This document shows, in pieces, positions 1 to 64,000 of a stretch of DNA of 64,000 bases. The notes beneath the pieces were generated by a model, which did not search any database, was not told the DNA's origin, and saw only the letters and a list, made by a program, of their open reading frames with translations. Origin of the DNA: a virus (Duplodnaviria; Caudoviricetes); the IMG/VR virus record IMGVR_UViG_3300032321_001419, positions 2,327-66,326 of that record. One strand, 5' to 3'. Positions within the stretch are counted from its first letter, which is position 1. Every line of letters begins with the position of its first letter. The translations under genes and the position numbers were made by a program.

Positions 1-793
1 AAGATACTGATTGGTTTATTCTATCTTGGATCATTTGAATACGTTTGATGTCTTGATTTGCAAATGAATTATAATATTCATGTTTTGACATTAACCATTC
101 ATATTCAAACATTTGTGCTTTTGATAAAGCTCTTGATAAGTTTTTTAATGTTATAGAAGGATCAAATATAGCGTAACGAGTTTCAAATTTATCTAAAAGA
201 CCTGCTGAGTGTAATTTTTTAAGAAAATCAAGTGAATCTACTGATATAGCTCCACCTAAACATGCTTTTAATCCTTTAGATTTTACTTTTGTAAATACAC
301 TATTTACTAATTTATAAACTTCATCACTATTAACATAGTTTCTATCTTTATTCATTGATGAAACTAAATCAACACGACCTACTGTAACACCATATAATTC
401 ATCTGCTTCTTCTATTTCAAGCATTTTTTCAGCATTAGCAATAGCAGTTATAGTTTCAACATTAACATTAAGTTGAGTTGCTGAATATATGTCTTCTGGT
501 AGAGTTAATTTAGCTGAATTAATAAATTTCTTTAAGCCAAATTCAGACTCAACCATTGGAGCAACTAATCCTTTAACTCCAATAATCATTGAGTCTTTAA
601 TATCACGAATAGCTTCAGGTCCACCTATTTTTAAGGTAATTTTAGTTTTTGATTGATTACAGATTTCTTTTAAACGAATTACTTCATTAAAAGTTGCTCC
701 TTCATCTTCAAAACTTGTTTTAATACCAATTAAACCTTCATTTTCAATTAAATCGGTTAATATTTTTGCGCATTTAAATTCTCTACTATTCAT
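1..793 (-). CDS. HpcH/HpaI aldolase / citrate-lyase-beta family protein; partial, runs off the left edge; missing from the ORF track
   Basis: Manual translation from ATG 793: MNSREFKCAKILTDLIENEGLIGIKTSFEDEG...LKIGGPEAIRD...VAPMVES...NVETITA...VTVGRVDL. No stop before base 1. GIKxxFEDEG, KIGGxEA, APMVES and GRVDL match this TIM-barrel family as seen in polysaccharide clusters. Confidence 0.7.
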   Translation of the reverse strand, partial: MNSREFKCAKILTDLIENEGLIGIKTSFEDEGATFNEVIRLKEICNQSKTKITLKIGGPEAIRDIKDSMIIGVKGLVAPMVESEFGLKKFINSAKLTLPEDIYSATQLNVNVETITAIANAEKMLEIEEADELYGVTVGRVDLVSSMNKDRNYVNSDEVYKLVNSVFTKVKSKGLKACLGGAISVDSLDFLKKLHSAGLLDKFETRYAIFDPSITLKNLSRALSKAQMFEYEWLMSKHEYYNSFANQDIKRIQMIQDRINQSVS

Positions 794-795
794 AA

Positions 796-1752
796 CTACC
801 AAATAAATTTATTTTTATAATATTCTACTATGTATTTTAATTCTGTATCGAATAATACTTTAGGTTTCCATCCTAAGTTTCTTAGTTTGGTATCATCTAA
901 AGCATATCTTACATCTTGTCCTATTCTAGAGTAGCTTAAGTCAAGATATTTTTCTACGTCCTTATCTCCATTATATAATTTAATAACATTTAGTACGGTT
1001 TCAAAATTTGATCGCTCAAATCCTCCACAAATGTTATAAATTTCGTTTTCTTTACCACTTTCAATAATAGTAATAACTGCATTAGCAGTATCTTGAGCGT
1101 GTAACCAATTACGAATAGGTGTTCCACCATTATGTAGTGGTATTTTCTTTCCTAAATGTAAGTATTTAATTGTTTTAGGAATTAATTTTTCAACATATTG
1201 ACCAACACCATAATTGTTAGTTGGTCTTACAATAATATATGGTAAATCATAAGTTCTGTTCCAAGCCATTATTAACATATCAGCTGCTGCTTTAGTTGCT
1301 GAATATGGATTGCTTGGTTTTAATAAGTGTTTTTCATCATGAACTCCATCTGCTATATCTCCATATACTTCATCAGTACTGAAATGTAATAATATAGGTT
1401 TCTTAGTATTTTCTCCTCTATGGTTTTTTATTAGTTCTAAAAGAGTATGAACTCCATTTATATTAGAATGAACAAAGTCATCACTATTTGCAATTGAATT
1501 TCCTACGTGTGTTTCTGCTGCTGTATTAATAACATAATCACATTCATATAGGAACTTAAGATCGTTAATATCACAATTTACAAATGAAAAATTATCATAT
1601 TGTTTAAATTCTTCTAATAGCTGCTTATTAGCAGCATAGGTTATTTTATCAACTCCCTTTACATACCAACCTTTATCTAAACATGTTCTAGTAACATAGG
1701 ATCCAATGAATCCTAAGCAACCAGTTACATAAACTATTTTTTTATTTTCCAT
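796..1752 (-). CDS. rfbB: NDP-glucose 4,6-dehydratase (RmlB/RfbB-like extended SDR)
   Basis: VTGCLGFIG NAD motif, AAETHV, catalytic STDEVYG, YSATK (YxxxK), RPTNNYG, RNWLHA. Probable start is MENKK at 1752; the track start at 1779 overlaps the upstream gene. Confidence 0.85.
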   Translation of the reverse strand: MENKKIVYVTGCLGFIGSYVTRTCLDKGWYVKGVDKITYAANKQLLEEFKQYDNFSFVNCDINDLKFLYECDYVINTAAETHVGNSIANSDDFVHSNINGVHTLLELIKNHRGENTKKPILLHFSTDEVYGDIADGVHDEKHLLKPSNPYSATKAAADMLIMAWNRTYDLPYIIVRPTNNYGVGQYVEKLIPKTIKYLHLGKKIPLHNGGTPIRNWLHAQDTANAVITIIESGKENEIYNICGGFERSNFETVLNVIKLYNGDKDVEKYLDLSYSRIGQDVRYALDDTKLRNLGWKPKVLFDTELKYIVEYYKNKFIW

Positions 1753-2890
1753 TTTTAAAGAATTCTTTAATTTTATCACAAACGTAATCTACATCCTCTA
1801 AAGTCATTCCGTGGTGTGCTCCTAATAGGAAACCATTCTTCATGATTAAATCTGAATTAGTGAAGTCTTGTAAGTAATCTCTATAGATAGGGTGACGGGT
1901 TACGTTTCCAGCAAATGTTACTCGGGTTTGGATATTATTTTCTTCTAGGAATGTTAATAATTCTAAACGTCTTTCGGTTTGTAATGGAATAGCTAACCAG
2001 TTTGGTTCAATACTATCGTTAGGTAACAATATTTCTTCAACGTCTTTTAAGTTTTCCAAATAACGCTCAATGTTGGCTCGACGAATTTGTTTAAACGTTT
2101 CAAATCGCTCAATTTGCACTAATCCAAACGCGGCGTTCATCTCACAGCTTTTAAAGTTATAACCTAAAACATCATATAAGAATTTATGATCATAAGGGAT
2201 TCCATCAACAACGTGATTAAATCTATCGTCCATAATTTCAGAGTTGTCTCCCATACGGCCCCAATCTCTAAATTGTAAACATACATCACGTAATTTTTCA
2301 TCATTAAACATTACCATACCACCTGAACCACCTGCTGTGATAACGTGTGAGGCATAGAAACTAGTAGTTGAGATATCTGTATCTTCAGTATATGAAATAG
2401 TATCAGCTGAATCTTCAATTACAGTAATATCTTCTCTTCCAATGCGTTTCAATTCTGATTTTAATAGTTTCCAATCTGGTTTATTACCTATTAAATTAGG
2501 AACCATAATTGCTTTAACATCATTAGTAACAGCATCAATTATATCTTTAACTGTAGGAACATAATTTGTTAAGTCTACATCAACGAATACTGGAGTAAGA
2601 CCTAGCTGAATAATAGGGGCTAATGTGGTTGAAAATGTACAAGCAGGAGTAACTACTTTACTTCCTTTAGGTAATTTTAATACAGCTAAAGCTAAAAGAC
2701 ATGCTGATGAACCTGAATTAACAAATACACCATATTTCTTTCCAAATTCTTTAGCAATTTTTTCTTCAAACTCAATGGAGCGAGGACCAAATCCAGCTAA
2801 CCATCCATCTCTTAAACAAGCTTCTACTGCTTTAATTTCTTCTTCTCCGTAAGATTCAAACTTATTAGGAGCGTACCATACTTTTTTCAT
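1742..2890 (-). CDS. DegT/DnrJ/EryC1/StrS-family PLP/PMP enzyme, RfbH(DdhC)/ColD-like 3-dehydratase
   Basis: FVNSGSSA, PNLIGN, IEDSAD, TTSFYASHVITAGGSGG with His at the usual Schiff-base Lys position, RDWGR, GYN. Confidence 0.8.
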   Translation of the reverse strand: MKKVWYAPNKFESYGEEEIKAVEACLRDGWLAGFGPRSIEFEEKIAKEFGKKYGVFVNSGSSACLLALAVLKLPKGSKVVTPACTFSTTLAPIIQLGLTPVFVDVDLTNYVPTVKDIIDAVTNDVKAIMVPNLIGNKPDWKLLKSELKRIGREDITVIEDSADTISYTEDTDISTTSFYASHVITAGGSGGMVMFNDEKLRDVCLQFRDWGRMGDNSEIMDDRFNHVVDGIPYDHKFLYDVLGYNFKSCEMNAAFGLVQIERFETFKQIRRANIERYLENLKDVEEILLPNDSIEPNWLAIPLQTERRLELLTFLEENNIQTRVTFAGNVTRHPIYRDYLQDFTNSDLIMKNGFLLGAHHGMTLEDVDYVCDKIKEFFKNGK

Positions 2891-2897
2891 ATTATTT

Positions 2898-3710
2898 TTA
2901 TATTACTTTATTAAATTTAAATATTTCTTCTATTTTATTGTATATATTTTGTTCGTAATCAACAAATTGTAATGCTTTTTGATAGTTTTCATCTATTATT
3001 GCTTGTCTACTCCAATAATATTCTTCATTTAATCCATTTATTTTACGAATAGCATCATCAACACTCGTGAATGTAATAATTCCTTCTGAGTTAAACACAT
3101 CTGTTATATCAGAACATCCCCAATAGATTGGGATTGTTTTTTGTAAGAAGCAATCTAATATTTTTTCTGTAAAGTATCCATTGTGTTGAGTATTTTCAAT
3201 TGCAACTCCAAACATTGAATTACCGAATAATTTTTCTTTACCTAAACGAGCATCCTCAATGTTATATCTATCTCCGTAAGTATCATAGAAATTTTTAGGT
3301 ATTGTAATTTCGTTTTGTCTATCTAATAATTGATGTCTTAAAGAGTGACCATATGTTTTTAGTAAAATTCCTCGTAAATGTGTTACTTCAAATTTCTTTG
3401 TTTTATCTTTATCATATTGATCTGGTTTGAACCAAGTATGTCCAAATAATAATAAATTAGCATTATCACAATTATTTAATACTTTATCATCCCACGTTAA
3501 TATAAATGAGAATAAGTCTTTATTTTCAATTGCCCAATCATGATATCCAAAATACTCATTTGGTTCTTGTAACACCATTATATTAATAGGTGATAATTCT
3601 TCTTGTAATTCAGGAATAGCATCTATGAATAAAGAAAAGTCGATGTCCTTTAAGTCATCGAATCTTTTCTCAAATGATCCTTTATCAAAGTGATTAACTT
3701 TTATTTTCAT
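2898..3710 (-). CDS. GT10 (fucosyltransferase-like) glycosyltransferase
   Basis: FGVAIENTQHNGYFTEKILDCFLQKTIPIYWG matches the GT10 alpha-1,3-FucT motif. Confidence 0.75.
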   Translation of the reverse strand: MKIKVNHFDKGSFEKRFDDLKDIDFSLFIDAIPELQEELSPINIMVLQEPNEYFGYHDWAIENKDLFSFILTWDDKVLNNCDNANLLLFGHTWFKPDQYDKDKTKKFEVTHLRGILLKTYGHSLRHQLLDRQNEITIPKNFYDTYGDRYNIEDARLGKEKLFGNSMFGVAIENTQHNGYFTEKILDCFLQKTIPIYWGCSDITDVFNSEGIITFTSVDDAIRKINGLNEEYYWSRQAIIDENYQKALQFVDYEQNIYNKIEEIFKFNKVI

Positions 3711-4324
3711 ATTGTATCGTATAATGCGTTTTGTTTTTCTTGTCGTGCTATATCTTTAGGATGATATAGAACCCAATCTTCAGTATCCATTGGTAGAGGT
3801 TGAGTATCTTCCCAAGTGTTTAATCTCTCATGTACTTTTCTTTCCCAAAATATCTCAGGATCGTTTTTATAAATACGAGATTGATAATCAGGATAATTAA
3901 CCCATCCTTTTTCATTTACATTCCATCCCCACTTTTGAATATGTGCTTCAGTTAATCCTTCTACAGTATTTACTCTAGGTACAGCATATGCTATAATATC
4001 TGGATTTAATTCTAATATTTGTGATAAATTTTTTACTAATGTTTCTGATGGGATTTCATCAGCATCAATATTAAAGATATAATCTCCTGAACATAATGTG
4101 TTTAAGTGATTTTTAAATTCACTAAAATTTTTATTGAATAAGAATTTAGCGATTTTAATTTTTCCTACAGAATCTAAAAGGAAATCATTTATTTCTTGTG
4201 TTCCATTTTCATCCATTAACACAACGATTTCATCTTGTTTTCGTTTATGTTTTAATAGAAATGAGACTAATTGTTTAATTTCTTTTATCTCATTACAAAC
4301 TGTGATTGCATAACTAATTTTCAT
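3707..4324 (-). CDS. GT2-family glycosyltransferase
   Basis: ISYAITVCNE, EIVVLMD, YIFNIDADE (DxD), YPDYQSRIY, VHE. Probable start is MKISY at 4324. Confidence 0.8.
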   Translation of the reverse strand: MKISYAITVCNEIKEIKQLVSFLLKHKRKQDEIVVLMDENGTQEINDFLLDSVGKIKIAKFLFNKNFSEFKNHLNTLCSGDYIFNIDADEIPSETLVKNLSQILELNPDIIAYAVPRVNTVEGLTEAHIQKWGWNVNEKGWVNYPDYQSRIYKNDPEIFWERKVHERLNTWEDTQPLPMDTEDWVLYHPKDIARQEKQNALYDTI

Positions 4325-4328
4325 AATA

Positions 4329-4760
4329 TTATTTTTTATCAAAGTATCCTACATACTCTAAAGCATCCATAAAGTTTTTCTCTTCAAAATGTTTAAGTGT
4401 AGTCATATCTGCTCTATGAGTAGCACCTTTAAATTTTGGTCTTTCTTCTTCTGGGATTTCAGTAGATTTTGTAGCTGCCCATTTCCAGTCATCTTTAGAA
4501 GTACCATCTGCAAATACCATTGATTTATCATCTAATGTTACTGAATTTGGATACCATGCTAATCCTTTTTCATCTACAAATTTTAAATCTTTATATAGAT
4601 TAGGAATAACTTCTTCAGCTTTAACAGCATTTTCAGGAGTCATGAATGTATTAGTGGTAAAACCACATCCCATACATAACCATATAGTAATCTTGTCATC
4701 TGACATTTCAGAGCAAGCATTTGAGCCACATCTAGGGCATTCTATTAATTTTTCAATCAT
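4329..4760 (-). CDS. Hypothetical protein with N-terminal zinc ribbon
   Basis: CPRCGSNAC...CMGCGF (two CxxC pairs), 143 aa. Confidence 0.55.
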   Translation of the reverse strand: MIEKLIECPRCGSNACSEMSDDKITIWLCMGCGFTTNTFMTPENAVKAEEVIPNLYKDLKFVDEKGLAWYPNSVTLDDKSMVFADGTSKDDWKWAATKSTEIPEEERPKFKGATHRADMTTLKHFEEKNFMDALEYVGYFDKK

Positions 4761-4962
4761 TGTCTTTTATTTTATCTGAACGTGTTTCTGTATAATTTAT
4801 TCCTCTTATTTGAGTATAAGGGAATATTTGAACTGAAGACTCATTATCTTTAACTTTTTCTAATTGTTCTTTAATCTCATCCCATGTTGCTGGAGAGATG
4901 TTATAATTGTTACTAGCAGCTACAATGCCTTTCATCCAAATAACAAATTCCTTAGAAGTCAT
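4753..4962 (-). CDS. Hypothetical protein, 69 aa
   Basis: ORF tightly packed between its neighbours on the coding strand. Confidence 0.5.
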   Translation of the reverse strand: MTSKEFVIWMKGIVAASNNYNISPATWDEIKEQLEKVKDNESSVQIFPYTQIRGINYTETRSDKIKDND

Positions 4963-4963
4963 T

Positions 4964-6265
4964 TTATTTAATTTTGTTTAATTTAGGTAATTCTATTTTC
5001 TTTAGTTGAGGTAATTTTAATTCTACTGATTTAGGAGCGTTTTCATCAATAATTTTAAGTAATAATTCACTCATTTTATCTAAACTAAATTCAGTACGGG
5101 AACGATACGATTGTCTCTTTGCTCCATCAATATATTTCTTATAGTTCTTATAAACATCTTCTAATACTTTAGATGCTTTAACATAATCAACTGTAAACCA
5201 ACCTGATTCAGGTATTAACATATTTTGTACTACAGCACTTGGGTGAATTTGTTTTACTTCACCTGATAATAATATTGACATTTTAGGATCTAAGAAATCA
5301 ATATGTCCACTCCAATTAGAAGCAATTACTGGTTTCTGGGCTATTGATGATTCTAATAATGGACGGCCATAACCTTCACCTTTAGTAAATGATACAAATG
5401 CACTTACTTTAGGATGATTATATAATTCATTAATTTCTTCATCATTAAATTCACCATGTAATAAATAAATATTTGGCAAATTATTTCCACCAACAGCAAT
5501 TCTAATAGCTTGAATTTTAGTTAGCATTTCATCTCTATCCATAATAGATGGAGTGGCACCTGATGTTTTTAAAATTAAACCTGGTTTTACTGGTTTGTTT
5601 TTAAATGTTTCTAGGAATGTTTTAATTAACATACCAACATCTTTTCTATCTTGACCAACTTCACCTTGTAACCAATGCCCTACAAATAAATAATTAAATT
5701 TTTCTTCAATAGCATCTAATTGATTATATAAATCTTTTGAAGTAAATTTATCAATTTTTTTATAAATATTAGTATCAGCACCTTCAAAAAACACTTCAAT
5801 TGGTGCAGTTAATTCAATAACACCTTCAACTTGTTGAGTTTGGTTATTACGTTTTTCAAATTTTGAACTTTGGAATACTACTTTAGCATGATTAGAAGAT
5901 ACTAAATTTAAATTCATTCTATTTAATCCTTCAATCCAACTTGCATCACAAATTGTAGTTTCAATACCTGCTGTTACGCCAATATTAAATTTACCTTGTG
6001 GTTGAAATTCATTTGGAACAGTTACTTGCATCCAAATATCAGGTTGTTTGGGGAGTTGTGGAGTAGATAAAATACAATCTAACATTGCTTTATGTTCTGG
6101 ATTATCTTGTTTTAAGAATCCAAATGGAGTATTTCCCCATCTTTGTGATAATATTTTAATTTCGTATTTTTCAGATTTAATTAATGCTTTAACAATATCT
6201 CTTGCTCTTGCACCATAACCTGAATATGTGTCCAATGGACAACTTATAACTAATAGTGGTTTCAT
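4964..6265 (-). CDS. GT-B fold (GT4-like) glycosyltransferase
   Basis: SGYGARARD N-terminus, YLFVGHW, FVSFTKGEGYGRPLLE...PVIASNWSGHIDF (ExxGxxxxE motif). Confidence 0.8.
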   Translation of the reverse strand: MKPLLVISCPLDTYSGYGARARDIVKALIKSEKYEIKILSQRWGNTPFGFLKQDNPEHKAMLDCILSTPQLPKQPDIWMQVTVPNEFQPQGKFNIGVTAGIETTICDASWIEGLNRMNLNLVSSNHAKVVFQSSKFEKRNNQTQQVEGVIELTAPIEVFFEGADTNIYKKIDKFTSKDLYNQLDAIEEKFNYLFVGHWLQGEVGQDRKDVGMLIKTFLETFKNKPVKPGLILKTSGATPSIMDRDEMLTKIQAIRIAVGGNNLPNIYLLHGEFNDEEINELYNHPKVSAFVSFTKGEGYGRPLLESSIAQKPVIASNWSGHIDFLDPKMSILLSGEVKQIHPSAVVQNMLIPESGWFTVDYVKASKVLEDVYKNYKKYIDGAKRQSYRSRTEFSLDKMSELLLKIIDENAPKSVELKLPQLKKIELPKLNKIK

Positions 6266-6267
6266 GT

Positions 6268-7728
6268 TTATTTTGCTATAACTGTTTTTACGTAATGGAA
6301 TGGTTGTTTTGGAGTTTCTACTTTAATTAACTCAAATGATTTTCTTGGAGTAAAGTTTGTAAATGTTTCTTCAAATGTATCTATTACATTTTTACACATC
6401 CATCTTGCTGATTGCATTGATTCATCTGAAGTAACCCATTCACGAGCTGCTTCACATTGATTTTTATATTCATCAGGTTGCTCCATTTTAGTTTTATATA
6501 ATAATTCAATTTGATCTGCTATATCAAATGGTTCAGCTCTATCATCAAAAATATAAGGTGTTGGGATTGAACCTACAATTGATAAATTTGATGGAAATAC
6601 TGGATAGGCCCATTTACCGTGGGTTTTATATTTACCTCTATGATTTGAGCCGAATTCTTCAGTAAATTTAACTAATTTACCTTTTTCATCTCTAAATGCC
6701 ATTTGATCTTGCATACCACCTGTTACAGTAGCAATAATTGGTTTACCACACATCATTGCTTCTGTTAATGATAATCCCCAACCTTCGTTTGAACTGATTA
6801 ATGCTGTAGCATCTGTAGCATTATATAATAAATTCATTCCTGGTGTAGCATATCTGTTTTGGTCAAATATAATGTTATATTGTTCATTATAACCAAACAT
6901 CATGTCTTTAACTGCTTGTAAATCTGTACCATTTTCATCAGCTATTTGAGTATGCATTACTAAAGCACATTTTTTAGCTTCTTCAATTGATAATCGGTCA
7001 GTGAATATTTTCCATCCTAACATTAAATCAGGAACTGATTTACGTCTAATGTTACGAGCATTATATAGTAAGGTAAAATCAAATTCTTTACCACCATATA
7101 GATTTTTCTTAAAATCTTTTAATGATAGATATTCTGTGTGTAATGAAGTAATAGGGAAGAATTGATCTTCATTGATACCATGAGGTACATACTTAATTAC
7201 TTTATCTTTAGCTTTATTTCCTAATACAACTTGATTAATATTTTCTGTTTGTTTAGAAATTGCCATTAATGCATCACAAGATTCATAATATGATTTATTA
7301 TACATTGGGTAAGGTAGATCATCCCAAATATTTAAATAGATCATTGGAATTTTACTACGAATTTCATGTTCCATTTGAAATAACCAAGTCCAATATCTTG
7401 GATCGGTAAAGAACATAATAGCATCTGGTTTTTCTATTTCCATGATTTGTTTTAAAATCATTGGATCTCCATATCCATTAATAGGATAAAGATAAACACT
7501 AGCATCTGTAATACCTGTTTGTTTGTTGGTATCTTCATTTAAATCAAATCGTTTACCTTGATCAGGATGATTAATTGCACCACCTAAATTCACCCAATTA
7601 AAACGATGTGAAGTACCTATTACAATTTCTCGTGCCATAGTTGAAATACCCGAAGTCATTCGAATATCATCACACAATAATAGGATTTTTTTACGATCTT
7701 GTTGGGGAATGTAACCTTCTTTTATCAT
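6268..7728 (-). CDS. GT4-family glycosyltransferase
   Basis: ILLLCDD...SGISTM, YVPHGI, NARNIRRK, SSNEGWGLSLTEAMMCGKPIIATVTGGMQD. Confidence 0.85.
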   Translation of the reverse strand: MIKEGYIPQQDRKKILLLCDDIRMTSGISTMAREIVIGTSHRFNWVNLGGAINHPDQGKRFDLNEDTNKQTGITDASVYLYPINGYGDPMILKQIMEIEKPDAIMFFTDPRYWTWLFQMEHEIRSKIPMIYLNIWDDLPYPMYNKSYYESCDALMAISKQTENINQVVLGNKAKDKVIKYVPHGINEDQFFPITSLHTEYLSLKDFKKNLYGGKEFDFTLLYNARNIRRKSVPDLMLGWKIFTDRLSIEEAKKCALVMHTQIADENGTDLQAVKDMMFGYNEQYNIIFDQNRYATPGMNLLYNATDATALISSNEGWGLSLTEAMMCGKPIIATVTGGMQDQMAFRDEKGKLVKFTEEFGSNHRGKYKTHGKWAYPVFPSNLSIVGSIPTPYIFDDRAEPFDIADQIELLYKTKMEQPDEYKNQCEAAREWVTSDESMQSARWMCKNVIDTFEETFTNFTPRKSFELIKVETPKQPFHYVKTVIAK

Positions 7729-7743
7729 AACGTTGTTTTGTTT

Positions 7744-7935
7744 TTATTTTTCTTCTGGTAATTGTGTATCTAGTTGATTATGAATATTCTGTCTGAATTC
7801 TTCATTTGTTAAGTATAAGAACATACATCTTTCTGTTAATTTCTGTACGCTAAATTTGTACTTAACACATGCTATTTTAAATTCTTCGAATAAATCTTCA
7901 GGAACTTTAACACTTGTTAATTGCATCTTTGCCAT
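7744..7935 (-). CDS. Small ribbon-helix-helix-like DNA-binding protein (putative)
   Basis: LTSVKV beta-strand followed by two predicted helices (EDLFEEFKIACVK, SVQKLTERCMFLY), 63 aa. Confidence 0.5.
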   Translation of the reverse strand: MAKMQLTSVKVPEDLFEEFKIACVKYKFSVQKLTERCMFLYLTNEEFRQNIHNQLDTQLPEEK

Positions 7936-7986
7936 TGTTATATATTTTAGTTAATAATCTAATATCATATATAAATATATAAGTAT

Positions 7987-8934
7987 CTAAGAAGATGCGA
8001 TTTGATTGCAATGTTCTGTATCACTATACGGACACCATCTGCAACTTTTTTCTCCTACTATCTTAGTATACGGCTTTTCTATTGCTTTTCCAACTGAATC
8101 GAAACAGTCAGTTACGAATCTTTCAATATTGTCAACTGCTTTTCTACGTTTTCCTTTACCGCTAGCAGGTTTGAATTGTTGAACACGAGGGATTACAAAA
8201 TCGTCCGTTTCAAATATTTTTCTTTTAACAATAAAAAACTCAACTTCAATTTTTTCAATATCGAAGTTATATTGTTTTGCGAAGAATTCTTTGTAGAGGA
8301 GGAGTTGTGCTGTTTTCTTTTCATCTTTTTTTTCTCTATCGGACCACCCACGAGTGGATGTTTTTATATCATATATATAAAGTTTATCTAAATCGGTATC
8401 ATAGATTACAACGTCTATGAACCCCTTTAGGAATATATTGTTTGAAACGTTGACTAATAAAGGTAACTCAATACCTACTAATCTACATCCTCTATTTGAG
8501 AAGTATTTAGCACGTTTTTTCTTAAACCAGGTTAATATTGCTTTAGCATCTTCAAAAAACTCACGCATTTCAACAGCATTAGAAATATGTTCTCCTGTTG
8601 TTTCGTAATGTTTTTGATATAACTCAATAAATTTTTCCTGAAAGTAGTCATCTAACTTAATCATAGTATCAGCATATGCACCTGAATTTTCAAACATTAC
8701 TGTTAGATAATTTTGTAATGTCTCGTGCATTGCTGTTCCAAACAATGTATGAATACTATTTGAGTATGGATTTAGATTTAATACGTAACTATTATACCAT
8801 TGATGAGGACAAGTTGCCCAAACTGAATATTGTGAATATGATATAGCTTTTTGATAACTATAATTTAATTCAGGGGGTGTATGATATTGAACTTTAAGTT
8901 CAATTTCAGTTAGTTTTTCTTTTTTAGCAGCCAT
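7987..8934 (-). CDS. PD-(D/E)xK Cas4/RecB-like exonuclease with probable Fe-S ligands
   Basis: SYSQ...CPHQW, GTAMHE, GFIDVV, YDIKTS, QLLLY, and C-terminal CRWCPYSDTEHC (1+3 Cys pattern). Probable start is MAAKK at 8934. Confidence 0.8.
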   Translation of the reverse strand: MAAKKEKLTEIELKVQYHTPPELNYSYQKAISYSQYSVWATCPHQWYNSYVLNLNPYSNSIHTLFGTAMHETLQNYLTVMFENSGAYADTMIKLDDYFQEKFIELYQKHYETTGEHISNAVEMREFFEDAKAILTWFKKKRAKYFSNRGCRLVGIELPLLVNVSNNIFLKGFIDVVIYDTDLDKLYIYDIKTSTRGWSDREKKDEKKTAQLLLYKEFFAKQYNFDIEKIEVEFFIVKRKIFETDDFVIPRVQQFKPASGKGKRRKAVDNIERFVTDCFDSVGKAIEKPYTKIVGEKSCRWCPYSDTEHCNQIASS

Positions 8935-9284
8935 TATTTTTTCCATTTGCCTGCTTTTACAAGCATAGCAATAATTGAATAGTTAGATAGATCAGTATAT
9001 GCATCTTCTACTGGTTCATTATCTAATGGATTATTTTTCTTTAATAGTACTAATTGTTTTAGACGTTGCATTTTATCCATTGAACGGATCCAAATTGCAG
9101 TTAAAGATAAATTTATTTCTTCGTCATTTTGTAAATTAGTTCCCATTGAAATATTTCCTAAACCATATGAAAGCATTTTACGTGAGAACAATTCATATTG
9201 TTCTTTTTGTATTGCTTTAAATCCTTCTGCTAGTTCAGGATATTCTTTTTCAAATTCTAAAATAGATTTATCTTTATTTTCCAT
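8934..9284 (-). CDS. DUF1599 / nucleotide-modification-associated domain (Nmad1)-like protein
   Basis: All-helical, 116 aa, with K...YG..N, IRSMDKMQRL and EPVEDAYTDLSNYSIIA. Confidence 0.55.
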   Translation of the reverse strand: MENKDKSILEFEKEYPELAEGFKAIQKEQYELFSRKMLSYGLGNISMGTNLQNDEEINLSLTAIWIRSMDKMQRLKQLVLLKKNNPLDNEPVEDAYTDLSNYSIIAMLVKAGKWKK

Positions 9285-9651
9285 TAATTTGTTGTGTAAT
9301 TGTTTTTAGTTCTTCTTTAGGAAGCATATCAATATATTGTTTTGCTTCCTTTTTACTTACTTCAAAATATAATTGTACAGCCTCTACTTCCTCTACAGCA
9401 TAATCAATTTTGTGTGCTGGTTTAATATATTTAAGGAATTTATATTGTTTAGGGATTAAATCTTTATATAAATTATATAGATATTCACCTTTCATTTGCC
9501 AAGTATTCTTTTGAACTATATTTACTACTTCAACATAATCTTGATCCATTGATAAGAAACGATTAATCATATAATTGTTCCATCCGTCATCACCTAAGTA
9601 AGATCCTTTAGTTGTTGTAATATTTTTTAAATGATCAAATATATTTGGCAT
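9274..9651 (-). CDS. Clamp-loader small subunit (T4 gp62-like)
   Basis: IFDHLKNIT...WNNYMINRFLSM...YLYNLYKDLIPKQYKFLKYIK, near the gp44-like gene. Confidence 0.7.
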   Translation of the reverse strand: MPNIFDHLKNITTTKGSYLGDDGWNNYMINRFLSMDQDYVEVVNIVQKNTWQMKGEYLYNLYKDLIPKQYKFLKYIKPAHKIDYAVEEVEAVQLYFEVSKKEAKQYIDMLPKEELKTITQQINGK

Positions 9652-9662
9652 ACCTAAATGTA

Positions 9663-9950
9663 TTAATAGAATCTTGAATTAGTACCTGATCTTAATTGAG
9701 CTATTTGATTTTCTAGTGCTTCAATTCTTTTACTATTAGTAAGTTGTATTTGTTTTATTGCTTCAATTTCTTGTTTTAATTCTTTAACTTGGATATTAAC
9801 TTTAGCAATGTCATCTCTAAGAAATTCAAACATTTTATCTAATCTTTGATTATTAATATTAATTTCTTTTTGATGATTTGAATTAACAGATACAAATATA
9901 GCAATACTCCCTAACATTATTAGAGAAAAAATAATAATTAAATATATCAT
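9663..9950 (-). CDS. Membrane-anchored coiled-coil hypothetical protein
   Basis: Hydrophobic N-terminal 21 aa followed by a heptad-rich segment. Confidence 0.5.
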   Translation of the reverse strand: MIYLIIIFSLIMLGSIAIFVSVNSNHQKEININNQRLDKMFEFLRDDIAKVNIQVKELKQEIEAIKQIQLTNSKRIEALENQIAQLRSGTNSRFY

Positions 9951-10174
9951 TATTCAGATTGTTTTAATTGTTTTGGCATAAATTCTTCATTCACGTGTCC
10001 ACATTTAGAACATACGAATACTGGAATTGGGATTAGTGCATCTTGAGCGGTTCCTGTTAAGAAACGAGATGCTTTACGTAATAATACTCCTTCTTGGAAT
10101 ACTTCGTTTTGGCATTCATCACACGATGATGCTGTTGTCTTATCTAGACTGATATTTAATTGTTGTTGTTCCAT
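9950..10174 (-). CDS. Small zinc-finger hypothetical protein
   Basis: CDEC...CSKC, 74 aa, with stop/start overlaps on both sides. Confidence 0.55.
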   Translation of the reverse strand: MEQQQLNISLDKTTASSCDECQNEVFQEGVLLRKASRFLTGTAQDALIPIPVFVCSKCGHVNEEFMPKQLKQSE

Positions 10175-11097
10175 TATAATACTCTTTTTTTATTTAATTC
10201 TAAGATTTTTGCAATACATGCTGCAAAGTTAATTTCTTTATCAGGCACTACACCTGCTCTCCAAATAAAATCATCTAATACTACTGAAATTTCAGCATCG
10301 TGACCAAATGAATATTTTTCTAAGTTATCAAACATAAAGCGATATGCTGTTTGAAAATCATCTACTTGTGTATCTGCTACTAATTGACGAATTGTATACC
10401 ATGCTTTACTATCTCTACTTGATAATATATCAGTTAATTTATTTAACCAATCACTATCAGGTACAACGTAAGTAAATTTATTATCTTTAACACATGATTG
10501 TAAGTTTTTAATTACTGAACGAACATCAGGATAACATTCTTTAATCAATGCTGCTACTTCTTTAATATCATATGTTACTTTTTCAGTATCTAAAATATTA
10601 GTAACAATATGACGTGCTACATCCCCCATTGAAGGTGGTTTTAACATATGAATTTCACAACGTGATTGAAGTGGTTCAATTAGACGTTCAAGATAATTAC
10701 AAGTTAATACAAATCGAGTTGAAGATGAATATTCCTCAATAATATTACGTAATGCTGCTTGAGCAGGTTGAGTTAAGAAATCAGCCTCATCTAAAATAAC
10801 AACTTTTAATGGTTGAAATGATGCAGCAGAAGCAAACCCTTTTACCTTTTCACGAATAACATCAATACCATTTTCATCACTAGCATTTAAATAAATGTAA
10901 TCACACTTAATGTTGTTTACAATTAATTTAGCTAATGTAGTTTTACCAGTACCTGCAGTACCAGCAAATATAAAATGGGGAATATCATTTTGAGAAATAC
11001 AACCTTCAATACGAGATTTTACAACTTCGTTGCCTATGTATTGATCTAGATTTTCGGATCTATATTTTTCGATCCATAACGTGTGTTTTTTCTTCAT
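10174..11097 (-). CDS. Clamp-loader large AAA+ subunit (T4 gp44 / RFC-small-like)
   Basis: LWIEKYR, Walker A GTAGTGKTT, LNASDENG, Walker B VVILDEAD, IEPLQSRC (SRC). Probable start is MKKKH at 11097. Confidence 0.92.
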   Translation of the reverse strand: MKKKHTLWIEKYRSENLDQYIGNEVVKSRIEGCISQNDIPHFIFAGTAGTGKTTLAKLIVNNIKCDYIYLNASDENGIDVIREKVKGFASAASFQPLKVVILDEADFLTQPAQAALRNIIEEYSSSTRFVLTCNYLERLIEPLQSRCEIHMLKPPSMGDVARHIVTNILDTEKVTYDIKEVAALIKECYPDVRSVIKNLQSCVKDNKFTYVVPDSDWLNKLTDILSSRDSKAWYTIRQLVADTQVDDFQTAYRFMFDNLEKYSFGHDAEISVVLDDFIWRAGVVPDKEINFAACIAKILELNKKRVL

Positions 11098-11128
11098 AAC
11101 CTTAATATACAAATTTTATTTTGACATT

Positions 11129-11377
11129 TTATTCAGGATATACAATTACACCAGTATCTCTTTCACCTCGAGATGTTAATAGTGGTTCTGGGGGTATTGT
11201 TTCAAATGTATTTCCTTGTATTTTAAATGAACCTCCTTGTTTAATCATTTTCTTAAAGAAATTTTCTTGCGATTCAGTCCAAGTTTCACTCAAGTCTAAT
11301 ACGACTTGTTTTTCAACTAATTTTCCATTTAAGTAGATGTCTACTCCTTTTCTAATTGATTGTCCTTTTAGTGCCAT
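11129..11377 (-). CDS. Hypothetical protein, 82 aa
   Basis: ORF on the coding strand filling the gap below the groEL terminator. Confidence 0.5.
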   Translation of the reverse strand: MALKGQSIRKGVDIYLNGKLVEKQVVLDLSETWTESQENFFKKMIKQGGSFKIQGNTFETIPPEPLLTSRGERDTGVIVYPE

Positions 11378-11392
11378 TTTTATTTTAATTAA

Positions 11393-11420
11393 ATAAGGGG
11401 ATCATTTGATCCCCCTATTA
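11393..11420 (-). terminator. Probable intrinsic terminator after groEL
   Basis: GGGGATCA-AA-TGATCCCC hairpin followed by TTATTT on the minus strand, just past the groEL stop. Confidence 0.6.
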
Positions 11421-11421
11421 T

Positions 11422-13044
11422 TTACATTCCAAACTGTGACATGTCTACATCATTGCCGCCTGGTTTTTTCTCCTCAGGTTTTTCATGAATAACACATTCA
11501 GTCATTAGTAATGTTACTGCTGCTGCTGATGCATTTTCTAAAGCACATCTAACAACTTTTGTAGGATCAATAATACCTGCTTCATAAGCATCTACTAATT
11601 TCCCCTCATTAATGTTAGGAACATTATTAGCATTTGAGGTGTTTAATTCAATTAACCATTTATAAACATCTTCACCAGCATTTCCTAGAATTTGTTTAAA
11701 TGGAATTGAACAGGCATCAAATACAATTTTACTACCAATACCAAAATCAGTATTATCTCGATTTGTAATTGCATTTCTAGCATTTAATAAAGCAACACCT
11801 GCACCTGGTAGAATACCTTCTTCAAGAGCAGCTTTAGTAGCTTGTAAAGCATCATCTAAACGATCTTTTTTCTCTTTCATTTCAATTTCAGTACCACCAC
11901 CAACATTAATAATTGCAACTCCACCTACCATTTTAGCTAAGCGTTCTTGTAATTTTTCAATTTCATATGGTGATTTAGAATTATCGATTTGTTGTTTTAA
12001 TTCTAAAATACGTGATTCAATTAAATCAGCATCACCTTTACCATCAACAATTGTAGTAGTTTCTTTACCTACAGTTACAACGCGTGCACTACCAAACCAA
12101 TCTGTATTGAATTTATCTAAGCGCATACCTTTGTCTGAAGATACAACTTGACCACCTGTTAATGTAGCAATATCCTCTAAAATGTGCAATCTACGATCTC
12201 CAAAGTCAGGAGCTTTAACAGCAGCAACTTTTAAGATACCACGCATTTTATTTACAATTAATGTAGCTAAAGCTTCACCATCAATTTCCTCAGCAACAAT
12301 TAATAATGATTTATTTTGTTGTGATACTGATTCTAATAAGGGCAATAATTCTTTAACTGCTGTAATTCTACTGTTAACTAATAATACTAAGGTATCGTTT
12401 AATACTGCTTGCATTGTGTTGTTATCAGTAACGAAGTATGGGGATTTATAACCACGTTCGAATTGTAAACCTTCCACAACCTCTAATGATGTTTCTCCAG
12501 TACGAGATTCTTCTACTGTAACAACACCATCACGACCTACTTTATCTAATGCTGTAGTAACTAAATTACCAATTTCCTCATCACCATTTGCTGATAATGT
12601 AGCAATTTGTTTAATTTGTTTTTCATCAGTAATATCAACTGATTGTTCTTTTAATTCATTAACTACTGCTTTAATAGCTGCTTCAATACCACGTTTTACT
12701 TGAGTAGCATTAGTTGAAGGATATGATGTAGCACTTAATGCTCCAGAAGCAATAGCGTGAGCTAATACTGTTGAAGTTGTTGTACCATCACCTGCTGCAT
12801 CAACTGTTTTAGAGGCAGCTTGTTTAATAACTGTAGCAGCCATATTTTCAATTGGATCTTCTAATGAAATTGTTTTTGCAACTGTAACACCGTCTTTAGT
12901 AGTTGCTACTTGACCGTGTTCTTTTTCAATCAAAACGTTACGTCCATAAGGACCCATTGTTGTAGCTACTGCTTTATATACCTTATCGATACCTACTTGT
13001 AGCTTTTCTTTTGCTTCTCTATCGAAACTAATAATTTTGCTCAT
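11422..13044 (-). CDS. groEL: Chaperonin GroEL
   Basis: TMGPYGRNV, TKDGVTVAK, AGDGTTTST, GLQFERGY, KAPDFGDRR, KLQERLAK, DALQATKAA, GIIDPTKV; 540 aa. Confidence 0.97.
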   Translation of the reverse strand: MSKIISFDREAKEKLQVGIDKVYKAVATTMGPYGRNVLIEKEHGQVATTKDGVTVAKTISLEDPIENMAATVIKQAASKTVDAAGDGTTTSTVLAHAIASGALSATSYPSTNATQVKRGIEAAIKAVVNELKEQSVDITDEKQIKQIATLSANGDEEIGNLVTTALDKVGRDGVVTVEESRTGETSLEVVEGLQFERGYKSPYFVTDNNTMQAVLNDTLVLLVNSRITAVKELLPLLESVSQQNKSLLIVAEEIDGEALATLIVNKMRGILKVAAVKAPDFGDRRLHILEDIATLTGGQVVSSDKGMRLDKFNTDWFGSARVVTVGKETTTIVDGKGDADLIESRILELKQQIDNSKSPYEIEKLQERLAKMVGGVAIINVGGGTEIEMKEKKDRLDDALQATKAALEEGILPGAGVALLNARNAITNRDNTDFGIGSKIVFDACSIPFKQILGNAGEDVYKWLIELNTSNANNVPNINEGKLVDAYEAGIIDPTKVVRCALENASAAAVTLLMTECVIHEKPEEKKPGGNDVDMSQFGM

Positions 13045-13048
13045 ATTT

Positions 13049-13342
13049 TTAATTTTCTAAAATTGCGATTAAATCTACTTCTTTAACTACAATGTAATCT
13101 TCACCTTCTACTGTGATGCGTTGTCCACCGAATGAAGGGAATGCTACTAATTGGCCTACTTTTACAATGGTTTCTAGGAATTTTTCACCTGTTACGCTCC
13201 ATGAACCTGGTCCAACTGCAACTACTTCACCCATTAATGGTTTTTCTTTACCAGCATCAGGTACAATAATGTTTCCATACATTGTTTCTGTTTCATCTTG
13301 TTGTTTAATTAGCACGTTACTGTGCAAAGGTATAACTTTCAT
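13049..13342 (-). CDS. groES: Co-chaperonin GroES
   Basis: MKVIPLHSNVLI, GNIIVPDAGKEKP, GEVVAVGPG, VKVGQLV, VKEVDLIAIL. Confidence 0.95.
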   Translation of the reverse strand: MKVIPLHSNVLIKQQDETETMYGNIIVPDAGKEKPLMGEVVAVGPGSWSVTGEKFLETIVKVGQLVAFPSFGGQRITVEGEDYIVVKEVDLIAILEN

Positions 13343-13369
13343 ATTTTTATGATTAAATTTATTTACGTG

Positions 13370-13398
13370 AATATAATGATAGGTCTCCGGGTTTCAAA
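13370..13398 (-). promoter_or_regulatory. Bacteroidota-type promoter upstream of groES
   Basis: Minus strand TTTG-N19-TATATT. Confidence 0.5.
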
Positions 13399-13422
13399 AC
13401 TTATTTATTTTTAATTCAAAAC

Positions 13423-13860
13423 TTATTTATTTTTAATTTGTTTGATTGATTTAATTTCAATCTTTAATGGTGCATTTTCGGCACCATAAGGAACATTAAT
13501 AATTAATAAACCTTTATCTAATATAGCTTCTGATTGAGCTAAATCAAGTTTAGAAGATAGTTTCCATGCTAAATCGAATGAACGTTTAGTTATTCCCTTT
13601 TGATAATATGCCTCTAAAGGAATATTATCTTCTAATTTATCATGTTTAATTCTTAAGGTATTGTCTTCTATTTGAATACTAAGATCGTTTTCTGTAAGAC
13701 CTACTACGGCTAGCTCAAATCGTAGCCCGTTTTCTGTTTCATAGATATCAACTGGATAGTTGATTTTTTCTTGTAGTGTGTTAAATGTCGAATTGGAATT
13801 CATAAAGTTTTTCCAAACGATGTCAAATGGGTCCATTGCCCAAGTTTGTAATTGTGTCAT
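13423..13860 (-). CDS. Small heat-shock protein (Hsp20/alpha-crystallin)
   Basis: YPVDIYE, ELAVVGL, GITKRSF, AILDKGLLIINVP. Confidence 0.9.
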   Translation of the reverse strand: MTQLQTWAMDPFDIVWKNFMNSNSTFNTLQEKINYPVDIYETENGLRFELAVVGLTENDLSIQIEDNTLRIKHDKLEDNIPLEAYYQKGITKRSFDLAWKLSSKLDLAQSEAILDKGLLIINVPYGAENAPLKIEIKSIKQIKNK

Positions 13861-13964
13861 AATTTTTAAAATGTTGTGTTCCCCTAAGGTGAACGAGTTA
13901 ATAATTAATTGTTAATAATGGAGACCTATCAGTATCTTCACTATCGTATATACATATATTAACT

Positions 13965-14687
13965 CTATTCCTTAGCGACAAGAAGGTAAAAAGAAGTTCC
14001 TTTTTCTGAGGTAAAATCAAGTCGCATTAATCCTTCATTACAAATACGTAATTTTCCTGATGTTAAATCTTTATTAGTATCTAGAATTTCACGTAAGTAA
14101 TTAATATTGAATTGTAATTGTTGGGTTTGTATTCCTTCGTATGTTGCTGGAACAGTGAAGACAATTTTATTAGTATATCCTTCATTTCCGCCTAATACAA
14201 AGCGTACTACTTTTGATTTTGCTTCATCATAATTTGCATCAACTGAAAATACTTCAGTGTCAATTGCTTTTTTAGCTTTGATGAATTTGTTGATAAATTC
14301 CAAATCAATATCAGCAGTAATATCATAGTTAGGTTCATTAATTGTAGGTACATTTGGAATCATTGTAGTATCAGCTAAAACATAATCCAAGTTATACTCA
14401 TTATCTGCAATAAGTAATTTAGTTGGGATATTATGTTCTTTAACTGTTTCTAATGTTAAAAATGAGTTAGTAATATTAATCAATTTTAATAATTGAGAAG
14501 TATCATAAATACCTAATTCAATATCCTCTAAATCAAATTCAGATGCGTTAATACAGCCAACTAAATCTTTGTTAGGTGCAACAAAGTTAATAGCTACATT
14601 TTTATCCTTAACTTGCATTTTAACGCGTTCAACAGTTCCGTTAAGGTAATATTTTTCGAATGTTGATACTAGGTGTAATTTATCCAT
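13965..14687 (-). CDS. DNA sliding clamp (T4 gp45-like)
   Basis: 240 aa, LGIYDTSQLLKLI, FNINYLREIL, C-terminal FYLLVAKE; lies between PolB and the clamp loader. Confidence 0.7.
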   Translation of the reverse strand: MDKLHLVSTFEKYYLNGTVERVKMQVKDKNVAINFVAPNKDLVGCINASEFDLEDIELGIYDTSQLLKLINITNSFLTLETVKEHNIPTKLLIADNEYNLDYVLADTTMIPNVPTINEPNYDITADIDLEFINKFIKAKKAIDTEVFSVDANYDEAKSKVVRFVLGGNEGYTNKIVFTVPATYEGIQTQQLQFNINYLREILDTNKDLTSGKLRICNEGLMRLDFTSEKGTSFYLLVAKE

Positions 14688-15094
14688 TATTTTTTAGGGA
14701 TTATTGATTTTAAAACGTTTTCGATACCAACTTCTAACTGACTGATCATTTGTTGTTCTTCTTGTTCATAATCATTATCCATTTTGGTATCGAACATTTT
14801 AGCTAATTTTTCATACAATTCATAAGGAATTTCTGTAATGTAATTGTACTTGTGGTTTGTAATTGAGATGCTATACTTCTCTAATTTAATGTATAGTCCT
14901 TTTCTCTCTAATTTAATGATTCTTTTGTTAGCAACAGGCATTAAAATTAGTTCAGAATTAACATCTTTAAGGGCAATTCTAAAAATAGAAGCTGATGTTT
15001 GATGTACTTTAGTAACTGGAAAAGTATTAGGACTATCATTAATAGTTTTCCATTTTTTCTTAATTTTAAATTTAATGTTTCTTAAAATGCTCAT
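14687..15094 (-). CDS. Hypothetical protein, 135 aa
   Basis: ORF on the coding strand with a promoter-like motif upstream. Confidence 0.55.
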   Translation of the reverse strand: MSILRNIKFKIKKKWKTINDSPNTFPVTKVHQTSASIFRIALKDVNSELILMPVANKRIIKLERKGLYIKLEKYSISITNHKYNYITEIPYELYEKLAKMFDTKMDNDYEQEEQQMISQLEVGIENVLKSIIPKK

Positions 15095-15117
15095 AACTGT
15101 TTTTATTTGTTTATATT

Positions 15118-15146
15118 AATGTAATGATATTATTGTGACAATCAAA
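15118..15146 (-). promoter_or_regulatory. Bacteroidota-type promoter whose spacer contains the palindrome ATTGT-N-ACAAT
   Basis: Minus strand TTTG-N19-TACATT. The 14-mer TATTGTGACAATCA (15131-15144) recurs exactly at 38040-38053. Confidence 0.5.
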
Positions 15147-17718
15147 ATGTAAAGAATCGAGTTACATTTTCATTTAGTGAAGGGAAATCCCAACCTAAAT
15201 CTTCATATATAGTTGATAATTTATTTAATAGTACTGAATTAAATACTTCCTCTCTATCAACATATTCCTCAATTAAATTAGTAATAAATTCAGGATCGTT
15301 ACCTGTAAATCCAATTACACTAATATTATATGGGTTTTTCTTTAATGTAACGTATTTCATCTTATCACCTTCAACAAAGCATGAATATGTTTTATCTAAT
15401 CTTTTAAAACGAAGCAAATCGTTGTAGTAGATAGCTGCTTTAGTATTGATAGGACATTTTGATTCCAATTCACTAAATATTTCTCCATTACGAGGTGATC
15501 GTTTAATGTACTTACGAATTTGTTTTACTCCTGTAGGTTTTGCTACTACGTCCCAAGATTGTGTTTTAAGATATTTTTTAAATTCAACAATACGTTTATT
15601 AATATCCTCTCTAGTTTTACCAAACATGATTTCCTGGATAATTGATTCGCCAAATTTCTTATAAGTGACAGGCATATTTGATTTCATCAAATCTAATCCT
15701 TTCATGTCTAATTCCTCTACAGGAACACCTTCCTTATTTACAATATACATTGCATAACGACGTTTACCTGAAAAATATCCCCTTTCAATTACAACTTCTT
15801 GTTTTAGTTCGAAGAAATGCTCTCTATCATCTGGAATATTAAATGCTTTAAGTGCAAATTGACCGATAAATTCATTCGATACTTTTTGAACTTCAGTAGC
15901 AACTTCTAATGTAGCAGCAATACATGCTTCTTTATCTTTTAAATTAATACCTTTAGCAACTAATATATCTTTAACTTGAATAAATAATGAATCGGTATCT
16001 GAAGTAACAACATAATCTTTATCAGTAGTACCTAATTTATTATTCATCCATTTATTTACATATTTAATTGATTCTTGTGTTACACGTTGACCAGTTAATG
16101 TAATTGCTGATGATATAAATTTATGTCCATCAGTATATCTCCAACTGTTAATTGCAAATACACCATAAACATCATTTAATTTAATCTTGTATGCGTGTTG
16201 TCTACGATTATAAAATTCACCTTTTTCAGCATCACCAGCTTTATAGGCTTTCTTCATTTTATTTTTATATTCAACACGTTTATTAAACCAATCAGTTAAT
16301 ACTTCACATACTACTGATGATTTATCTGTACGGAATAATGCTCCTGATGCAGCAACAATGATATTGTTTTCAATAATATAATCTCTAATTTTCTTTACTG
16401 CAACTTGTGTTTTATTAGTTGTAAAATCCGGATTTAATTTTTCAATAACGATTAATTCATCATCTTCCATCTCCATTAATTCATCTAGAGACCACTGATT
16501 ATCATATTTGTTACTGTTTACAATTCGTCCTACTAATGTTTCAATACCAATATTAAGTGAGCGAATAATTGAAGGATATAGTGATGTAAAGTCTAAGTCA
16601 ATCACCCATTCATACAAACCAGGTACAGGATCTTTTAAGTATCCACCAGCATACTCATCGCTTGTAGTGTTTTTTAACAGCGGATTAATAGTAGTTGGCT
16701 TATTTGGTGATGCAATGCCTTGTCGTTTTAAATACGTTAGTATAGCGCCATCATTCAACACAGTAGATAAGTATATCTGCTCGTATGGTGTATGACATAA
16801 GTGACAAATTGCTACTGTTAGATCAATAAATTTAAGTTTTTTCTCTAATTCAATAATAATCTCAACGTCTCGAATGTTATATTCAATAAACTTATTTACA
16901 TCCTCTCTGAATAATCGATCTAATGATCCTTCATATTCAATTTTAGTTAATTTAACATATTTTTCCCCAATTTCACCTAATTTATATGATGGTTCTTGTT
17001 TAGTAACGAATTTCTTAAACAACAACATATAATCTAGATGATTAATACCACCTATTTCAATTGGTTGTTCAGTATCGTATGGTGTGAAATTAATTTTTCT
17101 AATTGGGGATAAACGAGATGCTTCGTTTTCGTTTAAAACGTTACACAATCTATAATAAAGGTAGGGAATATCAAAAAATCCACTATTCCATCCTGAGATA
17201 ATAGTAGCGTCTACTTTTTCCCATAAATCTAGGAAAGCAGATAATAATTCCTTTTCAGTAGCATATGGTAATATTTCTCTACTACTTTCAACTGTATGAC
17301 TTAATTCATTCTTTTCGTCTAAAATTAAACAGTAATATTTTTGGTTTGAATTATCGTAAACGGAGATTGAAGTAATCTTCATTGGAGCCGTTTTAATATA
17401 TTCAGGTGTTAATGCTCCACCAATCTCACACTCAATATCAAAATAAACTATATTTTGCCATTCAGCTGTATCATCGCTTTCGTAGTAATTGTCAATTAAT
17501 AAACGAGTGCGTTTATCAACATCTTTCTCATACAATGATAAATCGTTTTTATCATACTTTTTAGTAGGAGTAGCCATTTGGCTATCTAACGTAGGAACAG
17601 TTCCGTAAACGTCTAATTTATAGTACGTAGGTTGATAATTAAAATGAGACCATCCCTTTTTATCATCGCGTAGATAATAAGAATAATCACTAAAATCGTA
17701 ATAGATTGATTGATACAT
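15142..17718 (-). CDS. Family B DNA polymerase (T4 gp43-like)
   Basis: Exo motifs YFDIEC, GWNSGFFDIPY, YNIRDVE; polymerase motifs DLDFTSLYPS, KIKLNDVYG, SDTDS, KRRYA, KGL; 858 aa with no intein-sized insertion. Confidence 0.95.
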   Translation of the reverse strand: MYQSIYYDFSDYSYYLRDDKKGWSHFNYQPTYYKLDVYGTVPTLDSQMATPTKKYDKNDLSLYEKDVDKRTRLLIDNYYESDDTAEWQNIVYFDIECEIGGALTPEYIKTAPMKITSISVYDNSNQKYYCLILDEKNELSHTVESSREILPYATEKELLSAFLDLWEKVDATIISGWNSGFFDIPYLYYRLCNVLNENEASRLSPIRKINFTPYDTEQPIEIGGINHLDYMLLFKKFVTKQEPSYKLGEIGEKYVKLTKIEYEGSLDRLFREDVNKFIEYNIRDVEIIIELEKKLKFIDLTVAICHLCHTPYEQIYLSTVLNDGAILTYLKRQGIASPNKPTTINPLLKNTTSDEYAGGYLKDPVPGLYEWVIDLDFTSLYPSIIRSLNIGIETLVGRIVNSNKYDNQWSLDELMEMEDDELIVIEKLNPDFTTNKTQVAVKKIRDYIIENNIIVAASGALFRTDKSSVVCEVLTDWFNKRVEYKNKMKKAYKAGDAEKGEFYNRRQHAYKIKLNDVYGVFAINSWRYTDGHKFISSAITLTGQRVTQESIKYVNKWMNNKLGTTDKDYVVTSDTDSLFIQVKDILVAKGINLKDKEACIAATLEVATEVQKVSNEFIGQFALKAFNIPDDREHFFELKQEVVIERGYFSGKRRYAMYIVNKEGVPVEELDMKGLDLMKSNMPVTYKKFGESIIQEIMFGKTREDINKRIVEFKKYLKTQSWDVVAKPTGVKQIRKYIKRSPRNGEIFSELESKCPINTKAAIYYNDLLRFKRLDKTYSCFVEGDKMKYVTLKKNPYNISVIGFTGNDPEFITNLIEEYVDREEVFNSVLLNKLSTIYEDLGWDFPSLNENVTRFFTF

Positions 17719-17740
17719 AACTTTTTATATACATGAAAAT

Positions 17741-17762
17741 AAAAAAGGCTCTGTGACGAGCC
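17741..17762 (-). terminator. Intrinsic terminator ending the glycosyltransferase island
   Basis: GGCTC-GTCACA-GAGCC-TTTTTT on the minus strand. Confidence 0.75.
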
Positions 17763-17770
17763 AAATTTAT

Positions 17771-19462
17771 TTAGTTTTCTCTTCGTTCATGATCCTCATA
17801 ATACACAATTCTATTGTGCCATACAGGAGAAGCTAATAATATTGCAGGATTAATATTTCCTTTTTTAGTTTCTTGATATATGTAAGACATCCAAGTTTGT
17901 TCATATGGATGAGCCCAAGTTGTATCTAAAAACATTTTTTGATTTCCTGCTTTACTAACAATCATCGGCCAGTTAGCATAATATATTTCACCTGAAATGT
18001 AACTTAATTCATCTAATACATCTATTTCTTTAAATGATGTTCTAGGTGCATTTAGATCTAATCCTGTTATAGGAAGTTTATCATAATTAGGCCAATCTCT
18101 AGTTCTAATATCTTGAGGAACATTGTACCAAGATACTTGAATATTATTATCCATGTAAACCTCAGTAAATGATAATTTTAAGAAATCAAATTCCTCTTTT
18201 AACATAATTTTATGAACCTTATTATATAAATCAGGTACAAATTTTCTAAATCCGTTTCTACAGAAGTCATTGTCAGTAGAAGGATTAAATCCCATATCAT
18301 CCTCAAAGAAGAAATAAAAATCACTATCAGATTCTTGAAAATGTTCTGCTGCTAAAAATCTACCTCTATTAATACCTAGATTTTCATTAGTAATAATATG
18401 TTCAAAACCATACTTTTCACAGATTGCTTTATTGCCTTCTATTGCTTCTGGTTTGTTAGAATTATCAATTAAAATTTTTCTAGGTTTAGATAACCAATCA
18501 GGTGAATTTGCTTCCCAAGTAGCTAATGTGTGTTCTACTTGTTGAGGGAAGTTAAATGTTAACATATATAGAGAACTTTTTATATTCTCAGTACTAGGAT
18601 TATAAATTTTTACTTTAGGTTTATCACCAATTGGTGCTAATTCTACTTTATCATCAATTAAATCTTGAACAAATTTAACTACTAATCCATTTCCATCTAA
18701 TTCATATCGTCTATAAACTTCTGGTTTAAGATAAGACATAATGGTAAAGATACTTTCCTCAGTACCCATTAAACCTTGATCTAATGTTTGTCTTAATAGA
18801 GAATAATATTCTGAATTTGCTTCATGAATGAATTCTTTAGTACCACCAAATAAACCTCCTCTACAAACATAATTTACATCAGCTTGTGCAATTGAATCTA
18901 TTGGTCCTTTTTTAAAACCATGAATTTCATCATTTGTTTCATATGGGTAACTTAAGAATAAAAATGTATTTAAAAGTGGTGATATTTTGTCTAATACATC
19001 ATTTTCAGTAAAATATTTGTCATAAACTGTATTAGTAATACCAGCATCTAACCAAATAAATTTTTCTGTATTAAATGGGTTCCATATTGATACATCGTGT
19101 AATAAAAACATTTTAGATTGTACAATTGGATTATACCATTCAAGAGATGCTTGTGGAGATTGAGATAGCCATCCACCTTCTCCTGTTTGATTATACCAAT
19201 CTGGATTGTTTCTAATTTGTTGTGTTTTATCCCAATGAGGAGCATACATATTTTTTATGTCCTCTAACTCATATACTCTAACATAAGTATTTTCAGTAGA
19301 ACGCTTAGCCCATACTAAATGTTCATATTCTTTAGGAATAAAAATAAATAGATTTTGGGGTATATCTAGAAAATTATTGAAATGTTCAATATAATGGTCA
19401 AAAGAACGACCATTTCTACCAATATTCCATAATCCAGTAACAACTGTTAAATTTTTATCCAT
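17771..19462 (-). CDS. WlaTC/HtrL(YibB)-like glycosyltransferase fused to a second GT-A-like domain
   Basis: N-terminal half: VVTGLWNIGR, VQSKMFLL, FIWLDAG, GGLFGG, GTEESI. C-terminal half: LIDNS, NLGINRGR, YFFFEDD. Confidence 0.6.
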   Translation of the reverse strand: MDKNLTVVTGLWNIGRNGRSFDHYIEHFNNFLDIPQNLFIFIPKEYEHLVWAKRSTENTYVRVYELEDIKNMYAPHWDKTQQIRNNPDWYNQTGEGGWLSQSPQASLEWYNPIVQSKMFLLHDVSIWNPFNTEKFIWLDAGITNTVYDKYFTENDVLDKISPLLNTFLFLSYPYETNDEIHGFKKGPIDSIAQADVNYVCRGGLFGGTKEFIHEANSEYYSLLRQTLDQGLMGTEESIFTIMSYLKPEVYRRYELDGNGLVVKFVQDLIDDKVELAPIGDKPKVKIYNPSTENIKSSLYMLTFNFPQQVEHTLATWEANSPDWLSKPRKILIDNSNKPEAIEGNKAICEKYGFEHIITNENLGINRGRFLAAEHFQESDSDFYFFFEDDMGFNPSTDNDFCRNGFRKFVPDLYNKVHKIMLKEEFDFLKLSFTEVYMDNNIQVSWYNVPQDIRTRDWPNYDKLPITGLDLNAPRTSFKEIDVLDELSYISGEIYYANWPMIVSKAGNQKMFLDTTWAHPYEQTWMSYIYQETKKGNINPAILLASPVWHNRIVYYEDHERREN

Positions 19463-20265
19463 TATTTTAAGTAACCTGCGTGAACAAATTCCATGTAATT
19501 TTCATCAATTTGAGCTGCTCTATATAAATTACAGCCTTCTTGTCCTTCGTGTGAAGTATGTCTTAATACTGGAAATGTAGTTACACCTCCTTTTTCTTGC
19601 CATTGTTCTAAAGTAATTAATTGTTCCTCATGTGGATAATTTCGTACTAATTTCTTAATACCTTGTTTTCCCATATAAGCACCAATTAAAATATCATCAT
19701 TCCATGATTTTCCAATAAAATCGTCAAAATCATCTCCAAACCATTTACGTTTATATGCTACTGTTTTATAATGTTGCAGTATATTTACTTCAATATCTTT
19801 AGGTACCGATACTACATAATGGTTTCTTACATCAGGAAATACATTTGAATCTTCTGCTCTAGAACCATCATATCCAGTTGCTGTATCTACATAAATTTGT
19901 TGATTTTTAATTTGTTCAGCAACCATTCCTGGGTGATATACTAAGTCATCATCACATACAATGATAAGATCTTCAGGATCAGTTGATCTTTTTATAGCGT
20001 AATATGATTTAGTAATTGGTCCTAAATCTTCTAATCCTTCAAATATTTTAAATTTTGGATTTGTTGCTGCTAATTCTTTTAACCATTCTGGTATAACATA
20101 TGCTTCACCAGTGTGTTTTAATATTGTAGGAACATTGAAATGAATTTCATATTCTCCTTCGTAATCTTGATTCAATAATGAATTAATATTACTTTTAATA
20201 CCTTCATCGTATTCTTGAATTATTCGACTTGGTAATGTTGTTAATGTTACTATAACTTTGCTCAT
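19462..20265 (-). CDS. GT-A fold (GT2-like) glycosyltransferase
   Basis: VIVTLTTLPSRI, DLGPITK, IIVCDDDLVY, NDDILIG. Confidence 0.7.
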   Translation of the reverse strand: MSKVIVTLTTLPSRIIQEYDEGIKSNINSLLNQDYEGEYEIHFNVPTILKHTGEAYVIPEWLKELAATNPKFKIFEGLEDLGPITKSYYAIKRSTDPEDLIIVCDDDLVYHPGMVAEQIKNQQIYVDTATGYDGSRAEDSNVFPDVRNHYVVSVPKDIEVNILQHYKTVAYKRKWFGDDFDDFIGKSWNDDILIGAYMGKQGIKKLVRNYPHEEQLITLEQWQEKGGVTTFPVLRHTSHEGQEGCNLYRAAQIDENYMEFVHAGYLK

Positions 20266-20266
20266 C

Positions 20267-21112
20267 TTATTTTTCTGTAAAAATTATATCGTGATTATGT
20301 ATTAATGCGTAAATATAGTCATCTGCTCTTCCATATCCATCTCCACTTAATTGTCTAAATTCATAAAAACCTGAATTAGGGTAAGGTAAAGAATATACTA
20401 TTGGAAATGATGCTGCTCCTCTGCCACTATCATTTACTGGTCTCCAATCTGTTTCTTTATCCCAAGTAACACATCTGATGTCTATTTGGTTCTTTTTGAA
20501 ATAATATCCTACAAGTGTATCATCATTAGTTGAAGATAATAAAAATTCTCTGCTTAGAAAATCTTCTCCGAAAAAGCTTCTTCTATATCCTACTGAATGC
20601 CAATGTCCTGGTATTAGTAATTGTAAATCATTTTTAACTGGGAAGTAAAGGTGAGTAGATTTTAAACAATATTTTTTAACTCCATCTTCAATCCATTCTC
20701 TTTTTTCTACAGGTATATCTCCTCTAAAAGCTGTTGCTGATGTTGGAAATTGATTTAATTTTTGTAAATGATATTCTAACATATCTTCATGATACACGTG
20801 ATCATCATCACAAACAATTAAAATATCATTAGGATCTGTTGAAATTCCTAATACTCCTGTAATTTTACATACAGGACCCCAATCTTCTTCAATTCTATTG
20901 ATAATTAATTTAGGATATTCATTAGCTAATTGTTGTAATTCTTCAGATATAATATATTCTTCATCATTATTATTTTTATAACGATAAGGAACATTTAATA
21001 CAACTTTATAATCGTGAGATGTATTTTGATTTAATAAAGATAACAAATTTTGTTTAGAAGATTCCCATAATTGCATTCTTACAGGAACTGTTGTTAAAGA
21101 TATATAAATCAT
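20267..21112 (-). CDS. GT-A fold (GT2-like) glycosyltransferase, paralog of 19462..20265
   Basis: IYISLTTVPVRM, DWGPVCK, IVCDDDHVY, NDDTLVG. Confidence 0.7.
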   Translation of the reverse strand: MIYISLTTVPVRMQLWESSKQNLLSLLNQNTSHDYKVVLNVPYRYKNNNDEEYIISEELQQLANEYPKLIINRIEEDWGPVCKITGVLGISTDPNDILIVCDDDHVYHEDMLEYHLQKLNQFPTSATAFRGDIPVEKREWIEDGVKKYCLKSTHLYFPVKNDLQLLIPGHWHSVGYRRSFFGEDFLSREFLLSSTNDDTLVGYYFKKNQIDIRCVTWDKETDWRPVNDSGRGAASFPIVYSLPYPNSGFYEFRQLSGDGYGRADDYIYALIHNHDIIFTEK

Positions 21113-21113
21113 A

Positions 21114-21983
21114 TTAGAATTGTTTTAAAAAACTTAAATCACATTCATCAAGTGATGGATTATTTGGAAAATCTACACCAACAATTGGATAATCTTGATT
21201 ATCTGGTGTGTATTCCGTTATATATCTGCGGTTTACAAATGATAATTCAGGTACTCTTGGTACTTTATGTCCTTCATAATCAAACTCTCCACCCCAATTA
21301 TTACCATGAATGTGAACTAGTACAAAGTGTTTGTTTAATTTTTCTAAAATTTCAACTAATTTTGTTTGATTATCAGGTTGCTCAATCCAATGTACTTCAA
21401 CTACAATACCGCAAGTAAATGATGCTAAATCATCAACATCTACATTTAAGAAATAATCAAATTCAGCTCCTTCAGTATCAATTTTTAAGAATATATCTCC
21501 TTCAATACCAAAGCGATTATAATGTTCTCTAACATCTTTAACACTCATAGCATTAATTAGATTATTAGAAGACTCTAAAACTGTATTTAAAATATCTCTA
21601 TATTTTCTTATGTTTGTTGTGCTTTTATCTTCATTTAATTCATTAAAAGCATTATTTAAAGTATCTTTTCTACTATATAATTCATTAAAATATAATTGTT
21701 CTTTTTCTGTAGTAGATACGCTTGAACCTAATCCTTCAGCAAAGAAATGTTGAAGACCATTATCCCAGTTATCCTGGTGTACAGTATGGTCAAATAAATA
21801 GTTAGGTTTATTGTACTTAGCAATAAAATCATCTTCATATGTTTTATCTCCGCCATATCCATAAGTGAATAAAGCAACACATTTTTCTAATACCAATTCA
21901 GGTATTACATATCCACCATCGCTTTCGTTTCCTAAACGAACTTTTGGTGAATTAATTAATTGGGGTTTTAGGTATCTTAGCAT
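21114..21983 (-). CDS. FkbM-like SAM methyltransferase
   Basis: RLGNESDGGY, FTYGYG, FLKIDTEGAE, IVVEVH, VHIHGNN, ELSFVN. Confidence 0.7.
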   Translation of the reverse strand: MLRYLKPQLINSPKVRLGNESDGGYVIPELVLEKCVALFTYGYGGDKTYEDDFIAKYNKPNYLFDHTVHQDNWDNGLQHFFAEGLGSSVSTTEKEQLYFNELYSRKDTLNNAFNELNEDKSTTNIRKYRDILNTVLESSNNLINAMSVKDVREHYNRFGIEGDIFLKIDTEGAEFDYFLNVDVDDLASFTCGIVVEVHWIEQPDNQTKLVEILEKLNKHFVLVHIHGNNWGGEFDYEGHKVPRVPELSFVNRRYITEYTPDNQDYPIVGVDFPNNPSLDECDLSFLKQF

Positions 21984-21985
21984 AA

Positions 21986-22972
21986 TTAATAAGGGAATTC
22001 TTGTGAGTGATCTATATAATATTTTTTTAATTTTTCGTAATTTTTTTCAATAAAATCTTGTTTTCCTATTCTTGATAGTTCAAAATTTTGACCCCAATTC
22101 CAAAATCTATCTTCTGGATATGAAGTAGTTCTAAATGAGCGGTAAGGATGAAAACCTATATCTTCATTCCATTCAAAAGTTATAACACCCATTAAATTAA
22201 ATAGTACAGATAAAATATATTCTGAATGAACATTCCACATACTATGAACTCCAAAGATAAAATATTCTTCTTTTTTTCTTACTAAAACATCATATACTAT
22301 ATTATTTAACAATTCAAAAAAAGGAATAATCATGTTTTTATCAGGAAATTTAAATGCTCTAAAATTTCCATCCATTACAACAAAATGATCAGTTATTTCT
22401 TTATCAGTAATTTTATAATCATTATTTATACTATGAGCAAATTCTCTTAAATGTGGTATATGATGTTCATCATAACTACTACCTGCTGGAGTCATTATAA
22501 TTTTATTTTCTAAATTTTCTCCTAAATCATAAATTGGATGTTTTGTAAAGGGAGTGGTAAAAAATGTTTCAATTTTTTGATACCATTCATCATCCATAAC
22601 AGGTAAAATATCACAATCCATAAAAATGAATCCTTCATAATTAGTAAAGTTTTCCCATTTCCACGCCCAACGTCTTATTAAAGTTGGAATTTTTATATTT
22701 TCTTCTATAAATTCAGTTGCATAAGCAGCTTCATCTACTTTTTCTTTTGGAATTACTTCTAATTCAAGTGACCAAGGATAATCTTTTCGTATTTCATTTA
22801 TGTCTTTAAGTATTATATTAGACCTATCAGAAACTGAATCGAAAAATTCAACATCATTAGTTAATATAAGTACATCAAAACGATTATAAGCAGGATAAGT
22901 ATTTAAATTATGTAATAATCTTGCTTTATGAGTTGGTCCTACTGTAAATTGTACTATTAGTATTTTATTCAT
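21986..22972 (-). CDS. Putative GT-A glycosyltransferase
   Basis: VLILTND, FIFMDCD (DxD); located inside the GT island. Confidence 0.45.
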   Translation of the reverse strand: MNKILIVQFTVGPTHKARLLHNLNTYPAYNRFDVLILTNDVEFFDSVSDRSNIILKDINEIRKDYPWSLELEVIPKEKVDEAAYATEFIEENIKIPTLIRRWAWKWENFTNYEGFIFMDCDILPVMDDEWYQKIETFFTTPFTKHPIYDLGENLENKIIMTPAGSSYDEHHIPHLREFAHSINNDYKITDKEITDHFVVMDGNFRAFKFPDKNMIIPFFELLNNIVYDVLVRKKEEYFIFGVHSMWNVHSEYILSVLFNLMGVITFEWNEDIGFHPYRSFRTTSYPEDRFWNWGQNFELSRIGKQDFIEKNYEKLKKYYIDHSQEFPY

Positions 22973-24234
22973 TATTTTATAATTGTTTCTTTACGTTCAC
23001 ACCAGCCTCTTTCATTACTATAAGCCCATAGTACTACTTTGGTAGGATTTTTTTCTACTAAAACCGATTCTTCAAAATCAAAATATCCGTTTGGTTGAGA
23101 TAATGCCATTTTTACAAATTCCTTATCTAAAGATCTATTATAAATAGGTAATCCATTTTCATCATCAAATGCTAAATGAATAAATTCATAATCATCATGA
23201 GGGAAGTCAGCTTTTATAATCTGTACTAAATGATAGAATGATTTTAATAATGAATCTTCCCAATTCTCTACTGGAGGATTAGGAGGATAATTATTGTCTG
23301 TAGTGTATTTTTGTACTGATTTATTTTTAAAATCAACACCTGCATATTTTTCATAATCATGAATGCTACGAACAGTACCTAAGTCATATCCGGTTAAATC
23401 ATAACCATTATCTTCTACTCTAAATAGTTGTCTAATTTTGGCACGTGCTTTTTCTTGTTTATTCCACCAGTCAACACCTCTTTTAGCATCATCGTCCCAC
23501 TTTAACATTCCATTACGTTCTTCTCTCATAGTAGCGTGCCATACTACTAATTCATGAGGATGGAACATATCGTATCCGTGAGTATATGATCTAACTGTTA
23601 AGTTAATTTCCTCTCCACTAAAATAGATATCAGGATCGTGTTTTATTTCTTTAGCCCATTCCGCTCTAGCAAAACAAAAATGTCCTGATAGAAATCTTGA
23701 TGGAGGTGGTTCAGTCATGTTTTGCCATCCAGTTAGTAATCCTGGTCTGATAAAAATTGTACCATGAGGATAAAAACAAACAAATGTTTGTTGCCAAGGT
23801 TCCATTGTTCTTCCAGCGGGATCGTTGAACGGATCATAATATGGCAAGTAGGCAGCTAAAATTGGTTTATGTCCTTTACGCTCGAGACCTGCGTGCATTT
23901 TTATTAGTGTCACGTCCCAATTTTTAGCAAATCTGTGATGAGAATCTAATTGACAAATATAATCTTCATCAGTTAATAATTCCTCATTTATAATAGCTCT
24001 TGCCCAGGGTAATCCTTGAGCTTCAGTATATAATACATCCTTAATTTTAAATCTAGGATCGTTTCTATATTCATCTACATTATCAAATTCATCTTCAGGA
24101 TGATATTGTCTGCAAATACCAAAATGAATTCTTTCAGGGTATTTAGCATTTTCTAATGCTGATTTAATTGTAGGAATTAATTCTGGCTCTCTATACGCTG
24201 GTAAATGAACTAGTATTGTATCTTTCTTACTCAT
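22972..24234 (-). CDS. GT60-like (PF11397 GlcNAc) polypeptide HexNAc-transferase
   Basis: ILVHLPAYREPE, RIHFGI, QLDSHHRF (DxH), WD, FLSGHFCF, HDPDIYFSGEE, RSYTHGYD..HP. Confidence 0.75.
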   Translation of the reverse strand: MSKKDTILVHLPAYREPELIPTIKSALENAKYPERIHFGICRQYHPEDEFDNVDEYRNDPRFKIKDVLYTEAQGLPWARAIINEELLTDEDYICQLDSHHRFAKNWDVTLIKMHAGLERKGHKPILAAYLPYYDPFNDPAGRTMEPWQQTFVCFYPHGTIFIRPGLLTGWQNMTEPPPSRFLSGHFCFARAEWAKEIKHDPDIYFSGEEINLTVRSYTHGYDMFHPHELVVWHATMREERNGMLKWDDDAKRGVDWWNKQEKARAKIRQLFRVEDNGYDLTGYDLGTVRSIHDYEKYAGVDFKNKSVQKYTTDNNYPPNPPVENWEDSLLKSFYHLVQIIKADFPHDDYEFIHLAFDDENGLPIYNRSLDKEFVKMALSQPNGYFDFEESVLVEKNPTKVVLWAYSNERGWCERKETIIK

Positions 24235-25495
24235 AAGCTATAACTGTTTCTATTCTATCACACCATCCTTTAGATTCACTATAAGGCCATACTCTCCAAG
24301 AATGTGGTTTTTTATTGTCTTCATACTCTCTCCAAATATGAATAAATTGATCATTAGGATCTGATTTTAATAAACCTTGTATTTCATTAGTTTCAGCATC
24401 TTGTCTATAAATGTCATTACCATTTTCATCTAATAATGCTACAGCAAAACTAGTATAATCAGTTTCTAGTAAAGATCCTTTATAAACATCAATACAAACT
24501 TTTTGTTGTACTAATAAATTATCAAAAAAGTCTTCCCATGATTCTTCAGGCATTGGAAGTGGTTTATATTCATAAGTATGTCTATGTACTTTACGTTTTC
24601 TAAATCTAACACCAGCATAACGCTCGTATTCTTCTAAAGTACGTTCTTCACCAAAGCCAAATTCTGCTAGTTTTTTCTGTTGGCAAGGAGTACATCCTTC
24701 TTCCATACCAAATAATTGTCTATATCTTAAATAAGATTGAGAATCTCTTTCAGGCCAAGTTGAATCATCATCCCATTGTTTAATTTTTCCGTTTCTAGTA
24801 TATTCGTGCCAAATAACAGGAATATGAGGATGAAATAAATCATAACCAAAGGTAAATGATCTAGCAGCTAATGAAGATTCTTCACCGTGAAAATAATATT
24901 TGGGATCGTATTTAACTTCTTTAGCCCATTGACCTAAAGTAAAAACAAAATGAGCTGAGAAGAATCGAGCCATAATAGGTTCTTGTACTTCTTGCCAGTT
25001 AGTTTGACTATGTGGTTTTATAAAGATAGGACCTTGAGGTAAAAATCTATCAAATTCTAAAGTCCAAATTTCTTGTAATTTAGATTCATTTGATGGTTCA
25101 TATGAAGGAAGATAAGCTGTTAATAATGGTTTTTTATGACCTTTTTTCTGTAGGTCTTTAAACATTTTAATTAAAGTTATATCCCAATTTTTAACAAATC
25201 TATGATGTGAATCTAATTGAAGATAATATGTTTCATCTTTATATAAACCTTGAATTAAATTTCGAGCCCAACATACACCTTCAGCATCTTTATAATTAAT
25301 ATCTTCAATAGTAAATCTAGGATCGTCTTTATACTCATCTAAATTATCCCATTCATCATCTGTTGAATGTTGCCATGCAATTCCAAATCTAAGATTTTCT
25401 GGGTGTTTAGCTTTATCTAAACAGTCTTTAAGAGTTTTAAGTAATTCAGGATCTCTATATGCTGCTATAGAAATGAATATTGTGTTTTTTGACAT
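24227..25495 (-). CDS. GT60-like (PF11397 GlcNAc) polypeptide HexNAc-transferase, paralog
   Basis: IFISIAAYRDPE, NLRFGI, GVCWAR, QLDSHHRF, FFSAHFVF, YDPKYYFHGEE, RSFTFGYD..HP. Confidence 0.75.
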   Translation of the reverse strand: MSKNTIFISIAAYRDPELLKTLKDCLDKAKHPENLRFGIAWQHSTDDEWDNLDEYKDDPRFTIEDINYKDAEGVCWARNLIQGLYKDETYYLQLDSHHRFVKNWDITLIKMFKDLQKKGHKKPLLTAYLPSYEPSNESKLQEIWTLEFDRFLPQGPIFIKPHSQTNWQEVQEPIMARFFSAHFVFTLGQWAKEVKYDPKYYFHGEESSLAARSFTFGYDLFHPHIPVIWHEYTRNGKIKQWDDDSTWPERDSQSYLRYRQLFGMEEGCTPCQQKKLAEFGFGEERTLEEYERYAGVRFRKRKVHRHTYEYKPLPMPEESWEDFFDNLLVQQKVCIDVYKGSLLETDYTSFAVALLDENGNDIYRQDAETNEIQGLLKSDPNDQFIHIWREYEDNKKPHSWRVWPYSESKGWCDRIETVIAYE

Positions 25496-25536
25496 AACGT
25501 ATTAATATAACTATTGTTGTATATAAATATATAATT

Positions 25537-25863
25537 TTATACAGAAAACGATTCTCCACAACCACAAGTTCTTGTAGCATTAGGATTATTAAAACTAAAT
25601 CCTTTGCCATTTAAACCATCTGTAAAATCAAGTTCGGTGCCGGCTAGATATAAAAAAGATTTCATGTCTAAAGTAATTTTGATACCGTTGTCTTCAAAAA
25701 ACTGGTCGCCCGTTTTTACTTCGTTATCAAAATCTAAATTATACGATAAGCCAGAGCAACCCCCACCTTTTACAGAAACCCGTAAAAAGTACGAAGCGTC
25801 TAAGCCGGCTTCTTGTATGAGGTTTAATACTTTTTCTTTTGCTTTATTGGTAATAATTACCAT
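25537..25863 (-). CDS. iscA: A-type Fe-S carrier (IscA/HesB)
   Basis: LRVSVKGGGCSGLSY, YLAGTELDF, NPNATRTCGCGESF. Confidence 0.95.
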   Translation of the reverse strand: MVIITNKAKEKVLNLIQEAGLDASYFLRVSVKGGGCSGLSYNLDFDNEVKTGDQFFEDNGIKITLDMKSFLYLAGTELDFTDGLNGKGFSFNNPNATRTCGCGESFSV

Positions 25864-25865
25864 TT

Positions 25866-26279
25866 TTAGTGATGAGTTTTTTTACTCTCAATGGGAGCTA
25901 AGCCATTTTTTACACGGTAATCGTTAATGGCGGCTTTAATTGCATCTTCGGCTAATACCGAGCAGTGAATTTTTACTGGTGGTAAAGCCAATTCCTCTAC
26001 AATATCCATATTATCGATCGTCATTGCATCGTCAATTGATCTGCCTTTTAACCATTCGGTAGCCAACGAAGATGAAGCAATGGCTGAGCCACAGCCGAAG
26101 GTTTTAAACTTCGCATCGGTAATTACATTGTTGCTATCTACCTCAATTTGCAAACGCATTACGTCGCCACACTCTGGTGCGCCAACTAAGCCTGTACCTA
26201 CATTGTTCTTGCTCTTATCAAGCGTACCAACGTTACGTGGATTGGTGTAATGATCAATTACTTTATCTGAATATGCCAT
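25866..26279 (-). CDS. iscU: Fe-S scaffold IscU
   Basis: YSDKVIDHYTNPRNVG, GAPECGDVMRLQI, KFKTFGCGSAIASSS, LPPVKIHCSVLAEDAIKAAI. Confidence 0.97.
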   Translation of the reverse strand: MAYSDKVIDHYTNPRNVGTLDKSKNNVGTGLVGAPECGDVMRLQIEVDSNNVITDAKFKTFGCGSAIASSSLATEWLKGRSIDDAMTIDNMDIVEELALPPVKIHCSVLAEDAIKAAINDYRVKNGLAPIESKKTHH

Positions 26280-26298
26280 AGTGTTCTTATAATAAATA

Positions 26299-26559
26299 TT
26301 ATAATTCCTCTACTATACCTAATATTTCAGCTGCTATTAATAAACTACCTGCGGGGACTACTTCTCCTAAAATTAGGTATACACCTGCACACATTCTTAG
26401 AACTGATTTAATAATACTAATTCTAAAATGCCAATTTGTTTTTGATTCTTTCTTTTGCATCTTTTCTTTTTCTATATTTTCGTAAAATTTAACAGAAGGA
26501 AGACCGCTATAATGGCAGTACTCCTCTTCTGGTAGAGTATTATTATCGCTGTTTATCAT
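26299..26559 (-). CDS. Hypothetical membrane protein
   Basis: C-terminal hydrophobic hairpin (SVLRMCAGVYLILG...LLIAAEILGIVEEL). Start uncertain: 26559 is more likely than the track start 26646, which overlaps the upstream gene by about 100 bp. Confidence 0.45.
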   Translation of the reverse strand: MINSDNNTLPEEEYCHYSGLPSVKFYENIEKEKMQKKESKTNWHFRISIIKSVLRMCAGVYLILGEVVPAGSLLIAAEILGIVEEL

Positions 26560-27061
26560 TTTGCCATTGACCGTTATATAAATTTTCTTCAGCAACACTA
26601 TCACATTCGTGGAAATACATTTGTCCAACTCGTGCATCTTGTTCAATAAAAATTGTAGCTGTTACTATCATAATAGTACCCATATTATCAGTTTCAAAAC
26701 CGGGATCAAAAATTGATGATGCAATAATAGCTCCATTACGTAATAATGAAGAGCGTTGACGAATCATTCCTATACGGTTTGATGCAATTTTACATCCTTC
26801 GTGAAATGTAATATCGTATGCTCCAGGATGTAAAAGCCATCCTTCAACACCATCAATAGTTTTAGTTTTTACAGGTGTATAATTATTTAAGATAGTTTTA
26901 TCTTTTAATACCATACCAATATTTGGTCTAGAGTTAAATTCATCTTTACCAATAGCGTTAATTGATTTTGCTGATAAGTCATAACCAACTTGTGCTGGTT
27001 TTCCTTTGCTAAGTTCGGTTTTAATTAAACCTTGTTCTAATATTTGTTCTGCGTTTAACAT
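26543..27061 (-). CDS. dCTP deaminase / trimeric dUTPase family protein
   Basis: VGYDL, RSSLLRNG, FDPGFE, RVGQMYF, YNGQWQ. Confidence 0.75.
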   Translation of the reverse strand: MLNAEQILEQGLIKTELSKGKPAQVGYDLSAKSINAIGKDEFNSRPNIGMVLKDKTILNNYTPVKTKTIDGVEGWLLHPGAYDITFHEGCKIASNRIGMIRQRSSLLRNGAIIASSIFDPGFETDNMGTIMIVTATIFIEQDARVGQMYFHECDSVAEENLYNGQWQNDKQR

Positions 27062-27065
27062 ATTT

Positions 27066-27704
27066 TTATTTTAAAACTGCTCCATTAACTTCAATTGCGT
27101 GTAAGAATTCTTCACGAATCATATTATTTTTCTCCATAAACACACCACTAAATTTATTAGTAGTCATTATAGATGGGTGTTTAATACCTCTATGTGAGCA
27201 ACAAGTATGTTTACAAGCAATGCTAACTGCTACTGATTCACAAGTCATTTTATCTGCAACATAATCGTGGATTTGTTGTGTTAATGATTCTTGCATTTGT
27301 GGTCTACGAGCAAACCATTCAACAATACGATTTAATTTAGATAAACCAATTACATTTTCAGCAGGTACATAAGCTACTGTAGCATAACCTGTAAATGCTA
27401 AATTATGATGTGCACACATACTAACAATTGGAATACCTGATTGAATAACTAAGCCATCATAACCTTCATCATTAGGAAATACAGTCATATTTGGTTCAGG
27501 TGTAATTGAACCTACAATTAGATCTTTTAACCATGCTTTAGCTACACGACGAGGTGTATCTACTGTTTGTCTGTCTGCTTTATAATCGAATCCAACTGCT
27601 GTTAAAAATCCAGCATACGCTTCTGATGCTTTTTCGATCATTTCTTCAATTTCCTCTGCAGAGCGAGGTAAATTACCATTTGATTTTTTTAATAATTCTT
27701 TCAT
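27066..27704 (-). CDS. folE: GTP cyclohydrolase I
   Basis: TPRRVAK, SMCAHH, GLSKLNR, ARRPQMQE, HTCCSHRG. Confidence 0.93.
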   Translation of the reverse strand: MKELLKKSNGNLPRSAEEIEEMIEKASEAYAGFLTAVGFDYKADRQTVDTPRRVAKAWLKDLIVGSITPEPNMTVFPNDEGYDGLVIQSGIPIVSMCAHHNLAFTGYATVAYVPAENVIGLSKLNRIVEWFARRPQMQESLTQQIHDYVADKMTCESVAVSIACKHTCCSHRGIKHPSIMTTNKFSGVFMEKNNMIREEFLHAIEVNGAVLK

Positions 27705-27721
27705 ACTTTAAATATAATGAT

Positions 27722-28516
27722 TTAATTTTGATGGTCCAACAATACTTTTTCTACTGATGTTTTTGCAACTTCCCAACTTACAGGACCTGTTTCATCTTCA
27801 TATTGAACTGGATCTTTACGTCCTAATTTAATAAATGCTTCAATACGCTCTACTGATGAAGCTGATTTGTAATCTGAATTTCCGCTTGGATATGGTTTAT
27901 AAGATGTATTAGTTTTTGAATATACTTCATCAAAATTTAAACTTAATTCTTCACATAATACTTCTCCGTCTTGTAAGATAGTAAATTTATCTCCTTCTAA
28001 GTAAGGTGTAAAGTATCCTACTTTTTCAGCATCCCAATTACCAATTCTAAAAGCTGCATCATCTGCATCTCTAAATTCTTGACGACAATCTGGATAAATT
28101 GCATGATCTCCAGCGTGAATACCTAAAGCGATATCACAAGTTTCACCTGTTCTTTGTGCAACTGATAATGCTACTGCTTGAGTAATTGAAGCAAATATTT
28201 TATTACGATTAGGTACAACTGTAGCTTTCATGTTGTCTTCAGCATAATGTCCTTCTGGTATATCTTCACCTCCAGTTACTAATGCTGAATCTAATAAATC
28301 AACTAATCCATTTAATTGGATTTGACGATAGGTTACTTTTTGTTCTTTAGTATTAATATAATCTACTAATGATTGAGCTCTTTCTAGCTCTACTCTGTGT
28401 TTTTGACCGTAGTCAAATGAAATTGCTGTTACGGAATCATATCCTTTTAAGCAACGTAACAATAATGTACTGGAATCCATCCCTCCTGATAGGGATACTA
28501 CAACGTGTTTTAACAT
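27722..28516 (-). CDS. queC: 7-cyano-7-deazaguanine (preQ0) synthase
   Basis: SLSGGMDS PP-loop, FDYGQKH, VPNRN, HAGDHAIYPDCR. Confidence 0.92.
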   Translation of the reverse strand: MLKHVVVSLSGGMDSSTLLLRCLKGYDSVTAISFDYGQKHRVELERAQSLVDYINTKEQKVTYRQIQLNGLVDLLDSALVTGGEDIPEGHYAEDNMKATVVPNRNKIFASITQAVALSVAQRTGETCDIALGIHAGDHAIYPDCRQEFRDADDAAFRIGNWDAEKVGYFTPYLEGDKFTILQDGEVLCEELSLNFDEVYSKTNTSYKPYPSGNSDYKSASSVERIEAFIKLGRKDPVQYEDETGPVSWEVAKTSVEKVLLDHQN

Positions 28517-28536
28517 AAAATTTATTTGTTTAAATA

Positions 28537-28568
28537 TGCCAGGTATTTTAAGCGTATAGGCAAACGCT
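28537..28568 (-). ncRNA. Candidate H-type pseudoknot cis-element in the queC leader
   Basis: Minus RNA AGCGU-UUGCCUAU-ACGCU-UAAAAUACCU-GGCA: a 5-bp stem whose loop UGCC pairs with the downstream GGCA; ends 20 nt before the queC ATG. Confidence 0.5.
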
Positions 28569-29346
28569 ATTTATTAATAATTGTTCTAAATTCTTTAACG
28601 TTTTCAGTTATAAAATTCATATTTGGAAGCATATCCTGTTCAAAAAATATTTCCATTTTATCTTTAGGTTTTGTTAACATACCAAATTTATCGTATGCTT
28701 TTTTATTAGCACCAACTAAAATTGGATTTGATGTATCTACAGATTTAATAAAATCATAACCATCATAATACATAAATTCTTGTGGTAATGAAGCACCTAA
28801 TAAATGGAAATAAACATCATCTGTTACAATTTGTGAGAATAAATGTACAGTCTGAATTCGGCCCATCATCTTAGACACTAAATTATTTTTATGAGGATAT
28901 AAAGCGTTATATGCTATTGAGGAATGATTAAGAGCAAAATAACGATAACCTAAACCATAACTAAATTTATATAATCTTCTAATTTCTTCATATGATTCAC
29001 CTTGTAATACAACCATTAAATTAGTATTAATTGGTAATTGCTCTTTTAATTTAATCCATTCTTGAGCATGTTCATATGTTTTAGACCAATCATTCCATTC
29101 ATCAGGAATGATAAATACATTTGGAGTTAATAATTTAATTAAATCAAGTAATGCATCTGTAGTATATGTTTCACCTTCAAATAAACCATTATCTAAAATA
29201 GAGAATCTACCTTCTTCTTTACACTGAAGGTAAAATGCTTTATATTCTGGATAACGTAAATAAAAGTAGGGTAAAATATATTCATAATCATTTACTTTCT
29301 TGCTCCAAGATAATAAATCTAAAGGTACTTCGTGACTAACCTTCAT
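28567..29346 (-). CDS. Divergent TGT/DpdA-like TIM-barrel protein (candidate deazaguanine transglycosylase)
   Basis: ILDNGLFE, IIPD, VVLQG, FHLLG and SVDTSNP resemble the TGT/DpdA LDSG..., VxQG, HxLG and SxD motifs; lies between queD and queC. Probable start is MKVSH at 29346. Confidence 0.5.
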   Translation of the reverse strand: MKVSHEVPLDLLSWSKKVNDYEYILPYFYLRYPEYKAFYLQCKEEGRFSILDNGLFEGETYTTDALLDLIKLLTPNVFIIPDEWNDWSKTYEHAQEWIKLKEQLPINTNLMVVLQGESYEEIRRLYKFSYGLGYRYFALNHSSIAYNALYPHKNNLVSKMMGRIQTVHLFSQIVTDDVYFHLLGASLPQEFMYYDGYDFIKSVDTSNPILVGANKKAYDKFGMLTKPKDKMEIFFEQDMLPNMNFITENVKEFRTIINK

Positions 29347-29800
29347 AAATAGCGGTGTTTTTGGCATGTTCCATAAATTCTACTCTTACAATTTTAACTC
29401 TACCTTCTGTTTCTTCTTGAATAAATGTATTTAATTTTTCATAGATATATTTTGCAAATTGTTCTGCTCCAACAGCAGGAATAACTCTTAACTGAATAAT
29501 ACCTAAATTATCCATTGTTTTAAATCCACCCAAACCAGGATCATCTTCTGTTATAATTGTAGTATGATCAAACATATAATCCATCCATGCTTTAGGATTC
29601 ATACCATCAATAGTTCCTTTAGCACGTTTCATGCCTCCAAAATCCCAAACCCAATTGCGTTCGTCTAATTCTCCCTCGAACCATACTCTAAATGATACTC
29701 CGTATCCATGTAAAAATTTACAATGTGTGGATTCGGCTTTCCATTGACGAAATACACAGCTGAATCCGTCAAATAATTTTGTTGATTGAAACTTTCCCAT
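29336..29800 (-). CDS. queD: 6-carboxy-5,6,7,8-tetrahydropterin synthase
   Basis: CKFLHGY (CxxxHG), VWDFG, FDHTT, AEQFA, VEFMEH. Confidence 0.88.
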   Translation of the reverse strand: MGKFQSTKLFDGFSCVFRQWKAESTHCKFLHGYGVSFRVWFEGELDERNWVWDFGGMKRAKGTIDGMNPKAWMDYMFDHTTIITEDDPGLGGFKTMDNLGIIQLRVIPAVGAEQFAKYIYEKLNTFIQEETEGRVKIVRVEFMEHAKNTAIYEG

Positions 29801-29801
29801 A

Positions 29802-30008
29802 TTATTTATTATTATTTATTGTTGATGTACGTGCAAATAAAATTGATGCTAATAGGTTTAAACCTACTGCTTGCCAAAATGAAATTTCTGATAAACCAAA
29901 TATAACTGGCATTAACCAATTCCATAATAACATTAATGGTAATCCTAGTAATAAACATACTAAAGAAATTATAGCCATTATTTTTAATATTCCTTCTAAA
30001 ATTACCAT
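29802..30008 (-). CDS. Small integral membrane protein
   Basis: Two hydrophobic segments with LWNWLMP..FGL..ISFWQA.GL. Confidence 0.55.
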   Translation of the reverse strand: MVILEGILKIMAIISLVCLLLGLPLMLLWNWLMPVIFGLSEISFWQAVGLNLLASILFARTSTINNNK

Positions 30009-30009
30009 A

Positions 30010-30177
30010 TTATTCTTCTGTTAGTGTTTTTAAAATTGTTTCTAGTTTTTCTTCGATTGAAGATAATAAAGAATCTACGCTTCCCAAAACTTGTTCTTGA
30101 TTTTCTTCAGTAATGGGAGTTGATTCTAATTGTTTAGCTTGTTGCTCTAATTCGTCTAGTGGATCGATGTTGCTCAT
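30010..30177 (-). CDS. Small acidic hypothetical protein, 55 aa; not in the track
   Basis: MSNIDPLDELEQQAKQLE...KTLTEE*; ATGA overlap with the upstream stop. Confidence 0.55.
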   Translation of the reverse strand: MSNIDPLDELEQQAKQLESTPITEENQEQVLGSVDSLLSSIEEKLETILKTLTEE

Positions 30178-30641
30178 ATTTGATTGTATCTATTAGTTCC
30201 TATAAATTTATATAATGTGTTTTCTTTAATTAATTCATATAATTCGACTAATCCATCGTCACACATATTCATATAACGATCAAATTCTTCCTCTGATATC
30301 CAAAACCATTTGCAGAATTCCTCTTTAATTCCCTGAAGTAGGTAAAATTCATCCTTCATAAAATCTTCCATCAGGCGATTATAACGTCTACGTCCCATTA
30401 CTAATGCTTCTTCACGTTCAGTATATGCATAAGTAGGATATGTATTAGCCTTTTTTTCAGCTAACTCTAATTCATGTAATGCTTGTACACGATAATCAGA
30501 ATAATCAAAATCACCGTTTTTAATGCGCTCAATTAACGGGAAATTTTTATGTAGTGTGTTACGAGCTTTAAAACGTCTCCACCAATAAAATTGATTATAT
30601 TTTGTGGGGATAAATTTAGGAATATCTTTCTCTATGTTCAT
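30174..30641 (-). CDS. Hypothetical protein, 155 aa
   Basis: ORF on the coding strand with GTTATG start context. Confidence 0.55.
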   Translation of the reverse strand: MNIEKDIPKFIPTKYNQFYWWRRFKARNTLHKNFPLIERIKNGDFDYSDYRVQALHELELAEKKANTYPTYAYTEREEALVMGRRRYNRLMEDFMKDEFYLLQGIKEEFCKWFWISEEEFDRYMNMCDDGLVELYELIKENTLYKFIGTNRYNQI

Positions 30642-30643
30642 AA

Positions 30644-31300
30644 CTATTGGAATATAATTTTTAAACTATCAATTATGTGTGTTCTTTCAGGATAAGTTAA
30701 TGAATAGTTCCCGCATTCCCAACTAATTTTTGCATATACTTTTACAGTATCTCCAATCATTGTTACTGGTATAGGACCAATAATTCTTTTACTCCACATA
30801 TTATTAGAGCTAGGTTGATATTCATCCATTCTAGCATCGTAATCTTTAAGATATATTCCTGTTGGAGGAACTAGAGGTACTATTTGTCCATTAAATTGAG
30901 ATAATGTTATTGTTTTAGTTCCTACTGAAATAGGTGTATTAAAATATGGTGAAGTATATAAACTACTAAATGGATTATACAGTGGTAAAGTTACTACTAA
31001 ATTTTCACCTATAATCCAATAAGAATCACTATCAAATCTAGCTTCTACAACAGATATTCCATTATAGATATATCTTTCATTTGTAATTTTACTTGCTTCA
31101 ACAAATATATTGTTGTAACTGTATGGATCATTTGGATTTAAAGTAACATGATAATATCCATTATTGTCTTTTGGATATTTCATAGCTAATTTAACTACTC
31201 CTCTATCAGTACCAGTAAAGGGAGATGGGTACTTTATCTCTTCTTTCTTACATCCAAATAATGTAAGAATCCCTAATAATATTACATAACCTTTTTTCAT
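30644..31300 (-). CDS. Predicted lipoprotein
   Basis: MKK + hydrophobic stretch + lipobox LFG-C, followed by KKEE. Confidence 0.65.
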   Translation of the reverse strand: MKKGYVILLGILTLFGCKKEEIKYPSPFTGTDRGVVKLAMKYPKDNNGYYHVTLNPNDPYSYNNIFVEASKITNERYIYNGISVVEARFDSDSYWIIGENLVVTLPLYNPFSSLYTSPYFNTPISVGTKTITLSQFNGQIVPLVPPTGIYLKDYDARMDEYQPSSNNMWSKRIIGPIPVTMIGDTVKVYAKISWECGNYSLTYPERTHIIDSLKIIFQ

Positions 31301-31318
31301 ATTAGAAATATATGAAAA

Positions 31319-31486
31319 TTATTTTGACAACACAGTATTATCTTTTTGGTGTTTAGGAGTATAGGGACAATGTTTACATCCACTACCACAACATTGACCT
31401 CTATTCTTTAAATAGAGTTCAGTAAACACTATTTTCCCGTTATCGAGATAATAGTGTCTACCTTGTTCAAACTCTACTTTTTCCAT
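31319..31486 (-). CDS. DUF5522-like Cys-rich small protein, 55 aa; not in the track
   Basis: MEKVEFEQGRHYYLDNGKIVFTELYLKNRGQCCGSGCKHCPY... Confidence 0.7.
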   Translation of the reverse strand: MEKVEFEQGRHYYLDNGKIVFTELYLKNRGQCCGSGCKHCPYTPKHQKDNTVLSK

Positions 31487-31487
31487 A

Positions 31488-33338
31488 TTATACTACTTCA
31501 CAAGCTCCACCTGCACAGGCTGCTTGATCTTGTAAATTGGTTTCATCACTAAATTCAACAATTTTTGTTAAATCAATGTTATGAACATGATCAACTAATT
31601 CATTAAACTTTTCTTCTGTAATATCTTCAAATGGTGCTTGGGTATATGAACCTCCAAAGTAAGGTAATACTGATAATCCATTAAATGTATTTCTATTTTC
31701 CCACATCCATTGTCCTACTTTTTCCCATTCACCTTCTTGAATAGATACTGTAGCAGATACGTTATTAGTATTTGCACCTTTACGATGTCCTTTTTTAACC
31801 CATTTAGTATTAAATAATTTAACACGTTCTAACATATCCATTACATCTTCAGTTCTTAAAATAGAACCTTCTGGGGCTCTTTGAGGTACTGAAATTACAG
31901 CTTGGATTGTTGGTTTAAAGAAATCATCCTCTACTAATTCAGGATGGTAGATTGATAGATAAGTATAAATTGCTTCGTTTTTACCTACACGGATACGACG
32001 GATATAGTAGTCATTGTGCCAAGCGTGAATACCTGATGAAGTACCTAATACTAATGATGAAGTACCTGATGGTTTTACTGTAGTTACACGAGCAGCTTTA
32101 TTAATATCTAATAATTCAGCAACACGAGCATTTTCTTCTTTAGCTACATCAGCAGATTCTTTTAAGTTGTATTGTAATACAGCTCCTGAACCAATACCAG
32201 TCATACCTACACCTAATAATGCATCTTTTTCAGTTGTTTTTTTCCAAATATCTCTTAAATAATGGAAATCAGTATATGATGCTTGTAAAGTACCAATAAA
32301 TGATGCTGCTTTAACACGCTCATTTAAATCTTCTTGCGATTCAACATTTGAAACGTTTACTTCACATAAGTTACAGAATTGATATGGTTTTAAAGCAATT
32401 TCACAGCATGGATTTGTACCCCAATCTTTATCATTTGAGAAGTAGATACCTGGTTCACCAGATCCACTCAATTCAATTTTTTTCCATAAATTAAAGAATT
32501 CATCTTCAGTAATAGCGTGACGCATTACAACAGCTGAGTTATTAGCTCTACCACGTTGTGGATGTTCTTCCCACCAATTACCAAATTTACAAGTTAACAT
32601 TAATTCATCATCTAAATCGAATAAAGAAATTAATGCTGCTCTACGAATACCACCTGATAATACTGCATCAGCAATATAACAAATAATATCGTGTACTTCT
32701 AATGAAGTTAATTTATCTCCATTTTCTTTACGATCAAGAATTTTTTGAATTTGGAATAAACATTCTTTTAATGGTTCAGGACCTGGTGCTTTACCACCTA
32801 CAGTGATTAATTGAGCACCTTTAGCTCTAATGTCTCTAAAATCAAAGTTAGGAATTGGAGCTCCTGTAAAATATGATTTTGTTAAAGCACGAACAGCATC
32901 AGCCCATCCTTCAATACTATCACCTACTAGGAAACGTTTAGTTTTAGTTGGACGTTTAATTTCAGGTAATTGATCAATATGATGAGTTTGAACACTATAA
33001 CCTACTCCACAGCCTGATAATAACAAGAACATTACTTCTGAGAATGATCTATAATCATCAATTGGTAAAAATGAACAGTTGAATATACGTGAATTATTTA
33101 ATGCAATAGGTTTACCAGCAAATTGTAAAGAACGCATCGATGGTAATACCTTCTTATCGTAAACTAGTTTATATACTTTTTCAATTTCTTCTTTTAATGC
33201 AGGATATTTTTCCTGATGCATTTCTTTGTTACGAGTTACTAGTTCTTCCCATGTTTCGCGTCTTTGTTTACTAGGAACATATTTACTATATTTCATATAG
33301 CAAGTAATGTCACTAAGAATCTCTTGTGTGATATCCAT
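31488..33338 (-). CDS. nrdJ: Class II (adenosylcobalamin-dependent) ribonucleotide reductase, monomeric type
   Basis: RETWEE, FNCSF, GCGVG, GGKAPGPEPL, GGIRRAA, TNPCCEI (radical Cys), CNL, TVKPSGT, C-terminal CAGGAC; no beta-subunit gene adjacent. Confidence 0.8.
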   Translation of the reverse strand: MDITQEILSDITCYMKYSKYVPSKQRRETWEELVTRNKEMHQEKYPALKEEIEKVYKLVYDKKVLPSMRSLQFAGKPIALNNSRIFNCSFLPIDDYRSFSEVMFLLLSGCGVGYSVQTHHIDQLPEIKRPTKTKRFLVGDSIEGWADAVRALTKSYFTGAPIPNFDFRDIRAKGAQLITVGGKAPGPEPLKECLFQIQKILDRKENGDKLTSLEVHDIICYIADAVLSGGIRRAALISLFDLDDELMLTCKFGNWWEEHPQRGRANNSAVVMRHAITEDEFFNLWKKIELSGSGEPGIYFSNDKDWGTNPCCEIALKPYQFCNLCEVNVSNVESQEDLNERVKAASFIGTLQASYTDFHYLRDIWKKTTEKDALLGVGMTGIGSGAVLQYNLKESADVAKEENARVAELLDINKAARVTTVKPSGTSSLVLGTSSGIHAWHNDYYIRRIRVGKNEAIYTYLSIYHPELVEDDFFKPTIQAVISVPQRAPEGSILRTEDVMDMLERVKLFNTKWVKKGHRKGANTNNVSATVSIQEGEWEKVGQWMWENRNTFNGLSVLPYFGGSYTQAPFEDITEEKFNELVDHVHNIDLTKIVEFSDETNLQDQAACAGGACEVV

Positions 33339-33360
33339 CTTGTTTATTTATTAATTAAGT

Positions 33361-33621
33361 TTATTTATATTGATTTATTAAATTTATTATTTCGCCTTTT
33401 GGTTTAATACCAGAAAAACGATTCACAACTACTCCGTCTTTTTCGATTATAACCGTTGGCACACTAGATACAGAATACTGGAAAGCAAGATCTTTACTTG
33501 AATCCACATCTACATCAGTGAATGAAACTCCATTTATTTCTGATCTAACTTGATCGAATATTGGAGCTAACATTTTGCATGGACCACACCATGATGCTGA
33601 AAATTTTATTACTCTTGTCAT
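33361..33621 (-). CDS. trxA: Thioredoxin
   Basis: FSASWCGPCKML, SVPT. Confidence 0.93.
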   Translation of the reverse strand: MTRVIKFSASWCGPCKMLAPIFDQVRSEINGVSFTDVDVDSSKDLAFQYSVSSVPTVIIEKDGVVVNRFSGIKPKGEIINLINQYK

Positions 33622-33661
33622 AAATTTTATTTGTTGGGTCCATAAATATTATGGATGATTT

Positions 33662-35032
33662 TTATCTTTGATTTAGTTCAAAAAACTTTTTCTTTAGAAT
33701 ATCTCTATCGTCTGTATCAAAATTAGAGAATCCTACTTTAGGTGCTTCGCCTTCTTCATCATCATCTTCTGTTGGAGAATTTTCAATTATTATTTTTCCG
33801 TTTGCTGTATCAATAGTGGAATTAAAGGTTAAACCATCTGCGCCATATCTGTTTTTCATAATGTGCCATTTTCCTGTTCCTCTTACTTTATCTTTTTTTC
33901 TACGTGCTACTGAAATAATAATATCACCAATCATGATTTTATCATATGATCCAGCTGCATTATCACCTTCAATAATGCTAGATTTTGATGCTGTTCTATT
34001 AGCTTGTGAAGGTGATATAATTGGTTTGTTTAAAACCTTAGCTAAACCTTTAGCATCAGTATAAACGTCATCAATTTCATCTTTACGTTCTTTTCTTAAT
34101 TTACCTTTTAATAAATCTAAGTAGTCAATAATGATTAAATCCGGTTTGAATTCGTTTTGATTTTCTAGTTGTTGAATGTGTGCTTCAATTGTTTCTAAAG
34201 ATACTCGTTTTGGAGGATATTCTTTAATTACAATTTTACCTTTTACTTGTTTGATTATTTCTTCAACAGCAGCTCTATTTTCATTTAATTGATCAACTGG
34301 TATTCCTGAGAATACAGCATCATATCTTTTACCAACATAACCTTCACCTAATTCTAATGAATAGTGTAACACATTATATCCTAATGCTGCAGCAAAAGCA
34401 CCCATAGCAATTACAGCCCATGATTTACCTCCACCAGGATTACCAAACATTAAAACTAAATCTCCACCACCAACTCCACCTTGAGTTAATTCATTAAACG
34501 TAGGCCAAGGAAATGGAATAGCATGTCTATCATCATCTCTATATCGGGTTTCAATATCTAAATCATATTCGTGACCAATATTCTTATCCTCACCTGCTTT
34601 CATTGCATTATTAATCAAACGTCTAATACCATCAAAATCTCCTATGTTAAGTAGATCAACTGATGTCATTAGTGCTTTTTTCATTTGCTGATTTCCACAA
34701 AATGAGGTAAATTCTGCTTCAACATATTCTAAATCTTTAGAATCAGCTGCTTTATAAGCTTCACGTAACGCTTCAGTTAAAGCAATACGCAATACTTCAT
34801 TATCTATCTTTTTTACTTCAATAGATAATGTATCAATTGATGGAATTGTATGATATTCGCTGAAATATTTGATTATAAAATCAACTATCCATTGATGTGA
34901 TGTGTTCCCAAAATATTCGCTTTCTAAGGAGTCAAAAATATTTAATAGGAATTGTCTTTGCGTTAGCAAAGCTCCTATTACTTTAATTTGGAAGGAGGTT
35001 CCGTACTTCTCTAAGCTGTTTAATGTAGTCAT
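33662..35032 (-). CDS. DnaB/gp41-like replicative helicase
   Basis: GNPGGGKSW Walker A, YSLEL, IIDYLD, SQANR, KNRYG. Confidence 0.9.
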   Translation of the reverse strand: MTTLNSLEKYGTSFQIKVIGALLTQRQFLLNIFDSLESEYFGNTSHQWIVDFIIKYFSEYHTIPSIDTLSIEVKKIDNEVLRIALTEALREAYKAADSKDLEYVEAEFTSFCGNQQMKKALMTSVDLLNIGDFDGIRRLINNAMKAGEDKNIGHEYDLDIETRYRDDDRHAIPFPWPTFNELTQGGVGGGDLVLMFGNPGGGKSWAVIAMGAFAAALGYNVLHYSLELGEGYVGKRYDAVFSGIPVDQLNENRAAVEEIIKQVKGKIVIKEYPPKRVSLETIEAHIQQLENQNEFKPDLIIIDYLDLLKGKLRKERKDEIDDVYTDAKGLAKVLNKPIISPSQANRTASKSSIIEGDNAAGSYDKIMIGDIIISVARRKKDKVRGTGKWHIMKNRYGADGLTFNSTIDTANGKIIIENSPTEDDDEEGEAPKVGFSNFDTDDRDILKKKFFELNQR

Positions 35033-35050
35033 AACTTTTATTTATTTTTA

Positions 35051-35080
35051 AATATACTAAAACGTACTCAGATAACCAAA
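35051..35080 (-). promoter_or_regulatory. Bacteroidota-type promoter upstream of the helicase
   Basis: Minus strand TTTG-N20-TATATT. Confidence 0.5.
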
Positions 35081-36073
35081 TACTTCTGAAAGCCAAGTCT
35101 CAACGTTAGGGATGCCGTTGCCTAGATTATCTTTATAGTATAAATGTAAAAACCCCGGTTTGTTGTATTCGCGTTTAAATGCAACTGCTTCTTCAATAAT
35201 TTCAATGTTCTCATTTGAAAGAGGAACATCTCTTAAATTCATTAATCTATAATTAATTCGGAGTTGATGAGAGAAATTTAATAATTGTGATCCCCATTTA
35301 TCGTATGGATCTAATGATTCCAATAGTGGTTCTAATTGTAAAGGTGCAGGACCTTTTAATTGTGGTAAGATTTTTAATAACTTATCTTCACCTAATCCCT
35401 TTACTTTAGGAACATTATCACCTTTATCACCCATAAATGTTTTATATAATAAGTAGTTTCTAGGATGAATGCCATATTCTTCTGTAAAACTATCTATATC
35501 ATATATTTTCTTTTTAGTTGGTGAATGAATATTAACCTTATTACTTACTAATTGTAAGAAATCCTGATCAGCAGACATTATGGTTACTCTTTTACAATCT
35601 TCAACACTTTCGTATTTTTGAGCTAAGTATCCCATAACATCATCTGCTTCAATACCATCTATTGATATTAAACTAACTGGGAGTGATTGAAGATATTGAA
35701 TTAATCTTTCCATTTGGTCAGATATTGATTCACTTTCTTCTTCCTTATTGTTAAATATTTTATAGTTAGTAATGCGATCTGCATTACGATTTGCTTTATA
35801 AGCTGGATATAAATTACGTTTAGCATTTGAACCACCTACACCATCAAATACAATAATTACCTTTGTAGGTGAGTTCATTTTAATAGCATATCCTAGTGAC
35901 TTTAAAAATCCAGTCAGACCACCAATGTGGTGGCCTGAAGGATGGATGTGGTTTATAATTGAAAAGTTACGTAGGAATGTATTTAAACCGTCTATAATTA
36001 ATACTGAAGTATTTTCGGTTTCAGGTTCATTAGTAATACCTGCTAATAATGATGCAAATCTATTCTTCGCCAT
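35057..36073 (-). CDS. 5'-3' exonuclease / flap endonuclease (T4 RNase H, PolI N-terminal domain-like)
   Basis: IDGLN, VFDG, YKANR, IEADDV, SADQDFLQL, GDKGDNVPKVKGLGE. Confidence 0.92.
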   Translation of the reverse strand: MAKNRFASLLAGITNEPETENTSVLIIDGLNTFLRNFSIINHIHPSGHHIGGLTGFLKSLGYAIKMNSPTKVIIVFDGVGGSNAKRNLYPAYKANRNADRITNYKIFNNKEEESESISDQMERLIQYLQSLPVSLISIDGIEADDVMGYLAQKYESVEDCKRVTIMSADQDFLQLVSNKVNIHSPTKKKIYDIDSFTEEYGIHPRNYLLYKTFMGDKGDNVPKVKGLGEDKLLKILPQLKGPAPLQLEPLLESLDPYDKWGSQLLNFSHQLRINYRLMNLRDVPLSNENIEIIEEAVAFKREYNKPGFLHLYYKDNLGNGIPNVETWLSEVFGYLSTF

Positions 36074-37151
36074 CTGTAGTATCAGTTATAGCGTTATTGC
36101 TTTCATTCCATTCTGATTTATCTTCAATTAGATCAAAATCAAGAGTACCTAGAATTTTTAACCATTCATCAGCATGTTCTTTCTTGTAATTGTCAATTGC
36201 TCTTTTATCATCATCAATGAAACCATGAACTGTCATTGTTACTGTACCTTTAGTTTGTACACCAGTAACGTGGTTTTTATCAACTGATATTTTTGTGCGT
36301 TTAGCAAATTCAACGTCTTTGCCATCTTTAGTTGCTTTTAATTTGTTAGTACCACTATTTGTGATATTACCAAATGTTACTACTAATGATGAATCAAAAA
36401 ACATTGTATCTCCACCTTTATTCTTCATTTTTGGTTGTTCCATTGGTGAATTTGGTTTTGCAACCCACACCTTATTAACAGCTACTAATGAATTAGTATA
36501 AGGAATATTTTCTTTACGAGATAAAATTAATTTTTGATTAATAAAGTTTCCAAATTGTTGAGACATTGCACCTGCATTCCACTCGTTGTTGTTTGTTGAT
36601 TTTTCAACAGACATTCTACATGGAATGGATCCAACTGAATCCCAGAAGAAACATAAATCATAAGGTAATTTACCTGTAGCTTGTTCATTTAATAAGTCAG
36701 CAATGAATGCAGCTACATCTTCAATTGTGTTTAGTGAACCTCTATCTATATAAAGGAAAAATCCATTATAATCAATAACTTCACCTGTTTCAGGATCAGC
36801 TACTTCATTAATTTCAAATCCCATTTGTTTAGCGTGATCCCAATTCCATTTCATCTCAGTGATAATGAAAACTGGTAAAATACCCATTTTCTGAGCATTT
36901 ACAGCGGCTTCCAACATTGCTGTTGTTTTACCTGTATCTGAATGGCCTCGCAATAATGTAATGTGTCCTAAAGGAATACCAGGTAATGAAATAACATCCT
37001 GGAATGCTTTAGATAATGGAATCCACCTTTGTGGTTTAAACTTAACTGATTTATCTAAGAATTTGGATTTCTTAAATGTATCTAAATCAAAGGTTTTGCC
37101 CAATGATCTAGATACTACTTCAGTTAAGCTATTTTTTTCTTTCTTAGCCAT
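36060..37151 (-). CDS. RecA/UvsX recombinase
   Basis: GIPLGHITLLRGHSDTGKTT, FFWDSVG, VNKVW, GG..MFF.SS. Confidence 0.85.
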   Translation of the reverse strand: MAKKEKNSLTEVVSRSLGKTFDLDTFKKSKFLDKSVKFKPQRWIPLSKAFQDVISLPGIPLGHITLLRGHSDTGKTTAMLEAAVNAQKMGILPVFIITEMKWNWDHAKQMGFEINEVADPETGEVIDYNGFFLYIDRGSLNTIEDVAAFIADLLNEQATGKLPYDLCFFWDSVGSIPCRMSVEKSTNNNEWNAGAMSQQFGNFINQKLILSRKENIPYTNSLVAVNKVWVAKPNSPMEQPKMKNKGGDTMFFDSSLVVTFGNITNSGTNKLKATKDGKDVEFAKRTKISVDKNHVTGVQTKGTVTMTVHGFIDDDKRAIDNYKKEHADEWLKILGTLDFDLIEDKSEWNESNNAITDTTDGEE

Positions 37152-37164
37152 AACTTGTTTTTAG

Positions 37165-37989
37165 TTAAAATAATTCGTCGAATTTGTCTGTATTAGTTGC
37201 TTTAGGAGCGACATTCTCTAAAGTGTATGGTTTTGCTTCTGGTTTTTCCCAAGGCAAATCCGAAGGTTCAGCTGAATCAGCTACTGTATTAGAAGCTAAA
37301 GAAACATTATCCTCGATATCATCTTCAGGATTTAAGAATTTCTCTAAGATGGTTTTTAAATCATCAAAAGCATATCTTCTGTTGATTGTTAAGATATCAG
37401 GTTGTTCGTCTAATAACGTTTGTAATAAAGTAGCATTATCAGTGATTGGTGATGTTTTTGGTTTTGGACGTAAAGCACATTTTATTACGCTACGACCTGC
37501 AACTTCACCATTAGTTGCTTCAACTGTAAAGTCACGACCGTCTTGAATATCAGTGAAATCACCGTAATCCTCATCGGCTGCAATACCTAATAATTGTTGA
37601 TAAATTTCTTTACCAAATTCCCATAAACGTGTACCTTGTTCTTCTTCACCACGTACAATTACTGGTGCGAACACACGCATTTTAGCATCTAATTTTCTTG
37701 CTAATTGCCAATCTTCTTTATCAGATGATTTGCGTAATGATTTAGCAAATTCTACAATTGGATCTTTTTCACCCCAATTAGTTAATGCTAAGATTGGTCC
37801 TTTAGTAAAACCATAATGGAAATAAACTTCCTTAAATGGGTTTTGTTTGTCGAATTTAGAAGGAACAATACGTACTTGATAAGTACCTACTTTCGGTTTC
37901 CAAAAAATTTTAGTGTAATCCACTTTTTCTCTCGGTTGAGAGCTTTGCTGCAATCCTGCAAGCTTGTTTTTGATTAATGATAAATCCAT
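37165..37989 (-). CDS. Single-stranded DNA-binding protein (T4 gp32-like)
   Basis: FWKPKVG, VRIVP, aromatic-rich core, GKEIYQ, TDIQDGRDF, acidic tail ending DKFDELF. Confidence 0.8.
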   Translation of the reverse strand: MDLSLIKNKLAGLQQSSQPREKVDYTKIFWKPKVGTYQVRIVPSKFDKQNPFKEVYFHYGFTKGPILALTNWGEKDPIVEFAKSLRKSSDKEDWQLARKLDAKMRVFAPVIVRGEEEQGTRLWEFGKEIYQQLLGIAADEDYGDFTDIQDGRDFTVEATNGEVAGRSVIKCALRPKPKTSPITDNATLLQTLLDEQPDILTINRRYAFDDLKTILEKFLNPEDDIEDNVSLASNTVADSAEPSDLPWEKPEAKPYTLENVAPKATNTDKFDELF

Positions 37990-38053
37990 AATGTAACTTT
38001 TTAATTTTAATTTTATAACCTATTGAATATAATAACCTTTATTGTGACAATCA

Positions 38054-38503
38054 CTAAAGATTGACCACTTTGTTTATCTTAGTATCTAATCTACGAAGGT
38101 CTTCTCCGGTAGTCAAGAGAATACAGTTCTTATAGTCATACCAATTAATACGATACTGAGTATCTAGCACTCCTCCGTTTAAGGATTTAATTAGAGTATT
38201 TAATGCATTAATTGTGTATAATGTATTAGATTCCTTTTTGCGATGTAATAATATCGTATTTGGGAGGGGTTGAGATGATACGTTTCCCGTGTCAATATTA
38301 TATGTGCAGACTAATTCATCAGAATCAGGAGATTCAAGAACGAATATCTTGTTAAATAATATTGAATATTTGCTACTGATCGTGCTTATAGTTTCATCTA
38401 CCGCAGAAGGTGATGTAAATGTGCAAAATAATTTGTTCAAAATATTCTCGGTTGATATATCCGAGATAAATATGTCAGAATACTCGAAAACAACGCTACG
38501 CAT
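38054..38503 (-). CDS. Hypothetical protein, 149 aa
   Basis: KLFCTF...HRKKESNTLYTINALN; located in the replication cluster. Confidence 0.6.
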   Translation of the reverse strand: MRSVVFEYSDIFISDISTENILNKLFCTFTSPSAVDETISTISSKYSILFNKIFVLESPDSDELVCTYNIDTGNVSSQPLPNTILLHRKKESNTLYTINALNTLIKSLNGGVLDTQYRINWYDYKNCILLTTGEDLRRLDTKINKVVNL

Positions 38504-39779
38504 AACTTTCCATCGCTTTATAGTTTATTCCTTTTTTAGTTTTAACTGGGTATTTCATAATTTTTTTAATTTCTTGTAATAATTCTGCACCATCTGATTC
38601 TGAATAATCAAATAATACCGCATCATATGTGTATAATACTAATTTTGTTTGTTTATCTTTTAAGTAGTCTAAAATATTTAGTAAAATTTTAATGTTTGTT
38701 GATGTTTCACAACTCTGAATAATATAATTAAATATTTTTGTAGGGTTTGGTGTTTCTATTTCGTTTAATTTAAACGTTTTATTTACAGTATGGACTTTTC
38801 CATCATTATTTAATAATTTCCATACTCCATCAACATAAGATGATGCTTCTTTAAAGAATGGTTTGTCTTTATATTCTTTTCTTATACCACCATACAAATT
38901 TTGGAACATTTCCTCTTTACCTACATTTAAACTTTCATAAATGTTATCAGCTGATAAAGGAAAACCAATTAATTCACCAATTAATCGAGGATGATATCCA
39001 CTAAAGTCCATTTCTATGAACGCGTTATTGGATGGTTCATAGCATACTCGTTCGTTATCGGTTTTATTCAACGCAGCAAAATTAATGCCATTAAACCTGT
39101 TGGATGGACGTGAAGTCGTTGTATATAAATTATATTGCGTGTATATTTTACCTTTATGTATATTAAATTCAGGATAATGTAAAGATTCTAAATATTGTGA
39201 TATAAAGCACTGTTTATTCAACGCTATTCCGTTTTTCTCAATACGGTGGAACGCCACGCTGGTTAATTCGTTATTAAACCTGTAAATGGCATCATTTGCG
39301 CTATATTTGTGTATAACTGGTAGCACCATATCAAATATAGTTTCTTGTTCCTCATAATGTTTACTTATGGGGATTAGTGAATTTACTATTGAATTATTTG
39401 GATAATGTCTGTAGTAAAAATCAGTGCATTTATTTGCAACTATATTATCATCTAAATTAATATATTCAATAAAATTGATATCATATAATTTTTCAGGGTG
39501 TTGGAAATGGTATAATGCTTCTTTCTTTTGAGGAACAAACATTTTATCAACATTATTAAATAAATGTTGTAATGTTTTTTCTTTATCTAATTTAAAAGCC
39601 TCAGTATGATTCAAACATAATATCCATCCCTTTTTATGATTTATAGGGCGAATATAAATTAAACTCAAATCAGTAAGATTTGGGTGATAATTATTATTTA
39701 ATGGGATAAAATTTACAAAGCAATCTCCTAGATCTTGTAATTTAGCTAGTTGCTCTGCCTTTTCTACTATGTAAAACAT
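38496..39779 (-). CDS. Compact family A DNA polymerase-like protein
   Basis: TTTSRPS, EMDFSGYHPRL (motif A), KEEMFQNLYG (motif B), NYIIQSCET, YTYDAVLF (motif C variant); 427 aa, no 5'-3' exonuclease domain. Confidence 0.7.
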   Translation of the reverse strand: MFYIVEKAEQLAKLQDLGDCFVNFIPLNNNYHPNLTDLSLIYIRPINHKKGWILCLNHTEAFKLDKEKTLQHLFNNVDKMFVPQKKEALYHFQHPEKLYDINFIEYINLDDNIVANKCTDFYYRHYPNNSIVNSLIPISKHYEEQETIFDMVLPVIHKYSANDAIYRFNNELTSVAFHRIEKNGIALNKQCFISQYLESLHYPEFNIHKGKIYTQYNLYTTTSRPSNRFNGINFAALNKTDNERVCYEPSNNAFIEMDFSGYHPRLIGELIGFPLSADNIYESLNVGKEEMFQNLYGGIRKEYKDKPFFKEASSYVDGVWKLLNNDGKVHTVNKTFKLNEIETPNPTKIFNYIIQSCETSTNIKILLNILDYLKDKQTKLVLYTYDAVLFDYSESDGAELLQEIKKIMKYPVKTKKGINYKAMESYA

Positions 39780-39801
39780 TTGTCATAACCTTTATATTTG
39801 T

Positions 39802-39831
39802 AATGTACGAATAATTTATTTAAAAGCCAAA
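39802..39831 (-). promoter_or_regulatory. Bacteroidota-type promoter upstream of the PolA-like gene
   Basis: Minus strand TTTG-N20-TACATT. Confidence 0.5.
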
Positions 39832-40371
39832 TTAGTTATCATTAGCTGATGATGTATCAACAACATTTTTAGAAAGAAATCCTCCTAATCCTGGCATTAT
39901 TTGGTCATATTTGTTTAAATCATTATTATTATTTAATTTATAATCAATTTGGGCTAATTGATATATTGGATTTGTTTTTAAAATTTTAAATTCTTCTTTA
40001 CTTATCTCTCTTATTAGTATAGGAGTTTCATTTAATTTTTTAGCAAAATATCTTGTTTTATATCCTTGTATCATTTCTTCATCCGTAAATGTAAAAGTTT
40101 TACCAGATGCTACAGTATTATTTAATTTAACTTTAGATAAAGTTCCATATAAAAAACTACTTGCTTTTTTTAAAAATGGATTTTGTAAATCAAATATTGT
40201 TATTTTTCTAAGTTCAGGAGCTAAAACATTAAAAACTTTTCCAGCAAATGTTTTTCCATTAATTTCATAATAATATCCTTGATATTCTTTATTAGTTTTA
40301 ATATCTATATATTCTTTCCCAATAGTATATTGAGATTGTATTGTTATATTTGAAGGTAATCTAACAGCCAT
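39832..40371 (-). CDS. Hypothetical protein at the end of the baseplate operon
   Basis: 179 aa, YTIGKEY...YQGYYY. Confidence 0.5.
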   Translation of the reverse strand: MAVRLPSNITIQSQYTIGKEYIDIKTNKEYQGYYYEINGKTFAGKVFNVLAPELRKITIFDLQNPFLKKASSFLYGTLSKVKLNNTVASGKTFTFTDEEMIQGYKTRYFAKKLNETPILIREISKEEFKILKTNPIYQLAQIDYKLNNNNDLNKYDQIMPGLGGFLSKNVVDTSSANDN

Positions 40372-40382
40372 GTTTTTTTATT

Positions 40383-43223
40383 TTATGTATTTGATGGTTT
40401 TGGTGCTTTAAATATATAATAATACCAATCATCTGAGTTTATAGAGTTATATACAAATTGTGTTTTGTAGTTAGAAGCATTACTAGTAGCCCAAGGATGT
40501 GAATTACTTTTATTTAATATACCACCAGTATATATTTGAGTATGACCATATTTGTGGGATGAACCCCCTGCATTAGGATTAGCTGCCCAATAAATAACTA
40601 TATCACCTACTTCCCAATTTGTTGTTTTTATAGAATTAGCAAGTGTAGCTTTAGTAACTTTACCTTGAGAATATTCTTTCCATCCTAATTTTTTTAAATT
40701 ATTTCTATAGGCTTCATCTCTAGCATTACCACCAGCAGCAACTGCACTTCCTATATTATTTGTAGTTTTTCCTCTTAATAAATTAACATAATGATAAGCT
40801 ATAGTATAAGAATATCTTGCACATTTACCAGGAGTTTCTCCATTTTTTTCATAAGTAGCATTTCCCGCTTGTTTCATAGCATCAATTTGAGTAGGAGTGG
40901 CTTTTAAATTTTTAGGAACTGGTGGTGGATCTACTTTAGGATCTGTAGCTGATACTATTGTTTCACCAGCTGTATCTGTATCTCCTTTTGCAATATCAAC
41001 TACTAAATCCTTTAAGAAATCACCATAATTAATTTTACTGCCGGTTGGATTATCTAATATTATAAACTGTGAATCAATACTGGTAGTCCAATCTTTATTA
41101 GATACTTTATGTCCTAATCCAGTAATAATCATCCCTATTTTAGAACCAACCTTACCACCTTCAACATCACCTTTATATCCTCTAGGTAATATATCTAATG
41201 GAAGTTTAAAAATATGTCCTATAACTAATCCTCCAATTCCATCCATTTCTGCAGAGAATTTTATTGGAATAATACTACTATTTTTTAATCTAGAATTAGA
41301 AACATTTACAAAATATCTTATTACATCTCTTAAAGCACTTCTATAAGAACCAGCTTTATTAATATCAAAAGCAGATGTTGTAGACCATGGAAAAAATCCA
41401 GAGGTATCTACAAAAAAGCTATATAATGTTTTTAAATTTTCTTTTAAATTTGCTAATTGTTCTTCTTCAGCTTCTAATAGAGATTTAGTATTATCTTGTG
41501 TTGGATCTGTTTTTCTAGTAATTGTTCTATCTGAAATATTTTTATTAAAAGCAGACATTGTGTTACTATCAGTACCTAATGTTCCTCCTTGTACTTGAGA
41601 ACCAATTGCAATGTTTGTTGCTTGTTCAGGAAATATTTGAGATTCCAATTTATAGGATCGTACTGTAGATTTAAGATTATGTACTTGTAATTCAAAAGAA
41701 TTTTTATATACTTCATCTCTAGTAGCACTATCCACATAATTAATATCTATAATTCTAGCTTTACTATCAATAGGATCAACGTGAATATCAAAATTATTAA
41801 CGTTTCCTGTAGAATCAGATATTGTTGCTAATACATTTTTTAAAAAATCATATACAGATATTTCTTGTTTTTCTTTTTTATCTTGGGTTTCTAAAATACT
41901 ATTAGTACTTAAAGTATATAGATATTGAAGATTAATATACATATTTCCTATTACACCTAATTCAGTGTATGGATCATTATCCTTAAAATAATCTTTTAAA
42001 CCAGTATTTTTTAAATAAGATGTTGAATCAGAAGCATCACCCCAAATTGTATTTTTAATTATACAAGTAGTTGGATCTACAGATAATTGTAAAGGATGAG
42101 CTAAACATAATAAGAGATCTTCATCACCATTATATGCTCTTCCTCTAATAGAAAATTCAATTACTGGTTTTCCACTATTTTCATCTTTTAATAAAACTTT
42201 ATTGTTTAATAAATATATTAAACCACCTAAAGTAATATATATTTGTTTTTTATCGGAAGAGGTTCCTACTTTAGCATCATCATCTGTGGCTTCTGAGTTC
42301 TTTAATACTGTTTCTCTAACAAAAAAATCATATCCTTTATAATTATAAGCTGCTCCTTCATCACTACCATTTTCAGCTTTATCTACAATCTCATAAAATT
42401 CTGAGAATAAACCTGCTAATATATTCTTTTTATATTTATTAGCAACTTCTTTACTAATACTATCGGATAATAATCCCTTTCCCCCTTCAATTAATTTTAT
42501 AGTTAATGGTGAATAATTAATTTTTAAAGATTCAAGAATTTCTCCAATTGATATTACATCAACTTTACAATCATATCCTCCATCAGGGCGAGCAGACCAA
42601 TTATAATTTTTAATATAACCAAACATTGAATCATAATTACCACCTGTTTGTAAGGACTTAGCAAATATATCTTTCCAAATATCTTCTTTAACTCTTTTTG
42701 TATTAATTATATCATAAGTATCTACATTATATGCTAATGAATCTTCATCTTTTAAATAAGGTAACCACCCCCATTCAATTAATACTGTATATCCAGGGCG
42801 CATATATAGTAATTCTAACTCTTCAAGTTGTTTAATATCCCAACATTGAAAATTTACTGTTATCTCACGTAATGAACCATATGCTGATTTAGACTTAATA
42901 TCTATATCAACAATACCGGGCATTGGGCGAAGACCTCTTTGATTAATTATATTATCAGCTGTAGTTCTACTGTATGCAGAATCATTAGTTCCAACTCCTG
43001 ATCTTAATTTACCATTAGAATCTAAGTTACCACCTTGAAGTATGTATTTTTTAGCTAATGCTCCTTTATCATTATCAACATCAACACTAGAAGACATTCT
43101 AATCCATGCATTTCTAGAGTTTAAATATTTAATAGAATTAGGTGTCCTATTAAATATAGCATTTTGACGTGCCTTTAATTGTTTTTGAATATCTTCCTTA
43201 AAAGTATCTTTGAATATTGACAT
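40383..43223 (-). CDS. Baseplate hub-like protein with C-terminal CHAP/NlpC-type peptidoglycan hydrolase
   Basis: N-terminal RPMPGI..IDIKSK..YGSLRE..VNF...LYMRPG..VLIEWGW; C-terminal GKCARY...GNA...GDIVIY...YGHTQIY (Cys...His dyad). Confidence 0.55.
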   Translation of the reverse strand: MSIFKDTFKEDIQKQLKARQNAIFNRTPNSIKYLNSRNAWIRMSSSVDVDNDKGALAKKYILQGGNLDSNGKLRSGVGTNDSAYSRTTADNIINQRGLRPMPGIVDIDIKSKSAYGSLREITVNFQCWDIKQLEELELLYMRPGYTVLIEWGWLPYLKDEDSLAYNVDTYDIINTKRVKEDIWKDIFAKSLQTGGNYDSMFGYIKNYNWSARPDGGYDCKVDVISIGEILESLKINYSPLTIKLIEGGKGLLSDSISKEVANKYKKNILAGLFSEFYEIVDKAENGSDEGAAYNYKGYDFFVRETVLKNSEATDDDAKVGTSSDKKQIYITLGGLIYLLNNKVLLKDENSGKPVIEFSIRGRAYNGDEDLLLCLAHPLQLSVDPTTCIIKNTIWGDASDSTSYLKNTGLKDYFKDNDPYTELGVIGNMYINLQYLYTLSTNSILETQDKKEKQEISVYDFLKNVLATISDSTGNVNNFDIHVDPIDSKARIIDINYVDSATRDEVYKNSFELQVHNLKSTVRSYKLESQIFPEQATNIAIGSQVQGGTLGTDSNTMSAFNKNISDRTITRKTDPTQDNTKSLLEAEEEQLANLKENLKTLYSFFVDTSGFFPWSTTSAFDINKAGSYRSALRDVIRYFVNVSNSRLKNSSIIPIKFSAEMDGIGGLVIGHIFKLPLDILPRGYKGDVEGGKVGSKIGMIITGLGHKVSNKDWTTSIDSQFIILDNPTGSKINYGDFLKDLVVDIAKGDTDTAGETIVSATDPKVDPPPVPKNLKATPTQIDAMKQAGNATYEKNGETPGKCARYSYTIAYHYVNLLRGKTTNNIGSAVAAGGNARDEAYRNNLKKLGWKEYSQGKVTKATLANSIKTTNWEVGDIVIYWAANPNAGGSSHKYGHTQIYTGGILNKSNSHPWATSNASNYKTQFVYNSINSDDWYYYIFKAPKPSNT

Positions 43224-43227
43224 AACA

Positions 43228-43533
43228 TTATCTAGCTAGATTAAAATTATTAAACAATGATAATACAGTGTTTAAATCTGTAGGTATTCTTAATTGAGTA
43301 CCAGGTTCAGGATACATTAATCCTTTAGTGGAATTATTATTAGCCATAGCAATAATCCACCATAATGTAGCATCATTATAATATCTATAAGCTAATAAAT
43401 CTAAACGATCTTCACTTGATGTTATAACATACGCATCAGATTCTGATACAGGAATATTAGGATATGATTTTCCCTTCCAATATGGTTTTCCTTTTGGTGT
43501 TTTTTCTATTGTTGGATTATCGTATCTATTCAT
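43228..43533 (-). CDS. LysM-like baseplate wedge / tail-X (gp53-like) protein
   Basis: EDRLDLLAYRYYNDATLWWIIA.AN...GTQLRIP. Confidence 0.75.
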   Translation of the reverse strand: MNRYDNPTIEKTPKGKPYWKGKSYPNIPVSESDAYVITSSEDRLDLLAYRYYNDATLWWIIAMANNNSTKGLMYPEPGTQLRIPTDLNTVLSLFNNFNLAR

Positions 43534-43536
43534 TGT

Positions 43537-45825
43537 TTATTTTTTTGGAAATCTATTTTCTTTTGAAAAGTTTTCATCTATTACTGCTTGTTCAGGGTCT
43601 GTTCTTCCTTTTTCTGTAATGTATCCTGGATATGTATCTGGAAGATATCTGAAGAATCCTTGGCCTGGTTGGTATTGTGGTAATTTTTGGGGGATAATTT
43701 TAAATTGGAATGAAGCATCTAAATTCATAGCTAATCCAGCATCTATATCCCAAGTAGCTTGATCAGGAATACTATAAGATATATTATCTAATATACCATA
43801 TTCACCTACTAAATAATTACCTACATTTAATCTAATTAAAACTCCACCTAAAAAATTATTATTATATGAACCAGCAGTAACAGATGCTATTTGTCCTAAA
43901 GCTCTATGTTTTTCATACAATTGTTTTTTATTAAAACAAGGTATTTGTAAATTAAAAGAAACGCTACGTTTAAATTTATCATAAACATAAAAACTTTCAG
44001 CTCTACCAGCATAATTTATTTCATTCCATGTAGAACTAAAATCATCTTTAAAACCATTTAAATATGCTGAAAAGTTAATTTGATCTTCTGAGCCGTTAAA
44101 TGGGTTTATTATTCTAAATACTATTTGAAGAATATCTGAATCGATTCTTTGAAAGTCAAGGGTATTATTATATGTATTTCTAGAACCATCCATATCGGTT
44201 CTAGCATCACCATAATATTTAAATGTTTCTGATCCTCTGTCTAAAGATGTTAATTCTTTACTATCAAATTTATAATCTCTAGCGTTACTTTTTGTTTTTA
44301 GTACTTCTACTGCATCTCTTACAACTTCATAACCTTGTTGAGGAGTTAAAAGAACACCATTATTATCATATTTACTATTAATAGCATATAGTTGTGTAGG
44401 AGCTTTAGTTGGTCTTAAAGGATCAATAGTATTTAATTCTCCTAATGTTTTATCTCTATATTGAGTAGATACTCCTAAAGTATTATAATAGTTTATAGGA
44501 TATTTTTCTCTTACTCCAGGATTATACCCAATACTACCACTAAAATTACTTCCATCTAAAATAGTATTATCTATAGCATCTTTTAATTTTTGATAAGTCT
44601 TTAATTTAGGATTAACTGAATTATCGGGGATTACGTTTTGGTTAGTTTGGCTAAATGAAGGTGAATTAATTTCTTCAGCATTTAGTCCATATCCTTTAGA
44701 TACTCCTAATGAACCTGTACTTATAATACTAGATTTTGTAATATTCCAATGATATGAACCACTTATATCGTTTTTTAAATTTTGGGGATTTGTTGCTGAT
44801 CTATTTATTAAAGATGAACCTAAAGGGGTAAGTAAATTAAAACCTGTCCAACTTTCTCTACCAAAAGAAGAAGATGTAAATTTTGTACCATTTGTAATTG
44901 GATAAAAGCTAGGATCCATTTGTAATGGAACTGCAGAAACATTTCCTTCATCATTAATAGTACCAACACGGGTATTACCAGCATAAAATTTTGAAGTTTC
45001 AAATGCTTGTTTAATAAGAGTAAAATCTGCTGTATTATCATATCGTGCGATTCTAGTCCTTCCTATACCATAAGTTGAACCGGGTCCACCTATATAATCA
45101 GCTATTGTTTGATTAGCATTTAATGATGGAAGTGGATTTTTAAAACCAAATATTCTGCTTGCTGTTTTAACAACACTACTAAGAATACCAAATCCTTTAT
45201 TTGTAGTAGATGTATTTAAAGTACCATCTCTTGGGACTACATTTCCTAAAGTAAATTTAGTAGTTAATTTTGTTAATCTATTATTACCATTTTTATTATT
45301 AGCAGTAACAACAGCTGAATATTTTGTTTGATCATCCTGTACAGGTAATAAACCATGTCTATTAAAGTGTACACCAAATGCATTAACAGGTACCTGTAGA
45401 GCAGTGTTAATACCTAAATTATATACACGAGTAGGTCCTACTTCATTAGAAATTCTATTTACAGTATTAGCAATAAGATTACCAATATTTGTAAATAATC
45501 CTAGTCCTCTAGTAGAACGATCTGTAGTGAATTGTCTGCTTTCTAGTTTTGGATTAGATAATTGTAAACCGACTTGTTTTATAATAAATAACGGTCCCTT
45601 TGGAGCATCCTTTAAGAATTTTCCTATGCGAAGTAAATCGGTAGTTGATGCCTTAGCAGCCCCAACCGCACCTCCTCTAATTAAGCCATCATCGTTTTTT
45701 TTAACGGTTTGATTGCCTAAATTAATATCGGATTGAATGTATGGTTGACCACTATTACCACCACCAATTTCGTCTCTACCGTATTTTAGTGATTTTAAAT
45801 CAGTTTTTAAATCTATAAGAGCCAT
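43537..45825 (-). CDS. Baseplate / tube-initiator-like structural protein
   Basis: C-terminal FSAYL..FKDDFSSTWNEINYAGRAE.FYVY..FKRSVSF resembles tube-fold initiator domains; follows the tape measure gene. Confidence 0.5.
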   Translation of the reverse strand: MALIDLKTDLKSLKYGRDEIGGGNSGQPYIQSDINLGNQTVKKNDDGLIRGGAVGAAKASTTDLLRIGKFLKDAPKGPLFIIKQVGLQLSNPKLESRQFTTDRSTRGLGLFTNIGNLIANTVNRISNEVGPTRVYNLGINTALQVPVNAFGVHFNRHGLLPVQDDQTKYSAVVTANNKNGNNRLTKLTTKFTLGNVVPRDGTLNTSTTNKGFGILSSVVKTASRIFGFKNPLPSLNANQTIADYIGGPGSTYGIGRTRIARYDNTADFTLIKQAFETSKFYAGNTRVGTINDEGNVSAVPLQMDPSFYPITNGTKFTSSSFGRESWTGFNLLTPLGSSLINRSATNPQNLKNDISGSYHWNITKSSIISTGSLGVSKGYGLNAEEINSPSFSQTNQNVIPDNSVNPKLKTYQKLKDAIDNTILDGSNFSGSIGYNPGVREKYPINYYNTLGVSTQYRDKTLGELNTIDPLRPTKAPTQLYAINSKYDNNGVLLTPQQGYEVVRDAVEVLKTKSNARDYKFDSKELTSLDRGSETFKYYGDARTDMDGSRNTYNNTLDFQRIDSDILQIVFRIINPFNGSEDQINFSAYLNGFKDDFSSTWNEINYAGRAESFYVYDKFKRSVSFNLQIPCFNKKQLYEKHRALGQIASVTAGSYNNNFLGGVLIRLNVGNYLVGEYGILDNISYSIPDQATWDIDAGLAMNLDASFQFKIIPQKLPQYQPGQGFFRYLPDTYPGYITEKGRTDPEQAVIDENFSKENRFPKK

Positions 45826-45834
45826 TGCTTAGAT

Positions 45835-46071
45835 TTAACCAGTATATTTACTTGTTGGTTTGTATTTGTCTTTGCTATCACCAATATCTAAGCGAGATGG
45901 TTGTGGTTTTGTACCACCACCACTAATTTTTCTCCAAGTTACATTTGGTTTTCCTGTAGTAGAAAACTCATCATGTAATGAACCTGGAGGAAGTGGATCT
46001 ACTCCAAAACTTACTGGTTTTTCACCACCTAGACCAAAAATACTTGATTTGATTTTATCTAATAATCCCAT
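45835..46071 (-). CDS. Hypothetical structural-region protein, 78 aa
   Basis: MGLLDKIK...PSRLD; has its own ATATTTAT motif upstream. Confidence 0.55.
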   Translation of the reverse strand: MGLLDKIKSSIFGLGGEKPVSFGVDPLPPGSLHDEFSTTGKPNVTWRKISGGGTKPQPSRLDIGDSKDKYKPTSKYTG

Positions 46072-46112
46072 AATTTATTGTGTTTATTTGTTTAGTATAA
46101 ATATTAAATTTA

Positions 46113-48689
46113 TTAAGCTACTTTATAGGATCCTTGAGTTAATCCACTGCCTACTTTTTTACCATCCATATTAATATTAATTGGGCGATTTGCTAATTTA
46201 GCAACTTCTGCTCTAACTTCATTTATTGCTGTTATCATTGGAGCCATGTCATTACCTTTTTCACCACCTCCACTAATTGATTCTCCTATTGCTTTTATAG
46301 GTGCTGTTATAAAATCGGTTATACCACCTACTATTGATTCATTAGATCTATTAGCAGCAAAATTATCTAAAGCATCTAATTTACTAACATCAATTCCGGC
46401 TAATGCTGATGATACTTGAGTTAAAGCAGTTGCCATACTTTGGAGTGCTGTTGCTGTATTCATTAATTGGTCTCCTTTATTTGCTAATTGAGATATTATT
46501 CCTATAGCAATTAATGCTCCTATACTACCTACTATAGCTCCTGTTCCCAATGCCGTTAAACCTATACCTATTAATGTAAGAGCAGGTCCTAATGAAAGTA
46601 TTTGACCTATATCCATTTTAGCAAATGAATCAAATACAGCAGCCATTCCTTTACCAAAGGCTTCTACTGCAGGAGCTGCTAAATTTAATGCATATCCTAA
46701 TGATACTGCTGCTATTATAAAAGCTGCAAGTCCTAGAGCTGCTACTCCTGTTAACATTGCTGCACCAAATACTTCTAATCCAGCGGCTAACTCTGTCAAA
46801 CCAGCTGTTGCGGAAGGGCCAATTGATCCTAATATTCCCATAGATAAAGCAAAAGCACCAAGACCAATTGCTACCTTAGTCCAATCTTTAACTTTTTCTA
46901 ATTCTTGAACAGCTTTACCAAATACATATATAGCACTAGAAGCTACTAACATAGCAGCAGCACCTCTTAATAAAGCTCCAGTGTTAATTTTAGATAAACT
47001 TTCAGTTATACCACCAGCTTTAGTTCCTGATGGTACTGATTCAGTAGCTTTTTTAACAACACTTTCAGCAGCTTTTTTTCCACCGCTTAATACGTCTTTT
47101 AATTTATCTTTAATACCACCTAAGTTTTTAAAAGCATTTGTAATGTTATTAAATTTTAGTATAGCAATTGCTCCTAATATACCATATAAAGCATATGAAT
47201 TGCTTAATATACTAGCAAGACCTGAAAGTAACATTCCAATAGGGCCACTAGCAATTACTGTTAGTATATCAGATAGTTTTTCAACAGCAGCATTAATTAT
47301 ATCTTGTAAATTTTGACGTTTTTGTGCTTTTAATAAGTCTTCTTTATTTTGTTCGGCTATAGATTTACCAGTTTCTTTTGCAATTTGTTGTTTTTTTAAT
47401 TGTTCTGCTAATTGATCAGCAGTTAAACCTACAGCTTCAGCTAATGCTTTTTGCTGTAGTACATTCATTCGTTCGAATTCTTCAATAGATCCAACATTTT
47501 TTGCTAATTCTTGAGCTAATGTTACTTGATCACCTGCTAATGCTGCTGCTCTTGCTCTTTCTAAATTTAATTGTTTTCCAGTTAATAACTCTGCTTTTAA
47601 TTCATTTTCAATAGATGAACCAAAATCAAGTAATTTTTCAGCTTGACTAGCTGTTTGTTCTAAGGTAGTACCTAAAGCAGATGCTTGTACTACTGCTTTT
47701 GTTATTAATGCTGGATTATTTTGTAAATTAGCAGCTAATTGACCTGATACTTTAGCAGCTGCGGCCATAGTTGCTTTAAAAGGGACACCAACTTTTAATT
47801 GGTTTCTAGTTGCTGCAAAGGCACCAACCATTTCATCATTTACTTGAGATGATGATTTTCCTGTTAATACAGATAATTCATATATTCTTGCTGCTTCTGC
47901 TCCTGTTAAACCAAATTGTTTGGTTAACATTATTTGGGTTTCTAAAGCATCTTGAGAAAATTCAGCTACATATCCAGTAGCTTCACTCATTTGGGATATT
48001 GCTTCAGCTGCTGCTTTAGAGTTTAAATTTATATTATTAGAGGCAACAGAACTAGCAGCTAAACTATATGTTAATTCATCAGCTTCTCCTCCACTATAAC
48101 CTAAATTTTTACTTAATTCTACTGATATTTTATTAAATTCAAGTGCTTTAGATATTATTAATGCAAATATACCAGATAATGTAAGCATTTCTGTAACATT
48201 AGCTTTAGTAGTACCTAAAGTTTTATATAAATTATTTTCTAAAATATTAGAAAGAGAATTTTGTTTTTGTTTTTCCTTTGCTATTTTTTCTTCCTCTTCA
48301 TTTATTTGTGATAATTTAACTAAAATAGTTTGAGTACTTTCTAATTGTTGAGTGGCAAGTTTATTTTGAATTAATTTTTCTCTTATACGACTTTGTTCGT
48401 TAATATTACCACTAGCTAAAGCTTGAGAATAATCAAATTCTAATCTTATTTTTTCAACACCTAATTGATTACTAGTTTTTTTAAGGCTTAAAAGTTTATC
48501 ATTTAATTTTTTAGTAATATTTTCACCTTTACTAAAAGCTTCAATAAATTCTTCAGCATCATCCTTTAAAGCTGAGAATTGTTTGCTCATTTGTTTATCT
48601 AAGGTAGTAGCTATACTTTTTAGACTATCGTCAAGTAGGTCTAAATCTTCATTAAGCTTTTCAATTATTTCTTTTCTATTTTCAGCCAT
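46113..48689 (-). CDS. Tape measure protein
   Basis: 858 aa, Ala/Leu-rich helical protein with hydrophobic C-terminal segments, located after the tube and chaperone genes. Confidence 0.85.
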   Translation of the reverse strand: MAENRKEIIEKLNEDLDLLDDSLKSIATTLDKQMSKQFSALKDDAEEFIEAFSKGENITKKLNDKLLSLKKTSNQLGVEKIRLEFDYSQALASGNINEQSRIREKLIQNKLATQQLESTQTILVKLSQINEEEEKIAKEKQKQNSLSNILENNLYKTLGTTKANVTEMLTLSGIFALIISKALEFNKISVELSKNLGYSGGEADELTYSLAASSVASNNINLNSKAAAEAISQMSEATGYVAEFSQDALETQIMLTKQFGLTGAEAARIYELSVLTGKSSSQVNDEMVGAFAATRNQLKVGVPFKATMAAAAKVSGQLAANLQNNPALITKAVVQASALGTTLEQTASQAEKLLDFGSSIENELKAELLTGKQLNLERARAAALAGDQVTLAQELAKNVGSIEEFERMNVLQQKALAEAVGLTADQLAEQLKKQQIAKETGKSIAEQNKEDLLKAQKRQNLQDIINAAVEKLSDILTVIASGPIGMLLSGLASILSNSYALYGILGAIAILKFNNITNAFKNLGGIKDKLKDVLSGGKKAAESVVKKATESVPSGTKAGGITESLSKINTGALLRGAAAMLVASSAIYVFGKAVQELEKVKDWTKVAIGLGAFALSMGILGSIGPSATAGLTELAAGLEVFGAAMLTGVAALGLAAFIIAAVSLGYALNLAAPAVEAFGKGMAAVFDSFAKMDIGQILSLGPALTLIGIGLTALGTGAIVGSIGALIAIGIISQLANKGDQLMNTATALQSMATALTQVSSALAGIDVSKLDALDNFAANRSNESIVGGITDFITAPIKAIGESISGGGEKGNDMAPMITAINEVRAEVAKLANRPININMDGKKVGSGLTQGSYKVA

Positions 48690-48720
48690 ATTGGTATAAT
48701 ATTACATTATATAAATATTG

Positions 48721-48745
48721 AAAGCCCCTATTTTTTAGGAGCTTT
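48721..48745 (-). terminator. Probable terminator at the end of the chaperone pair
   Basis: Minus RNA AAAGCUCCUA-AAAAA-UAGGGGCUUU; the stem is perfect only on the minus strand (one G:U pair). Confidence 0.55.
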
Positions 48746-48970
48746 CGTTGTGTACGTTGGGGCTATATTGGGTCGCGCTATTTCTTTTTGAGTATTTTGT
48801 TTGTTGTTTAACATGTTTTGCTGTTTTTCATTTTCTTCGTTTTGTTTATCGAAATGTTCTTTAATTTTATTAAAGGTAAATCGACGAAGCCAAATAGGCA
48901 TGTTATAAATAGTATCCCAACTAAAACCACCATTACCATGAAATACTATATCATGGATTTGAGCAAACAT
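48728..48970 (-). CDS. Tail-assembly chaperone C-terminal partner (gp51/gpT-like); possibly made as a frameshift fusion
   Basis: FAQIHDIVFHGNGGFSWDTIYNMPIWLRRF; its frame stays open upstream through a T7 run at 48998-49004. Confidence 0.65.
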   Translation of the reverse strand: MFAQIHDIVFHGNGGFSWDTIYNMPIWLRRFTFNKIKEHFDKQNEENEKQQNMLNNKQNTQKEIARPNIAPTYTTKAPKK

Positions 48971-48977
48971 TAAGAAT

Positions 48978-49736
48978 CTATACTCGTGCGTCAGGCCAAA
49001 AAAAGTTAAGATTAATTGGAATATCTATACCCTCCCCAGTATAGTTTTCATCCTCAGGAGTGTATTTTAATTCAATATCTGGTTGTACTTGGGAATAATA
49101 TTCACGTAATGCTCTTGCATCTTTAGCAATTAAGAAATTATCTACAAAATCACGTATTGATTTTTGATCATGTTTTCCTTCTACTGAAGTGATAATGAAT
49201 TTTAATCGAGTTGTTACATCGTATGTAGCAGATGGATTAATTTTCTTTAAACCTTTAATTTCAGCTTCAATATCTTTTTCATCACCATGTGTTAATAATC
49301 TAAATGTAACTACATTTTTAGAAAATGGTAATTCAAATGTAAATTCATTTTTACCGGATTTAAATAATGATTCATCTATTTCTTTATCTTTTAAACCAGA
49401 TAAATCTACATTTGCTTCTACTTCTTCTCCTAGTTGATTAGCATATTTAAATGTATAATCTTTACCATATCCTAAAATACGAGCAGATATTAAAATAGCA
49501 TTTTTATCACCTACTAATAAATCATCATAATTAATTGGAGTAACAATTAATGCTTGTAATAATTTATCAATAACAGTACCTTGGCGAATATAGTTACTGT
49601 TAGTAAGGATATCTTCCTCTTTAGCAGTCATATATTTCATCTCAATAACTCCGGATGATAATGGATTTTCTTTTGGATACAATAAACCTTTTGATGGTAA
49701 TGTAACTTGTTCTGTTGGTAACTTTAATTCAGACAT
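48978..49736 (-). CDS. Tail/baseplate assembly chaperone (T4 gp26-like)
   Basis: TLPSKG, MKYMTAKEEDIL, LLVGDKNAILISARILGYG, FELP, FRLLTHGDE; lies between the tube and tape measure genes. Confidence 0.7.
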   Translation of the reverse strand: MSELKLPTEQVTLPSKGLLYPKENPLSSGVIEMKYMTAKEEDILTNSNYIRQGTVIDKLLQALIVTPINYDDLLVGDKNAILISARILGYGKDYTFKYANQLGEEVEANVDLSGLKDKEIDESLFKSGKNEFTFELPFSKNVVTFRLLTHGDEKDIEAEIKGLKKINPSATYDVTTRLKFIITSVEGKHDQKSIRDFVDNFLIAKDARALREYYSQVQPDIELKYTPEDENYTGEGIDIPINLNFFWPDARV

Positions 49737-49779
49737 ATAACGTTTTTAATTTTTGTGCGTATATAAATATATAAGAAAC

Positions 49780-49810
49780 AAAAAAGCTCACCAAAAGGTG
49801 AGCTCTTTTT
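49780..49810. terminator. Intrinsic terminator after the tube gene (bidirectional form)
   Basis: AGCTCACC-AAAA-GGTGAGCT flanked by A and T runs. Confidence 0.8.
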
Positions 49811-49826
49811 ATATATTGATTTAGTA

Positions 49827-50315
49827 TTAGTAGTTCAATACGCAATAGTCCATTGCTAGTGTTATACCTAATGAAATAGCTGCTTCACCACTTGACCAAT
49901 CGTATTCTCCAAAGTTTGCAGTTTTAACAAAAGCACCTTTAATGATCCATTCACCTACTACATCACCAACTGGACCTAAAATGTTTAAGGTTACATCTTT
50001 CTTGTAGAAATCTGAATAACCATCACGGCCTGTTACTGATTCGTGAGCTAAACGAGCCCATTCCATTACTGCTTGTGCACCTGATGGTGTAATTGGGTCG
50101 TATAATTCTAAAGTCATATCATTCCATCTTACTTTACCTTTAATTTTACGGTATACGTTGATATGATCTAATATGATTTCGTTTGCTTCGAATCCTGGAG
50201 CTGATGCTTTTTTAATTAAATAGGCAGGAATTCCGTCTATATACATAATAAAGCGATTGGCTACTTTTGGCTCAAAAGCTGTAAACATAATTTCATTTGC
50301 GTCTAATACTGGCAT
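49827..50315 (-). CDS. Tail tube protein (T4 gp19-like)
   Basis: FEPKVANRF, KKASAPG, WNDMTLELYDPI, QAVMEW, YKKD, W.IKGAF, LAMDY. Confidence 0.85.
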   Translation of the reverse strand: MPVLDANEIMFTAFEPKVANRFIMYIDGIPAYLIKKASAPGFEANEIILDHINVYRKIKGKVRWNDMTLELYDPITPSGAQAVMEWARLAHESVTGRDGYSDFYKKDVTLNILGPVGDVVGEWIIKGAFVKTANFGEYDWSSGEAAISLGITLAMDYCVLNY

Positions 50316-50452
50316 TTTATCTTTGTTTTAATTGTTAATCTTAGTTATTAATTATTACGTTAATAAATATATAAAAAAATAAAAAAACTATAATATTTAA
50401 TTTAATTTTATTCTTTGTTTTATTTAATAGTTATTAATAAATATTGATGTTT

Positions 50453-51244
50453 TTACAGTCCAAATCTAGATTTTTGCGCATTGTAATTTTGAAGTACATC
50501 TGCAGCGCTTAATGCTGTATTGTATACTTGCATTCCACCAAATCTCATATTAGCGTATGTTCCATCTCCTAAACTTGTACCATCAACAGCAGCTATCGCA
50601 TAAAATAATCCTACCCCACCGCCATTATTATATGGGGTTTGTCTTGTAATTGTACCACTTGTTACAGCAGAAGCTCCATTAACATATCCAACTAAATTTG
50701 TTCCGTTATACGTAAATCCCATATAATACCAATTATTTAAAGGAGTTGATATAGTTGATGATAAATTTTGCACCGCACCAGTCCAAACTGAAAATTTAAG
50801 TGTTCCTGCAACCATTTCTATTTGAGAATCATGCCAGCCTGTATTTATACTTGTTGTTCCTAACTCTGATACAATAACACCATTATCCATAGGGTAAGCC
50901 CATAAAAATATTGATATTATATTAGATGTATTTACTGGAGATAATTTAGAATTTAATGAAGTATTAGTTCCTAAATATTGATTACTACCGTTGAAAGTTA
51001 AATAACCGCCTCCTGAGGATGTGTATGTTGGGGTATTATATAAAGTAGCATTACTGCTTCCTGTTAAATCTGTAACTGTAGTTCCGCTACCTGGGTAACT
51101 TGAAACATCATTAATATTATAATTTAATATTAGTCCTGTTGTAACAATAGAGGCACCAATAGATGTAGTAAATCTACCACTATTAGTATTGTTTATTAAA
51201 GAAAATCCACCAGTATTATTTGTATTTGATAATGTTAAGGGCAT
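50453..51244 (-). CDS. LamG/concanavalin-A-like lectin-fold virion protein
   Basis: GLILNY...SYPGSGTT..DL, LTFNGSNQY, NWYYMGFTYNG, YVNG, QVYNTALSA.DV.QNY. Confidence 0.75.
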   Translation of the reverse strand: MPLTLSNTNNTGGFSLINNTNSGRFTTSIGASIVTTGLILNYNINDVSSYPGSGTTVTDLTGSSNATLYNTPTYTSSGGGYLTFNGSNQYLGTNTSLNSKLSPVNTSNIISIFLWAYPMDNGVIVSELGTTSINTGWHDSQIEMVAGTLKFSVWTGAVQNLSSTISTPLNNWYYMGFTYNGTNLVGYVNGASAVTSGTITRQTPYNNGGGVGLFYAIAAVDGTSLGDGTYANMRFGGMQVYNTALSAADVLQNYNAQKSRFGL

Positions 51245-51254
51245 ACATTAAGTA

Positions 51255-51443
51255 TTATTCTACTATTTCTAGTTGTTGTACACGATATTGTCTTCCAGTT
51301 TCATCAGCTGCTTGAAGTTCGTTAGCTTTTGCTACTGCTTCTTCCTCATTACCATATTGATAAATTGGATCTTCTGGTGTTAATTGAGCTACCCAAATTT
51401 GATCTAAACCTGGGATGAATTGCATTTGTACTTGGTAAATCAT
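51255..51443 (-). CDS. Hypothetical protein, 62 aa
   Basis: ORF with an upstream ATATTTAT motif. Confidence 0.55.
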   Translation of the reverse strand: MIYQVQMQFIPGLDQIWVAQLTPEDPIYQYGNEEEAVAKANELQAADETGRQYRVQQLEIVE

Positions 51444-51477
51444 AATCTATTTCTATTATATAAATATACGAAAATAA

Positions 51478-51512
51478 AAACAAAAGCCCTAACTTTTGTT
51501 AAGGCTTTGTTT
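51478..51512 (-). terminator. Intrinsic terminator after the sheath gene
   Basis: Minus RNA AAAGCCUUAAC-AAAA-GUUAGGGCUUU followed by UGUUUUUU. Confidence 0.75.
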
Positions 51513-51537
51513 TGTTTATTTGTTTAATTTTAATTCC

Positions 51538-53259
51538 TTATGCTGGGAATTGAGCTCCAGTTGGAAGGATATTGAAGTTTAATATGATAAATTCAGCAGT
51601 TTTAGTAGGTTGAATATAAATTGTACCTACTAATTGGTTTCTATCAATTACATCTGGTGTGTTGTTAGTATCATCCATTACTACTTTAAATGCATATAAA
51701 CCTTGACGTTGTACTACTGATTCTAAGTATGGATTAACTTGTGATAAGAAACGATTTCTTGTTACAGCTGTGTTTTGTTCGAATACTAATGTACGAGCTA
51801 CGTTTCCAACAAAGTATTTTAATGAAATTAACAAACGACGTACGTTTACTCTATCTAATGATGTTTGTTTACGTTGTAATGTTTTCTGACCAAATGCTAC
51901 AACTCCGTTTCCAGGGAATGTTGCTAATGGGTTAACATTTGCAGAATATAATGTATCGCGATCTGATTGTTGTAATCTACGTTCAGCTCTTACTACTGAT
52001 GGAATTCCACCACGATTTAAACCTGCTGGAGCAAACCATTCAGCACCTACTTGATCATTAAATGCATAAACACCACCCATTACTACTGAAGGTGGGCACC
52101 ATACTGTTTTACCTAAGTTTGTATTATATAATTGAACCCATGGGTAATAAGTAGCAGCATAATTACTTGATTGGCCTGCTGCTGCTTGTGTAGCACCAAC
52201 AATTGAAGTACCATAAACACCTGTACCAAGAATTGCAATAGCATCACCTCTGTCTTCAACACAAGCAATCATTGAGCTTGCTGCTGATGTATCTAAACCA
52301 ATACCAGGAGCTAATAATATATTAAATTGATATTCGTCTTGATTATTTAATAATGTAAATGCTGCAGTATAATCACCAGGAGCAAATCCTTGAATATTTG
52401 AAGTAGTGATATTTTCATTCATTAATTGTACTGTGGTTGTTGCAGCAACACCACCAGCAAATGAACCACCATATGAACCACTACCTAAGTTAGGTAAACT
52501 ACCACTATATGATCCTGATTTATAGAATCCGTTATTATCGATTGAATCTACGTTTGGAGTAACAACAGAAGCAACACGCACATATTGAGAAGCGTTTGCA
52601 TAAGAACCTGTATAATTTACGTATCCATTAGTTACATCGTATACTGGTTTTAAATCACCAATTACACGAGCAATATAATTAGGTTGTTGTGGGTCTAATG
52701 ACATATTAGCCCATGTTTCTAAAATATTAGGTTGAGCATTATTGTCATCACCACGACGAATTACTAAACCAAATGTACCTGAACCAGTATTAACGTTAGT
52801 AATTTCCCAACGAACGTTAGTAGCAGAACCACTTGCTAAAGCACCAGCTGAAAGTGAACTTGTATTGTTCATTTGATCACCCCATGCTAAAGTTTCTAGA
52901 GTAAAGGATGCGGTTGTATTATTAGCACCATTTAAAGCGGTTATAGTTGCAGTTGCATAAGTACCAATATTAGCTGAACCACTAATGATTCTAGTTACTA
53001 ATAATGTTTGACCTCCGTTTTGGAAGTAATCTTTAGCTGCTAAAGAAGTAAAGTACTCATAGTAATATGAAGCACTTTTAAATGTTTCACCAAAAATAGA
53101 TTGAAACTCGCTATATGAGGTAACGTAAGTAGGTACCATTGGACGACCTTTTACAGTTGGACCTACAATAGCGGCACCTATAACTTGAGGACCTTGAGTA
53201 TATGCACTCTGATCTGATTCATTTTGGAAAACACCAGGGGAGATAATTTTTTCTGCCAT
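51538..53259 (-). CDS. Contractile tail sheath protein
   Basis: IISPGVF..E.D, AAIVGPT.KG, YAATYYPWV, WFAPAG..RG, VNP, GQKTL, RVNVRRLL, FE.N, PTKTAEFI. Confidence 0.95.
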   Translation of the reverse strand: MAEKIISPGVFQNESDQSAYTQGPQVIGAAIVGPTVKGRPMVPTYVTSYSEFQSIFGETFKSASYYYEYFTSLAAKDYFQNGGQTLLVTRIISGSANIGTYATATITALNGANNTTASFTLETLAWGDQMNNTSSLSAGALASGSATNVRWEITNVNTGSGTFGLVIRRGDDNNAQPNILETWANMSLDPQQPNYIARVIGDLKPVYDVTNGYVNYTGSYANASQYVRVASVVTPNVDSIDNNGFYKSGSYSGSLPNLGSGSYGGSFAGGVAATTTVQLMNENITTSNIQGFAPGDYTAAFTLLNNQDEYQFNILLAPGIGLDTSAASSMIACVEDRGDAIAILGTGVYGTSIVGATQAAAGQSSNYAATYYPWVQLYNTNLGKTVWCPPSVVMGGVYAFNDQVGAEWFAPAGLNRGGIPSVVRAERRLQQSDRDTLYSANVNPLATFPGNGVVAFGQKTLQRKQTSLDRVNVRRLLISLKYFVGNVARTLVFEQNTAVTRNRFLSQVNPYLESVVQRQGLYAFKVVMDDTNNTPDVIDRNQLVGTIYIQPTKTAEFIILNFNILPTGAQFPA

Positions 53260-53343
53260 TTTGTATGATTAATTATTTATTATTTTAATTAGAATTTGTC
53301 TAGTAATAAATATCTAAAAAAATATACAAAACGCAAAAATTGA

Positions 53344-53619
53344 TTAGAGTGGAGTAATTTCTCCAGAAGCTAAATCAATATTACCAGCTCCGTATTTTTC
53401 TTGTAAAGAATCTACTAATTCTTTTTCTTTATCACCAATTGTATTCATATCACTTAAGATACTATTTTTTTCAGTTTTTAAAGATTCAGTTTGAGCTAAT
53501 AAATAATGCAATTGAGCTTCAACACTTCCTAATTCAAATACAGATTTATTGTATTGTGACTGTAGGTCTTTGATTGCTTCAATTTCTTCTTGTGTTAGTT
53601 GTTTTTTTAGATTTTCCAT
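53344..53619 (-). CDS. Small coiled-coil protein
   Basis: LTQEEIEAIK...ELG..E, KYG.G.IDL..GEI; probable start is MENLK at 53619. Confidence 0.55.
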   Translation of the reverse strand: MENLKKQLTQEEIEAIKDLQSQYNKSVFELGSVEAQLHYLLAQTESLKTEKNSILSDMNTIGDKEKELVDSLQEKYGAGNIDLASGEITPL

Positions 53620-53831
53620 TTTTTTAAAGGACATGAGTTAATAGGTGAGTAGATTTTCTTGGATAATGGGCAACCACATTCATCACAATAGAAGAATTTT
53701 AAATGATCGTTATGCTTTTTTTCAGGACATTCGTCACATATAGCAGAACGAGACAATGCTTTTTGTTCTTCTTCTAGTGTTGGATTAGCTGCTATTATCC
53801 AAGCTTTAGCTATCTCTACTAACTTGTTCAA
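53607..53831 (-). CDS. Small Cys-rich (Zn-binding) protein
   Basis: CDEC...CDECGC...CPLKKW. Confidence 0.6.
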   Translation of the reverse strand: MNKLVEIAKAWIIAANPTLEEEQKALSRSAICDECPEKKHNDHLKFFYCDECGCPLSKKIYSPINSCPLKKWKI

Positions 53832-53846
53832 AACTAGTTAATTTGT

Positions 53847-54110
53847 TTATTTTGTTGATTTTTTGCCTTTTCGTTTATCGCCTTTAGCTGCTTCAACAAC
53901 ATCTTTAGTTTGTTTAGCTACTTCTTTAACGGCTTTAACTACATCAGCAGTTTCTTCAGATACGCGTTTAGCACGTTCTTTTACTTTTTTTACTTTTTCA
54001 TCAACAACATCTGGGATATTGTTTCCGTCTTTGTCTTCGATTTTGCCAAATTTCATTAAGGCAAAAATTGCTGCAACAGCTACTAAAGCTGAAATGATAA
54101 AAATTGTCAT
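53847..54110 (-). CDS. Membrane-anchored protein with a DxDGxxxPD motif and Lys-rich amphipathic tail
   Basis: N-terminal TM helix, then DKDGNNIPD. Confidence 0.55.
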   Translation of the reverse strand: MTIFIISALVAVAAIFALMKFGKIEDKDGNNIPDVVDEKVKKVKERAKRVSEETADVVKAVKEVAKQTKDVVEAAKGDKRKGKKSTK

Positions 54111-54114
54111 AGTT

Positions 54115-54294
54115 TTATTTTTTTGTTTTTGATTTGGTTACTTTTTTAGTTTTGGATTTTATAGGATTAATTAAATCATAATTTTCTACAGGTGTTCTTT
54201 CTTCTTCTTCTGAATATGAAAAATGTTTGATTGCGTAATTAGCTCCTAATGCTGCTAATGCGGAGCAAAAAATGATAATTAATACTGTTGCCAT
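54115..54294 (-). CDS. Small membrane-anchored protein, 59 aa; not in the track
   Basis: MATVLIIIFCSALAALGANYAIK...KSKTKK*, with promoter motifs directly upstream. Confidence 0.55.
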   Translation of the reverse strand: MATVLIIIFCSALAALGANYAIKHFSYSEEEERTPVENYDLINPIKSKTKKVTKSKTKK

Positions 54295-54333
54295 AAATTT
54301 TTGTTTAAAAATTGATTAAATTAGTTGTCGTAT

Positions 54334-54366
54334 ATAAATATATATACCTTTTAGGAGACAACCAAA
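54334..54366 (-). promoter_or_regulatory. Overlapping Bacteroidota-type promoter and ATATTTAT motif
   Basis: TTTG-N20-TATATT (54337-54366) overlapping ATATTTAT (54334-54341). Confidence 0.45.
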
Positions 54367-54367
54367 T

Positions 54368-54934
54368 TTATTTAAGAATCTTTACTTTATTTGATATCAC
54401 ACCTAAATTTATTGGAAAATATAAAAATCCTCCGTCATTTACAAAAGGTAAATATTTAGTTGTTAATGTATCTGTTAGTTCTTCTGTTAGTTCTTCACAC
54501 CACCATATATCTAAAACAATTATATCGTATGTTTTTGATGGGGTGTATGTTAAAATATCATCATTTATAATATTTACATTCTCATTTAAATAACCTAATT
54601 GATTATTTATATTAATAACATTTTGATCTATTTCAACAACATCAACTTGTGCAAAATCTTGAGAAACATATGCTTGAGTTCCTAATCCTAATCCACCTAT
54701 TAAAATTGAACTATAATTAATATCTAATAATTCTTGAGAATATATAAGAATATAATCAGGATTATCCATTATACAATCATTATTAGGATACCATAATTCT
54801 AAATAGTTTACTCCTGCTCTATTTTTTAGAATATATCCATTAATATTTAAAGGTTCATTTAATATATGTTTAAATATACCTTTAGAATCAGTAGAGTAAA
54901 GAAATGTATTTAATAAATTATCTTTATTTATCAT
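54368..54934 (-). CDS. Class I SAM-dependent methyltransferase / spermidine-synthase-like protein
   Basis: ILIGGLGLG, VDVVEID, IINDD, YDIIVLDIW. Confidence 0.7.
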   Translation of the reverse strand: MINKDNLLNTFLYSTDSKGIFKHILNEPLNINGYILKNRAGVNYLELWYPNNDCIMDNPDYILIYSQELLDINYSSILIGGLGLGTQAYVSQDFAQVDVVEIDQNVININNQLGYLNENVNIINDDILTYTPSKTYDIIVLDIWWCEELTEELTDTLTTKYLPFVNDGGFLYFPINLGVISNKVKILK

Positions 54935-54946
54935 AATGTGTTAAAA

Positions 54947-56029
54947 TTAAGTACTTATACTTATACCAGCAGTCATATAAATTGTTCCGCTATGTCCTCC
55001 TGTTACTGTATAAACTGCTTCTGCTGATGCATTTAGTCCGCTTGCTGTTTGTGATGCATATTGTCCGCCTCCAAGTGTAGAACCTATTTGAGCACTAGCA
55101 TTTCTACATGGACCAGCAGGTGCTTTTGGTCCAATTGTGTGTTGTACGGTAAGAGTATCACCAACTAATGCGGTAAATGTTCCACTACCATCTGTGTTAC
55201 CACCAGCTATAGATCCAAGTCTACTTGATATAATTGAGAAAGTGTTACCTGTACATCCTGTAATACCACCCGCTGACCAATTGACTGTAAATCCTACTGA
55301 TGGAGATGCAGAAGGTGTTCTTGTAGGTGTGACTGTTGGTGTTAATGATGGAGAAGCAGCAGGTCTAGATACACTTATAGATGGTGTAACTGATGGTGTT
55401 CTAGTAATACTTGGTGTTAAGCTTATACTTGGTGTTAGAGTAATAGATGGAGTAATTGAAATTGATGGTGTTATACTTGGGGTTCTTGTAATTGAAGGAG
55501 TAATAGATATACTTGGTGTAATTGATATACTTGGTGTAATACTTGGAGTAATTGATATTGAAGGTGTTATACTGATACTTGGGGTTATAGATATTGATGG
55601 TGTAATACTAGGCGTTCTAGTGATTGATGGTGTAATTGAGATTGAAGGTGTTATTGAAATTGATGGTGTAATTGAAATTGATGGTGTTATACTAGGTGTT
55701 AATGTTATACTTGGAGTAATAGTAATTGATGGTGTAATAGACGGTGTTAATGAAGGTGTTCTACTTACAGTAATAGTAGGAGTAATTGATGGAGTAATTG
55801 TAATTGAAGGTGTTACTGAAGGTGATGTTGGAACAGCAGCATGATTATAACCATACCAACTACTAATTGTAAATGGGGCACTTGGTGTTGGTTTATAAAA
55901 TGAGTTTTGATTTATAGCAATGTATAATCCTAAAGAAGAAGAAGCTAATGTTAAAGGAGCCTGAGATGGTATTCCCAACTCAGTCCTAATATCATTCATT
56001 CCTAAGCTTCCGGATAATGGTAAGGTCAT
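54947..56029 (-). CDS. Distal tail-fibre/adhesin-type virion protein with a mucin-like Ser/Thr/Pro tract
   Basis: N-terminus MTLPLSGSLGMNDIRTELG, as often seen after S74 fibres; central TPSI(x)(x) repeats; beta-rich C-terminal domain; translationally coupled to the fibre gene. Confidence 0.65.
   Translation of the reverse strand: MTLPLSGSLGMNDIRTELGIPSQAPLTLASSSLGLYIAINQNSFYKPTPSAPFTISSWYGYNHAAVPTSPSVTPSITITPSITPTITVSRTPSLTPSITPSITITPSITLTPSITPSISITPSISITPSISITPSITRTPSITPSISITPSISITPSISITPSITPSISITPSISITPSITRTPSITPSISITPSITLTPSISLTPSITRTPSVTPSISVSRPAASPSLTPTVTPTRTPSASPSVGFTVNWSAGGITGCTGNTFSIISSRLGSIAGGNTDGSGTFTALVGDTLTVQHTIGPKAPAGPCRNASAQIGSTLGGGQYASQTASGLNASAEAVYTVTGGHSGTIYMTAGISIST
55300..55830 (-). 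repeat. Imperfect 12/18-bp tandem repeat encoding about 30 TPS units (TPSI, TPSISI, TPSITR, TPSITL)
   Basis: Repeated plus-strand units such as attgatggtgtaatt and atacttggtgtaatt. Confidence 0.9.
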
Positions 56030-59000
56030 TACTTATTTTTGATTATGTCTTGTAACTCTTTAATTTGTTCCTGTTGTTCTTTAATAGCTTGTATTAATAA
56101 AGGAACTATTTTTTCGTATTTAACGGCTTTATATCCATTATCACGAGTAGTTACTACTTCAGGTAATATACTTTCAATTTCTTGAGCAATAATTCCAACA
56201 TCATGTCCTTTAAATCCATGTAAAGATACTAACTTTTCTTCAGTTTTCCAATCAAATGTGTAACCACCTATTTTATCTAGTTTGTCTAAAGCATTTGGTA
56301 TTGGGGTGATATTTTCTTTAAATCTAATATCTGAAGTTGAAAATGCTACAACATCATTAGAGGCATCAATTCTACCAACTGTTGCTGATGGATTAATAGA
56401 ACCTACTGCTAAACTTTGTCCCATAGTAATACCTCCACTACCACTTATAGTCATTCTTACAGCAGCTGTACTAACATCTATGAATCGTAAAGAAGGTGTT
56501 GAAGTATTACCATAAACATCTATATACCAACCGTTAACACCATCTAAAGCTCTAGCAAAACTTACTTGTCCTCCTTCATTTGTATTATCAATTCTTCCTG
56601 CAAATATTTCTCCATTATAAACATTTAAACTTCCTGTTATATTAACAGATCCTGTAAATACTTGAGTATTTGCTAATGAGTTTCCAAATACGTTAGATCC
56701 ACTACTATATATAACACTACTTGTTATTGTTTGTACAATTAATGTTTGTGCTGTAAGTGTGCCTGTTGAAGTTAGTGAACCTGATAGAAATAATGAACCT
56801 GTTACTGAGTGGTTATCGCTTGGTTGATTTCCTATTTTAGTCCCTGTATCTGTTACTTGAAAATCAATTGCACTGCCTGAAAATACTGTTAATGAACTAG
56901 AAATTACTGTACTTCCTGTTACTACTAGAGATCCTGAGATTAATACACTTCCAGCAACATCTAAATAATATCCTGATGTAATACTACCTTTACCTAAACC
57001 TAATGAACCTGTGGCACCATTAGCTACTATTCTATTTGTACTTATGTTAGCAGTTCTAACTCCAACACCTGTTGCTACGAATAATGGATATCTTAAAGCA
57101 TCTAATGCATTACCCGAAACATTTATAAATGATGCAGTATCTGCTAATGAAGCAGTAGCAGCATATGATGCACTCAACACAGACATTGAACTAGTTTGAC
57201 TGTTTTTAACAAACGAACTAGTAACACTATTTAAACTAGATGTATATGTGTTTATACTTGAGGTATAGGCATTTAATGAAGATGTAGTTGCATAAGTACC
57301 ATTTAAGTTATTTTGAGATGCAGTATATGATAATATACTTGCACTAAAATTATTTAAACTTGAAGTATAAGCATTAAGTGCAGTAAATGTTGCGAAGGCT
57401 CCTGTTTGAGAGTTTTGTACAAATGAACTTGTTTGTGAATTTAACACAAATGAGCTAGTTGCGGTATTTAATGAACTAGTATAAGAATTTATACTTGATG
57501 TATAAGCATTAAATGAACTTGTTAATAATAATGATCCAGTATCTATATTTTGAGTATTAAGAGCAAATGAAGCTGTTGCAGCAAATGATGCACTTAATAC
57601 AGACATTGAAGATGTTTGTGAGTTTAATACAAATGCTCCCGTTTGATTTGTTAAGATAACATTACTTCCATTTACAGATAACGAACCTGAAATACTAATA
57701 CTTCCACTTAAAGATGCTGCTCCACTAGTATATAAAGATCCTGTGAATATTAATGTATCTGCATTTGTACTCAACAGAGTAGTGCCGGAGGTACCAGTGA
57801 ATGTGGTTGAACCGCTTACATTTAAAGAACCAGTGATATTTTCAGTTCCTATAAAATTATTAGATCCTGTTGTTGCAAATGAAGATGTTTTAGCATTTAG
57901 ACTTGATGTATAAGTGTTTATACTAGAAGTATAAGCATTTAATGCTGTGAATGTAGCAAAAGCACCAGTAGCACTATTTAAAGAACTTGTGTATGTATTA
58001 ATACTGCTTGTATAGGCATTTAATGCTGTAAATGTTGCAAACGAAGATGTTTGAGAGTTTTGAACAAATGAAGATGTTTGTGAGTTTAATACAAATGAGC
58101 TTGTTTGATTTGTTAATACAGCATTTGAACCATTTACAGATAATGAACCCGTTATAATAACAGATCCTGTTAATACTTGTGTATTGGCTAAATCATTACC
58201 AAACCTATTTGAACCACTTGAGTATATTACACTTGATGATACAGTTTGTACAACTAATGTTTGTGCTGTAATAGTACCTGTTGAAGTTAATGAACCTGAT
58301 AATAATAATGAACCTGTTACTGTATGATTATCAGAAGGAGCATTTCCTATTTTAGTACCAGCATCTGTTACTTGAAAATCAATTACACTACCTGAGAATA
58401 CTGTTAATGAACCTGATATTAATGCATTTCCTCCAACATCTAGAATATAACCTGATGCTATAGTAGATTTATTAATACCCATTGAACCGGTAGCTGAGTT
58501 TACTATAAACCTTTGTGTAGTTATGTTAGGAGTTCTATTTCCTGCACCTGTTGCTGCCCATACTAAATATCTTGTAGCATCTCCTGTATTATTAACGACT
58601 GCTATTGTTGTTGCAACATCTGCTGTTGTTGCTAATGACGCGGATCTTGCATATGATGCACTTAAAGCATTTGAAGCATATGATGCTGTTCCTGTTAAAT
58701 TTCCTGTAAAAGAAGGTGCTAATATTGCAACTGAGGATGAAACTTGAGAGTTATTTATTTCAAATACAGTACTTCCTATTGGTGCTGGGTTAGATCCTGT
58801 TACTACTGATCCAGTATATTGATATCCTAAACTGTTATATGAATTAAATTTAAATGTACCAGGAAAATTACCAAATGTTAGACCTTGATTGTAGTATGGA
58901 TTATTAATAATATATGAACTTTTATAAATTCCGGATGGTTGGTTTTCATCAGTATTATAACTCCAGAATTCAATACTTGTTCCTGGAACTTTACTTCCAA

Positions 59001-59451
59001 CTGATGTAGATTCATTTCTTAGAGTTAATGCTGTTGGAGGTATTTCAGTAAAGGTATCAGGAATTGAAATCGTTGCAGAACCAGTAAATATTGAATTACC
59101 GACTACAGTTAAATTAGTAGAAGCTGATGAAGAAATTAGTAAAGATCCTGTTATTGTTTGGTTTCCATTAAAATTATTTGAACCCGTAGTTGCAAATGAA
59201 CTAGTTTTACTGTTTAAACTAGAGGTATATGTGTTTATACTAGAAGTATAAGCATTAAATGATGATGTTGTTGTAAACGATGATGTTTGTGAATTTAAAA
59301 CAAATGCTGTTGAATTTAATCCGTCTAATAAATCTGCATTAGAAGCATATGAAGAGGTACCTAACAGAGAACCTGTGATACCATTAATTACGTTTAACGA
59401 ATTTAAATTTGCATCCGATCCGGATACAATGACTTTTTTCCAACTTGGCAT
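56029..59451 (-). CDS. Long tail fibre with C-terminal peptidase S74 intramolecular chaperone
   Basis: TGS-rich beta repeats and an internal duplication; C-terminal SDIRFKENI...GYTFDW...GIIAQEIE..LPE.V...YKAVKYEKIVPLLIQAIKE. Confidence 0.85.
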   Translation of the reverse strand: MPSWKKVIVSGSDANLNSLNVINGITGSLLGTSSYASNADLLDGLNSTAFVLNSQTSSFTTTSSFNAYTSSINTYTSSLNSKTSSFATTGSNNFNGNQTITGSLLISSSASTNLTVVGNSIFTGSATISIPDTFTEIPPTALTLRNESTSVGSKVPGTSIEFWSYNTDENQPSGIYKSSYIINNPYYNQGLTFGNFPGTFKFNSYNSLGYQYTGSVVTGSNPAPIGSTVFEINNSQVSSSVAILAPSFTGNLTGTASYASNALSASYARSASLATTADVATTIAVVNNTGDATRYLVWAATGAGNRTPNITTQRFIVNSATGSMGINKSTIASGYILDVGGNALISGSLTVFSGSVIDFQVTDAGTKIGNAPSDNHTVTGSLLLSGSLTSTGTITAQTLVVQTVSSSVIYSSGSNRFGNDLANTQVLTGSVIITGSLSVNGSNAVLTNQTSSFVLNSQTSSFVQNSQTSSFATFTALNAYTSSINTYTSSLNSATGAFATFTALNAYTSSINTYTSSLNAKTSSFATTGSNNFIGTENITGSLNVSGSTTFTGTSGTTLLSTNADTLIFTGSLYTSGAASLSGSISISGSLSVNGSNVILTNQTGAFVLNSQTSSMSVLSASFAATASFALNTQNIDTGSLLLTSSFNAYTSSINSYTSSLNTATSSFVLNSQTSSFVQNSQTGAFATFTALNAYTSSLNNFSASILSYTASQNNLNGTYATTSSLNAYTSSINTYTSSLNSVTSSFVKNSQTSSMSVLSASYAATASLADTASFINVSGNALDALRYPLFVATGVGVRTANISTNRIVANGATGSLGLGKGSITSGYYLDVAGSVLISGSLVVTGSTVISSSLTVFSGSAIDFQVTDTGTKIGNQPSDNHSVTGSLFLSGSLTSTGTLTAQTLIVQTITSSVIYSSGSNVFGNSLANTQVFTGSVNITGSLNVYNGEIFAGRIDNTNEGGQVSFARALDGVNGWYIDVYGNTSTPSLRFIDVSTAAVRMTISGSGGITMGQSLAVGSINPSATVGRIDASNDVVAFSTSDIRFKENITPIPNALDKLDKIGGYTFDWKTEEKLVSLHGFKGHDVGIIAQEIESILPEVVTTRDNGYKAVKYEKIVPLLIQAIKEQQEQIKELQDIIKNK

Positions 59452-59468
59452 ACTATTTTAAATTTAAT

Positions 59469-59530
59469 ATTGTGGTTAGATACATACACTTATGCCGTGT
59501 ATATGCCTACTTCCTTTTCAGGCCTACAAT
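59469..59530 (-). ncRNA. Candidate structured 5' leader (three-way junction) of the tail-fibre gene
   Basis: P1 AUUGU(A)GG/CCACAAU; P2 CCU-GAAA-AGG; P3 UAGG-C-AUAUACAC-GGCAUAA-GUGUAUGU-A-UCUA. GC-richer than the flanks and starts a few nt after the ATATTTAT motif. Confidence 0.5.
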
Positions 59531-59570
59531 GTACTTATATAAATATAATAAAAATTATAAATAATATAAA

Positions 59571-59744
59571 TTATTTTTTAGATGATTCTTTTTGAAATTT
59601 TTGAATTTGAAGAATTTCATTTTCTAATTTAGTTTGTAAATCGGCTACAAACTTTGCATCTTTACCTAAAATATTAACTAAATCTAATGCTTGACGTATA
59701 AAAGATATTTCTTTAGGTGTAATTTCTATTGAATAAACTTCCAT
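59571..59744 (-). CDS. Small helical protein, 57 aa; not in the track
   Basis: MEVYSIEITPKEISFIRQALDLVNILGKDAKFVADLQTKLE...; GTTATG start context. Confidence 0.6.
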   Translation of the reverse strand: MEVYSIEITPKEISFIRQALDLVNILGKDAKFVADLQTKLENEILQIQKFQKESSKK

Positions 59745-59749
59745 AACTA

Positions 59750-59935
59750 TTATTTATTTTGTTCTAAAAATTGATTTTGTAATTTTAAAGTAGCATTATA
59801 TACTGTTTCTAAATCTTCTCCTTTAAAAGAACTTTCTTTTATTAATAAAATTAAAAACTCCAATTCCTGAACATTTAATTGATTACTATGTTGAGGAACT
59901 GGAGGTTTATTTATTATTTTATCTATTAATCCCAT
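59750..59935 (-). CDS. Small hypothetical protein, 61 aa
   Basis: MGLIDKI...LNVQELEFLILLI...KLQNQF. Confidence 0.55.
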   Translation of the reverse strand: MGLIDKIINKPPVPQHSNQLNVQELEFLILLIKESSFKGEDLETVYNATLKLQNQFLEQNK

Positions 59936-59970
59936 TATAACTAAATTTTTTATAACTAATTATTTATTTC

Positions 59971-61380
59971 TTATGAATATATGAAAATATCTCCACCAGT
60001 TACTTTAATGTTACCTGGTTTTTGATAAGTTGCTATATCTGTACTACCATTATCTAAATCTAATACTATTGAAGCAAAAGCATCCGGTGCTGCTGTAGTA
60101 GCATTATAAGCTAATGAACTTGTATAACCCCATCTACCTAAGTTTGAATCATATAGTAAGGCTAAACCTTGTGCTGTAGATCCGGAGAAACCACTTTGAA
60201 TAATAATACCACCATCTGTAGGAGAGGTTGAACCTGATGCTAATAGTATGAATTTATCTTCTACTAATAAGTTGTCGGTATTAAGTGTAGTTGTAGTACC
60301 TTGTACTGTTAAATCACCTGTAATGATTTGATTACCAGTTACTGTTAATAAACTTCCGTCAAATGTTAAATTAGCTTCACCATTAATTGTACCAGCACCT
60401 GTTGCTGTTAATACACGATTATCTGTATTATTAGTAACATTATCTGCAATACTACTTACTCTTGAAGCAGTAGCTGCTTGTGATGCACTTGCTACAGACA
60501 TTGAAGCTGTCTGTGAGTTTAGTACGAATGAGCTTGTTTGTGAATTTAATACAAATGAACTAGTAGCACTGTTTAAACTACTTGTATAAGTGTTTATACT
60601 TGAAGTATAAGCGTTTAATGCTGTAAATGTTGCAAATGAACCTGTTTGTGAGTTAAGGGTGTATGAACTAGTAGCGTTAATTAAAGCATTAATAGAACTA
60701 TTTGCACTTGAGGTATAAGCATTAAATGAACTTGTTAAAGTAAATTGAGTAGAATCAAATCCATCTAATTTATCAGCGTTATTTGCATAAGAAGCTGTTG
60801 TTGCAAAAGATGCAGTACCATTAATATTTCTTACATTAAGTGTATAAGCTTGAGGTTCGTAACTAAAATCGCTTCCTGTTACAGCTAATTGTTGTGAGCC
60901 TGTTCCATCACCACTAAGCGCAGCAAATGTTATTGCATATTGACCAGCCCCAGGATTTTGAATTATATTTACTCTAGAAGCTGTTCCAGCATTAGAAGCT
61001 GATATAATACTATTAGCACCAAAAGGACCATATACATTTGAAGCAGTTATATATGAAGCAGTAGCGGCAGTAAAGGATCCTGTACCTTGGTAAGAGAATG
61101 TACCGGTAGCTATATCATATCCAACAACATTAGGTTGACTAAGGTTAGCTAATGTAGATGTTAAATTTCCAAGAAATGATCCACTAAATGAACCTGATGC
61201 TGATAAACCTGTTGCACCAGTTGTTGCTACTATGTTACCACTACCGTTAATTGTTCTTACGGTTAGATTTGAACTAGCGCCACCGCCAATTACTACACTA
61301 CCTGAGGTTAAATTATCTACTTGTAACGCTGCGAGATTGGCGGTACTACCTGAGACAATGACTTTTTTCCAAGATGCCAT
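59971..61380 (-). CDS. Tail-fibre-like virion protein
   Basis: N-terminus MASWKKVIVSGS nearly identical to the 1140-aa fibre; shares the FATFTALNAYTSSINTYTSSLN and SFVLNSQT repeats; C-terminal VEDKFILLASGS...DGGII. Confidence 0.75.
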   Translation of the reverse strand: MASWKKVIVSGSTANLAALQVDNLTSGSVVIGGGASSNLTVRTINGSGNIVATTGATGLSASGSFSGSFLGNLTSTLANLSQPNVVGYDIATGTFSYQGTGSFTAATASYITASNVYGPFGANSIISASNAGTASRVNIIQNPGAGQYAITFAALSGDGTGSQQLAVTGSDFSYEPQAYTLNVRNINGTASFATTASYANNADKLDGFDSTQFTLTSSFNAYTSSANSSINALINATSSYTLNSQTGSFATFTALNAYTSSINTYTSSLNSATSSFVLNSQTSSFVLNSQTASMSVASASQAATASRVSSIADNVTNNTDNRVLTATGAGTINGEANLTFDGSLLTVTGNQIITGDLTVQGTTTTLNTDNLLVEDKFILLASGSTSPTDGGIIIQSGFSGSTAQGLALLYDSNLGRWGYTSSLAYNATTAAPDAFASIVLDLDNGSTDIATYQKPGNIKVTGGDIFIYS

Positions 61381-61437
61381 ATTGTATTATTTTTTTAAAT
61401 TAAGTATCATAATTATGTTCATGTAATAAATATATAA

Positions 61438-62382
61438 CTATTCTAATCCTATATAAAGAGAAGAAGAAGTAAACCAAATACTCCCTGCTTGAGTTGTTCC
61501 TGTTGGTATAGTAGATTGTGTAGCAAATTGAACTACACTTTGACTTATTGTTAATACAGGTTGTTGAGTAGTAAAATTTTTAATTATAAATAAATCACTG
61601 CTTAAAGTAGTATTACTACTAGAAGATATATTGAAATATACATTACTACCTGATTTTATTAAAAATAAATTATTAGGACTTACATCAACACTAGCTGTAA
61701 TACTACCTGTTGATATTTGATTGGTTGCACCGCCACCATTTGCAGCAAATAATGCATAAGAAGCTGTTGTAGCAAATGAAGCACTTGTTGCTAAACTTGC
61801 AGTATAATTTGATAATGTTCTACCAACATATTGATATGCAGTAATATAAACAATTTGACCTGCTGTTGGTGCTACTGCTGATGAGCTAAATTCTAAAACA
61901 CCCGTTTTATAATCAAAAGCATAATTGTTAGTAGATTGTTGAGTACTATCAACTAATACTTTTACACCATATCCAGGAGGAGCATCCTCTGTATTAGCAT
62001 TTGCTAATGATGAAATTGAGTATTTTGGGGATAAAAAATTAGTTTGTTGATTTGCATCAATTAATTGAGCTCCTATACCTGATGATGAACCTGTTGGATC
62101 TAGAAAAAACCAAACTTCATTATTTAAATTTGATTTGGTCATCTTTTGACGATACCAATATTTCATTACATTTTGTCCACCAACAGAATATATTGAACCG
62201 CTTTGTGCACTACCACTAAATGGTAAACTTGAAGAGGGTATTAAAGCTTGATCAGTATAAACCTCATTAGCATTAATATCTAATACGGATGTAAATGCTT
62301 CCTGTGCGTCAGTAAAGGTATCATGTGTATACCTTCTACCTTGGAGAAACCTGGAGGATTTTTTGGTACTGTCTATTGCCAT
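61438..62382 (-). CDS. Virion structural protein (fibre/collar-like)
   Basis: Ser/Thr-rich; NNYAFDYKTGVLEF...YQYVG; ASFATTASYA repeats. Confidence 0.55.
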   Translation of the reverse strand: MAIDSTKKSSRFLQGRRYTHDTFTDAQEAFTSVLDINANEVYTDQALIPSSSLPFSGSAQSGSIYSVGGQNVMKYWYRQKMTKSNLNNEVWFFLDPTGSSSGIGAQLIDANQQTNFLSPKYSISSLANANTEDAPPGYGVKVLVDSTQQSTNNYAFDYKTGVLEFSSSAVAPTAGQIVYITAYQYVGRTLSNYTASLATSASFATTASYALFAANGGGATNQISTGSITASVDVSPNNLFLIKSGSNVYFNISSSSNTTLSSDLFIIKNFTTQQPVLTISQSVVQFATQSTIPTGTTQAGSIWFTSSSLYIGLE

Positions 62383-62393
62383 TTTTTATTCTA

Positions 62394-64000
62394 TTAACTA
62401 AATGCTACTGTTATTGCTGTTATAGGTGTTGGATCACCTTTATATCTTATTATTACATAAATGTCATTATATGTTGAATCTAAAATCATACCATCCGCGT
62501 TTCTAATAGGTATTGTATATGTTGTTGACGCTAAACTTCCACCAGAATTACCATATAATGCTATTTGACTACCAAATGGATTTTGTCCATCAGTATTAGC
62601 TGTTATATTTCCAACAAAGTTTGAAGTAGTTTTAGTTGGATCATAAAATCTTGCAGGTGTATATATTGTATTGTTAGATGATTCAAATAATATTAAAGCA
62701 GCAGCTACATTTGAACCTGATGTTTGCCAATCAGCTAATGTCACTCCAGCATTTAATGTCATTGAGGTTTTTGTGGTACTATCTGTAGTGAATTTTCTAA
62801 TATAATACTTATAATCACTTGTTGCTGATGGATTTGCTATCCAATATCCATAAGTTCCTCCTGGTTTAACTAAATATCCAGGTTTAACTTGTAAATCAGT
62901 AGCTCCTAAGGTATATAATCCATATGATGTTGTCCAAGCAGTTCCAGTGAATGATAAAATATTATCATTTAATACTATACGATTACTTTCACCAGTAAAT
63001 GGTTCGTTAGTAGTAGTACCTGAATCTGTACCTTGTGTTCTTGTGTAATAAGCTAAAGAACCACTTGATGCTGGTTGTCCAAATGTTCCTGCTGTATGAT
63101 AATTAAGTGTACTTGTAAAAGTAGTAGTAGAACCATTTTTATTAGCTCCTGCTATACTTACATTGAATGTTGTTGGAGTGTTTGTTGTTTGACCTATATT
63201 TGTAATGTTTGCTGAAGCAAAAGTATATAGAGCATTTAATTTAATAATATCAGTTTCAGCTGGTACTGTACTTGTGTTTCTTAATATTGTACCTGTTGAA
63301 TCATAAACAGCACCTGCTGTTTGAATTGTTCCTCCAGCAGTTGATACTGTTGTTACACCTGAAGTTTGTGTTATTCCTGTTCCACTTGTACTTAAAGTAG
63401 CAATACCTGCTTGAGCAGCATATAACGGATTAAATAAGTTAGTAAATGAACTTGAAATATTATAAGTTGAACCACTTAAATAAGGAGCACCAGATAGTGA
63501 ACGAGATACTGCTGTTAAGGCATTTGTAGTAGTACTACCTGTTGTTGGAGTTTGTGCTGCAACGTTTGTTGAAATAGTTGATAATGGTGCATAAAATATT
63601 TCTGCATTACTAGCTATTGGTGTAGTATAATTACTTGAACCACTTGCTATTTGAATAGATGCTGATATGTGATAATATCCACTAGAGCTTAATGCACTTG
63701 CACCATTATTAAATAATGATGGTGAAAATATAGCAGCATATTTTCCATCTTGGTATGCTGAAGGTATAACTGCAGGATTTGCTGTATTAATTTTTGCTAA
63801 ACTAACTCCACTTGTTGTACCAGCACCAGTTTGTGTGATAATATGATTTGAGCTTGATGTTGAAGTATCTGTTTTTGCACTATTATCTTTAAATCTAAAT
63901 GTAAATGAACCAGATACCTTAAATGATGTTGGAGTACCACTACTTAATAATCCTAATCCAAATAATTGAGCATCAGCGGATGATGATACTGTTGTATAAC
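62394..64000 (-). CDS. Large Ser/Thr/Gly-rich virion protein, partial (more than 530 aa, runs off the right edge)
   Basis: The frame of the track ORF 62394..62762 continues upstream (SDYKYYIRKFTTDSTTKTS-MTLN) and is the same open frame at 63998 (YTTVSSSADAQLFGLG). Confidence 0.7.
   Translation of the reverse strand, partial: YTTVSSSADAQLFGLGLLSSGTPTSFKVSGSFTFRFKDNSAKTDTSTSSSNHIITQTGAGTTSGVSLAKINTANPAVIPSAYQDGKYAAIFSPSLFNNGASALSSSGYYHISASIQIASGSSNYTTPIASNAEIFYAPLSTISTNVAAQTPTTGSTTTNALTAVSRSLSGAPYLSGSTYNISSSFTNLFNPLYAAQAGIATLSTSGTGITQTSGVTTVSTAGGTIQTAGAVYDSTGTILRNTSTVPAETDIIKLNALYTFASANITNIGQTTNTPTTFNVSIAGANKNGSTTTFTSTLNYHTAGTFGQPASSGSLAYYTRTQGTDSGTTTNEPFTGESNRIVLNDNILSFTGTAWTTSYGLYTLGATDLQVKPGYLVKPGGTYGYWIANPSATSDYKYYIRKFTTDSTTKTSMTLNAGVTLADWQTSGSNVAAALILFESSNNTIYTPARFYDPTKTTSNFVGNITANTDGQNPFGSQIALYGNSGGSLASTTYTIPIRNADGMILDSTYNDIYVIIRYKGDPTPITAITVAFS

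Follow-up and report, generated by a model that had tools for sequence, protein, structure and literature searches.

The window, by which is meant the whole 64 000 nt stretch of phage DNA that was analysed, encodes a pair of GT60 glycosyltransferases that probably start O-linked glycans on Thr and Ser residues of a TP[ST]-repeat protein made by the phage itself. As judged from sequence comparisons and structural models, a probability of roughly 0.7 is given to this reading. It is supported as the best explanation by the family match, the fold, the conserved residues, the co-occurrence of enzyme and repeat tract in both directions, the adjacency of their genes and the presence of an HtrL-like partner.

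Both genes lie on the minus strand, GT60-A (P0002, 422 aa) at 24227..25495 and GT60-B (P0001, 420 aa) at 22972..24234, with an overlap of 8 nt between the ORFs. The sequence-only reading had described two paralogous proteins of ~420 aa with QLDSHHRF and YF.GEE motifs and a common C-terminal domain, and had called them GT60-like. Both ORFs were present at full length, and the proteins aligned over their whole length with 43% identity (E 5e-114), the C-terminal ~100 residues included; they have the same architecture, a GT-A domain followed by an FN3/Ig-like domain. The family assignment was confirmed by Pfam profile search, in which PF11397 ('GlcNAc', GT60) scored 172.3 bits with P0001 (E 2.5e-50) and 229.6 bits with P0002 against a cut-off of 21 bits, the match covering profile positions 1-45 and ~91-351. 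Both proteins also matched phrog_24687 over the full length. No NCBIfam model was matched by either, and PF00535 reached only 15.3 bits in P0001, under the cut-off, and had no match in P0002.

QLDSHHRF and YF[SH]GEE were found in both proteins (as YFHGEE in P0002), with DSH at residues 95-97 of P0002 and 97-99 of P0001; the DSH, GEE and HPH motifs of P0001 are all intact. Residues D95, H97, E205, E206 and H230 (P0002 numbering) were invariant across 45 homologues, and D95-S-H97 together with H230 are the putative metal-binding residues. Orthologues of GT60-B form a distinct type, and in most loci of the freshwater type they are placed immediately downstream of the A-type gene (A-then-B order in L005-L010, L012-L015, L018-L022, L035, L037, L038, L040 and L041).

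In P0002 a GT-A catalytic domain (residues ~1-300) is joined by a linker to a C-terminal beta-sandwich (~327-418). The AF2 model was closest to GT27, the nearest folds being mucin-type initiating transferases, and polypeptide transferases were nearest to the GT60 enzyme by a clear margin. According to the model and a motif check, P0001 and P0002 have a GT-A fold related to GT27, in which a DxH motif is followed downstream by a His; when PDB chains, GT27 included, were compared by sequence, there was no match at E<=1. The C-terminal domain, which the sequence-only reading had cast as a possible lectin module, appears to be a ~95-residue FN3/Ig-like beta-sandwich with generic matches and no sign of a ricin-type lectin, and its role as such a module therefore remains a guess. 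Membrane-like segments were absent from every protein of the island.

The proposed acceptor, P0003 (360 aa, 54947..56029, minus strand), consists of an N-terminal head of ~65 aa, a TP[ST] tract of ~175 aa and a beta-rich C-terminal domain of ~115 aa. About 30 TPS repeats had been read in this ORF, and 31 TP[ST] units were counted, mostly TPSISI or TPSI and each containing Pro. Tracts were defined by the triple pattern TP[ST]-x(1-3)-TP[ST]-x(1-3)-TP[ST], with the reversed pattern as control; P0003 contains 24 overlapping windows of this pattern, and all other ORFs of the stretch have at most three TP[ST] and zero triple-pattern windows. Its ATG shares 1 nt with the TAA stop of a tail-fibre gene (TAATG junction), so that the two are translationally coupled. 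The fibre protein (1140 aa, 56029..59451, minus strand) matches tail-fibre PHROGs and ends in a Peptidase_S74 intramolecular chaperone (PF13884, E 3e-16). The position of P0003 beside this gene is the sole basis for regarding it as a putative virion substrate. The neighbouring fibre proteins, described earlier as very rich in Ser and Thr, do contain 26-31% of these residues. Five GT60-negative relatives yielded no P0003 homologue at E<=1, and its match to proteins of other GT60-positive phages was limited to the tract. TP[ST]-tract proteins had no Pfam or PHROG function, their sole match being that of the tract itself to phrog_15511 (unknown function); some of the tract-bearing ORFs are giant (1,000-5,500 aa) and consist largely of TP[ST] units.

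Co-occurrence of GT60 with TPS-repeat genes, suggested beforehand as a check, was observed in both directions and in phage lineages that are unrelated. Of the refuting outcomes listed in the sequence-only reading, neither of the two that are computational (a missing GT60 match, a lack of genomic co-occurrence) arose. Tracts were present in 17/20 GT60-positive viral records (triple-pattern counts 1-950) as against 0/22 GT60-negative PolB relatives, 7 of which are >=90% complete (Fisher p 4e-9, a value that overstates independence owing to kinship and partial redundancy among the records). The three tract-free GT60-positive records are fragments of 21-25% completeness, and the reversed pattern gave 0 in every record. 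Conversely, PF11397 was found in 16/38 records (42%) chosen for the TP[ST]x tract alone and in 1/32 (3%) chosen for collagen-like repeats (p 1.5e-4, overstated in the same way by related, partly redundant records). GT60 was missing from 5/9 complete genomes of the TP[ST]-selected set, and tracts can therefore exist without it. Tract ORFs adjoin the module on the same strand at six loci (L008, L009/L010, L035, L005, L038 and L011) from at least 5 distinct phages, and tracts were also found in the marine and Xanthomonas lineages and in GT60-positive records without a close PolB homologue.

The constant, obligate partner of GT60 is an HtrL_YibB-like two-domain protein (563 aa, 17771..19462, minus strand; PF09612 over residues 4-251). 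Its gene lies beside GT60 in most of 37 loci, and a homologue was found in 18/22 GT60-positive versus 0/18 GT60-negative records; the clusters nearest to it are viral at 97-99%, and some of them are annotated as GT2. The other island genes, likewise on the minus strand, are variable accessories. A pair of paralogous GT2-like glycosyltransferases (267 and 281 aa, 19462..21112; weak PF00535 matches) has counterparts in some GT60 loci only (L009, L010, L014, L019-L022, L035, L037, L038 and L041), and an FkbM-type methyltransferase (289 aa, 21114..21983; PF05050, E 2.9e-6) in a subset. A 328-aa protein (21986..22972) without a match in Pfam, NCBIfam or PHROG has orthologues in L009, L010, L035 and L037. 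Outside this block, an NDP-sugar 4,6-dehydratase and a DegT-family enzyme (796..2890, minus strand; Pfam matches) may provide an unusual sugar for the glycan, although their membership in the system is uncertain. In unrelated jumbo-phage records (those behind L019-L021 and L041) the GT60 island itself contains orthologues that are 70-77% identical, with a true DegT orthologue in only one GT60 island of an unrelated phage, and both genes are missing from G022, the closest GT60-negative relative. Treatment of both glycosyltransferase islands of the window as one pathway was rejected for the 486-aa GT4-like gene (6268-7728), a lineage core gene present in all GT60-negative relatives.

In a quick IQ-TREE analysis of PolB, records with both GT60 and tracts appeared at three separate places with sisters lacking both, which amounts to three changes by independent gain or loss. 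G022, the closest long relative, is collinear with the window, and the whole glycosyltransferase block is missing from it as a clean indel, PolB and the deazaguanine cluster being intact. The GT60 module occurs in thousands of metagenome sequence clusters, nearly all of them viral, and its GT60 copies are often tandem paralogues or multi-domain fusions. No cultured phage was near the window DNA at megablast level, and at the protein level the only GT60 homologues among cultured phages were in four jumbo Xanthomonas/Stenotrophomonas phages.

One of these is XacN1, whose ORF334 is 41% identical to P0002 over 98% of its length, with an HtrL-like homologue (ORF330) nearby and TP[ST] tracts in several large ORFs of the tail module. 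XacN1 is like the window phage in these three respects and unlike it in having a single GT60 copy with an adjoining carbamoyltransferase; a second glycosyltransferase is also encoded. Its virions contain at least two periodic acid-Schiff-positive proteins, bands known by stain alone, and no link between the enzyme family and the repeat tracts was drawn by the authors (Yoshikawa et al. 2018, PMC5852040).

Under the proposed mechanism, P0001 and P0002 would be soluble, cytoplasmic, metal-dependent GT-A transferases of the UDP-HexNAc:polypeptide type, most likely using UDP-GlcNAc, and would attach the first sugar of O-linked glycans to Thr/Ser hydroxyls in the P0003 tract (54947-56029) before assembly. 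The paralogues may split the labour in the manner of GT27 isoenzymes, between naked peptide and glycosylated tract or between Thr and Ser, and the FN3/Ig-like domain may help to grip the extended tract. The HtrL-like enzyme would attach the next sugar or sugars, and lengthening and capping of the chain would fall to the variable members, the GT2-like enzymes and the FkbM methyltransferase. The end product would be a bottle-brush stalk, stiff, hydrated and resistant to proteases, borne on a protein associated with the fibre.

Some of the same observations would also suit other targets. It is unlikely that the GT60/HtrL module acts instead on host proteins, other phage proteins or a host envelope glycan, the last to mask receptors or exclude superinfection, as has been suggested for cyanophage LPS-gene islands; tracts would then co-occur with it because both belong to the same accessory 'surface' tool-kit. 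The island is indeed accessory, lies in the early/replication region and not in the structural module, and is accompanied by nucleotide-sugar genes and further glycosyltransferases as is typical of polysaccharide islands, and there are the complete tract-bearing genomes without GT60. Yet it contains no flippase, polymerase or lipid-carrier-priming transferase and, as noted, no membrane segment; characterised GT60 enzymes all act on polypeptides, in keeping with the nearest folds, and the all-or-none co-variation with tracts and the direct adjacency of tract genes are left unexplained. Improbable, on the records compared, is a route of the Skp1/Gnt1 type, in which prolines of the TP[ST] units would first be hydroxylated and the sugar then placed on 4-hydroxyproline. 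Gnt1, from one characterised GT60 branch, is hydroxyproline-specific (PMC6939170), and each repeat unit offers a Pro. However, PF13640 oxygenases are missing from the near-complete GT60-positive G004, G043, G078 and XacN1 and present in several GT60-negative relatives, and the annotated part of the window revealed no P4H-type 2OG oxygenase. The route is unsupported because such oxygenases do not co-vary with GT60 in the phage records, although a host might supply the enzyme.

The least probable of the alternatives, and a very improbable one, is that the module glycosylates phage DNA bases, such as a hydroxymethylated pyrimidine or a 7-deazaguanine derivative, for restriction evasion. A nucleic-acid target would also fit the setting of the island, which in three lineages (marine and Xanthomonas too) is placed next to PolB in the company of replication genes, is flanked in the window by PolB and by dCTP-deaminase-like, FolE, QueC, DpdA-like and QueD genes, and in many jumbo loci has DUF1599, a 'nucleotide modification associated' domain, near GT60. 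Against this, QueC was found in eight GT60-negative relatives and is missing from most GT60-positive records, a pattern from which the deazaguanine system is concluded to be independent of GT60 (the base-modification survey covered QueC); the deazaguanine link was accordingly rejected. G022 keeps that cluster and PolB without the glycosyltransferase block, the fold is that of a polypeptide-transferase-type GT-A enzyme, and the association with TP[ST] tracts would have no explanation.

To our knowledge, phage-encoded protein glycosylation has been documented for few phages and with other enzyme families. Literature searches on GT60/PF11397 in phages returned nothing relevant and those on phage O-glycosylation generally no comparable system, and a phage GT60 and TP[ST] system is not described in the literature searched. 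GT60 and tracts co-occur across dozens of phage genomes, and many environmental phages therefore probably make their own mucin-like glycoproteins. A broader proposal is offered only tentatively and is doubtful as it stands: that there may be an unrecognised large class of environmental and jumbo phages with true mucin-like glycoproteins, a cytoplasmic GT60-initiated pathway and a dedicated HtrL-like second enzyme. Their enzyme family would correspond, among viruses of prokaryotes, to the eukaryotic GT60/GT27 mucin-type machinery, of which it could be the evolutionary source or sink. In the main reading, the module predicts enzyme and acceptor together, and this can be put directly to the test in XacN1, Xoo-sp13 and the Stenotrophomonas phages CM1 and RAS14, all of them cultured relatives. 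If that prediction holds, mucin-like fibres or fibrils with heavy glycosylation would be a feature of many aquatic and jumbo phages, which would matter for how the particles adsorb, how stable and how sticky they are, and how they fare against proteases and immune recognition. The initiation of mucin-type glycans would then reach beyond eukaryotes to bacterial viruses, and soluble enzymes of the bacterial cytoplasm would be available for producing O-glycosylated repeat proteins.

The mucin-type O-glycosylation of animals and apicomplexans is initiated by the GT27 polypeptide GalNAc-transferases. The phage GT60 proteins differ from these in having no detectable sequence similarity (PDB chains, E<=1), in their apparent ~95-residue beta-sandwich in place of the ~130-residue ricin beta-trefoil of GT27, and in not being type II membrane proteins. 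In protists, GT60 comprises the pp-alpha-GlcNAc transferases that start mucin-type O-glycans, with the Dictyostelium and Trypanosoma cruzi enzymes and Gnt1 of the Skp1 pathway as examples (PMC8724618, PMC6939170). The phage enzymes share with them the PF11397 family and a DxH-type metal motif, and no ricin-type lectin domain was detected; one protist branch (Gnt1) is likewise soluble and cytoplasmic, and the protist acceptors are Thr/Pro-rich repeats (mucins) or Pro next to Thr. Unlike the protist enzymes, they are phage-encoded and predicted to act in the bacterial cytoplasm, have a conserved extra FN3/Ig-like C-terminal domain beyond the Pfam model, are often tandem or fused, and have an HtrL-like partner and no accompanying phage P4H.

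Some mycobacteriophages and chlorovirus PBCV-1, the latter on its capsid, decorate their own proteins in the host cytoplasm with glycosyltransferases, and often methyltransferases, of their own, and the present system is alike in this supply of enzymes by the virus. Freeman and colleagues have reportedly described O-glycosylation of mycobacteriophage virions. A passage of PMC10877033 cites Freeman et al. 2023 in this connection. The present system is set apart by GT60 as the initiating family and by candidate acceptors in the form of long tandem TP[ST] tracts carried by large proteins of diverse kinds, as opposed to the short tails of capsid or tail-tube subunits; for the most part its module stands apart from the structural gene cluster, and it occurs widely among uncultivated aquatic-type and jumbo phages.

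The window covers 64 kb of a viral record of 66 kb in IMG/VR (estimated completeness 39%), has a G+C content of ~30% and carries nearly all of its genes on the minus strand. These include a T4-like replication set (family B polymerase (PolB), clamp loader, helicase, RNase H-type nuclease, UvsX-like and gp32-like proteins, and ribonucleotide reductase), GroEL, Hsp20, IscA and IscU, a deazaguanine cluster of FolE, QueC, DpdA-like and QueD genes, and a contractile-tail module that includes a Peptidase_S74 fibre. The nearest cultured phage by polymerase is Microcystis phage Mel-JY01, at just 36% identity.

The paralogous pair that the sequence-only reading had placed at 22972-25495 was borne out as two minus-strand ORFs, GT60-A (P0002, 422 aa, 24227-25495) and GT60-B (P0001, 420 aa, 22972-24234), both with QLDSHHRF and YF[HS]GEE and aligning over their full length at 43% identity (E 5e-114). 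Their membership of GT60 was confirmed by profile search, with PF11397 scores of 230 bits (P0002) and 172 bits (P0001) against a cut-off of 21 bits. The C-terminal ~100 residues of both fall outside the PF11397 model, and both proteins align with a single phage family, phrog_24687, from one end to the other, so these residues are a fixed part of this GT60 subfamily. The proposed acceptor, described earlier as a virion protein with about 30 TPS repeats, is P0003 (54947-56029), in which 31 TP[ST] units, mostly TPSISI or TPSI, were counted, flanked by a head of ~65 aa and a beta-rich tail of ~115 aa. The P0003 start codon and the stop codon of the S74 fibre gene overlap (TAATG), and every other ORF of the window holds at most three such units.

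At 90% identity the family comprises over 5,500 clusters, and at 50% identity it has 4,612 representatives; the nearest clusters are each 80-97% viral. Among cultured phages, homologues are confined to four, all Xanthomonas or Stenotrophomonas jumbo phages with one GT60 copy each. Chains in which two to four catalytic domains are fused were also found; seven proteins of this kind (P0124-P0128, P0133, P0134) measure 900-2,460 aa, and P0124 (899 aa) is an apparent A-B fusion. A 6.8-kb contig assigned to a giant-virus MAG (L036, IMGVR_UViG_GVMAG-M-3300027963-47_000001) carries one further homologue, with 42% identity to P0002.

In the 37 IMG/VR loci compared, a B-type gene usually comes immediately after the A-type gene, with a homologue of the window's 563-aa HtrL_YibB-like protein (17771-19462) within a few kb. 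The HtrL-like protein was found in 18/22 GT60-positive and 0/18 GT60-negative records (40 whole records). In two of the four exceptions PF11397 matches less strongly (E 2.5e-37, to an 820-aa ORF, and E 1.2e-21); of the others, one has its GT60 gene ~2 kb from a contig end and one is a provirus. The genes that co-vary as a core are GT60, in one or two copies, and the HtrL-like gene; the remaining island genes are variable accessories. The earlier proposal had neighbouring glycosyltransferases and a methyltransferase as system partners: the GT2-like genes and the FkbM methyltransferase, like a 328-aa gene, occur in some of the 37 loci only, and the core partner is the HtrL-like gene instead.

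Co-occurrence of GT60 with TP[ST]-repeat genes was examined in both directions and was found in each. In the forward direction, a DNA pattern for TP[ST]-x(1-3)-TP[ST]-x(1-3)-TP[ST] was counted in whole records. Matches were present in 17/20 GT60-positive records (616, 27, 185, 950, 17, 149, 218, 15, 75, 75, 75, 169, 3, 921, 1, 68 and 64), and only three fragments of 21-25% completeness had none. The 22 GT60-negative records, found via the polymerase, had no match in any case (0/22); seven of these are at least 90% complete, and the set also contains two jumbo genomes, one of 266 kb and one of 312 kb. The reversed pattern gave no match in any record. Fisher's test gave 4e-9, a value that overstates independence because these are related records, with near-duplicates among them. 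In the reverse direction, all viral contigs were scanned for four consecutive TP[ST]x units, the sample returned being arbitrary; PF11397 was detected in 16/38 (42%) of the selected records of at least 40 kb and in 13/19 of those of at least 100 kb. A like-for-like control scan for nine collagen-type Gly-x-y units gave PF11397 in 1/32 records (a weak, divergent match) and in 0/13 complete genomes (p 1.5e-4 overall, 3e-4 for large records). The link is not exclusive, since 5/9 complete genomes selected for TP[ST] units have no GT60.

A quick maximum-likelihood PolB tree puts the state with both GT60 and tracts at three separate positions within the clade of the window: one is the window, whose sister G022 lacks both (support 100); another is formed by the records G030 and G031; and the third is G021/G023, sister to G018 and G019, which again lack both (support 99). 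G022 and the window share gene order over a stretch that runs from the reductase past the deazaguanine genes and PolB to Hsp20, GroEL and the clamp loader, with protein identities of 44-86% (65-86% for most genes); in G022, ~1.4 kb stands in place of the whole window block 17771-26279. The IscA-like and IscU/NifU-like genes (25537-26279) are part of this block and are absent from G022 along with the glycosyltransferase island, and these Fe-S assembly genes are thus perhaps accessory cargo of the indel. Because a close PolB homologue is absent from several GT60-positive records, and PolB identity is just 27-30% for the marine and Xanthomonas lineages, module and tracts occur in several unrelated phage groups. 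In several relatives (PolB loci L101-L105 and L112) the PolB match spans 3.3-3.8 kb rather than 2.6 kb, with 46 stops in L112, which points to inteins, introns or homing-endonuclease insertions.

No homologue of P0003 was found in five GT60-negative relatives, and other GT60-positive phages match it in the tract alone, within proteins of 250 to 5,472 aa; the link is to the TP[ST] tract and not to any single protein. A same-strand tract ORF adjoins the module in several loci: it stops 55 bp ahead of GT60-A in L008 (at least 1,242 aa, 118 units), abuts the module in L009/L010 (1,021 aa, 88 units) and L035 (667 aa, 37 units), and immediately follows the HtrL-like gene in L005 and L038 and GT60 in L011. 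In the window, module and tract gene are 30 kb apart, and in phage XacN1 both are dispersed, so the co-occurrence is more than co-transfer of one cassette. The tract proteins at L035 7961-9961 and L010 5647-6870, from different phages, have a common N-terminal domain (conserved segment DDGNGN...H(I/V)GNI(F/I)Y.Q(G/A)I(A/V)(V/T)ITN.DY) without a Pfam or PHROG function, which may be a common anchor for putative glycosylated stalks. Giant ORFs of 2,940 aa (G001:C1:~31100-39300) and 5,472 aa (G004, spanning at least ~108-124 kb) were seen in GT60-positive jumbo-phage records, and TP[ST] matches recur along much of both (616 and 950 per record).

Comparative and structural evidence supports the reading that the GT60 pair glycosylates the TPS tract, and we predict that GT60 enzymes act on TP[ST] tracts with a probability of roughly 0.7. 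Two features suggest a DNA target: the island lies between PolB and nucleotide genes, and many loci have DUF1599 close to GT60. However, QueC is present in eight GT60-negative relatives and missing from most GT60-positive records, and modification of DNA would leave the tracts without explanation. The module may instead act on the host envelope; the usual membrane components are missing, however, and the co-variation of GT60 with the tracts would be unexplained. A Skp1-like hydroxyproline route finds no support, as P4H-type oxygenases do not track GT60.

A GT4-like (GT-B) protein of 486 aa in the first island (6268-7728) was rejected as a member of the GT60 system, since all GT60-negative relatives tested carry it (41-80% identity) and it belongs to the core genes of the entire PolB lineage. 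This conserved enzyme (6268-7728, and also 4964-6265) lies near a PD-(D/E)XK nuclease and DUF1599 in deazaguanine-carrying phages and could act on DNA. The DUF1599 gene ('nucleotide modification associated domain 1') of the window is at 8934-9284; in many jumbo-phage loci (L012-L022, L034, L037, L040, L041) DUF1599 is encoded on the strand opposite the GT60 pair, 1-2.5 kb upstream of it. The only true orthologues found for the dehydratase and DegT pair (70-77% identity) sit within a GT60 island, that of an unrelated jumbo lineage, and hint at a common source of sugar.

Among cultured relatives, XacN1 encodes a GT60 homologue (ORF334), an HtrL-like homologue (ORF330) and TP[ST] tracts in ORF350, ORF369, ORF370, ORF372 and ORF384; ORF369, ORF370 and ORF372 are directly downstream of the sheath genes, and ORF384 has 2,823 aa. 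At least two periodic acid-Schiff-positive proteins, in bands without ORF assignment, have been reported in XacN1 virions, and the authors suggested phage glycosyltransferases as their makers (PMC5852040). A 765-aa carbamoyltransferase directly follows GT60 in XacN1 (ORF333, L042 10415-12712) and in Xoo-sp13 (Xoo-sp13_303, L043 10396-12693), which suggests that glycans may be carbamoylated in the Xanthomonas jumbo-phage lineage.

No description of a phage GT60/TP[ST] system was found in the searchable literature. By profile, P0001 and P0002 belong to GT60, the family of protist pp-alpha-GlcNAc transferases that start mucin-type glycans and that differ from GT27 mainly in being without the ricin domain (PMC8724618); one GT60 branch modifies a hydroxyproline of Skp1 (PMC6939170). 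Compared with the protist enzymes, what is new in the phage enzymes is their phage origin, a conserved FN3-like domain and the tandem or fused copies, and what is new in the phage system is the obligate HtrL-like partner together with the predicted TP[ST] acceptors.

Follow-up and report, generated by a model that had tools for sequence, protein, structure and literature searches.

A conserved, covarying pseudoknot ahead of phage queC genes: a candidate preQ1-I-like riboswitch

Judged by comparison across phage queC loci, a 32-base H-type pseudoknot on the minus strand of a phage DNA (positions 28568-28537 of the 64-kb stretch analyzed here, hereafter the window, which belongs to a 66-kb IMG/VR virus record), situated directly ahead of queC, is a real, conserved and covarying RNA structure tied to that gene. 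On balance we lean toward the view that it is a translational riboswitch peculiar to phages, built along preQ1-I lines and sensing a 7-deazapurine intermediate. Its features are those generally looked for in riboswitches, namely a conserved and covarying putative aptamer with invariant unpaired bases, placed in cis to the genes of a single pathway. The riboswitch-like interpretation offered in a preliminary description of this DNA is thus borne out in part: the conserved, queC-linked pseudoknot is there, with the architecture of preQ1-I but without its signature bases, while the sensing of a ligand stays at the level of probability given above.

Anatomy and genomic setting of the element

The spacer between a 266-aa open reading frame and queC is 50 nt long. 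Within it the preliminary description had placed a pseudoknot at 28537-28568, with a P1 of 5 bp, a P2 formed by UGCC/GGCA, an A-rich linker and 20 nt to the queC AUG, and we recovered this geometry in every detail. The parts of the element are as follows:

28564-28568, minus strand: 5' strand of P1 (AGCGU), pairing with 28555-28551; its top base U28564 is invariant
28563, minus strand: L1, 1-2 nt here and 1-4 nt among relatives, with the first base mostly U
28559-28562, minus strand: 5' strand of P2 (UGCC), within the P1 loop, pairing with 28540-28537
28556-28558, minus strand: L2 (UAU); its last base U28556 is invariant and occupies the position of the preQ1-I specificity C (PMC11625349)
28551-28555, minus strand: 3' strand of P1 (ACGCU); its first base A28555 is invariant
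28541-28550, minus strand: L3, A-rich, 10 nt, with an A-Y-A-C block at 28546-28543 in which A28546, A28544 and C28543 are invariant
28537-28540, minus strand: 3' strand of P2 (GGCA), pairing with UGCC
28517-28536, minus strand: linker of 20 nt to the start codon, A/U-only, without a Shine-Dalgarno sequence and without an alternative helix

The AUG of queC follows immediately at 28516, and at the other end the UAG stop of the upstream ORF (28569-28567) covers the first two bases of P1. A28557 and U28541 could lengthen P2 across a bulged U in the main type of the element, and both positions are fixed. Folding of the single sequence is unremarkable (z-score of the minimum free energy -0.64), and hence the case for the pseudoknot was built on comparison. 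Such single-sequence folding also suggested a hairpin between GGCAUA and the start codon, which was discarded as relatives do not keep it. The core pattern of the element occurs once in the window against an expectation of zero.

The genes around the element belong to a 7-deazaguanine cluster:

27066-27704, minus strand: folE (PF01227, E = 1.1e-47), directly downstream of queC
27722-28516, minus strand: queC, 264 aa (PF06508, E = 1.2e-36), the gene presumed to be controlled
28567-29367, minus strand: upstream ORF, 266 aa, with a DpdA/TGT-like lead; its UAG stop overlaps P1
29336-29800: queD, neighbor of queC and the 266-aa ORF

A dCTP-deaminase-like gene is also found among the neighbors of queC, and folE is probably co-expressed with queC. 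The 266-aa ORF has no match in Pfam, the PDB or the functional PHROGs; its companions in the ESM Atlas are viral clusters labelled transglycosylase/DpdA, one of which carries the DpdA family PF23859 in 17% of its members. It is probably a divergent DpdA-type DNA transglycosylase, a lead with which a separate earlier note on this ORF agrees. Among the relatives queD and/or folE often come after queC and a DpdA-like gene often before it. Searches for the radical-SAM enzyme QueE and for QueF gave no match in the 66-kb record, which is estimated to be 39% complete, the one sub-threshold QueF match being FolE itself. Just downstream of the deazaguanine cluster lie genes for a NifU-like Fe-S scaffold protein (25866-26279, minus strand, E = 4e-52) and a GlcNAc-type glycosyltransferase (24227-25495, minus strand), and upstream of the cluster there is a ribonucleotide reductase class gene (31488-33338).

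Conservation, covariation and linkage to queC

QueC-anchored retrieval from IMG/VR yielded 372 loci with 171 distinct upstream contexts, and in about 129 of the latter the element lies in the same place ahead of queC. About a quarter of the close relatives are without it; in these queC is coupled to the upstream gene, either overlapping the upstream ORF or being separated from it by a short unstructured spacer, and no further variant type was found among those element-less relatives that have long spacers. In an alignment of 75 distinct instances P1 is 99.2% paired, with compensatory changes at 4 of its 5 pairs, and its covariation score of 0.502 was reached by none of 500 shuffles (0.184), while registers slid along the alignment collapse. 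P2 occurs as five complementary helix versions, (U)GCC/GGC(A), GGCCC/GGGUC, GCUAC/GUAGC, GUUCC/GGAAC and ACUCC/GGAGU. Since these types cannot be placed in one MAFFT register, P2 was counted by script and the variant subgroup was aligned separately; there P2 pairing reaches 100%, with both sides altered at three of five pairs. The aligned sequences are kin, and cell counts overstate the number of independent events; the recurrence of identical P1 variants with differing P2 and L1 variants nevertheless argues for repeated compensatory change. Six bases are invariant across the 75 distinct sequences (U28564, A28555, U28556, A28546, A28544 and C28543), comprising the top U-A pair of P1, the last base of L2 and three bases of L3. 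The comparison of related queC leaders that the preliminary description had called for thus gave a clear answer: there is conservation and covariation, and a covariance model built from the 75 distinct homologues gives the site 57 bits, with the second-best match within the window at 16 bits.

Both P1 and P2 contain G.U pairs among the relatives, which would be A.C mismatches on the opposite strand, and the structure can hence be assigned to the queC-sense RNA. This asymmetry bears directly on an action at the level of DNA or of the other strand, in which the site would be a promoter, a protein-binding palindrome or a plus-strand terminator. The P1 palindrome together with a T-rich tail was indeed flagged as terminator-like on the plus strand (28551-28568). 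Against such an action, however, stand several observations besides the loss of the G.U pairs on that strand: 1) the T-rich tail belongs to the end of a coding sequence, and the gene concerned is not the same from locus to locus; 2) there is no plus-strand gene to terminate; 3) there is no sigma-70-like promoter and the TTTG candidate is not conserved; 4) covariation in P2 would be meaningless for a palindromic DNA site. In view of the strand-specific G.U pairs and the non-conserved tail we dismissed the terminator call as an artefact of the same hairpin, and a Bacteroidetes-type promoter built on the TTTG in L1 was rejected as L1 varies among relatives. An action at the DNA level is, to our mind, barely credible.

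The element is linked to a single gene. A pattern scan of IMG/VR recovered 118 stretches: in 62 of these P1 is intact and the ORF that follows is complete, and every one sits 18-25 nt before queC; 4 are truncated by the locus border, and the remaining 52 lack P1 and are chance matches rich in GC. The element is retained down to 48% QueC identity and with varying upstream and downstream genes. The record studied here has one copy, at queC, and the same holds for phage immuto, whose genome is complete at 160 kb, and for a pair of IMG/VR records of 167 and 177 kb with a completeness rating of 100%; no additional copies were found elsewhere in the phage genomes examined. Flavobacterium phage vB_FspM_immuto is the sole cultured carrier in the phage collection. 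In bacterial genomes, none of the 120 matches listed by a pattern scan combines P1, an A/U context and queC; a covariance-model search of 151 sampled Flavobacteriaceae genomes and 3 more gave best scores of 18-24 bits and no real instance, these searches being samples rather than proof of absence.

Comparison with preQ1-I and other pseudoknotted RNAs

PreQ1-I riboswitches consist of a small hairpin and an A-rich tail of about 12 nt that folds back into the loop, and regulate queCDEF in bacteria (PMC3273816; PMC11625349). Their ligand is recognized by the specificity C before the 3' strand of P1 (in a UC/AC motif), the G of a floor pair, U6 of L1 and A30 of L3 (PMC8752633; PMC11625349). The preliminary description had held that the present element has the architecture of this class with the signature bases absent, and both halves of that statement proved correct. 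We compared it with RF00522 (types I-III), as represented by the riboswitches of B. subtilis queC, T. tengcongensis, C. antarcticus and E. coli yhhQ. The following are shared: 1) a length of about 34 nt, a P1 of 5 bp, a short L1 and a short P2 formed between the hairpin loop and the 3' tail; the layout is that of an H-type knot, with a P1 of about 5 bp, a short L1, a P2 of 3-4 bp and an A-rich L3, and P2 spans 3-5 bp across the relatives; 2) an A-rich L3; 3) a position before queC or a preQ0-synthesis operon; and 4) a presumed action on translation. As regards the preQ1-I pattern of U at the first position of L1 and of A followed by C in the tail next to P2, the picture is mixed: the first base of L1 is U in about 85% of the distinct sequences, and L3 has its invariant A, A and C in the A-Y-A-C block, set off from P2 by 1-2 additional bases.

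The differences fall at the pocket and in the downstream region: 1) the specificity C of preQ1-I is replaced by an invariant U (75/75), or by an invariant A if the top pair of P1 is read as unpaired; 2) the G-C floor, which contacts the aminomethyl group in preQ1-I, is a U-A pair in 75/75; 3) L3 reads A-Y-A-C-Y in place of the poly-A run; 4) the preQ1-I expression platform, in which P2 lies over the Shine-Dalgarno sequence or a terminator is formed, is absent, and P2 ends 17-25 nt before the AUG; and 5) unlike preQ1-I, the element has been seen only in phages of Flavobacteriia-type hosts. As the pocket departs from preQ1-I exactly at the ligand-contact positions, the element would constitute a natural experiment in changing the specificity of a 34-nt scaffold.

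We ran the cmscan check against the Rfam preQ1 families that had been proposed earlier, and none of their models detects the element. At E <= 10 there was no preQ1 match at the site in either 111 nt or 3 kb, including with preQ1-II (RF01054) and preQ1-III (RF02680); on the whole 66-kb record the best scores of RF00522 were 9.9 and 6.7 bits, both elsewhere and to be set against a family threshold of 39 bits. All 4227 models of Rfam 15, among them SAM-II, SAM-V, fluoride and guanidine-III, returned at E <= 10 only a chance miRNA match on the other strand. PreQ1-II and preQ1-III are likewise pseudoknotted and serve the same pathway, but they are two to three times larger and have HLout-type folds.

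An ordinary if divergent preQ1-I member that binds preQ1 in the usual way would account for the shared topology and size, the A-rich tail ending in A-C, the usual U in L1 and the downstream queC (PMC11625349). Yet a member of that class should be recognized by RF00522, should have C where the element has an invariant U and G-C where it has an invariant U-A, and should have a Shine-Dalgarno sequence within or beside P2, of which there is none. We therefore hold this identification to be very improbable, and the data largely exclude both it and an action at the DNA level.

The departures at the contact bases recall instead the 'snuggler' variants of known riboswitches, such as those of guanine-I that bind 8-oxoguanine, xanthine or 2'-dG, in which the scaffold is kept, the contact bases are altered and a new ligand is bound (PMC11625349; PMC9295807). 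Snugglers are, however, still detected by the parent Rfam model, whereas the present element is not matched, and descent from preQ1-I is therefore itself only one of two possibilities. The element may be either a deeply diverged relative of the snuggler type, its pocket rebuilt, or a structure that arose independently. Put at its fullest, the proposal is of a phage-only riboswitch class that kept the preQ1-I scaffold, rebuilt the pocket, senses another 7-deazapurine (preQ0 or CDG) or some other metabolite and acts, at a distance of 20 nt before the AUG, on Shine-Dalgarno-independent translation in Flavobacteriia; in this extended form we advance it tentatively, at a little short of even chances. 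We found no description of the element in the searchable literature, and it may stand unnamed in the supplementary lists that accompany a set of about 10,000 viral structured RNAs (PMC10690425).

Another likeness is to the leader of T4 gene 32, likewise part of a phage message, in which a pseudoknot lies on the 5' side and the stretch from there to the start codon is A/U-rich and unstructured; the T4 operator governs the gene of its own RNA/ssDNA-binding protein, whereas the gene presumed to be controlled here encodes a biosynthetic enzyme. This likeness is the starting point for an alternative in which the knot is a protein-bound translational operator, nucleating a phage or host RNA-binding protein that would coat or obstruct the A/U linker in the manner of T4 gp32 on its own leader, with a RegA-like repressor, S1 or a TGT/DpdA-type enzyme as candidates. 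A knot joined to the AUG by an A/U-only tract is precisely the gene 32 arrangement (one that also figures in PMC10690425), invariant loop bases suit contact with a protein equally well as a ligand pocket, and a DpdA/TGT-like gene stands directly upstream here and in many relatives. At the same time, in many other element-bearing loci the DpdA-like gene is not adjacent to queC, and the single copy, found only at queC, is at odds with a general repressor, which would be expected to have several targets. Additionally, we know of no RNA binding by QueC. We thus regard a protein operator as unlikely, though it deserves to be kept in mind.

Expression signals and the putative mechanism

Around the element the signals point to translation. 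Among relatives P2 and the AUG lie 17-25 nt apart, most often 20, the linker between them is made up of A/U to 95%, and RNAalifold applied to the motif, linker and start region returned P1 only. No terminator on the sense strand, anti-terminator or sigma-70-type promoter was found at the element. The stop of the upstream ORF lies between -2 and +5 nt from P1 in 64 of the 85 contexts that have such an ORF, which makes the element normally intercistronic; the earlier label 'queC leader' therefore holds as regards its place directly before queC but not as regards the start of a message, for here and in most relatives it begins at an upstream stop within one. An intercistronic position in turn speaks for control at the level of translation rather than for transcription attenuation. 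Taken together, the linker, the spacing, the lack of terminator and promoter, the adjacency of the stop and the arrangements in element-less relatives indicate a putative control of translation initiation that is independent of the upstream cistron.

These same arrangements admit a simpler explanation, a constitutive structure that senses nothing and serves to insulate queC from coupling to the upstream cistron, as a standby or enhancer site in the absence of a Shine-Dalgarno sequence, or as a processing or stabilizing end of the queC message. That the element begins at the upstream stop codon in most contexts, and that queC overlaps or abuts the upstream ORF in relatives without it, suggests alternative ways of handling ribosome traffic. 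But six invariant bases and a strict topology maintained over five P2 variants exceed the needs of a spacer or stabilizer, and within these genomes the element is found at queC alone. We consider a purely constitutive role quite unlikely.

What favors a small-molecule switch is the combination of conserved bases at the junction, linkage to one gene, single copy, marginal helix lengths and the precedent of preQ1-I on queCDEF. Marginal helix lengths are typical of knots stabilized by a ligand. Under the riboswitch reading the element would act in cis as an RNA switch on the translation of queC. The likeliest role of the six invariant bases at the P1/P2 junction and in L3 would be to build a binding pocket for some small molecule from the 7-deazaguanine pathway, with preQ0, the product of QueC, as our first guess and preQ1 and CDG as alternatives. 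PreQ0 is attractive as it is the QueC product and as its nitrile could not use the guanine floor that is absent here (PMC11625349).

The hosts are Flavobacteriia, which to our knowledge start translation without Shine-Dalgarno pairing, on unstructured A-rich leaders. Once folded, the knot would make positions -21 to -52 unavailable as a single-stranded landing zone, so that the 20-nt A/U linker alone stays open, and the loading of 30S/S1 would thereby be altered on queC and on the genes downstream of it (folE in this DNA, queD or folE among relatives). As to direction, an OFF switch would be a weak guess by analogy with preQ1-I.

Several points weigh against the riboswitch reading: 1) with the specificity C and the G-C floor gone, the ligand cannot be read from homology; 2) with 20 nt between the knot and the AUG, and no Shine-Dalgarno sequence for it to mask, its coupling to initiation is a conjecture; 3) phage immuto swaps every G for a preQ1 derivative, formyl-preQ1 (PMC10516641), and a tight feedback OFF switch is of no obvious use in a pathway with so high a flux; and 4) about a quarter of the close relatives manage without the element.

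Nearly all riboswitches known so far belong to the housekeeping metabolism of bacteria. Should the element prove to be one, phages would carry a metabolite sensor of their own on the guanine-replacement pathway by which they escape restriction enzymes, and a DNA-hypermodification (anti-restriction) pathway would for the first time have a riboswitch of its own. The element would also show how translation can be brought under aptamer control where the host does without Shine-Dalgarno pairing. Being small, abundant and present in a cultured pair, vB_FspM_immuto and Flavobacterium sp. LMO8, the element is directly open to experiment.

Two observations on individual loci may be added. In several IMG/VR loci (L001, L002, L012, L088, L097 and others) QueC has an N-terminal extension of about 8-15 aa (MQLE.. 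or MTQLE..), and the pseudoknot keeps its distance of about 20 nt to the earlier AUG of these extended proteins, so that the spacing constraint concerns the true start codon. In another locus, L398 (~1430-1500), the A/U linker is present as in carriers such as L041, yet there is no pseudoknot, which looks like a recent loss.
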